Source of the DNA: Candidatus Paracaedibacter symbiosus
GTDB taxonomy: Bacteria; Pseudomonadota; Alphaproteobacteria; Paracaedibacterales; Paracaedibacteraceae
Length of the DNA stretch: 24,000 bases
NCBI RefSeq assembly: GCF_000757605.1
Contig: NZ_JQAK01000001.1
Span: forward strand, 1,142,782 to 1,166,781
Direction: 5' to 3'
The notes under the pieces were generated by a model, which worked only from the letters and a program-made list of their open reading frames with translations, did no database searches and was not told where the DNA came from. Positions 1 to 24,000 of this stretch are shown one piece after another. How positions within the stretch are numbered: the stretch's first letter is position 1; every line of letters starts with the position of its first letter. A program made the position numbers and the translations under genes.

Positions 1-953
1 ATGGCTCCCCTGCTTACCCCCAGCCAGAATCACTTTTTGATATCGCTGTAGAAATGAAATTCACTCATTTTGGCACTTCTGCTAAGTTTATTGACAGTCT
101 AGCTAAGCAAGCTGTCGACATCACGACGTCCCATGATCTCTCATCGTTGCGGATGATTATGTCAACCGGCTCTCCCCTCGCACCGGAAAGCTTTGATTAT
201 GTCTATCAGCATATCAAAAAAAGTGTTTGTCTTGCTTCCATTTCTGGCGGCACCGATATTGTTTCGTGTTTCGCTTTAGGCAACCCGATTGCCCCTGTGT
301 GGCAAGGGGAGCTGCAAACACCCGGACTCGCAATGAATATTGCTGTGACTGATGAAACAGGCAAAATCTTGCCTCAAGGTAAGAAGGGAGAGTTGATCTG
401 TTTAACTCCTTTCCCGTCACAGCCCCTTGGTTTCTGGAACGATCCTGCCGGTGAAAAATATCACCATGCCTATTTTGCCAAATTCCCCGGCATCTGGCAT
501 CATGGTGATTTTGTTGAGTTGACTCCTCACAATGGCTTAATTATCCATGGACGTTCTGATGCCGTGCTAAATCCTGGAGGTGTGCGCATTGGCACAGCTG
601 AAATTTACCGCCAGGTGGAACAAATTAATGAGGTTTTGGAATGTATTGCGGTGGGGCAAAATTGGAATAATGATGTCCGTGTGGTTTTATTTGTTAAGCT
701 GAAAAATGGCATTGAATTAGATGAATTATTGGTCACAAAGATCAAACAACAAATTAAAATCAATACTACCCCCCGCCATGTTCCAGCTAAAATCATCCAG
801 ATCACCGACATTCCTCGTACTAAAAGTGGAAAAATTGCTGAAGTTGCAGTGCGTGATACAATCCATGGTCAAAAGATAAATAATAGCGAAGCTTTAGCTA
901 ATCCAGAAAGCTTAGAAGCTTATAAAAACATTTCTGAATTAACTAAAGATTGA
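1..953 (+). CDS. aacS: acetoacetyl-CoA synthetase (acetoacetate-CoA ligase), C-terminal part; 5' end lies outside the window
   Basis: Frame 3 is open from the window edge, with no stop between nt 3 and the first ATG at 54, so the gene is truncated by the window. The translation carries ANL adenylate-forming motifs: GGTDI, HGDF..HGRSDAVLNPGGVRIGTAEIY and PRTKSGKI. The GVRIGTAEIY block is as I recall it from acetoacetyl-CoA synthetases. Stop is TGA at 951-953. Confidence 0.75.
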   Translation, partial: GSPAYPQPESLFDIAVEMKFTHFGTSAKFIDSLAKQAVDITTSHDLSSLRMIMSTGSPLAPESFDYVYQHIKKSVCLASISGGTDIVSCFALGNPIAPVWQGELQTPGLAMNIAVTDETGKILPQGKKGELICLTPFPSQPLGFWNDPAGEKYHHAYFAKFPGIWHHGDFVELTPHNGLIIHGRSDAVLNPGGVRIGTAEIYRQVEQINEVLECIAVGQNWNNDVRVVLFVKLKNGIELDELLVTKIKQQIKINTTPRHVPAKIIQITDIPRTKSGKIAEVAVRDTIHGQKINNSEALANPESLEAYKNISELTKD

Positions 954-1049
954 AATTCTTTTATAATAAGCTACTTTGTAGGGGCAACGTAGTAGTTAGT
1001 TTAACCAGGCTCACTACGATGAGTTCTGTTTAAAAGATTACTACGCGCC

Positions 1050-1084
1050 CTATCATATTGAATTTTCGATATGATAGTGTTTTT
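1050..1084 (+). terminator. AT-rich hairpin plus T-run, possible aacS terminator
   Basis: Perfect 9-bp inverted repeat ctatcatat (1050-1058) / atatgatag (1069-1077), followed by tgttttt. It lies about 100 nt after the aacS stop. The stem is AT-rich, so this is weak. Confidence 0.3.
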
Positions 1085-1280
1085 AAGCATCTTTAATTCG
1101 GGAGAAGACCTTGGCGTCAGTCTCAACGCTTCACCAGGGTTTTAATTAATGGTGTTAAAAACAAAGCAAGCAACAACCCCGTGATCATAAGGGATAATTA
1201 CCTCTAAGATTAACGGCGATAGGTTGCAACTCGTGAAAGGCCTAGTCAGCCCGTCATGTAGTCTTTTTTTGCGAAAGATA

Positions 1281-1313
1281 ACAAAGGCCACTGTAAAGTG
1301 GCCTTTGTTGTGC
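1281..1313. terminator. bidirectional intrinsic terminator between convergent transcription units
   Basis: Perfect 11-bp inverted repeat acaaaggccac / gtggcctttgt with a 6-nt loop. The GC core is ggccac. T-rich tails follow on both strands: tttgttgtg on plus, tttgttatcttt on minus. Confidence 0.55.
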
Positions 1314-1367
1314 CAACATGGAATGATTTTGACTAAAATTATAGATTAAATCAACAATTATTTCATC

Positions 1368-1561
1368 TTACTTTTTCTCACATAAGTTAGCAGCATTGAT
1401 ATGCTGCTCTATGAACTTCATAACAAGGGTTTCAGCTTCTTCATATTGCTCGAAAGTACTGCGATGGTTACCGCCTTTCATTTCAATAAATAAAGTCGGA
1501 TCAAGGTTTGCTTTTTCACCATAACGCGCTCGGTGTAATTGCTTAGCCCGAGTTTTTTTCC
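1368..1561 (-). pseudogene. 3' remnant of an alpha/beta-hydrolase-like gene with no usable start codon
   Basis: The minus-strand frame directly after the fah stop reads ..KKTRAKQLHRARYGEKANLDPTLFIEMKGGNHRSTFEQYEEAETLVMKFIEQHINAANLCEKK*, with stop TAA at 1368-1370. This looks like the C-terminal catalytic-His block (G-G-x-H) of an alpha/beta hydrolase. The only ATG gives 35 aa, and the frame is closed by stops inside fah. Confidence 0.3.
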
Positions 1562-2554
1562 CTATTTTTCTGGGTGGTATTGATTAACTTTTTGATCAAT
1601 AGCGCCAAACACAGATTCCCCTTGTCGCGTCAGCATTTCGATGCGAATCTGATCACCAAACTTCATAAAGTCCGTTTTCGCCTGACCAGTTTCTATGATT
1701 TCGCGCATGCGTCGTTCGGCAATACAAGAAGATCCCTTGGTTGAATCAGCATTGGCGACAGTGCCTGAGCCCACAATCGTGCCTGCCCCTAAAAACCTGG
1801 TTTTTGCGGCATGAGCAATCAGATCAGGAAAGGAAAAAATCATATCAGTTCCTGCCTCTGGCGCGCCAAACGCTGTCCCATTTAAAGTGGAGCACAGCGG
1901 TAAATGAACACGCCCACCTTGCCAGGCTTGACCCAATTCATCCGGAGTAATCGCCACAGGAGAGAAACTCGATGCTGGTTTACTTTGATAAAATCCAAAC
2001 CCTTTAGCCAGTTCCCCTGGAATTAAATTGCGTAAAGACACATCATTGACAAGCGCCAATAGCTTGATGTGAGATAACGCCTCAGACGCCGAAACCCCCA
2101 TGGCCACATCATCAGTGATCACCACGATTTCTGCTTCAAAATCAATCCCCCAGGACTCATCAGCAACGATAATAGGATCCCTGGCCCCTAAAAGAATATC
2201 TGAGCCTCCTTGGTACATCAGCGGATCCGTCCAAAAACTGGCTGGCATCTCAGCGCCTCTGGCTTTACGCACTAACTCCACATGGGTAACATACGCGCTG
2301 CCATCGACCCACTGATAGGCGCGTGGCAAGGGTGCTGCCACAGATAATTCATTAAATGGTACAGCACCTTTCGCCTGCCCTTGATTGAGGGTCTCAGAGA
2401 GTTTTAACAAACTAACCTCAACATCCTCCCAATTATCTAAGGCTTGCTGGAGAGTTGCGGCAATGTCTCTCGCCTCAACAGCAAAGTTAAGACCTTTATC
2501 AACAACAAAAAGACAGCCATCACGGGTCCCATTGTTGATAGTTGCTACCTTCAT
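1562..2554 (-). CDS. fumarylacetoacetate hydrolase (FAH) family protein, probable fumarylacetoacetase of the homogentisate pathway
   Basis: 330 aa starting from MKVATINNG. The FAH-fold block GIDFEAEIVVITDD is present. The ATG at 2552-2554 overlaps the hmgA stop (ATGA), suggesting translational coupling. I prefer this start over the track start at 2575. Confidence 0.8.
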   Translation of the reverse strand: MKVATINNGTRDGCLFVVDKGLNFAVEARDIAATLQQALDNWEDVEVSLLKLSETLNQGQAKGAVPFNELSVAAPLPRAYQWVDGSAYVTHVELVRKARGAEMPASFWTDPLMYQGGSDILLGARDPIIVADESWGIDFEAEIVVITDDVAMGVSASEALSHIKLLALVNDVSLRNLIPGELAKGFGFYQSKPASSFSPVAITPDELGQAWQGGRVHLPLCSTLNGTAFGAPEAGTDMIFSFPDLIAHAAKTRFLGAGTIVGSGTVANADSTKGSSCIAERRMREIIETGQAKTDFMKFGDQIRIEMLTRQGESVFGAIDQKVNQYHPEK

Positions 2555-3690
2555 GGATACTGCTCCCCTTTCCAAGAATTGACATAGTTGAGATCCTCAA
2601 CGGACTCAGCCACCTTTGATAGATCAAGTCCATCCCGTGTGTCAATCATTACCGCAACCTCATCAGTTTCTTTGCGAATATTATTTTTTCCAGCCTTAAA
2701 AGCGCCTGGGTGAGGACCATGGATAAAACCACTGGGATGAAAGGTCATCATGCCGGGGTGGATATTATCGCGGCTAAAAAATTGCCCCTTATGATAAAAA
2801 ATCACCTCATCATAATCATCATTACTGTGATAAAAGGGAACTTTTAAGGCACCTGGGTCGGACTCAATGGGTCGAGGACAAAAGGTGCAAACCACAAACC
2901 GATCACTCGTAAAAGTTGTATGCGCCGAGGGCGGCAAATGGGCGCGGTGACTCATTAAAGGGCGAATGTCGCGCCAATTAATCTTAACTGGAGCTAAATT
3001 GCCATGCCAACCAACAGCATCCAAAGGATTAAACTTGAAAGTAATGGTGGAGATTTCCTGGCGACGCTTGACTTTTACTTGCCAGTGTTGCTGTGTCTGC
3101 TGTTGCTGAGCCTTAAAAGCCTCATTAATCTGAGGGGTGAGGAGCGTGGCTGGATCAAAAATCGCATGTCCCCCCACAATACCTTTTTCGGGCAGTTGAT
3201 AATGGCCGTCCGTGGCCTCAATCATCAAAATTTTTAAAGGTTTATGGACTTTAAGCCACCACTGAGTGCCGCGTGGCAACATCACATAATCACCCTCACT
3301 AAACTCTAAATGGCCATAGTCGCAAAAGAGATCAGCTGCACCCTCATGGAGGAACAATAGCTCGTCTCCATCGCTGTTACGCACCAAATGATCCATGCTT
3401 TTACAAACCCGTCACCACCGAATCTGGCAGTGAGAGTTGCTTAAAATAGGTGCTGCCTGCCAGGGGCTTACCGGTGTTGCATCAATCTTCAGCAGATCAA
3501 ACGCATGGGGTTTGAGAGTCCCTTCAATAGACGACCAGGCCGTGGGCGCATGTGTGTGATACATGTGCGTTGCGGGGCCAAAAAATCCTTCTTTACTGAT
3601 TTCGCGTTCATAAGTGCCTGCGGGCAAATCAGCATGAGCCTGTTTCGACGACAAACCTTCAGAGAGAGGAAATTGAATCCAAGACTTCAT
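2551..3690 (-). pseudogene. hmgA: homogentisate 1,2-dioxygenase interrupted by one in-frame TGA
   Basis: The 92-aa ORF (3412-3690) and the 281-aa ORF (2551-3396) are in the same frame. They are separated only by TGA (3412-3414) and 5 sense codons: ..CQIRW*RVCKSMDHLVRNSDGDELLF... The joined product of about 379 aa has HmgA-like blocks (RNSDGDELLF, GDYVMLPRGT, FHPSGFIHGPHPG). AAGGAG lies 9 nt upstream of the ATG at 3690. Confidence 0.8.
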
Positions 3691-3704
3691 CGGAAGCTTC
3701 TCCT

Positions 3705-4796
3705 TTAAATGACACCACGTGTTTCTTGATCCCGTTCCATTGCTTCAAACAAAGCAGAAAAGTTTCCTTCCCCAAATCCCTGATGGCCAAGGCGTTGGAT
3801 AATCTCAAAGAAAATTGGGCCAATGACCGTATTGGTGAAGATTTGCAAGAGTAAATCAACTTTTTTATCAATCACTTCGCCGTCCATCAAAATCTGATTT
3901 TTCGCCAGCCGCGCCATATCTTGACCATGATGGGGTAGGCGTTCTTCAACCACCTGATAGTACGAAGCCGGTACTGTCATAAATGGAATCTTATGCAGGG
4001 ACAATTGCTCAACTGAGTCAGCAATCGTGTCACTCCCCAACGCAATATGCTGAATCCCCTCGCCCTTATATTCATTTAAATATTCAGCAATTTGAGATTT
4101 ATCATCAGCTGATTCATTAATCGGGATACGGATTTTCCCACAGGGACTAATCATTGCTCGACTGAACAACCCGGTCTTTTGTCCTGTAATATTAAAATAG
4201 CGTTGCTGGCGGAAGTTAAATAATTTCTCATAAAAGTCAGCCCAGATATCCATCCGCCCCTGATAGACATTGTGCGTCAGGTGGTCAATATAGGTCAGGC
4301 CGAATCCCTTTGGATTCAAATCAACACCCGGAAAATAATCAAAATCTGTATCATAAATTGTGCGACCTCTATATTGGTCGACAAGAAATAAAAAGCTTTC
4401 ACCAATGCCGGAAAGGGCCGGAATATGGAGCTCTCCTTCGTTCACTGGCGTTTCAGCAGACTTGGCTCCAAGGGATAAAGCACGCATATGGGCAAACTTC
4501 GCATCAGCCACACGGAATGCCATGGCGCAAGCAGAAGGCCCATGTTCGGCTGCATAATAGGATGCATAAGTCCCAGGTTCCCGGTTAATCAAAAAATTGA
4601 TATCACCCTGACGATAGAGAGTGACTTGCTTGCTGCGATGTTTGGCGATAGGGACAAACCCCATGCGGCTAAAAAGATCTTCCAAATCCCCTTCATTGGG
4701 GCTAGTATATTCGACAAATTCAAATCCATCTGTTGCCATTGGATTTTCAAGTTCTGCGTGATCTTGGCCGTTAGCCACAAACGTTGAGTGCCTCAT
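3705..4796 (-). CDS. hppD: 4-hydroxyphenylpyruvate dioxygenase
   Basis: HPPD blocks GFEFVEYTSP, GIQHIALGSD and FFEIIQRLGHQGFGEGNFSALFEAMERDQ are present. The start at 4796 (MRHSTF..) has GAGGGG 5-10 nt upstream and lies downstream of the candidate promoter. The track start at 4865 would abut folK and has no RBS. Confidence 0.9.
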   Translation of the reverse strand: MRHSTFVANGQDHAELENPMATDGFEFVEYTSPNEGDLEDLFSRMGFVPIAKHRSKQVTLYRQGDINFLINREPGTYASYYAAEHGPSACAMAFRVADAKFAHMRALSLGAKSAETPVNEGELHIPALSGIGESFLFLVDQYRGRTIYDTDFDYFPGVDLNPKGFGLTYIDHLTHNVYQGRMDIWADFYEKLFNFRQQRYFNITGQKTGLFSRAMISPCGKIRIPINESADDKSQIAEYLNEYKGEGIQHIALGSDTIADSVEQLSLHKIPFMTVPASYYQVVEERLPHHGQDMARLAKNQILMDGEVIDKKVDLLLQIFTNTVIGPIFFEIIQRLGHQGFGEGNFSALFEAMERDQETRGVI

Positions 4797-4829
4797 TCTT
4801 ACCCCTCTTAGAAAAAACATCTTTCTTTG

Positions 4830-4858
4830 ATGGTAAGCAATCTTGCCAGCCACGTCAA
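4830..4858 (-). promoter_or_regulatory. candidate sigma70-type promoter of the hppD-hmgA-fah operon
   Basis: The minus strand reads TTGACG (4858-4853), a 17-nt spacer, then TACCAT (4835-4830). This sits about 30 nt upstream of the hppD ATG at 4796. Confidence 0.35.
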
Positions 4859-4866
4859 AAACCAAT

Positions 4867-5334
4867 TTAAGCCGCGGTCTTTTGTTTCAATAAGGTTAAT
4901 TTTTCCATTATTGTTGTCTTTGTGACTGGACAGATAAAGGTGGGGGCTAGTTCTGACATTAATGCCAAGATAAATTCCCGTTCATCATTATGAGGGTGGG
5001 GAATTTGAAGGATAGAATTCTTGAAAATCAACTGATCATAATAAAGCATATCAATATCAATCACCCGTGGTCCATAGCGATAGGTGGGGGTACGGCCCAT
5101 TTTTACTTCTATATTTTTAGTCACTTCCAGCAAATCTAAAACAGAAATAGTCGTTTCAATTTCAATAACTTGATTATAAAAATCTGGTTGTTCAGTCACA
5201 TACATTGGCTTGGTACACAAGACTGAGGACAAAGCAACCACCCTCACTTTTGTTTCAAGTTCGGTGATAGCACAGGCTAAATTACGGCGACAATCGCCTA
5301 AATTACTCCCAAGACCTAAATAAACAGTTGCCAT
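4867..5334 (-). CDS. folK: 2-amino-4-hydroxy-6-hydroxymethyldihydropteridine pyrophosphokinase (HPPK)
   Basis: 155 aa carrying the HPPK blocks YLGLGSNLGD, GPRVIDIDML and LQIPHPHNDEREF. AGGAG lies upstream of the ATG. Confidence 0.85.
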   Translation of the reverse strand: MATVYLGLGSNLGDCRRNLACAITELETKVRVVALSSVLCTKPMYVTEQPDFYNQVIEIETTISVLDLLEVTKNIEVKMGRTPTYRYGPRVIDIDMLYYDQLIFKNSILQIPHPHNDEREFILALMSELAPTFICPVTKTTIMEKLTLLKQKTAA

Positions 5335-5427
5335 AATGCAGGAATTCTCCTAAATTTTCCGTGTACGGTTTACCCGCCCCATAAATACTCAACTCGTCAT
5401 TACGAGCCTTCGAAACAAAGCGTGCTG

Positions 5428-5454
5428 ATCTCCTCAAAAATAAAGTAAGGAGAT
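5428..5454 (+). promoter_or_regulatory. hairpin that pairs the Shine-Dalgarno of the large flavoprotein gene with an upstream anti-SD
   Basis: atctcct (5428-5434) is the exact reverse complement of aggagat (5448-5454), with a 13-nt A-rich loop between. The 3' arm contains the AAGGAG that sits 8 nt before the TTG at 5461. Confidence 0.3.
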
Positions 5455-5460
5455 TGCCAC

Positions 5461-8400
5461 TTGGCTTATGCTCCGCACAATGACAGTATCTGGTTTTTGA
5501 AAAGCGAGCCGTCCACAACATTCAATTACATGAGTTTTGGCTTAAAAATGTCTGCATCAACAAACTTTTTATCACTTTCCTTTGGTTTATCATTTACTGA
5601 CCTCTACCACAATAGCGGTTTGAAGAAACTGGATACCTGTTTTCAAGACTTTTTAAGTGGTCAAGATCCTGAGTTAGGTGTGGCTTATCAATTTCACCGT
5701 CAAAACCCCACCGATGATAAAAGTGCGTCTGAGCTTTTTTTGACCCTTGCGCCTTATGTCGAAGATTTTATTGGCGAATTATTTCAGATTCGCCACGAAA
5801 TTAATGCGTTGCAGCAACAACATCAAACATTAGCCGTGGTGCCGCAGATCAAGCGCCAGTTTGTCCAACGTCAGGCTTTACGCAAATATTCTAAAGACAT
5901 AGCGGCAACGCTTGATGGCTCTCAAATTCGTGAGCAACTTGAAAAATCCATCCATCCTTTCACTGAGATAACCTTTGCCAGAATTGTGGATGAATGGCTG
6001 AAAAATGAATCCGCTCACCAAGAACAACTCAACCTTGCTGCACAATACGCCGCCTGGGCCACCTTAACACCCGCAGGGCGCTACTTTCATCGTCAGGATA
6101 TCTTATTCCAGCAACCAGAAAAGCTAGACTTCCAGAATTTGATCCCTTTCCATCTCATGGATGACTTTAAACAAGGTTTGTTGGATCATCGGCGCAACCG
6201 TGTCGGCTTTGATTTGACAGATGCTGGGTTTAGTCGTCTCAAAGCCCTTGATCAAGCGAACTATTGTATTTGGTGTCACCATCAGTCCAAGGATTCTTGC
6301 TCTAAGGGATTAAAACCAAAAACAGAGGCCACTGACAAGTTTATTAAAAATTGGGCTGGCATTAATCTCACCGGTTGCCCTTTGGAGGAGAAGATTTCAG
6401 AAATGAATGAATCAAAAGCCAAAGGATTTACTCTTGCTGCTCTTGCGATTGCGACCATTGATAATCCAATGGTTGCCGCCACGGGCCACAGAATTTGTAA
6501 TGACTGTATGAAGGCATGCATTTATCAAAAACAAGAACCAGTCAATATCCCTGGGCTGGAAACACAAATTCTTAAAGACGTTCTTGAGCTTCCGTGGGGT
6601 TTTGAAATTTATAGTCTGCTTACGCGCTGGAATCCATTAAACCTAAAGCGACCGCTGCCAATGGCTGAATCTGGGTATAAAGTGTTGGTGGTTGGAACTG
6701 GCCCTGCGGGCTTTACGCTGGCGCATCACCTTCTCAATGATGGTCATGCGGTTGTGGCCATTGACGGCCTTAAAATTGAACCTTTACCAGTGAATCAAAG
6801 TGGGGTGGACATTCAAGGGCAGCGACATCCCTTTGCTCCGATTTACTCCGTTAAAGAATTGCAAGAAAAGCTAGGAGCCCGTATCACAGGTGGCTTTGGT
6901 GGTGTGGCTGAATATGGCATCACCGTACGCTGGGATAAAAATTATCTCAAGATGATTCGCCTCTTGCTGGAGCGTCGGGAAAACTTTGCTCTGTTTGGTG
7001 GCATTCGGTTTGGCGGTACCCTTTCCATTGATCAAGCTTTTGCGATGGGGTTTGATCATATTGCCTTGTGCATGGGCGCTGGTAGCCCGACGTTAATTCC
7101 CATGAAAAATAGCTTAGCGATCGGTGTGCGTCAGGCCAGCGATTTCTTGATGGCATTGCAGCTAACGGGGGCAGCTAAAGAAGAATCTATTGCGAACCTT
7201 CAAGTTCGTCTGCCCGCCGTTGTCATTGGTGGTGGCTTGACCGCCATCGACACCGCTACTGAAACCATGGCCTATTATCCCCTGCAGGTGGAAAAGTTCT
7301 ATAAACGCTACCAACAGCTTTGCCAAACACAAAACGAAACTCAGTTACGCAGTCAATGGTTAGAGAGCGAGCTTGTCATCGTCGATGAGTATTTAACCCA
7401 CGGCGCCGCGATTGTCGCTGAAAGTCAAGCCGCTGCCATTGAGGGTCGCCAACCCAACTTCCAGCGTTTGATCAACGAATGGGGGGGAGTCACCGTCGCT
7501 TATCGCCGCGATGTGACTCAGGCGCCAAGCTATACGCTCAACCACGAAGAAGTGGCAATAGCCTTGGAAGAAGGTATCCAAATCCTCGACCACGCGATAC
7601 CGATATCGGTTAATATTGATGCGGCAGGCCAAGCTGAATCCCTTACCATCCAGCACCTGGATCAAGAGCAGATTTTACCAGCACGGACGATTTTGGTGGC
7701 TGCTGGGACCAAACCCAACATTAACTTGAAGTATGATGAGCTCAACTACCTTTCCTTTGCGGGAAATAGTTTCCAAGCTTATGATGAGGCAGGGCATCCG
7801 GTCACGCCCCAAAAACTTGCCAAGCCAGATACACCGCATGTATTGATGTCGATTCTGGATAATCAAAAATCCATCAGCTTTTTTGGAGATATGCATCCCT
7901 CTTTTGCCGGCAACGTGGTGAAAGCGATGGGAAGTGCAAAACAAGGCTACCCTGTTATTTCGCGCATGTTGCACCGTCGTCCTGTAGATAAGGAGGTGCC
8001 AGCTCCTCTATTGATTGACTCCCTCAACCAGCAATTGCGCGCCACAGTTTATGCCATCACAAGACTAACCCCAACAATTGTTGAGGTTACTATTCACGCT
8101 CCCTTGGCAGCCCGGAATTTCCAACCAGGACAATTCTACCGCCTCCAAAATTTTGAAACTTTTGCCCCCGTTCGCAAGGGCACACGATTTGTAATGGAAG
8201 GTTTAGCCCTCACTGGCGCCAGTGTTGATCTTGAGAAAGGCTTGCTATCAACGATTGTACTTGAGATGGGTGGTTCTTCTAATCTGTGCACCCTTCTACA
8301 CCCAGGGGATCCTGTGGTGTTAATGGGTCCCACTGGCGCACCTACGGAAATCCCCCACAATGAGACAGTGTTGCTGGCAGGCGGTGGCCTGGGCAATGCC

Positions 8401-8997
8401 GTGCTTTTTTCTATCGGCCAAGCGCTTCGCGCTAACGGTTGCCGGGTCATTTATTTTGCTGGCTATAAAAAAATGGAAGATCGTTATAAAATAGCGGAGA
8501 TCGAAATGGCAGCTGATCAGATTGTTTGGACCTGCGATGAAGCCCCAGGGTTTATTCCTTCCCGTCCCCAGGACTTAACCTTTGTGGGGAATATCGTTGC
8601 AGCCATGGAAGCTTATGCCAAAGGTGATTTAGGTCAAAGGTTAGTACCGCTGCATGATGTGCAACGTCTCGTTGCTATTGGATCTGACCGCATGATGGCC
8701 GCCATTGCCAAAGCCCGTAAAACCATTCTCAAGCCTTACTTAGATCCGGATCACATTGGCATTGGGAGCATCAACTCTCCGATGCAATGTATGATGAAAG
8801 AAATATGCGCTCAGTGCCTCCAACGTCACGTTGAACCTCTCACCGGCGAAGAAAAGATTATCTATTCTTGTTCGCAACAAGACCAAAAACTTGACTGGGT
8901 TGACTGGGATAATCTGAATATACGGTTGCGCCAAAATAGCGTTCAAGAAAAACTCACGAAAGAATGGATTCGTTATTGCTTGGAAATCGATACCTAA
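5461..8997 (+). CDS. large multidomain Fe-S flavoprotein: uncharacterised N-terminal domain + GltD/NfnB-like domain + PyrK/NfnA-like domain
   Basis: The ORF is uninterrupted for 1178 codons. The GltD-type Cys pattern is CIWCHH..C..GCPLEEKI..NP..GHRICNDCMKACI. Dinucleotide folds are VVGTGPAGF and VVIGGGLTAIDTA. The C-terminal third resembles a PyrK/FNR-like module (RLTPTIVEV.., LLAGGGLGNAVL) ending in C-x6-C-x2-C-x17-C. The start is uncertain: TTG 5461 has AAGGAG 8 nt upstream, and the alternatives ATG 5530 and 5548 lack an SD. Confidence 0.7.
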   Translation: MAYAPHNDSIWFLKSEPSTTFNYMSFGLKMSASTNFLSLSFGLSFTDLYHNSGLKKLDTCFQDFLSGQDPELGVAYQFHRQNPTDDKSASELFLTLAPYVEDFIGELFQIRHEINALQQQHQTLAVVPQIKRQFVQRQALRKYSKDIAATLDGSQIREQLEKSIHPFTEITFARIVDEWLKNESAHQEQLNLAAQYAAWATLTPAGRYFHRQDILFQQPEKLDFQNLIPFHLMDDFKQGLLDHRRNRVGFDLTDAGFSRLKALDQANYCIWCHHQSKDSCSKGLKPKTEATDKFIKNWAGINLTGCPLEEKISEMNESKAKGFTLAALAIATIDNPMVAATGHRICNDCMKACIYQKQEPVNIPGLETQILKDVLELPWGFEIYSLLTRWNPLNLKRPLPMAESGYKVLVVGTGPAGFTLAHHLLNDGHAVVAIDGLKIEPLPVNQSGVDIQGQRHPFAPIYSVKELQEKLGARITGGFGGVAEYGITVRWDKNYLKMIRLLLERRENFALFGGIRFGGTLSIDQAFAMGFDHIALCMGAGSPTLIPMKNSLAIGVRQASDFLMALQLTGAAKEESIANLQVRLPAVVIGGGLTAIDTATETMAYYPLQVEKFYKRYQQLCQTQNETQLRSQWLESELVIVDEYLTHGAAIVAESQAAAIEGRQPNFQRLINEWGGVTVAYRRDVTQAPSYTLNHEEVAIALEEGIQILDHAIPISVNIDAAGQAESLTIQHLDQEQILPARTILVAAGTKPNINLKYDELNYLSFAGNSFQAYDEAGHPVTPQKLAKPDTPHVLMSILDNQKSISFFGDMHPSFAGNVVKAMGSAKQGYPVISRMLHRRPVDKEVPAPLLIDSLNQQLRATVYAITRLTPTIVEVTIHAPLAARNFQPGQFYRLQNFETFAPVRKGTRFVMEGLALTGASVDLEKGLLSTIVLEMGGSSNLCTLLHPGDPVVLMGPTGAPTEIPHNETVLLAGGGLGNAVLFSIGQALRANGCRVIYFAGYKKMEDRYKIAEIEMAADQIVWTCDEAPGFIPSRPQDLTFVGNIVAAMEAYAKGDLGQRLVPLHDVQRLVAIGSDRMMAAIAKARKTILKPYLDPDHIGIGSINSPMQCMMKEICAQCLQRHVEPLTGEEKIIYSCSQQDQKLDWVDWDNLNIRLRQNSVQEKLTKEWIRYCLEIDT

Positions 8998-9503
8998 ATA
9001 ACCTGAAGGGATGATAGTATATCAATTTGATAAGCTCCAATTCCCTATCATTATGGACTTCAACAAAGAGAACATGGGGATATTGCGCTTTTATAGTTTG
9101 TAGCTGGTTATGTACCCGAGGTTCAAATCTCCACGTATAGGTGAGCAATTTCCAGGAAATAACTTCAGGGCAATTATCTGCCCGATCTTGAATACTGTGA
9201 TCTTTGAAAAAGCGTCGCTTCAAAACACGGTAGAAACATAAGGTTTTTGGAAAGTCAAAATAAAGTGCAAGGTCAGCCTTTGCATAACGCATCGCCAACG
9301 ACCTTGTACAGTTCTCATCAATAATTAATCCAGCAATCTTGAGCGACCAACTTTCGCTGAATTTCTAAAAACTCAGCTTCGTCACGTTCAACCCAGTTTT
9401 CGATGAAAAAATAACGATCAAGATGATAGAGGGGAATTCCAGTTTGATGACACAACTGTTTGGCAAAGGTCGATTTGCCGCTCTCTGGACGACCAAAGAT
9501 CAT
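8954..9503 (-). pseudogene. P-loop NTPase (adenylate-kinase-like / topology-modulation FlaR-like family) disrupted by a 1-nt frameshift
   Basis: The N-terminal ORF (9318-9503) has Walker A GRPESGKST and ends ..DCWINY*. The next ORF (8954-9298) continues the family pattern in another frame. A frame read across 9321-9335 gives ..LIIDENCTRSLAMRYAKADL.., so a single indel in the attaattatt run restores one protein of about 180 aa. Confidence 0.6.
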
Positions 9504-9510
9504 TATCCGC

Positions 9511-10242
9511 TTAAATATTGTGATAATTACGCTTTAAAGCTTCCCATTCTAATTGGCCCGCGGGACGAAAATCATCACCAAATTGCTGAGCTGTATGTTC
9601 AGCAACCTCAGCTGACAAAATTTTTAACGGCTGGTAAGTGCTTTGCGCCACCAACTGCGCTGCGGCTGCTTTTTCTAAAAAAAACATCAAGGTAAAGGCT
9701 TCGCCAATCGTGCGGCCAGCCGTTAAGAATCCGTGATTTTTCAAAATCATCACCCGCTTGTTACCCAGATCTTCTAGCAACCGCGGCCTCTCGTCTTCCG
9801 ACAGAACAATCCCTTCATACTCATGGAAAGCGATCCGATTGTAAAATCGACACGCATGTTGAGTTAAGGGGAGCAATCCACACTCAAGCGCGGACAATGC
9901 CATTCCTGCCTCAGAATGGGTGTGAATCACACATGTGATTTCCGGCCTGGCGCCATGAATCGCTCCATGAATCATATAACCCGCAAGATTAATCCGAGCA
10001 TTCACGGGGGCAATGACATTCCCAGCTAAATCAATTTTGACGAGATTTTCGGGAGTGATTTCTTCAAATAGCAAGCCAAACTGATTAATCAAAAAATACT
10101 CTGTTCCTGGAATTTGCAAGGAAATGTGGGTATAAATTAAGTCGGTCCACCCTAATTTAGCGGCCAAGCGATAGCAAAAGGCCAGTTCTTCACGTGCTTG
10201 ACCTTCAACGCTCGACCAGGACTTAGAAGCCACTATTTGCAT
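9511..10242 (-). CDS. class II aldolase/adducin N-terminal domain family protein
   Basis: 243 aa starting from MQIVASK. Family blocks are GWTDLIYTHISLQIPG and VIHTHSEAGMALS. AAAGGGA lies 4-8 nt upstream of the ATG at 10242. The track start at 10269 has no RBS. The gene overlaps the end of the ABC gene by 20 nt. Confidence 0.75.
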   Translation of the reverse strand: MQIVASKSWSSVEGQAREELAFCYRLAAKLGWTDLIYTHISLQIPGTEYFLINQFGLLFEEITPENLVKIDLAGNVIAPVNARINLAGYMIHGAIHGARPEITCVIHTHSEAGMALSALECGLLPLTQHACRFYNRIAFHEYEGIVLSEDERPRLLEDLGNKRVMILKNHGFLTAGRTIGEAFTLMFFLEKAAAAQLVAQSTYQPLKILSAEVAEHTAQQFGDDFRPAGQLEWEALKRNYHNI

Positions 10243-12064
10243 GTCCCTTTTGCCTGATGTTTTTGACATCTAGGGAATCCGTAAATTGCAAAGTTGCGAG
10301 CCGACGATACAAACCGTCTTCACTAATCAGCTCCGCGTGGGTCCCCATTGCCTCAATCCGCCCTTCGTTCAAAACAACGATGCGATCTGCCTTCAACACG
10401 GTGGCGAGACGATGCGCCACTACTAACGTGGTACGATTTGACATTAATTTTTTAAAGCTTTCCTGAACCAAAAATTCACTTTCCGCGTCAAGTGCACTGG
10501 TTGCCTCATCAAGCAATAAAATCGGTGCGTCTCGTAAAAACACCCGAGCGATGGCCAAGCGTTGCTTTTGCCCACCTGACAACCGCACGCCCCGTGTCCC
10601 GAGGGGAGTATGGATTCCTTGCGGTAAAGTTTGGATAAAATCGACCATATTAGCCGCTTCGGCTGCTTTCCAGACTTCAGATTCACTGGCATTGGGTCGG
10701 CCAAACAAAATATTGTCATAGAGCGAAGCTGAATAAATCATCGGGTCTTGGGGAACAATGCCAAAGCGTTCCCGCAAATCTTCAACCCGCACCTCTTTTG
10801 TATCCACCCCATCTACATAAATACTCCCCGATAAGGGGTCAAAAAAGCGCAATAATAGCGATAAGATAGTGCTTTTCCCTGATCCAGATGGGCCGACAAT
10901 CGCCAGCTTTTCTCCCGGCGCAATCGACAACGACAAATTCTTCAACACTTGGACTGTGGGATTATTGGAATAGGCGAAGGTGATGTTATGGAAGGCCACA
11001 ATGCCGCGAGAAGGTGCCGGCAACTTGCGGGGTGCCTCGAGCACCAAAACAGAGGACTTAGCCTGGAGAATATCGGAAAGCCGTTCAAAAGCCCCTGCTG
11101 CGCGTTGCATGTCGGCATAAATCTCGCTAAAGGAGGCCAGCGATCCAGCCGTCATCACAGCATAAAAAATAAAAGAGGATAATTCACCTGCGGTTAAGCC
11201 TTCTGTCAACACATCATAACCACCGATCCATAACACAAAACAAACACCAGAAAACACTAATATCATCACAATAAAGGTGAGCCACGATTTCATCCGCATC
11301 CGAGTGACGGCACAATAAAAATTTGATTCACTAAGCTTTGCAAAATTGTGGATATCACTGAGTTCGCGGTTAAAGGCATAACAGGCGCGAATATTACTTA
11401 ACGTTTCCTCTAAATAGCCAGAAAGGTTAGCCAACTGTTCTTGCGTTTGGGTCGAGAGCTGTTTGACGCGTTTACCAAAAATCAAAATCGGTACCAACAC
11501 CACTGGGACAATCAAACAAGTAAGAAGGGATAGTTTTGCTGAAGTAGTCAGCATCAAAGCCATCCCCCCAACAAACATAAGCGCATTTCGAATGGCCAAA
11601 GCGCCCGAAGTCCCAATCAAAATCTGAATTAAGGTTGTGTCGGTTGTCAAGCGGGCGGTCAATTCACCCGGACGAATCATCTCATAATAGGCAACATCTA
11701 ATTGCAATAAATGGCGATAAAGTTTCTGGCGAAGATCCGTCATGATTCGTTCTCCTAACCAGGAGACATAATATGTCCGGCCAAAACTCGCAAATGCCAT
11801 CAACACCACACAGCCTAACATGAGGATGACCGTTGAGGTCAGAGCTTGCATATTTTCTGTGGCAAATCCACTATCAATTAATTGACGCAAGCAACAACCA
11901 AGCCCCAAGAGGGACGCGGTGGCGAGAACAAGGAATAAGCTTGCCAGCCAAAATTGCAGTCTGTAGGGTTTCAAAAAAGGAGCCAATTGCTTTAAAATCG
12001 ACAGATTTTTGCTTTTCTCGCGCTCTGCGATCTCAGACATTTCAACAAAACTTCTTTCACGCAT
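10223..12064 (-). CDS. ABCB-type half transporter (fused TMD-NBD exporter, MsbA/Atm1/Mdl1-like)
   Basis: 613 aa with a 6-TM N-terminal half. NBD motifs are Walker A GPSGSGKST, signature LSGGQKQR, Walker B ILLLDEATSALD and H-loop VVAHRL. The ATG at 12062-12064 overlaps the cyaY stop (TAATG). The subfamily cannot be fixed by eye. Confidence 0.8.
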   Translation of the reverse strand: MRERSFVEMSEIAEREKSKNLSILKQLAPFLKPYRLQFWLASLFLVLATASLLGLGCCLRQLIDSGFATENMQALTSTVILMLGCVVLMAFASFGRTYYVSWLGERIMTDLRQKLYRHLLQLDVAYYEMIRPGELTARLTTDTTLIQILIGTSGALAIRNALMFVGGMALMLTTSAKLSLLTCLIVPVVLVPILIFGKRVKQLSTQTQEQLANLSGYLEETLSNIRACYAFNRELSDIHNFAKLSESNFYCAVTRMRMKSWLTFIVMILVFSGVCFVLWIGGYDVLTEGLTAGELSSFIFYAVMTAGSLASFSEIYADMQRAAGAFERLSDILQAKSSVLVLEAPRKLPAPSRGIVAFHNITFAYSNNPTVQVLKNLSLSIAPGEKLAIVGPSGSGKSTILSLLLRFFDPLSGSIYVDGVDTKEVRVEDLRERFGIVPQDPMIYSASLYDNILFGRPNASESEVWKAAEAANMVDFIQTLPQGIHTPLGTRGVRLSGGQKQRLAIARVFLRDAPILLLDEATSALDAESEFLVQESFKKLMSNRTTLVVAHRLATVLKADRIVVLNEGRIEAMGTHAELISEDGLYRRLATLQFTDSLDVKNIRQKGHANSGF

Positions 12065-12378
12065 TAGAACTCGACTGTTTCCTTAAATAGTTGCTGCATA
12101 TCCGCACTCAAAATTTCAAACAATGACAATTCAGTACGAGTCGATACCCACGCGGTGCCATTCCATTGAAAATGGTGTGCCCCCGTTGCAGGTGATGATA
12201 ACCACATTTGATTGGTTGGGCCATGAAAATTTAGTAAAAAAGTTTGACGCCTATCGTCGCAGATGGTCAATTGAAGGCCGGTAAGCTCTATATCGAGATC
12301 AGTCTGAGCTTCTAAATGATCAGCAAGATGGTGAAGAGTTTGTTGAGCGATTGAATCAAAACTATCGAAAGACATCAT
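12064..12378 (-). CDS. cyaY: frataxin homolog CyaY (iron-binding Fe-S assembly protein)
   Basis: 104 aa. It aligns by eye along its length with E. coli CyaY as recalled: an acidic N-terminal helix (LHHLADHLEAQTDLDIE), then NQMWLSS..GAHHF, with a comparable length. Confidence 0.8.
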   Translation of the reverse strand: MMSFDSFDSIAQQTLHHLADHLEAQTDLDIELTGLQLTICDDRRQTFLLNFHGPTNQMWLSSPATGAHHFQWNGTAWVSTRTELSLFEILSADMQQLFKETVEF

Positions 12379-12397
12379 TGCATATGCTTTGGTTGAA

Positions 12398-12473
12398 TGG
12401 TGGAGCCAAGGAGGATCGAACTCCTGACCTCTACAATGCCATCGTAGCGCTCTCCCAGCTGAGCTATGACCCC
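12398..12473 (-). tRNA. tRNA-Ala (anticodon GGC), CCA encoded
   Basis: The reverse complement folds as a 76-nt cloverleaf: acceptor GGGGUCA/UGGCUCC with the G3:U70 alanine identity pair, D arm GCUC/GAGC, anticodon stem CUACG/UGUAG with loop AUGGCAU, and T arm AGGAG-UUCGAUC-CUCCU, ending in ACCA. Confidence 0.95.
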
Positions 12474-12572
12474 ACGTCTATGTCCACAAATAATACGTAA
12501 TCGCCCACTTTGCAAGTGTTTTTTAAAAAAGAGTTGGGAGATTTGATGCTGTAATGGTCCATAAATTATTGG

Positions 12573-12627
12573 AACGCAAGAGAGGGGAGAAATATTTCTC
12601 TAGGTTTTTAAGCCTCTATTTCCCCCC
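12573..12627 (-). terminator. possible terminator hairpin downstream of the channel gene
   Basis: ggggagaaata (12584-12594) pairs with tatttcccccc (12617-12627), 11 bp with one mismatch. On the minus strand the 3' arm is followed by tctcttgcgtt. A nested palindrome gagaaatatttctc is also present. Confidence 0.35.
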
Positions 12628-12658
12628 AATATTTTTTAACCTTTTTTGATAGAACTTA

Positions 12659-13513
12659 CTATTTCTTCAAATCTTTTACTTCTTGTTTGAGCTTTTGAAT
12701 CTCGTGCAGCAATATTTTTGTTTCTGCAGAAATATGATGTTGCTCTTCTTCTGAAGTATGGTCGCCCTTCAACCATTTGGCGAAGAAATGATGCTTGGCA
12801 ACGTGTTCTTCCTCAGCATGTTGGCGCATAAGTGCTCCAATCACAATTCCAAAAACCAATTGCAGCAATAGGAAGTTTAAAACGATAATCATCGGTACAA
12901 CAAAAACCCAAGCATAGGGCGTTGTTTTGGAAAGTTCTGCTAATTGATCCGACCAAGTATGCTCCATCATCACTGATTTGAAGATAGTGATCATTGCTCC
13001 CCAAATAGTACCATACATTTCAGGGTGATCTGCGCCAAAACAAGCCATACCAAGAAGGGCAAAAATATACACAGCAACAAACATCAGCACAGCTGTTGAA
13101 ACCAGGTGGGGAATCGCTTTACCAATAGCATCCACAATATGTTGGAACTGCGGAAATATGGACACAAGACGCAATAACCAAAACAGCCTAAAAGCTCGGA
13201 ATAATTGGAAATAACCACCGAAAGAAATTAAAGATACGATAATGACGACAAAATCGAAAACATGCCAAGGATCCTTAAAGAACGCTGGACCATGAGCAAT
13301 AATTCGAGCAACTATTTCAATAGTAAAAACAACCACTACTAGGCGGTTAAATAGAAAAACTGCGTGGGCCAAACCTTCTGTTTGTGTTGTTGACAGTTCA
13401 TAGCCAATACTGAAAATACTGAGGATCAGTAAAGCCGTCAGAGCCACATGATAAGAGTGGCTTTCGAAAAATGCCCCTAACTTTTCTCTAAAATTTTGTG
13501 CATGGGGTGTCAT
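12659..13513 (-). CDS. voltage-gated ion channel family protein (single 6-TM domain, BacNaV-like) with C-terminal coiled coil
   Basis: The protein aligns without gaps by eye to recalled NavAb/NaChBac from FFKDPW through PYAWVF. The S4-like segment is FRAFRLFWLLRLV. The pore region is IFKSVMMEHTWSDQ. The tail is heptad-like (ILLHEIQKLKQEVKDLKK). I prefer the ATG at 13513 (GAGG 5 nt upstream) over the track TTG at 13561. Confidence 0.75.
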   Translation of the reverse strand: MTPHAQNFREKLGAFFESHSYHVALTALLILSIFSIGYELSTTQTEGLAHAVFLFNRLVVVVFTIEIVARIIAHGPAFFKDPWHVFDFVVIIVSLISFGGYFQLFRAFRLFWLLRLVSIFPQFQHIVDAIGKAIPHLVSTAVLMFVAVYIFALLGMACFGADHPEMYGTIWGAMITIFKSVMMEHTWSDQLAELSKTTPYAWVFVVPMIIVLNFLLLQLVFGIVIGALMRQHAEEEHVAKHHFFAKWLKGDHTSEEEQHHISAETKILLHEIQKLKQEVKDLKK

Positions 13514-13588
13514 AATAACCTCGATAATAGGGTACTTCTCTCCCCAAGTATAGAATTCCAAGGTTAATAAAAGGTTAATGAAAAAAAC

Positions 13589-14479
13589 TTAAGAGATTAA
13601 TGCTTTATGGATAGTCAATGCGTTATGACGAATCATCTCCATGTAAGTTTTAGCGGGTGACTCTGAGGCCTTGGAATCCGACAAGGAATCGGCGTACAAA
13701 ACCCCTCCAATGACAACATTGGCTTCCATAGCGATTTGCTCAATCAATTTACGAGATGACAGATTTTCAATAAAGACAGCGTGAATATCTTGCTTTTTAA
13801 TCGTTTTAATAAGCTCGGCAATTTTGGCTGCTGATGGTTCTGCATCAGTACTCACCCCCACAGGAGATAGGAATTCAATCCCATAGGCAACTCCAAAATA
13901 AGCAAAGGCATCATGGGTGGTAATCACCTTACGTTTGTCAGATGGGATGGCATTAAACTCAGCTTGTACCCAAGCATCCAAGGCCTCAAGTTCTTTTATA
14001 TAGTTAAGCGCTCTTTTTTCGAGGATGTCTGTTTGCTGAGGTAATTTTTGCTGCAATGCTGTTTTAATTTCACCAACGTACAAAATAACGTTTTTCACAT
14101 TATGCCAGGCATGGGGATCTTCAGCCGCCACACCGTTGGAATCATGTAACACGCGAGATTTAACCTGTTTTGCAGCAATGATAACTTCGCTTTTATAACC
14201 AGAATTAGAAATTAAACGGTCAAACCATCCTTCAAACCCAAGACCATTGACGATTACAAGGTCAGCCTGATTTAGTTTTTTGACATCGAGCGGTTTAGGC
14301 TGATAAACATGAGGGTCGGCATTTTCGGGAACGATGATGTCAACCTCTACATCATCCCCACCAATTTGACGCGCAAGATCGCCCAGAACAGAAAAGCTAG
14401 CCACAACTTTGAGTTTAGCCTCAGCCGACGAAGCAATCACTCCACAGGCTAATATAAGGCTTATAAGTTGGTTGATCAT
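13589..14479 (-). CDS. periplasmic metal-binding protein, cluster A-I SBP (ZnuA/TroA/PsaA family)
   Basis: 296 aa with a signal peptide (..ASSAEA|KLKV). Family blocks are DPHVYQP, DPHAWHN, TTHDAFAYFG and LYADSLS, giving a His/His/His/Asp ligand pattern. There is no His-rich loop. Confidence 0.8.
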   Translation of the reverse strand: MINQLISLILACGVIASSAEAKLKVVASFSVLGDLARQIGGDDVEVDIIVPENADPHVYQPKPLDVKKLNQADLVIVNGLGFEGWFDRLISNSGYKSEVIIAAKQVKSRVLHDSNGVAAEDPHAWHNVKNVILYVGEIKTALQQKLPQQTDILEKRALNYIKELEALDAWVQAEFNAIPSDKRKVITTHDAFAYFGVAYGIEFLSPVGVSTDAEPSAAKIAELIKTIKKQDIHAVFIENLSSRKLIEQIAMEANVVIGGVLYADSLSDSKASESPAKTYMEMIRHNALTIHKALIS

Positions 14480-14493
14480 TTTAAAAAACTCTT

Positions 14494-15657
14494 TTATAGA
14501 ACAAAAACTCTACAAACCTTCATTAATCCACTAATTCCCAACGTAATCCAAAAAGGGAATTTACCTTGTCGCATATCAAACAATTTGTTGCAAATGTTTG
14601 TGATCGCTAAGGCAATAAGCGCTGGGTAGGCTACTTCTAAAACAGTGCCAAGCAATTCACAAATTTTGGCGAAACCAAGCAAGGAAACACCAAAAGTTGT
14701 TCCAAGAGAGACGAAAATCGATTGAGGGCGGGTAATTTTTTGTCGCAGCACATCATCGCGCAGAAAATCAACAAATAAGGTTGACAAGATTACAGCAGTT
14801 GCAAGACAAGCGACTGCCATGGTTAAACTGATGATTGGCAACGCATAATCACCAAGAGTATGTTGAGCAACAACTGCTAACATCGCCTCGGGTTGTGCCG
14901 TGGTGAGGAATGCTGAATACTTGGCCCCTAAAGTGACAAATCCAATATAGGCGAAAGACAAGATCGAAGCACCGATGAGGCTTGCGGCAATACTCAACTT
15001 TAACAACGTCATACGCCCAACATCTGGCCCCAGATTATTGCGTAGATAAATAACAGTTGTTGATGAAAAGAAGAACGCCGCCATTAAATCCATGGTTTGA
15101 TAGCCAAGGGTTAATCCGCTGGTAAAGGCAGCTTTGGCAGATAAATCCGTTGCAGCAGTTGGTTCACCAAACCAAAGACCGACCAGCAACAATAACATCA
15201 ACCCACCAAGTTTAAAAGGTGTCAATAATAAGCCAATTAAATCAATAACTTTATTAGCCTGCCAAATAAGCGCAGCAATTGACACACAGAAGAAAAAGCT
15301 AAAAACATAGTATGGAAGCCAAGGAAAGAGAACACTAACGCTACCATAAGCAACTGTAATACATCGTGGCACAACACCAAACGGACCCATTAAGCTGAGC
15401 ATCATCGCAATGAGAAGAAATGACGGAACCTTCCCTAATTTTTCAAAATACTTCTTAGTACTGCCATCATAAAGAATCATTCCTAAAAGCCCAAGAAAAG
15501 GAACGATTACAGCCGTGACAATTAAACCAACAATTGAAAAAGGATAAGCACTTATGGTTTGTTGACCAAGGAGCAAAGGAAAAACCAGGTTTCCAGAACC
15601 AAAAAACATCGAAAACATGGCAAAACCAGCGGTCAAAACCATTTTTTTGTGAGACAT
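14494..15657 (-). CDS. brnQ: branched-chain amino acid transport system II carrier (LIVCS family)
   Basis: 387 aa and polytopic. The N-terminal signature is FAMFSMFFGSGNLVFPLLLG. GGAG lies 7 nt upstream of the ATG. Confidence 0.8.
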   Translation of the reverse strand: MSHKKMVLTAGFAMFSMFFGSGNLVFPLLLGQQTISAYPFSIVGLIVTAVIVPFLGLLGMILYDGSTKKYFEKLGKVPSFLLIAMMLSLMGPFGVVPRCITVAYGSVSVLFPWLPYYVFSFFFCVSIAALIWQANKVIDLIGLLLTPFKLGGLMLLLLVGLWFGEPTAATDLSAKAAFTSGLTLGYQTMDLMAAFFFSSTTVIYLRNNLGPDVGRMTLLKLSIAASLIGASILSFAYIGFVTLGAKYSAFLTTAQPEAMLAVVAQHTLGDYALPIISLTMAVACLATAVILSTLFVDFLRDDVLRQKITRPQSIFVSLGTTFGVSLLGFAKICELLGTVLEVAYPALIALAITNICNKLFDMRQGKFPFWITLGISGLMKVCRVFVL

Positions 15658-15827
15658 TAGTCACTCCAAAAATATCATAAAATTAAAAAAAATTTCAGTT
15701 TATTGTGATATCAATATAAAATATTATGTCCTCCACGGGACAATTATGGTCACCGCATTGCTGCTAATCGCGATGTTCGGGAAAATGATCGATTTATTTT
15801 TAGACAGTTCGTAGCTCATGATAGCCA

Positions 15828-15856
15828 TTTTTAATAAATTGATAATAATCTGTCAA
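15828..15856 (-). promoter_or_regulatory. candidate promoter for brnQ
   Basis: The minus strand reads TTGACA (15856-15851), a 17-nt spacer, then TAAAAA (15833-15828). This would give a leader of about 160 nt. Confidence 0.3.
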
Positions 15857-15963
15857 TAAATTATATGGGGTTGGTAATTTTTTTTCGCAACACAATCTTT
15901 AATTCAAATAATAGTTGGGAGAGGAATTGGAGAGGAAAATTTGGCATTTTTTAGTCAAATTTA

Positions 15964-16887
15964 TTACAAAATATCGCCCCACTCTCGTTTGCTTATTTTT
16001 TTATAAAGATCTTTATGTTTACGAGCGATAATAAAACGTTTCAGATGATGGGGTTCGCACACATCAAAAATAGAATGACCAGATCGGTGAATCGGATTTT
16101 TAACAATACGCAAACCGGGGAACTCAGTTGGATCTTTAGACAGTAAGAGATAACAAAATTTCTCATCTTCAAAGTTCAAAGCCGCTTTTTTAAATGCGCG
16201 ATGCAATCTGGTGCGCGGCAATCTTACCTTAAAATGACACCAAGGGTCTTTCGCCATCGGGCAAGTTTGGTGATGAGAACAAGGAGCAGCAATCCGATAT
16301 CCAGAGGCCAGCGCCAGACCACGCAAGCCCAACAACTGCTTAAAGCATAATGGAGTCCCTGGCATTACAATCAATACATAGCGACTCTGACTTAGCAGAA
16401 CTCTCTCAAGGACTTGGCTCTGCTCCTCCCCCTTCAACTCATTCAAAACATAGGATAAAATGACAAAATCTGTGGGTTGATCGATGACATATTCTTTTAG
16501 ATTTGCGCGTAAGTAGCTACCCGCCTTACTTAAAGGCTCAAGCAGTTGCCTGGCGGCAGCAAGAGCTCGTCCATCCTGTTCCACCAATTTGAAGTGGGTC
16601 ACATTTGGAAAATACGTCAAAGCAGTTAGACTTGCTGCTCCAGTCCCTGCTCCTAAGTCAAGAATTGAGGTGGGGGAAAAGTCGGCGGGGAGTTCTCGAA
16701 AGATCTGAGAAATAGCAGCAACGGTTGCGGGCATCCGCGCAGCTGCATAGGCTTTTACTTCCCCATCGCTTTGAAATCCAGGGATATAGTTTTCCTGACG
16801 ATAGCGGTGGCTAAGCCCCTGGTAAGCTTTGAGAAGCTGATCATCCGAATATCCGGCAAGCAGTTCTTCTAACCACTGATCAAGCAT
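15964..16887 (-). CDS. Rsm22-family SAM-dependent methyltransferase (bacterial homolog of mitochondrial Rsm22/METTL17)
   Basis: 307 aa. The SAM motif I is ILDLGAGTGAAS. The Rsm22-type block is APCSHHQTCPMAKDPWCHFKVRLPRTRLHRAFKK..FEDEKFCYLLLSK. The ATG lies 2 nt after the iscX stop. Confidence 0.75.
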   Translation of the reverse strand: MLDQWLEELLAGYSDDQLLKAYQGLSHRYRQENYIPGFQSDGEVKAYAAARMPATVAAISQIFRELPADFSPTSILDLGAGTGAASLTALTYFPNVTHFKLVEQDGRALAAARQLLEPLSKAGSYLRANLKEYVIDQPTDFVILSYVLNELKGEEQSQVLERVLLSQSRYVLIVMPGTPLCFKQLLGLRGLALASGYRIAAPCSHHQTCPMAKDPWCHFKVRLPRTRLHRAFKKAALNFEDEKFCYLLLSKDPTEFPGLRIVKNPIHRSGHSIFDVCEPHHLKRFIIARKHKDLYKKISKREWGDIL

Positions 16888-16889
16888 AT

Positions 16890-17084
16890 CTAGCCTCGCT
16901 CATCCAGCCAGGCCATTTGAATCGCTTCCAAAATCTTCTCATTAGAGCGATTTGGCTCATCTGTAAAACCCGGCAGTTGTTGCACCCATTGCCAAAGCGT
17001 TGTAAAGCGTACTTGCAAGATGTCCACGTCTGGATGCATCTCTTCCAACTCAATGGCAATCTCGTGGATATCTGTCCAACGCAT
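16890..17084 (-). CDS. iscX: Fe-S assembly protein IscX
   Basis: 64 aa starting from MRWTDIHEIAIEL. It matches recalled E. coli IscX blocks (WTD..EI, VRFT..W, SNEKILEAI..WLDE). The ATG at 17084 lies 2 nt after the fdx stop. The track start at 17165 would overlap fdx. Confidence 0.85.
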   Translation of the reverse strand: MRWTDIHEIAIELEEMHPDVDILQVRFTTLWQWVQQLPGFTDEPNRSNEKILEAIQMAWLDERG

Positions 17085-17086
17085 AC

Positions 17087-17416
17087 TTAGACCATCATAT
17101 TCCGTGTTGCAGCAGGCAGGCGCACAACCAAACCATCCAATTCTTCTGTCATAATAATTTGACAACCCAAGCGAGATGTATGGGTTAAGCCAAAAGCCAA
17201 ATCCAACATATCCTCTTCATCCTCCGAGGCTGTGCTGAGCAAATCATACCATTCTGACTCAACAATCACATGACAGGTTGAACAAGCAAGTGAACCTTCA
17301 CAGGCCCCTTCTAAATCAATTTTATTACGGTGAGCAATTTCTAACACTGACAAGCCCAAGGGAGCATCAACTTCCACAGAGTGGCCATCCCGCACAATAA
17401 ATGTCATTTTTGCCAT
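17087..17416 (-). CDS. fdx: ISC-type [2Fe-2S] ferredoxin (adrenodoxin-like)
   Basis: 109 aa with the ligand pattern [12 protein letters not shown] ... RLGCQI. The ATG lies 1 nt after the hscA stop. Confidence 0.9.
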
Positions 17417-17417
17417 T

Positions 17418-19208
17418 TTATAATTCTCCTATTTTTTGACCGGCAAGCGCCCGCTGAATACTGCGGTTAATGCGGCGTTCGGCAAATGAAAAACTTAAAG
17501 TTTCTAATTCTTGCATGCCCTGTTTTATCGCATTCCGATCCTCAAATACCACTATTTTTTCAAGGGACTCAATCGCTTGCTGTAAAGCTTCCTGCTCTTC
17601 TATAGTTAGCAAGTCCCCATCCTGGACAATCGCCCCTTTGAGCTGGACTAACATTTGACGAGCGTCCACTCTTGCTTCAATCAACAATCGCTGTTCCATA
17701 TCAGCGGCTCCATGTTCAAAATTATCGCGCAAATGCTGAATCATCTCGGCATCGCTTAAGCCATAAGCTGGATTAATTTCAATCTGTTGACTTTGTCCCG
17801 TCGCCATTTCCTTGGCCATCACAGTCAACAATCCATCCGCATCTAATTGAAAAGTGACGCGTACCTTCGCTGCACCTGCTGCCATCGGCGGGATGCCAGT
17901 CAGCGTAAACTGACCTAAGGATCGACAGTCTTTCACTAGCTCTCGCTCCCCTTGAAGCACATGAATTTGCATGGCGGCCTGACCATCTTGATAGGTGGTA
18001 AATTCTTGGGCAATGGCAACAGGAATTGGCGTATTACGCTCAATAATCTTTTCCACAATACCACCCATGGTTTCAAGACCTAACGATAACGGCGTGATAT
18101 CTAATAGCAATGTATCCGAGCCCCGCGTTAAGGCTTCTGCTTGCAACGCTGCTCCTAAGGCCACCACTTCATCGGGATTGATATCGGTTAAAGGAATTTT
18201 ACCAAAAAAGGAAGCCACTTCCTGGCGGACGACCTGCAGGCGTGTCGAACCACCCACCAGAATAACGCCATCGATATTACGCGGATCAAGCCCTGCATCC
18301 CTTAGTACCTGGCCACAAATCTGAAGCGTTTTTGCCACAAGCAGCTGACATAACTCAGTTAATTTTTGTTGGGTTAGAGTGATTGTATGCCCTTTAATCG
18401 CAAGCGACGTCATCTGGTGGTTTGCCAACATTTCTTTGAGTTCACGGGCTATCGTTGGCGTAATGCTATCGGCAACGGTTGGATAGGTTTCTTGTAAATA
18501 ATGCTGCACAAGATAGTCCACATCATCGCCGCCCAGAAGGGTATCCCCGCCCGTGGCCAACACCTGAAAGACACCGCGAGTGAACTTCAATAATGAGACA
18601 TCAAATGTACCACCCCCAAAGTCATAGACGGCATAAACACCTTCCACTTGTTTGTCAAGACCGTACGCCAAAGCAGCAGCGGTTGGTTCATTGATGAGGC
18701 GCAAAACCTCTAACCCGGCGAGTTTTGCGGCTTGTTTTGTTTCCTGACGTGCGGCTTCATCAAAATAAGCTGGTACTGTAATCACCGCTTTATGGACGGT
18801 TTGCCCCAGAACATTTTCGGCATTTTGGCGAATCACTTTTAAGATCTCAGCAGAAATCTCAGAAGGGGTTAGCTCTCGATCCTTAATTTTCAATTTAAGT
18901 GCTTTATGGGAAACAACCGCATCTGGGTAATGCGACATTAAGTCTTCAGGAACTGTTTGTCGGCCAATGAGGCGCTTAATCGATTGAATTGCGAAGGCCC
19001 TTTTTTCCCCAACGACAACTTCATCACCATAACTGACAATCGACGGCAACAACTTTTTTCCTGTGTCAAAAGCAAGGACTGTTGGCGTTTGGTTTGTTGC
19101 ATAAGCGACAACAGAATGGGTTGTGCCAAGGTCAATACCGATGGCGATTTCTTTTTCAGCTTCGTGAAGGTCGGGTGTCATTCCCGGTTCGACAAGTTGG
19201 ATAAACAT
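17418..19208 (-). CDS. hscA: Fe-S cluster assembly Hsp70 chaperone HscA
   Basis: 596 aa. The N-terminus [12 protein letters not shown] resembles HscA (E. coli MALLQISEPG). Hsp70 motifs [19 protein letters not shown] and ILVGGSTR are present. Confidence 0.9.
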
Positions 19209-19373
19209 TATTTTTTAAAACTACTATACTCATCAGGGTTGGAATTGCGGATTTATACTATCGAGATAGGCGGCGACTTTTATTGTGGTGTGACGCGAAT
19301 AGTTGTCCCTCTTTAAGGAGCGTCAAGATAAAATTGAGCCTATACATCGATGGGGAGAAATTCTTAGCTTCAG

Positions 19374-19859
19374 TCATGATGAGTATTCCAGTTCACTCAA
19401 CGTTTTTTGTGTATAAATCAGATTTAGGTAACAGTGAGCCAGCTGATCATCTGGCGCGGTATCAAAACATTGAAGACAATCCTGCAGACGGAGCGTGAGC
19501 TCGTCTTTTAGGGCATGCAACCCGGTGCCTTCTTGAATCTGCTCACGCCATTCAAGAACTTGTCCCAACAAATCAGACGCTGGAATTGTCGCACCACTCG
19601 TCCCCGGCACAGGGATATTTTTTGCCTTTAAAAATTCTTCTGCGCGGGTGGGGACATTTTTCAGACGCTGATAGGCCTCATTCAAAGTAATCGCTTGTTG
19701 CGCCGCAAGCCGCTTTTCAAGATCACTACGCCCAACAAATAAATCCGGATGCACTGTTGCTTGCGCCGCTAAATAGCGTTGGTCCAAAGCAACTACGTCT
19801 AAATCAAACTGAACCGGTAAGCCAAAGAGGGCGAACATATTAGATTTAATTCCTGTCAT
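19374..19859 (-). CDS. hscB: Fe-S cluster co-chaperone HscB (J-domain)
   Basis: 161 aa. The J-domain has the HPD tripeptide (ATVHPDLF). The gene sits between iscA and hscA. AAGAGG lies 8 nt upstream of the ATG. Confidence 0.85.
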   Translation of the reverse strand: MTGIKSNMFALFGLPVQFDLDVVALDQRYLAAQATVHPDLFVGRSDLEKRLAAQQAITLNEAYQRLKNVPTRAEEFLKAKNIPVPGTSGATIPASDLLGQVLEWREQIQEGTGLHALKDELTLRLQDCLQCFDTAPDDQLAHCYLNLIYTQKTLSELEYSS

Positions 19860-19985
19860 CTTATAGCCTCTTCTCTTGTCACTGTTCCTATCCGTGCTAT
19901 CATCCCACGCCTTTGAAGAAAGTGGAATGATCCAGGTATTTTTAATTGTCCCATGGTTTCATGCTGTGCACTAACCCTCGGGAGT

Positions 19986-20321
19986 TTAAACATGGAACGA
20001 TTTACCACACCCGCAACGACCTTTTTCATTGGGGTTTTTAAAGACAAATCCCGATTGCATTTTTTCCTCAACAAAGTCCATTTCAGTACCCAGGATAAAC
20101 ATAATCGCCTTGGGGTCAATCAACAGAGTAATCCCCTCTACTTCGACCATCTCATCAAAAGCTGTTTTTTCATCAGCGTATTCCAAGGTATAAGACAAGC
20201 CAGAGCATCCTTTAGTGCGGATGCTAATCCGAATCCCGGCTGACTCTTTACCTCGTTGATCGAGGAGAGCTCTAAGCCTGAGAAGTGCTGCCTCTGTCAC
20301 TTGTATGGGTACTGTTCGCAT
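19986..20321 (-). CDS. iscA: A-type Fe-S carrier IscA
   Basis: 111 aa with the HesB/IscA Cys pattern KGCSGLSY ... CGCGKSF. Confidence 0.9.
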   Translation of the reverse strand: MRTVPIQVTEAALLRLRALLDQRGKESAGIRISIRTKGCSGLSYTLEYADEKTAFDEMVEVEGITLLIDPKAIMFILGTEMDFVEEKMQSGFVFKNPNEKGRCGCGKSFHV

Positions 20322-20345
20322 GTCTAAATCCCCTCAAATCCTTTT

Positions 20346-20741
20346 TTAAGCAATCTTCGTGATTTGATTTTTTTGCTTATAGTCATCAATCGCTGCTTTA
20401 ATTGCATCTTCTGCCAAAATGGAGCAGTGAATCTTCACCGGCGGTAATGCCAAATGCTGAGCAATGTCAGAGTTCTTAATGGCATGCGCTTCGTCGATTG
20501 ACTTGCCACGAACCCATTCAGTCACCAGAGAACTGGAGGCAATCGCCGCGCCACAACCAAATGTCTTGAATTTGGCATCTTCAATAATCCCAGCTTCATT
20601 GACTTTAATTTGCAATTTCATCACATCGCCACAAGCAGGCGCCCCCACTAAGCCCGTGCCAACGGAGGCATCAGACTTGTCAAAGGACCCCACGTTACGT
20701 GGATTTTCGTAGTGATCAATAACTTTATCATTATAAGCCAT
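20346..20741 (-). CDS. iscU: Fe-S cluster scaffold IscU
   Basis: 131 aa. Blocks are YENPRNVG, GAPACGDVMKL, FGCGAAIASSS and the LPPVK..HCS motif. Confidence 0.95.
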   Translation of the reverse strand: MAYNDKVIDHYENPRNVGSFDKSDASVGTGLVGAPACGDVMKLQIKVNEAGIIEDAKFKTFGCGAAIASSSLVTEWVRGKSIDEAHAIKNSDIAQHLALPPVKIHCSILAEDAIKAAIDDYKQKNQITKIA

Positions 20742-20790
20742 GTTTATCTCTCCACTCTAAAAATTGGTTTTCTTTTCTTAACATCAATAA

Positions 20791-22032
20791 TTAATGAGCA
20801 GCCCATTGAATTGAGGCAATATCAATTCCCTCTTGTGCCATTTCCCAAAGCGGGCTCATTTCTCTCAGCTTTTCAACCGCTGTAATCACCTTCTCTATGG
20901 CCAAATCAACTTCAGCCTCAGTACTAAACCGACCAAAACCAAAACGGATCGACGTGTGCGCTAATTCTTCACCTACACCAATCGCCCGCAAGACATAAGA
21001 CGGCTCAAGGGAAGAAGAGGTACAAGCAGAGCCAGAGGAAACGGACAGATCCTTAATCCCCATCATTAGTCCTTCTCCTTCAACATAGGCAAAGCTTAAG
21101 TTCAAGTTACCTGGCACTCGTTGGTAACGATCGCCGTTCAAGTATACTTCTGGTAACCGCTGCATAATCGCCTCATAAAAACGATCTGATAACTTTTTGG
21201 CATGAACGGTATCTGCGTCCATTTCTTTGACCATAATGGCGCAAGCTTCACCCAAACCAACGCAAAGCGGCGGCGCCAGCGTCCCAGAGCGCATACCTCG
21301 TTCTTGACCACCCCCATTAATCATTGCTTGCAAGCGTACCCGCGGTTTACGACGAACAAATAAGGCGCCTATCCCCTTTGGACCATAAATTTTATGTCCA
21401 GAAATGCTCATCAGATCGATGTTCATTGCCTCCACATCCAGCTCAATTTTACCAACTGCTTGCGCTGCATCTGTGTGAAAGAAAACACCCTGTTCACGAC
21501 AAATTTTACCAATTTCCGCCAAAGGCTGGATGACACCAATTTCGTTATTCACCGCCATGATGGAGACAAGAACAGTTGAGTCTTTAATGGCTGCTTTAAG
21601 AAGGTCCAAATCAATCAAGCCATTTTGCTGGACCGGCAGATAAGTCACCTCAAAGCCTTCTTGCTCCAGATGGCGACAGGTATCAAGCACACACTTGTGT
21701 TCGGTCGTACACGTAATAATGTGATTTTTTCTATCTTTATAGAACTGAGCCACTCCTTTGATTGCCAAATTGTTTGACTCAGTCGCGCCACTGGTAAAGA
21801 CAATTTCCCTGGCATCGGCTTTAATAATGGCCGCTACTTGGTCCCGTGCTGCTTCAACAGCATTTTCAGCATACCAACCTTCAGGATGACTTCTAGAGTG
21901 GGGATTGCCGAAATGTGTCGTGAAAAACGGCAACATTTTTTCCAACACCCGAGGATCACACGGAGTGGTTGATTGATAATCTAAATAAATCTGCTGAGAA
22001 GCTGGTTGTTTTGTCATACTACAAGCTGTCAT
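20791..22032 (-). CDS. iscS: cysteine desulfurase IscS (class I, PLP-dependent)
   Basis: 413 aa starting from MTACSMTKQ. The PLP lysine is in [10 protein letters not shown] and the catalytic loop is [16 protein letters not shown]. The ATG at 22030-22032 overlaps the upstream stop (ATGA), and GAGGAGG lies 8 nt upstream. The track start at 22089 is rejected. Confidence 0.9.
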
Positions 22033-23147
22033 TGCTTGATCCTCCTCGTTTGTTCGCCGCCATGGGTTCGATAATAAAGGTTTTCCCATGTCTCAATAAA
22101 ATGCTGGATCTCTACTTGCGTTGTCTGCAATCCCAAGCTAATCCGAATACTATTATCAATATCTTTTCCATCTACACCCATCGCCTGCAACACATGGGAT
22201 GGTTTCACCTTGCCAGACGAACAGGCAGACCCGGCAGACAATGAAATGCTATTTAAATCAAAATGCATCACTTGCACAGTATTCACCACCCCCGGCATTG
22301 TTAGATTCACTGTATTGGGGAGGCGCGGCACCTGGGCGCCAAAAATCGCAATATCCTTAAAATTGGCCCGCAGGGATGCTTCAAGATCTTGCCTTAAGCT
22401 TGCCACCTCAATCCAATCATTGTGACGACAAGCCTCAATCGCTGCCCCTAAGCCTACAATGCCAAGCACATTCTCGGTACCCGCCCGGAAATAACGTTCT
22501 TGCCCACCGCCAGTAATTTGAGGACGTAAAGCCCGGTTGGGATTAACCACTAAGGCTCCAACTCCTTGTGGACCGCCAATTTTGTGAGCTGAGAGCGAAA
22601 TGTAATCCAATCCTAACTGTTGCCAGTCAAAATCAATTTTACCCACCACCTGAACTGCATCGCTATGCATCAATGCTTGATACTTTCGACACAGACCAAC
22701 AATTTCTTGCAACGGCTGCATGACACCTGTTTCGTTATTGGCTGCCATCACCGACACTAAGCACGGCCGCGTTACCTGCTGCAACTCAGTCTCCAAGGCT
22801 TCCAGATCAATAATCCCCTCCGCGGTCACCGGGCAGATTGTCAAATCATTGCGCGCCTTTAACACAGAATCATGCTCAATTGCCGATGTAATGACTGGTC
22901 CATTGAATCCTTTTAATACCAGATTATTCGCCTCAGTAGCCCCACTCGTAAAGACCACCTGAGCCGGAGTTACAGCAAAATAATCAGCAACCTTAGCGCG
23001 AGCTTTTTCCACATATTGGCGAACCCTTCGGCCATCGTTATGAGTAGAAGACGCATTCCCACACACGTCCAATATCTCAAGCATTGCCTGTTTTGCTTGC
23101 CAACAAAGGGGAGTTGTTGCGTTATGATCAAGATAAATCGGCGACAT
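22029..23147 (-). CDS. second class I cysteine desulfurase (NifS-like, short C-terminus)
   Basis: 372 aa. The PLP lysine is in [10 protein letters not shown] and the catalytic loop is [16 protein letters not shown]. It is about 40 aa shorter than the adjacent IscS at the C-terminus. The ATG overlaps the iscR stop (TAATG). Confidence 0.85.
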
Positions 23148-23608
23148 TATTTACGAGCCTCCTCAAAAGCTTGAAAGCTAAACCGCCCCAATCCCAATAC
23201 GCGGCGATCACAAATATCAGCCAGAGTGACTTTTGCCAAAAATAGATGGATCACCGCCCCTAACTCTTCCCACAAATCATGGGTTAAACAGCGCATACCA
23301 CTATTTTGGCAGCCTTTGGGGGAATGATTTTCACAGCGTGTCGTTTTCACCGGTCTATCCACGGCGTGAATCACATCTAAAATTCGAATTTCCTGGGCGG
23401 GATGATTCAATAAATAACCGCCAGCGGACCCCCGACTACTTTTAACCAGACTAGTTTTTTTAAGTTTGTTAAATAATTGTTCTAAATAGGGAAGAGGTAA
23501 TTCCTGGCGCAATGCTATTTCTGGCAAAGATACAGGGTGGTCTTTGCCATGTGTGGCAAGGTCAACCATTGCCATTACTGCATAACGCGCTTTTGTACTT
23601 ACTTTCAT
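23147..23608 (-). CDS. iscR: Rrf2-family Fe-S regulator IscR
   Basis: 153 aa starting from MKVSTKARYAVMAMVDLA (Rrf2 wHTH). The cluster ligand pattern is C-x7-C-x6-C-x2-H (TRCENHSPKGCQNSGMRCLTH). GAGGA lies 5 nt upstream of the ATG at 23608. The track TTG at 23623 is less likely. Confidence 0.85.
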   Translation of the reverse strand: MKVSTKARYAVMAMVDLATHGKDHPVSLPEIALRQELPLPYLEQLFNKLKKTSLVKSSRGSAGGYLLNHPAQEIRILDVIHAVDRPVKTTRCENHSPKGCQNSGMRCLTHDLWEELGAVIHLFLAKVTLADICDRRVLGLGRFSFQAFEEARK

Positions 23609-23837
23609 CCTATTCCTCGCCAAACGTCTCGATATTTAGGTGCATTCCTACTCAAGATCTATTATTCCGTGACAATCTTTCTCCTCTATTCCTAAGAGGA
23701 TTACCATGTCTTCTAACGCAGCCTCACCCTAACGTATCTTCCTGGCTTAAAATCTCTAGTTCACAGATTCAAAAAGCCGTGTTAGACTCTGTCTTAGCAA
23801 GGTGATATTATACCTAATTCTAGTTTGTCTTTAGTTA

Positions 23838-23866
23838 TAAATAACTATTCTGACTAGTTTGGTCAA
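23838..23866 (-). promoter_or_regulatory. candidate isc operon promoter overlapping operator box 1
   Basis: The minus strand reads TTGACC (23866-23861), a 17-nt spacer, then TATTTA (23843-23838). An alternative perfect TATAAT lies at 23812-23807 but lacks a good -35. Either choice implies a leader of about 190-220 nt before iscR. Confidence 0.25.
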
Positions 23867-23870
23867 GTAT
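23846..23870. promoter_or_regulatory. Rrf2-type operator, box 1 (IscR type-1-like / TGA-N9-TCA)
   Basis: tattcTGACTagtttgGTCAagtat matches 19 of 25 positions of the E. coli IscR type 1 consensus ATASYYGACTRWWWYAGTCRRSTAT (counted by hand). It also fits the RirA IRO pattern TGA-N9-TCA. Confidence 0.5.
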
Positions 23871-23901
23871 AGATTCAACCTAACTTGTAGTTAGATCTTT
23901 T

Positions 23902-23926
23902 CATTCTGACTTTTTTTGTCAGCTTT
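23902..23926. promoter_or_regulatory. Rrf2-type operator, box 2 (IscR type-1-like / TGA-N9-TCA)
   Basis: cattcTGACTttttttTGTCAgcttt matches 17 of 25 positions of the same consensus and shares attcTGACT..GTCA with box 1. It contains the inverted repeat ctgac/gtcag. It ends 14 nt before the hydrolase ATG at 23940. Confidence 0.45.
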
Positions 23927-23939
23927 AGAGGGGGAACCC

Positions 23940-24000
23940 ATGGCCGAAGTTATTTTCAACGGCGCTGCTGGTCGTCTTGAAGGTCGTTACCATCAAACAA
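23940..24000 (+). CDS. alpha/beta hydrolase (COG2945-like), first 20 codons only
   Basis: The ATG is preceded by GAGGGGGA. The N-terminus MAEVIFNGAAGRLEGRYHQT resembles the ..G.aGrLEGry.. start I recall for this hydrolase family. Only 61 nt lie inside the window, so the call is weak. Confidence 0.4.
   Translation, partial: MAEVIFNGAAGRLEGRYHQT

What the first reader, a model, noticed from the sequence alone, without database searches (positions are those of the whole stretch)
5461..8997. 1178-codon single-polypeptide fusion of NfnB/GltD-like and NfnA/PyrK-like modules behind an unknown ~265-aa N-terminal domain
One uninterrupted ORF combines three parts. (i) About 265 aa with no motif I recognise (LSFGLSFTDLY.., largely helical by composition). 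(ii) A GltD/NfnB-type module with two Cys clusters (about 6264-6520) and two Rossmann GxGxxG motifs. (iii) A PyrK/FNR-type module (from about 8030) ending in a C-x6-C-x2-C-x17-C 2Fe-2S-like motif (about 8786-8880). In the NfnAB, SudAB and DHOD-B/PyrK systems these modules are separate subunits. Here they are fused in B-then-A order with an extra domain, predicting up to three Fe-S clusters and two flavins in one chain. The substrate and physiological role cannot be read from context, since the neighbours are folK and a decayed NTPase.
Basis: partly seen in the sequence, partly recalled or inferred. Interest (0 to 1): 0.65.

Follow-up and report, generated by a model that had tools for sequence, protein, structure and literature searches.

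The report
Single-chain Nfn-like iron-sulfur flavoprotein (RP005 family)
The long gene is real and intact. It belongs to a widespread, already catalogued but never characterised family of fused Nfn-like iron-sulfur flavoproteins from aerobic bacteria, and gene neighbourhoods elsewhere suggest it feeds NADPH electrons, via ferredoxin, to sulfite reductase.

Summary
Window 5461-8997(+) is one 1178-codon ORF with three parts: a ~245-aa helical N-domain, an NfnB/GltD-like module (7 invariant Cys, two dinucleotide folds, NADPH-type YRR) and an NfnA/PyrK-like module ending in an invariant four-Cys 2Fe-2S motif. HMMs and a confident AlphaFold model (pLDDT 87, pTM 0.89; target TM 0.75-0.82 to NfnI/NfnAB chains) confirm both modules.

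The architecture is not new. It is the PRK06567 / Pfam PF27156 'RP005_N' family, noted in 2013 as a 'chimeric GltD-UbiB' of Rickettsiales. B-then-A fused Nfn homologs are also described in the literature. Full-length relatives at 55-83% identity occur in at least 591 species of Alpha-, Beta-, Gamma- and Zetaproteobacteria, Acidobacteriota and Planctomycetota.

I found no experimental work on the family. The N-domain occurs only in this architecture and has no PDB fold relative.

New lead: in 12 of 80 reference loci the gene lies beside, and often in an apparent operon with, ferredoxin-type sulfite reductase and cysH/D/N. In 6 of 80 it lies near a 7Fe ferredoxin gene (immediately upstream in 4).

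Best reading: an NADPH-driven, ferredoxin-level reductase, possibly the missing electron source for CysJ-less sulfite reductases. Verdict: new member of a known, uncharacterised kind; moderate interest.

The parts
5461..8997 (+). Whole ORF, 1178 codons from TTG including the stop. Alternative starts are ATG 5530 (database call, 1155 aa) and ATG 5548 (homology).
5447..5452 (+). AAGGAG Shine-Dalgarno, 8 nt upstream of the TTG start
   Evidence: read directly
5569..6261 (+). N-terminal all-helical domain (ORF residues ~37-267), Pfam PF27156 RP005_N. Found only at the N-terminus of this architecture. No PDB fold relative.
6262..6645 (+). GltD/NfnB/DPD-type dicluster domain. The 7 invariant Cys (269, 272, 280, 306, 346, 349, 353) are predicted to hold two [4Fe-4S] clusters. 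There is a 25-residue insertion between the 3rd and 4th Cys.
6676..7950 (+). NfnB-like FAD plus NADPH module (Pyr_redox_2). Contains GTGPAG at 6694-6711, GGGLTAID from 7228, the NADPH-type YRR at 7501-7509, and a ~80-aa helical insertion after the second Rossmann motif.
8032..8760 (+). NfnA/PyrK-type FNR-like FAD/NAD(P)-binding module (ORF residues ~858-1100). GGGLGNA is present. 'MEGLALTGA' stands where NfnA has 'ERIPLT'.
8788..8871 (+). C-x5-C-x2-C-x17-C motif (Cys 1110, 1116, 1119, 1137), predicted all-Cys [2Fe-2S]. The first Cys takes the place of the Asp ligand of NfnA.
4867..5334 (-). folK (HPPK), the divergent upstream neighbour. Adjacency is shared only with the related Odyssella genome, so it is not a functional link.
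8954..9510 (-). Decayed P-loop NTPase/kinase pseudogene, convergent with the ORF. Its 3' end overlaps the last 44 nt of the ORF.

Best explanation
The gene encodes an intact member of the RP005/PRK06567 family, a single-chain relative of the NfnAB/SudAB/GltD iron-sulfur flavoproteins.

Inferred mechanism:
1. NADPH binds the NfnB-like module (GGGLTAID plus YRR) and reduces its FAD.
2. Electrons leave through the two [4Fe-4S] clusters of the dicluster domain toward a low-potential one-electron acceptor. This is a ferredoxin (the 7Fe FdxA type in some lineages) or a ferredoxin-type partner enzyme.
3. The C-terminal NfnA-like module (all-Cys [2Fe-2S], a second flavin/NAD(P) site) provides a second pyridine-nucleotide branch. 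This would allow Nfn-style bifurcation: 2 NADPH + NAD+ + 2 Fd(ox) -> 2 NADP+ + NADH + 2 Fd(red).
4. The family-specific helical N-domain precedes the dicluster domain in the chain, and that domain is where Nfn docks ferredoxin. The N-domain is therefore proposed to be a partner-docking or cluster-shielding module suited to aerobic cells.

Proposed physiological role: supply of ferredoxin-level electrons in aerobes. In several lineages this would specifically feed the CysJ-less, ferredoxin-type (NirA/Sir-family) assimilatory sulfite reductase.

Shown: the architecture, ligand conservation, structural similarity, phyletic breadth and gene linkage.
Inferred: every catalytic step, the acceptor, bifurcation, and the role in the window organism itself.
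For: Family and architecture:
- NF005128 PRK06567 matches at E = 7.6e-240 over residues 38-1008.
- PF27156 RP005_N plus Pyr_redox_2 are precomputed on the window's own protein and on all relatives.

Nfn likeness:
- Sequence hits to NfnI small and large chains and to T. maritima NfnA/B.
- AlphaFold model with pLDDT 86.8 and pTM 0.89.
- Foldseek: 5jfc_L E = 1e-18, target TM 0.75; 5jca_S 0.82; 4ylf_B 0.75; 4ylf_A 0.78.

Cofactor sites:
- 11 Cys invariant in 120/120 homologs.
- GxGxxG, GGGLTAID, YRR and GGGLGNA are invariant or nearly so in 75 sequences.

Selection: 55-83% identity over 97% of the length across at least 4 phyla.

Gene linkage:
- 12 of 80 reference loci carry NirA-family SiR and/or CysH, CysD, CysN(C) within 6 kb. 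The gene follows cysN(C) with a 0-4 nt gap in L043, L048, L050 and L053.
- These loci span at least 5 lineages whose proteins are only 56-69% identical to each other.
- Siroheme-synthesis genes or DUF934 lie in the same clusters.
- 2 of 3 further divergent members show the same arrangement, with independent gene calls.
- 7Fe FdxA lies immediately upstream on the same strand in 4 loci and within 4 kb in 2 more.
- L045 combines cysG-DUF2849-cysI-DUF934-cysH with fdxA followed by the family gene.

Literature: the electron source of CysI in cysJ-less bacteria is an open gap (10.1101/072470). C. glutamicum places a dedicated ferredoxin reductase gene, fpr2, in its cysI cluster (PMC1266029 title and abstract).
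Against: - No experimental data exist for any family member.
- About 79% of the 80 reference loci show no cys or fdx linkage, and there is no universally conserved neighbour.
- The window has no sulfur-assimilation gene next to the ORF.
- Rickettsia species keep the gene although, to my knowledge, they do not assimilate sulfate, so sulfite reduction cannot be the only role.
- The [2Fe-2S] has four Cys, not the Asp+3Cys of NfnA. The flavin-binding Arg of the NfnA 'ERIPLT' motif is Gly here. The redox landscape may therefore differ, and bifurcation is unproven.
- Identity to NfnAB is only about 20%.
- Price et al. did not report this family among genes cofit with cysI. I could not check whether their organisms encode it.
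Confidence: 0.55

Rival explanations
1. Direct CysJ analogue. The protein docks onto the sulfite reductase hemoprotein itself, perhaps N-domain to the ~180-aa C-terminal extension of these SiRs or via DUF2849/DUF934. It passes electrons from its distal [4Fe-4S] cluster without any free ferredoxin.
For: The gene lies in tight apparent operons with cysN(C) and SiR. The SiRs in these clusters are 700-754 aa and carry an unannotated C-terminal extension. The N-domain is unique to the family and precedes the dicluster domain. Most cys-linked loci have no ferredoxin gene nearby.
Against: FdxA is the immediate upstream neighbour in four other loci, including L045, which also has cysI. The SiRs score best as ferredoxin-type NirA family. 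The family persists in genomes and loci without any cys genes.
Confidence: 0.2
2. Self-contained reductase of an unknown small-molecule substrate. The N-domain would be a catalytic or substrate-binding domain that receives electrons from the Fe-S chain, as the GltB or DPD catalytic domains do. The cys and fdx linkage would be secondary.
For: The N-domain has a set of invariant polar and aromatic residues: Y26, H98, R109, W156, Y173, W176, R224 and D231 (P0001 numbering). It has a confident, unique fold. GltD-type modules commonly serve as electron-input units for a catalytic partner (established knowledge of GltD and DPD; structural matches).
Against: The N-domain has no metal- or cofactor-binding motif and no Cys. 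It has no fold relative from which to infer chemistry. No recurrent metabolic neighbour other than the cys and fdx genes was found.
Confidence: 0.15
3. Non-bifurcating housekeeping NAD(P)H oxidoreductase or transhydrogenase (SudAB/Xfn-like, or a plain NADPH:ferredoxin reductase) that serves general needs such as radical-SAM enzymes or Fe-S biogenesis. This would explain its retention in reduced Rickettsiales genomes.
For: [quoted passage not shown] It occurs in small genomes with housekeeping neighbours. The all-Cys [2Fe-2S] is PyrK-like rather than Nfn-like. Xfn (5vj7) is as good a structural match as NfnI.
Against: This largely overlaps with the best explanation and differs only on bifurcation and specificity. 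It does not account for the repeated operon-level linkage to sulfate assimilation.
Confidence: 0.1

Closest known systems
RP005 / NCBIfam NF005128 (PRK06567) 'putative bifunctional glutamate synthase subunit beta/2-polyprenylphenol hydroxylase'; Pfam PF27156 RP005_N
   Same: The full-length N-domain + NfnB-like + NfnA-like architecture is the same. The match is collinear over residues 38-1008, E = 7.6e-240. PF27156 is annotated on this very protein.
   Different: The score of 799 bits is below the narrow equivalog cutoff of 1072, and 8 other non-Rickettsia relatives tested also fall below it. The window protein is about 120-150 aa longer than the 1031-position model. The family has no experimentally known function.
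[quoted passage not shown]
   Same: Both modules are present with the same folds (target TM 0.75-0.82). It has 7 Cys in the dicluster domain, as I recall for NfnB (7 Cys + Glu). The FAD and NADPH Rossmann motifs, the YRR motif, and the FNR-like module with a C-terminal 2Fe-2S motif are all present.
   Different: It is one chain in B-then-A order. It has an extra ~245-aa N-domain, a ~80-aa helical insertion in the NADPH domain, and a 25-residue insertion in the first Cys motif. The 2Fe-2S is all-Cys instead of Asp+3Cys, and Gly stands in place of the Arg of 'ERIPLT'. Identity is only about 20%. The hosts are aerobes, whereas the Nfn literature knows essentially one aerobe with a homolog (PMC6405883).
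Fused Nfn homologs: Pattern B (A-then-B, Clostridium autoethanogenum type; PRK12778) and Pattern C (B-then-A; PRK12779), per Liang et al. 2019
   Same: These are also single-polypeptide fusions of the two Nfn modules. Pattern C has the same B-then-A order, and all are uncharacterised.
   Different: Scores are far below the cutoffs: PRK12778 122 bits against 1103, and PRK12779 92 bits against 1519. Those families lack the RP005_N domain and are about 200-400 aa shorter.
CysJ (diflavin flavoprotein of NADPH-sulfite reductase) and C. glutamicum Fpr2 (+CysX)
   Same: The proposed role is the same: an NADPH-dependent electron source encoded within or next to the cysI-cysH-cysD-cysN cluster.
   Different: The fold and cofactors are unrelated. 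There is no flavodoxin/FMN domain, and an Fe-S chain is present instead. The role here is inferred from gene linkage only.
GltD (glutamate synthase small subunit) and dihydropyrimidine dehydrogenase N-terminal half
   Same: They share the dicluster + FAD + NADPH module.
   Different: No GltB or DPD catalytic partner or domain is present in the protein or in any of the loci examined. The extra NfnA-like module is absent from GltD and DPD.

Membership tests
RP005 / PRK06567 family | Collinear full-length match to NF005128 | tested here: inconclusive
   E = 7.6e-240 and 798.7 bits over residues 38-1008, but the equivalog cutoff is 1072 bits. All 8 other non-Rickettsia relatives tested also fall below it. 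It is therefore a member of the wider family, not of the narrow equivalog.
RP005 / PRK06567 family | PF27156 RP005_N domain at the N-terminus, followed by Pyr_redox_2 | tested here: met
   The precomputed Pfam annotation of P0001 (100% identical, the window's protein) lists PF27156 and PF07992. The N-domain alone retrieves 980 clusters, always at the N-terminus of ~1000-1200-aa proteins or in fragments.
NfnAB (bifurcating transhydrogenase) | NfnB-type module: two [4Fe-4S] motifs, FAD and NADPH folds | tested here: met
   7 invariant Cys, GTGPAG, GGGLTAID and YRR. Target TM is 0.75 to 5jfc_L and 4ylf_B.
NfnAB (bifurcating transhydrogenase) | NfnA-type FNR-like module | tested here: met
   E = 3e-12 to 5jca_S and 6e-12 to 4ylf_A. 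Target TM is 0.82 and 0.78.
NfnAB (bifurcating transhydrogenase) | [2Fe-2S] ligated by Asp + 3 Cys (the ligation is recalled from the Nfn structures) | tested here: not met
   There are four invariant Cys. The first Cys lies at the position of the Asp in the alignment to 5jca_S.
NfnAB (bifurcating transhydrogenase) | Heterodimer of two separate subunits, 40-90% identity to C. kluyveri NfnAB (the criterion used in PMC6405883) | tested here: not met
   It is a single chain with about 20% identity to Nfn chains.
NfnAB (bifurcating transhydrogenase) | NAD+-dependent NADPH:ferredoxin oxidoreductase activity (flavin-based bifurcation) | not testable with these tools
   This needs enzyme assays.
Fused Nfn 'Pattern C' / PRK12779 | Match to NF009415 above its cutoff | tested here: not met
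   91.8 bits against a cutoff of 1519, and only the C-terminal module aligns well.
Glutamate synthase small subunit (GltD) | TIGR01317/TIGR01318 above cutoff and an associated GltB large subunit | tested here: not met
   47.6 and 39.9 bits against cutoffs of 448 and 483. No GltB-like neighbour was seen in the window or in the fetched loci examined.
CysJ-type sulfite reductase flavoprotein | Flavodoxin-like FMN domain plus FAD_binding_1/NAD_binding_1 | tested here: not met
   No such Pfam or NCBIfam hits were found. Only the functional analogy is proposed.

The most novel reading that the evidence does not exclude
The RP005 family is an overlooked, oxygen-compatible branch of flavin-based electron-bifurcating Nfn enzymes. 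It would use NADPH (with NAD+ as co-acceptor) to generate reduced ferredoxin in aerobic bacteria. It would be the long-missing 'CysJ' for the ferredoxin-type, DUF2849/DUF934-associated sulfite reductases of cysJ-less Alpha- and Betaproteobacteria. Its structurally novel N-domain would act as the docking or shielding module.
Probability: 0.22. Interest if true: 0.75.

Novelty: new member of a known kind. Interest (0 to 1): 0.45.

Why it matters
The window gene itself is one more copy of a catalogued family, so the architecture is not a discovery. The family, however, is large, strongly conserved across phyla, retained in reduced endosymbiont genomes, and has never been studied.

If the inference is right, three things follow:
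- It would extend Nfn-type chemistry from anaerobes into aerobes. The Nfn literature lists essentially one aerobe with a homolog.
- It would name a candidate for the unknown electron donor of CysI in bacteria that lack CysJ, a gap explicitly noted in large-scale fitness work.
- It would assign a role to a new helical fold (RP005_N).

All three are directly testable with one recombinant protein and one knock-out.

Tried and rejected
- Frameshift or fusion artefact: rejected. The same single ORF occurs in at least 591 reference species and thousands of proteins.
- Stand-alone N-domain proteins: 102 of the top 150 N-domain hits were shorter than 700 aa. The ones inspected end inside conserved motifs or have frameshifted tails, so they are fragments.
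- Functional link to folK: adjacency is shared only with the related Odyssella genome, which also shares the AMP-binding, aldolase and ABC genes, so it reflects synteny by descent. It is absent elsewhere.
- N-domain as a ferritin-like or di-iron domain (suggested by the PRK12775 trifunctional family): there are no conserved ExxH pairs and no fold match.
- Fold search of the N-domain against the PDB found nothing (best E = 4, TM at most 0.19).
- Small upstream ORFs of 140-165 aa in several high-GC loci are unrelated to each other and probably spurious, apart from FdxA.
- Two 'family' ORFs upstream in L011 and L070 had no Pfam hit and are probably spurious.
- Literature searches for RP005, PRK06567, GltD-UbiB, Nfn + sulfite reductase, and DUF934 found no characterisation of this family.
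- Link to the ISC operon in the window (8 kb away): not adjacent and not recurrent in other loci, so treated as coincidence.
- I could not retrieve a bona fide Rickettsia sequence or the model coordinates. The Rickettsia context and inter-cofactor distances were therefore not examined.


Full report
**1. Observation**

Window 5461-8997 (+) is a single ORF of 1178 codons starting at TTG. An AAGGAG Shine-Dalgarno at 5447-5452 lies 8 nt upstream of that TTG. The database gene call for the identical protein starts at ATG 5530 (P0001, 1155 aa), and alignment with close homologs would also allow ATG 5548. None of these choices alters the architecture.

folK lies at 4867-5334(-). A P-loop gene (GRPESGKST) broken by stop codons and a frameshift lies at about 8954-9510(-).

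**2. Module identities**

- Pfam gives Pyr_redox_2 (406-759, E = 1e-10) and Fer4_20 (304-371, 24.7 bits, just under the 25.8 cutoff).
- PDB sequence searches hit the small NfnI subunit and T. maritima NfnA over residues 867-1030 (E = 3e-12 and 6e-12). They hit the large NfnI/NfnB/GltD chains over the middle part.
- An AlphaFold2 model built on 75 homologs is confident and compact (pLDDT 86.8, pTM 0.89).
- Foldseek places the middle module on NfnI-L, Xfn and NfnB (E = 1e-18 to 2e-16, target TM 0.74-0.76). It places the C-terminal module on NfnI-S and NfnA (target TM 0.78-0.82). GltD and DPD follow.
- All 7 Cys of the dicluster domain and all 4 C-terminal Cys are invariant in 120/120 homologs.
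- GxGxxG, GGGLTAID, the NADPH-type YRR and GGGLGNA are invariant or nearly so in 75 sequences.

Differences from Nfn:
- One chain in B-then-A order.
- A 25-residue insertion in the first Cys motif.
- A ~80-aa helical insertion after the second Rossmann motif.
- 'MEGLALTGA' where NfnA has 'ERIPLT'.
- An all-Cys 2Fe-2S motif in which a Cys replaces the Asp ligand of NfnA.

**3. The family is already catalogued**

- NCBIfam NF005128 (PRK06567, 'putative bifunctional glutamate synthase subunit beta/2-polyprenylphenol hydroxylase') matches residues 38-1008 at E = 7.6e-240 and 799 bits. This is below the narrow equivalog cutoff of 1072. Eight other non-Rickettsia relatives are also below it.
- The precomputed Pfam annotation of the window's own protein lists PF27156, named RP005_N.
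- Driscoll et al. [quoted passage not shown]
- Liang et al. 2019 (PMC6405883) review fused Nfn homologs, including a B-then-A 'Pattern C', all of them uncharacterised. The present protein is not that family: it scores 92 bits against PRK12779, whose cutoff is 1519.

No experimental characterisation of the family was found.

**4. Distribution**

Full-length homologs at 59-83% identity fill the top of a search that hit the 8000-candidate scoring cap. The best 80 come from the following groups, all at 55-61% identity:
- Acidobacteriota (Bryobacteraceae, Terriglobia).
- Alphaproteobacteria (Stellaceae, Reyranella, Azospirillum, Rickettsiales, Paracaedibacteraceae, Xanthobacteraceae, Caulobacteraceae).
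- Betaproteobacteria (Nitrosomonas, Nitrosovibrio, Gallionella, Burkholderiales).
- Gammaproteobacteria (Nevskia).
- Zetaproteobacteria (Mariprofundus).
- Planctomycetota.

These are largely aerobes or microaerophiles, whereas the Nfn literature names one aerobe with an Nfn homolog. The window organism is probably a relative of Paracaedibacteraceae/Odyssella. The best named hits are 65-66% identical, and several neighbouring genes are shared with Odyssella.

**5. The N-domain**

The N-domain alone retrieves 980 clusters (at 50% identity). The domain always sits at the N-terminus of ~1000-1200-aa proteins. The shorter hits inspected end inside conserved motifs or have frameshifted tails, so they are fragments.

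A separate model of the domain is confident over helices 22-186 but has no PDB fold relative (best E = 4, TM at most 0.19). It has no Cys and no obvious metal motif. It does carry invariant polar and aromatic residues.

**6. Function from context**

The window gives no clue. Its neighbours are tyrosine catabolism genes, folK, a pseudogene, an aldolase and an ABC exporter. An ISC operon lies 8 kb away. Across 80 reference loci there is no universal neighbour. Two recurrent neighbourhoods do stand out.

(a) Sulfate assimilation. In 12 of 80 loci, sulfate-assimilation genes lie within 6 kb. In most of them the order is NirA/Sir-family siroheme reductase, (siroheme synthesis gene or DUF934), cysH, cysD, cysN(C), then this gene.
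- The gap after cysN(C) is 0-4 nt in L043, L048, L050 and L053.
- These loci come from Rickettsiales MAGs, Nitrosomonadaceae and several other alphaproteobacterial lineages. Their family proteins are only 56-69% identical between groups.
- Two of three additional divergent members, looked up with independent gene calls, show the same arrangement, with a 4-nt overlap in L088.

(b) Ferredoxin. A 7Fe FdxA-type ferredoxin gene lies immediately upstream on the same strand in 4 loci and within 4 kb in 2 more.

L045 combines both: cysG-DUF2849-cysI-DUF934-cysH lies convergent with fdxA followed by the family gene. A ~6-kb cys cluster or a single fdxA gene should lie within 6 kb of a random gene in well under 1% of genomes (my estimate). 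The linkage is therefore far above chance.

**7. Interpretation**

The SiRs in these clusters score best as ferredoxin-type NirA family. They occur with DUF2849 or DUF934, the hallmarks of cysJ-less sulfate assimilation. For that system, Price et al. state that the electron source is unknown (10.1101/072470). C. glutamicum sets a precedent by placing a dedicated ferredoxin reductase gene (fpr2) in its cysI cluster (PMC1266029).

The best-supported reading is an NADPH-oxidising, Nfn-like reductase that delivers ferredoxin-level electrons. The acceptor would be FdxA or the SiR directly, with a second pyridine-nucleotide site that could allow bifurcation.

The caveats are substantial:
- There are no experimental data.
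- Most loci show no such linkage.
- Rickettsia keeps the gene although, to my knowledge, it has no sulfate assimilation.
- The 2Fe-2S ligation differs from Nfn.
- Nothing shows that the window organism has a cysI.

**8. Verdict**

The gene is a new member of a known but uncharacterised kind. Interest is moderate. It comes from the family-level hypothesis (Nfn-type chemistry in aerobes, a candidate missing CysJ, a new fold), not from the architecture in this window.

Noticed in passing
window 8954-9510 (-): A P-loop NTPase/kinase gene (GRPESGKST...) is interrupted by stop codons after ~64 codons and continues in another frame (ORF 8954-9298). It is a pseudogene whose 3' end overlaps the end of the target ORF.
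   Followed up: partly
window 2551-3690 (-): The homogentisate 1,2-dioxygenase ORF (2551-3396) lacks the first ~137 positions of the HgmA_N profile. A 92-aa ORF in another frame just upstream (3412-3690) may be the missing part, although it has no Pfam hit. This is a possible frameshifted gene inside an hppD-hmgA-fahA tyrosine-catabolism cluster (1562-4865).
   Followed up: partly
window 54-953 (+): This ORF encodes only the C-terminal third of an AMP-binding (acyl-CoA synthetase-like) enzyme, after an in-frame stop near the window start. Together with the two items above, it suggests ongoing gene decay, as in endosymbionts.
   Followed up: no
window 16890-23623 (-): A complete ISC Fe-S assembly operon: iscR, two cysteine desulfurases, iscU, iscA, hscB, hscA, a 2Fe-2S fdx and an IscX-like ORF. 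It lies 8 kb from the target gene and is not recurrent near the family elsewhere.
   Followed up: partly
window 15964-16887 (-) and 12659-13561 (-): An Rsm22-family methyltransferase (the mitochondrial small-subunit ribosomal protein family) and a voltage-gated-type Ion_trans channel protein.
   Followed up: no
L011 3733-5901, L044 5-2116, L052 177-2441, L069 3079-5313: The NirA/Sir-family sulfite reductases linked to the family gene are 700-754 aa. They carry a ~180-aa C-terminal extension with no Pfam match, which could be a docking region.
   Followed up: no
L001 (Odyssella acanthamoebae CP008941) versus the window: Shared neighbours (AMP-binding enzyme, HPPK, the family gene, Aldolase_II, ABC exporter) indicate that the window comes from a relative of the Paracaedibacteraceae/Odyssella amoeba symbionts.
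   Followed up: partly
L087 5928-6935 and L088 4675-5154; L043 1202-1642: Small conserved-position ORFs without Pfam hits lie inside the cys clusters, between the sulfate-activation genes and the family gene. They might be further accessory components.
   Followed up: no

What the first reader, a model, noticed from the sequence alone, without database searches (positions are those of the whole stretch)
15964..17084. Rsm22/METTL17-family methyltransferase appended to the 3' end of the ISC operon
The gene at 15964-16887 starts 2 nt after the iscX stop, on the same strand as the rest of the isc operon. The following 300 bp is AT-rich spacer, so it reads as the last cistron of iscR..iscX. Its product has a SAM motif (ILDLGAGTGAAS) and the Rsm22-type Cys block C-S-H-H-Q-T-C-P...W-C-H-F (about 16231-16290), plus further Cys residues downstream. 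Published work on the mitochondrial homolog METTL17 reports an Fe-S cluster on this cysteine region and a role linking Fe-S supply to mitoribosome small-subunit maturation. A bacterial homolog physically embedded in the ISC operon would be genomic-context evidence that this coupling predates mitochondria. I cannot tell from memory whether this linkage has been described.
Basis: partly seen in the sequence, partly recalled or inferred. Interest (0 to 1): 0.72.

Follow-up and report, generated by a model that had tools for sequence, protein, structure and literature searches.

The report
Rsm22/METTL17 gene ending an ISC operon
In this amoeba-symbiont genome, the bacterial counterpart of the mitochondrial ribosome-assembly factor METTL17 is the last gene of the operon that builds iron-sulfur clusters, and this arrangement recurs in one alphaproteobacterial lineage but not in other bacteria.

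Summary
On the minus strand, 15964-16887 encodes a 307-aa Rsm22/METTL17-family protein (Pfam E 5e-57; 100% identical to the annotated protein of Candidatus Paracaedibacter symbiosus). Its ATG lies 2 nt after the iscX stop, with a GAGG ribosome-binding site inside iscX. It ends the run iscR-nifS-iscS-iscU-iscA-hscB-hscA-fdx-iscX. The SAM motif is intact. The four [4Fe-4S] ligands of human METTL17 (C333/C339/C347/C404) align with C203/C209/C217/C277, which are essentially invariant in 219 bacterial homologues. The AlphaFold model matches METTL17 over the full length (TM 0.76-0.83). An IscR type-1 operator lies upstream of iscR and is conserved in relatives.

The adjacency recurs in 14 of 17 loci of the closest clade (Rsm22 identity down to 38%), while the downstream flanks differ. 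It is absent from 157 of 160 blindly sampled loci elsewhere, including 12 other alphaproteobacterial MAGs. Eukaryotic sequences show no special affinity to the linked clade.

The linkage is therefore real and probably operonic, and I found no published description. It is lineage-specific. The family-wide cysteine conservation, already noted in print, supports an ancient Fe-S dependence; the operon context does not. Cluster binding, the ribosome role and co-transcription are all inferred.

The parts
15964..16887 (-). rsm22: 307-aa Rsm22/METTL17-family SAM-methyltransferase-fold protein, terminal gene of the isc run
   Evidence: ORF. Pfam PF09243 E 5e-57. 100% identical to P0001, 'small ribosomal subunit Rsm22 family protein [Candidatus Paracaedibacter symbiosus]'. 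METTL17 8csp_7 at E 1.2e-14 for the single sequence and 6.9e-37 for the profile. AF2 pLDDT 94.9. Foldseek TMq 0.76-0.83 to METTL17.
16630..16665 (-). SAM-binding motif I, ILDLGAGTGAAS (residues 75-86; D77, G79, G81, G83)
   Evidence: D77/G79/G81/G83 are invariant in alignments A1 and A6 and in at least 212 of 219 bacterial sequences.
16231..16281 (-). Cys loop C203-x5-C209-x7-C217-H-F: three of the four predicted [4Fe-4S] ligands
   Evidence: Aligned with human C333, C339 and C347 (numbering checked; ligand identity from PMC11046306). 219 of 219 conserved.
16057..16059 (-). C277, predicted fourth cluster ligand, from the C-terminal beta domain
   Evidence: Aligns with human C404. 218 of 219 conserved.
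16888..16897 (-). iscX/rsm22 junction: GAGG (16897-16894), iscX stop TAG (16892-16890), 2-nt gap, then the rsm22 ATG
   Evidence: Read from the sequence. No promoter- or terminator-like site on the minus strand between 16888 and 17600, except a weak hairpin inside fdx.
16890..17084 (-). iscX
   Evidence: TIGR03412 E 3.7e-31; PF04384 E 2.5e-30.
17087..17416 (-). fdx ([2Fe-2S] ferredoxin)
   Evidence: PF00111 E 5.7e-13.
17418..19208 (-). hscA
   Evidence: Translation. HSP70 Pfam hits on the orthologues in L001 and L002. 75% identity by tblastn.
19374..19859 (-). hscB
   Evidence: PF07743 HSCB_C E 1.6e-5.
19986..20321 (-). iscA
   Evidence: Translation. Orthologues carry PF01521.
20346..20741 (-). 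iscU
   Evidence: Translation. Orthologues carry PF01592.
20791..22089 (-). iscS. The ORF is listed from 22089. The likely start is M20 at 22032, which overlaps the stop of the upstream gene (ATGA).
   Evidence: TIGR02006 E 1.6e-209, with the alignment starting at residue 32. Orthologues are 413-415 aa.
22029..23147 (-). second, NifS-like class-V cysteine desulfurase
   Evidence: PF00266 E 4.9e-63. Below the cut-off of every NCBIfam equivalog.
23147..23623 (-). iscR (Rrf2 family)
   Evidence: Translation. Orthologues carry PF02082.
23850..23870 (-). IscR type-1-like operator ATACTTGACCAAACTAGTCAG (GAC-N7-GTC core), containing a TTGACC hexamer
   Evidence: Single match in the window; 0.01 expected by chance. 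Conserved upstream of iscR in L001, L002, L083, L085, L086, L087 and L170. The consensus ATASYYGACTRWWWYAGTCRRSTAT is printed in PMC3899308 and others.
15658..15963 (.). 306-bp AT-rich spacer after rsm22, marking the end of the gene run
   Evidence: GC 0.33. Promoter-like TTGACA-18-AAAAAT at 15856..15827 (-) and a weak terminator-like hairpin at 15742..15727 (-). No unusual fold (z 0.65).

Best explanation
rsm22 is the last cistron of an IscR-controlled isc operon (iscR-nifS-iscS-iscU-iscA-hscB-hscA-fdx-iscX-rsm22) in Candidatus Paracaedibacter symbiosus. The arrangement is shared by a deep clade of related alphaproteobacteria. The product is a compact bacterial orthologue of mitochondrial METTL17/Rsm22. 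It has a class-I SAM methyltransferase fold with an intact SAM site, a Cys loop and a C-terminal beta domain that together supply four thiolates for a [4Fe-4S] cluster. It most likely acts on the small ribosomal subunit (16S rRNA), as an assembly factor, a methyltransferase, or both, and its folding and RNA binding likely depend on the cluster. As part of the isc transcript, it would be made together with the machinery that matures it. Its supply would then follow Fe-S demand: holo-IscR represses the operon, and cluster shortage or oxidative damage derepresses it. Shown here: homology, motif and ligand conservation, fold, gene order, tight spacing, recurrence, and the IscR box. Inferred: cluster binding, ribosomal target, co-transcription and the regulatory logic.
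For: Family and fold: Pfam Rsm22 E 5e-57. PDB profile search gives METTL17 at 6.9e-37, T. brucei mt-SAF1 at 1.8e-27 and yeast Rsm22 at 1.8e-20. The AF2 model has pLDDT 94.9 and pTM 0.92. The best structural matches are METTL17 chains at TMq 0.76-0.83, followed by trypanosome Mettl17/SAF1. Ligands: C203/C209/C217/C277 correspond to human C333/C339/C347/C404 and are conserved in 219/219/219/218 of 219 bacterial sequences. The SAM motif is invariant. Operon: 2-nt gap, GAGG 6 nt upstream of the ATG, and no promoter- or terminator-like site at the junction. All upstream genes are tightly packed on the same strand. The IscR type-1 box at 23850-23870 has a chance expectation of 0.01 and is conserved in seven relatives. 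Recurrence: rsm22 lies directly after fdx or iscX, on the same strand with gaps of 0-122 nt, in L001, L002, L005, L083-L087, L090, L104 and L170. One extra ORF (L169) or an AbiE module (L172) intervenes in two more. Rsm22 identity in these loci is 38-65% and HscA identity goes down to 48%. Downstream neighbours differ: brnQ, ECH, BON, a competence gene, MFS, F-box and Fer4. One member of the clade is a Paracaedibacteraceae MAG. Biology of the homologues: METTL17/Rsm22 carries a [4Fe-4S] cluster needed for binding the mitoribosomal small subunit and is lost when ISC fails (PMC11046306, PMC9892005, PMC12375894).
Against: There are no expression data, so co-transcription is inferred from spacing only. 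No bacterial Rsm22 has been characterised, so the cluster, the RNA target and any methylation activity are extrapolated from mitochondria. Three clade members lack the linkage: L089 and L091 follow znuC-znuB, and L171 follows pilin genes. Elsewhere in bacteria the gene has no conserved neighbourhood and no Fe-S or ribosomal context. The linkage is therefore not required for function. The NJ grouping of the linked sequences has weak bootstrap support (9 of 100 for the exact set).
Confidence: 0.6

Rival explanations
1. Neutral hitch-hiking. In the common ancestor of this reduced-genome endosymbiont lineage, rsm22 landed behind the isc operon. It has stayed there by inheritance, using a convenient housekeeping promoter, and the position reflects no functional coupling.
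For: The linkage is limited to one clade: 3 of 160 blindly sampled loci, all within that clade. There are three exceptions inside the clade. Insertions are tolerated between fdx and rsm22, namely an AbiE module in L172 and a Ferric_reduct ORF in L169. In other bacteria the neighbours are heterogeneous.
Against: The adjacency persists down to 38% Rsm22 identity and 48% HscA identity while the downstream flank changes at least seven times. Gaps are mostly 0-54 nt with overlapping or abutting stop and start codons. The product of the appended gene is, from its homologues, an obligate client of the machinery encoded upstream, which makes pure coincidence less likely.
Confidence: 0.22
2. In this lineage Rsm22 works within the ISC pathway itself rather than, or in addition to, on the ribosome. 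It might stabilise or modify ferredoxin, IscX or another ISC component, or act as a cluster acceptor or carrier.
For: The gene always sits directly after fdx or iscX. In yeast, Rsm22 overexpression restores ferredoxin Yah1 and bypasses frataxin loss (PMC12191369). METTL17 overexpression partly rescues FXN loss (PMC11046306, as described). L169 has a Ferric_reduct ORF and L170 a Fer4 ferredoxin next to rsm22. An LYK motif (residues 294-296) occupies the position of the METTL17 LYR hand-off motif.
Against: The full-length structural match to the rRNA-bound METTL17 includes the C-terminal RNA-binding beta domain. The family is widespread in phyla whose sampled loci carry no ISC genes nearby. The yeast rescue may be indirect. 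The LYR/K-like motif is present in only 24 of 46 clade members and 60 of 173 others.
Confidence: 0.1
3. The adjacency is real but rsm22 is transcribed independently, from a promoter inside iscX or fdx, so it is a neighbour and not an operon member.
For: Internal promoters are common in long operons. Some relatives have larger gaps (122 nt in L084, 1.66 kb with a TA module in L172). The consensus scan is crude.
Against: The gap is 2 nt, with the ribosome-binding site inside iscX. No sigma-70-like site lies on the minus strand between 16888 and 17600. Coding regions abut or overlap in L002 and L083.
Confidence: 0.08

Closest known systems
Human METTL17 (PDB 8csp and others), a [4Fe-4S] mitoribosomal small-subunit assembly factor
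   Same: Same Pfam family. Same MTase fold, Cys loop and C-terminal beta domain (TMq up to 0.83). Identical CX5CX7C...C ligand pattern. SAM motif GxGxG retained. LYK stands where METTL17 has LYR.
   Different: It has 307 aa and no targeting sequence, N-terminal extension or C-terminal extension, against 456 aa. Sequence identity is about 20%. It is encoded inside the operon for the ISC machinery, whereas METTL17 is an unlinked nuclear gene. Cluster binding and ribosome binding are untested here.
Yeast Rsm22 (PDB 8d8j, 8om2)
   Same: Same family and the same four Cys (C373/C379/C400/C513 according to PMC11046306). Functionally dependent on ISC (PMC12375894).
   Different: [quoted passage not shown] The window protein keeps every SAM-motif residue.
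Other bacterial 'small ribosomal subunit Rsm22 family' proteins (Chlamydiae, Actinobacteria, Acidobacteria, Clostridia, other Alphaproteobacteria)
   Same: 31-42% identity, the same length class (about 300-335 aa), invariant Cys ligands and SAM motif.
   Different: Their genes are not next to isc genes and have no conserved neighbourhood. The commonest upstream neighbours are MFS (6 of 121), AhpC/TSA (6 of 121) and UDG (5 of 121).
Canonical iscRSUA-hscBA-fdx-iscX operon of E. coli and Pseudomonas, with IscR type-1 autoregulation
   Same: Same gene content and order, an Rrf2 regulator first, and a matching type-1-like operator upstream.
   Different: It contains an extra NifS-like desulfurase between iscR and iscS. 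It carries an extra terminal cistron (rsm22) whose product is predicted to be a client of the pathway, not a component.
RlmD/RumA, the E. coli [4Fe-4S]-containing 23S rRNA methyltransferase
   Same: An rRNA-directed SAM methyltransferase with a non-radical-SAM [4Fe-4S] cluster, proposed to sense oxidants (mentioned in PMC11452305).
   Different: Different family and cluster-binding domain. It did not appear among the sequence or fold matches. As far as I know it is not isc-linked (from memory, not tested).

Membership tests
Rsm22/METTL17 (PF09243) | Scores above the curated family threshold over the whole model | tested here: met
   193.9 bits against a cut-off of 23; profile positions 3-273 of 275.
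Rsm22/METTL17 (PF09243) | Class-I SAM methyltransferase core with glycine-rich motif I and an acidic residue after strand 2 | tested here: met
   D77-L-G79-A-G81-T-G83 and E103, invariant or nearly invariant. Rossmann-type strand/helix pattern in the model. MTase folds are the next-best Foldseek hits.
Rsm22/METTL17 (PF09243) | Cys loop inserted in the MTase sheet (APC-x-H-x3-CP ... C) plus a fourth Cys from the C-terminal domain, corresponding to the [4Fe-4S] ligands C333/C339/C347/C404 of METTL17 | tested here: met
   A201-P-C203-S-H205-H-Q-T-C209-P ... W-C217-H, and C277. Alignment and numbering. Ligand identity from PMC11046306. Loop description from PMC8171064.
Rsm22/METTL17 (PF09243) | Full-length structural correspondence, including the C-terminal OB-like beta domain | tested here: met
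   Foldseek against PDB: 8csr_7 TMq 0.83 and 8csp_7 E 1.5e-20. T. brucei 6sg9_F1 and 9hny_F1 at TMq 0.68-0.69. I could not read the model coordinates, so the Cys-Cys distances were not measured.
Rsm22/METTL17 (PF09243) | Actually binds a [4Fe-4S] cluster | not testable with these tools
   Requires anaerobic purification with UV-vis, EPR and iron quantification.
Rsm22/METTL17 (PF09243) | Binds the small-subunit rRNA (head/body interface, h31) during assembly | not testable with these tools
   Known only for mitochondria (PMC9892005). I found no study of a bacterial homologue.
Rsm22/METTL17 (PF09243) | LYR-type hand-off motif near the C-terminus | tested here: inconclusive
   L294-Y295-K296 aligns with METTL17 LYR. 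A [LIVMF]Y[RK] motif occurs in 24 of 46 clade members and 60 of 173 other bacterial sequences.
ISC operon (iscRSUA-hscBA-fdx-iscX) | Gene content and order on one strand | tested here: met
ISC operon (iscRSUA-hscBA-fdx-iscX) | IscR type-1 operator in the promoter region | tested here: met
   ATACTTGACCAAACTAGTCAG at 23850-23870 (-); chance expectation 0.01. Conserved in 7 relatives. Binding itself is untested.
ISC operon (iscRSUA-hscBA-fdx-iscX) | rsm22 is co-transcribed with iscX | not testable with these tools
   Only indirect evidence: a 2-nt gap, an SD inside iscX, and no promoter- or terminator-like site at the junction.
ISC operon (iscRSUA-hscBA-fdx-iscX) | The adjacency recurs in other genomes | tested here: met
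   14 of 17 loci with known context in the closest clade. Outside that clade, none of the remaining 155 loci from the blind scans is linked; 157 of the 160 scan loci are unlinked, 127 of them with at least 1.5 kb of upstream sequence.
Radical-SAM enzymes | CX3CX2C cluster motif | tested here: not met
   The Cys residues are at 181, 203, 209, 217, 245 and 277, so there is no CX3CX2C. The same point is made for METTL17 in PMC11046306.

The most novel reading that the evidence does not exclude
The 'Fe-S checkpoint on small-subunit assembly' described for mitochondrial METTL17 already operates in bacteria. In the Paracaedibacteraceae lineage it is hard-wired into the IscR regulon, so that ribosome production is tied to Fe-S supply by two links: a cluster-dependent assembly factor, and its co-transcription with the ISC machinery. 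A stronger version is that Rsm22 also feeds back on the pathway through the ferredoxin encoded next to it, which would mirror the yeast Rsm22-Yah1 rescue.
Probability: 0.25. Interest if true: 0.7.

Novelty: new variant of a known kind. Interest (0 to 1): 0.5.

Why it matters
METTL17/Rsm22 was recently recognised as the link between Fe-S cluster supply and mitochondrial translation, with relevance to Friedreich ataxia. The role of its bacterial homologues is unknown. A conserved operon placing the bacterial orthologue behind fdx/iscX under an IscR box is independent genomic evidence that the protein is functionally tied to the ISC system in at least one bacterial lineage. It also supplies compact, SAM-competent proteins of about 300 aa as candidates for biochemistry: cluster type, RNA target and methylation activity. 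These could settle whether the family's methyltransferase function is real. Two things limit the value. The linkage is restricted to one clade of largely uncultured endosymbionts, and it does not show that the coupling is ancestral to mitochondria.

Tried and rejected
1. I tried to place the eukaryotic proteins. A profile of human, yeast and T. brucei fragments searched against the protein collection returned only mammalian METTL17, which was useless for diversity. In an NJ tree with human METTL17 alone it sat beside scattered non-clade sequences without support. Summed BLAST scores show no affinity of the human, yeast or trypanosome sequences for the isc-linked clade. The origin question stays open.
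2. Foldseek against afdb50 was not available.
3. Andreini et al. 2016, on operon-based prediction of human Fe-S proteins, is not held, so I could not check whether METTL17 was predicted there.
4. Rfam found nothing in the isc leader or in the spacer after rsm22. The spacer does not fold better than shuffles.
5. The consensus promoter scan calls no minus-strand promoter upstream of iscR, so the position of the IscR box relative to the promoter is unresolved.
6. The first Pfam tally of neighbours failed on size. It was repeated without ORFs longer than 650 aa. Naive ORF calling in high-GC loci may have mis-called some neighbours.
7. Radical-SAM identity was rejected because there is no CX3CX2C motif.
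8. The ABC exporter next to cyaY is not Atm1-like. Its best half-transporter match is ABCB10.
9. A repeat search over the operon found only the paralogy between the two desulfurase genes.
Full report
**What is in the sequence.** The gene lies on the minus strand at 15964-16887, starts with ATG and encodes 307 aa. Upstream on the same strand are:
- iscX (16890-17084)
- fdx (17087-17416)
- hscA (17418-19208)
- hscB (19374-19859)
- iscA (19986-20321)
- iscU (20346-20741)
- iscS (20791 to about 22032)
- a second NifS-like desulfurase (22029-23147)
- iscR (23147-23623)

The identities rest on Pfam and NCBIfam hits and on the orthologous genes in related contigs. Read on the minus strand, the junction is GCGAGGCTAGATATG. 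GAGG lies at 16897-16894, the iscX stop TAG at 16892-16890, then two bases, then the ATG. The gene is followed by 306 bp of AT-rich DNA with GC 0.33. That spacer holds a promoter-like site for the next gene and only a weak hairpin. No promoter- or terminator-like site separates rsm22 from iscX.

**Organism.** The protein is 100% identical to 'small ribosomal subunit Rsm22 family protein [Candidatus Paracaedibacter symbiosus]'. This organism belongs to Holosporales, Paracaedibacteraceae.

**Family membership.**
- Pfam Rsm22 scores E 5e-57 over essentially the whole model.
- Against PDB sequences the single protein finds human METTL17 at 1.2e-14.
- A 17-sequence bacterial profile finds METTL17 at 6.9e-37, T. 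brucei mt-SAF1 at 1.8e-27 and yeast Rsm22 at 1.8e-20.
- An AlphaFold2 model built on 75 homologues is confident, with pLDDT 94.9 and pTM 0.92.
- Its best structural matches are the METTL17 chains of human mitoribosome assembly intermediates (TM 0.76-0.83 normalised to the query). Trypanosome Mettl17/SAF1 comes next, and generic methyltransferases follow only after those.

**Cluster ligands.** Ast et al. give the METTL17 [4Fe-4S] ligands as C333, C339, C347 and C404 (PMC11046306). I rebuilt the numbering from the HMMER alignment. These residues align with C203, C209, C217 and C277, and the CX5CX7C spacing is identical. Across 219 non-identical bacterial sequences gathered here, the four positions are Cys in 219, 219, 219 and 218.

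**Other motifs.**
- The SAM motif D77-x-G-x-G-x-G is equally conserved. Yeast Rsm22, by contrast, has lost SAM binding (PMC9892005).
- There is no radical-SAM CX3CX2C motif.
- LYK (residues 294-296) stands where METTL17 has its LYR motif. Such a motif is present in only about half of the clade and a third of other bacteria.

**Is the adjacency more than chance?** I tested recurrence in three ways.

1. Contigs encoding the closest homologues. P0006, P0004, P0013, P0018, P0024, P0033, P0036, P0044 and P0050 (65-38% identity) all carry rsm22 on the same strand directly after fdx or iscX, at the end of an iscR-nifS-iscS-iscU-iscA-hscB-hscA-fdx run. The gaps are 0-122 nt. In L169 one Ferric_reduct ORF intervenes. 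In L172 an AbiE toxin-antitoxin pair is inserted between fdx and rsm22. P0021 and P0034 are not linked.

2. Two blind scans with degenerate patterns returned 160 loci from many phyla, one scan of GTDB species genomes and one of JGI metagenomes. tblastn with all the window's ISC proteins found ISC genes upstream in only three of them: L005 (an alphaproteobacterial MAG), L090 and L104. The other 157 lack them, and 127 of those have at least 1.5 kb of upstream sequence. The unlinked set includes 12 other alphaproteobacterial MAGs, Chlamydiae, Streptomyces and Amycolatopsis, Acidobacteria, Chloroflexi and Clostridia.

3. A Pfam tally of the immediate neighbours in the unlinked loci shows no conserved context. 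The most frequent families are MFS (6 of 121), AhpC/TSA (6 of 121) and UDG (5 of 121). No Fe-S assembly or ribosomal family appears.

**Shape of the linked clade.** In an NJ tree all linked sequences fall in one group of 46. This group also contains L089 and L091, where rsm22 instead follows znuC-znuB. Bootstrap support for the exact group is poor (9 of 100), so I treat monophyly as likely but not shown. One cluster member is annotated as a Paracaedibacteraceae MAG. Within the clade 14 of 17 loci with known context keep the linkage. Meanwhile HscA identity falls to 48% and the downstream neighbour changes repeatedly (brnQ, enoyl-CoA hydratase, BON, a competence gene, MFS, F-box, Fer4). That pattern argues for retention of the isc-rsm22 junction specifically, beyond general synteny.

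**Regulation.** 227-247 nt upstream of the iscR start there is a sequence ATACTTGACCAAACTAGTCAG with a GAC-N7-GTC core. It fits the published IscR type-1 consensus ATASYYGACTRWWWYAGTCRRSTAT (string found in PMC3899308 and three other papers). It is the only match in the window, with 0.01 expected by chance. The same box is conserved upstream of iscR in seven related loci. This supports IscR autoregulation of the whole run. If rsm22 is co-transcribed, it also supports Fe-S-responsive expression of rsm22. The exact promoter is unresolved.

**Most likely mechanism (confidence about 0.6).** The product is a bacterial METTL17 orthologue that needs a [4Fe-4S] cluster to fold and to bind small-subunit rRNA, and it has kept a working SAM site. 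Being the terminal cistron of the isc operon, it is synthesised with its own maturation machinery and is up-regulated when holo-IscR falls. The homology, motifs, fold, gene order, recurrence and operator are shown here. Cluster binding, the ribosomal target, co-transcription and the regulatory consequence are inferred from the mitochondrial literature (PMC11046306, PMC9892005, PMC10681725, PMC12375894) and from the behaviour of IscR in Gammaproteobacteria.

**Rivals.**
- Neutral hitch-hiking in a reduced-genome lineage (0.22). This is favoured by the narrow distribution and the tolerated insertions. It is disfavoured by retention across deep divergence and by the client-machinery relationship.
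- A role inside the ISC pathway (0.10). This is suggested by the constant position next to fdx and by yeast data that Rsm22 overexpression restores ferredoxin and bypasses frataxin loss (PMC12191369). It is disfavoured by the full structural match to the rRNA-bound protein and by the family's presence at loci with no ISC genes nearby.
- Independent transcription (0.08).

**The 'predates mitochondria' claim.** The context evidence does not carry it. The linkage is a derived feature of one alphaproteobacterial clade. Human, yeast and trypanosome sequences score no higher against that clade than against Actinobacteria, Acidobacteria or Chlamydiae. The human sequence is not placed with the clade in the NJ tree. 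My attempt to obtain diverse eukaryotic sequences failed, so the origin of the mitochondrial gene remains untested here. The data that do support an ancient Fe-S dependence of the family are the near-absolute conservation of the four Cys across bacterial phyla. That point was already made from an alignment of six orthologues 'spanning bacteria, fungi, and humans' by Ast et al..

**Novelty.** The protein family, its cluster and the existence of bacterial homologues are all known, and this very protein is already named in NCBI. I could not find any description of the isc-operon linkage. I searched for METTL17 or Rsm22 together with operon, bacterial, alphaproteobacteria, Paracaedibacter and 'Rsm22 family', and read the main papers. 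I rate the finding as a new variant of a known kind: an ISC operon extended by a predicted client gene. It is moderately interesting as a lead for biochemistry and for the evolution of the Fe-S/translation link.

Noticed in passing
window 23756-23812 (-), and the same position in L001, L002, L083, L086, L170: Between the IscR box and the iscR start there is a second conserved leader element (CCTTG(C/T)TAAGACAGAGTCTAACACGGCTTTTT...GTGAACTAGA). In the window it is preceded by a perfect TATAAT at 23812-23807. It has no Rfam match. It could be the real promoter/5' UTR or a second regulatory site.
   Followed up: partly
L089 1218-3127; L091 3412-5897; window 13589-14479: In two members of the same Rsm22 clade the gene follows a Zn/Mn-type ABC transporter (znuC-znuB, PF00950) instead of isc. 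In the window a znuA gene lies 1.5 kb downstream of rsm22. This is a second metal-related context for the family.
   Followed up: partly
L172 5550-6957; L169 6470-6991; L170 8115-8456: The fdx-rsm22 junction varies. An AbiEi/AbiEii toxin-antitoxin pair is inserted in L172. A Ferric_reduct-domain ORF is inserted in L169. A Fer4 ferredoxin and CarD follow rsm22 in L170.
   Followed up: no
window 10223-12473 (-): A tRNA (12401-12473) is followed by cyaY/frataxin (12064-12378), whose end overlaps the start of a 613-aa ABCB-type exporter (10223-12064). The exporter's best half-transporter match in the PDB is mitochondrial ABCB10 (E 5e-105), not Atm1. This is a frataxin-ABC pair 3.6 kb from the isc operon.
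   Followed up: partly
window 22029-23147 (-) and 20791-22089 (-): Two tandem class-V cysteine desulfurases. The first is NifS-like and scores below every NCBIfam equivalog cut-off. The second is a bona fide IscS. The pair is conserved in all related isc loci. The iscS ORF as listed probably starts 19 codons too early; M20 overlaps the upstream stop.
   Followed up: partly
window 16890-17084; L083-L087, L169, L170: iscX is present in the window, L001, L002, L005 and L104 but absent from the other linked loci, where rsm22 follows fdx directly. iscX is thus patchily retained within the lineage.
   Followed up: no
window 2551-3690 (-): Homogentisate 1,2-dioxygenase looks split. The 281-aa ORF matches only the second half of HgmA_N plus HgmA_C, and an adjacent 92-aa ORF (3412-3690) has no hit. 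It is possibly a frameshifted pseudogene within an HPPD-HGD-FAH tyrosine-degradation cluster.
   Followed up: no
window 5461-8997 (+): A very long ORF (1178 aa, TTG start) has only weak Fer4_20 and Pyr_redox_2 hits in its middle part (GltD-like). About 300 N-terminal and 400 C-terminal residues are unassigned.
   Followed up: no
window 19209-19373: There is a 165-nt non-coding gap between hscB and hscA, where relatives (L001, L002, L083) have abutting genes. No repeat or RNA family was detected there.
   Followed up: partly
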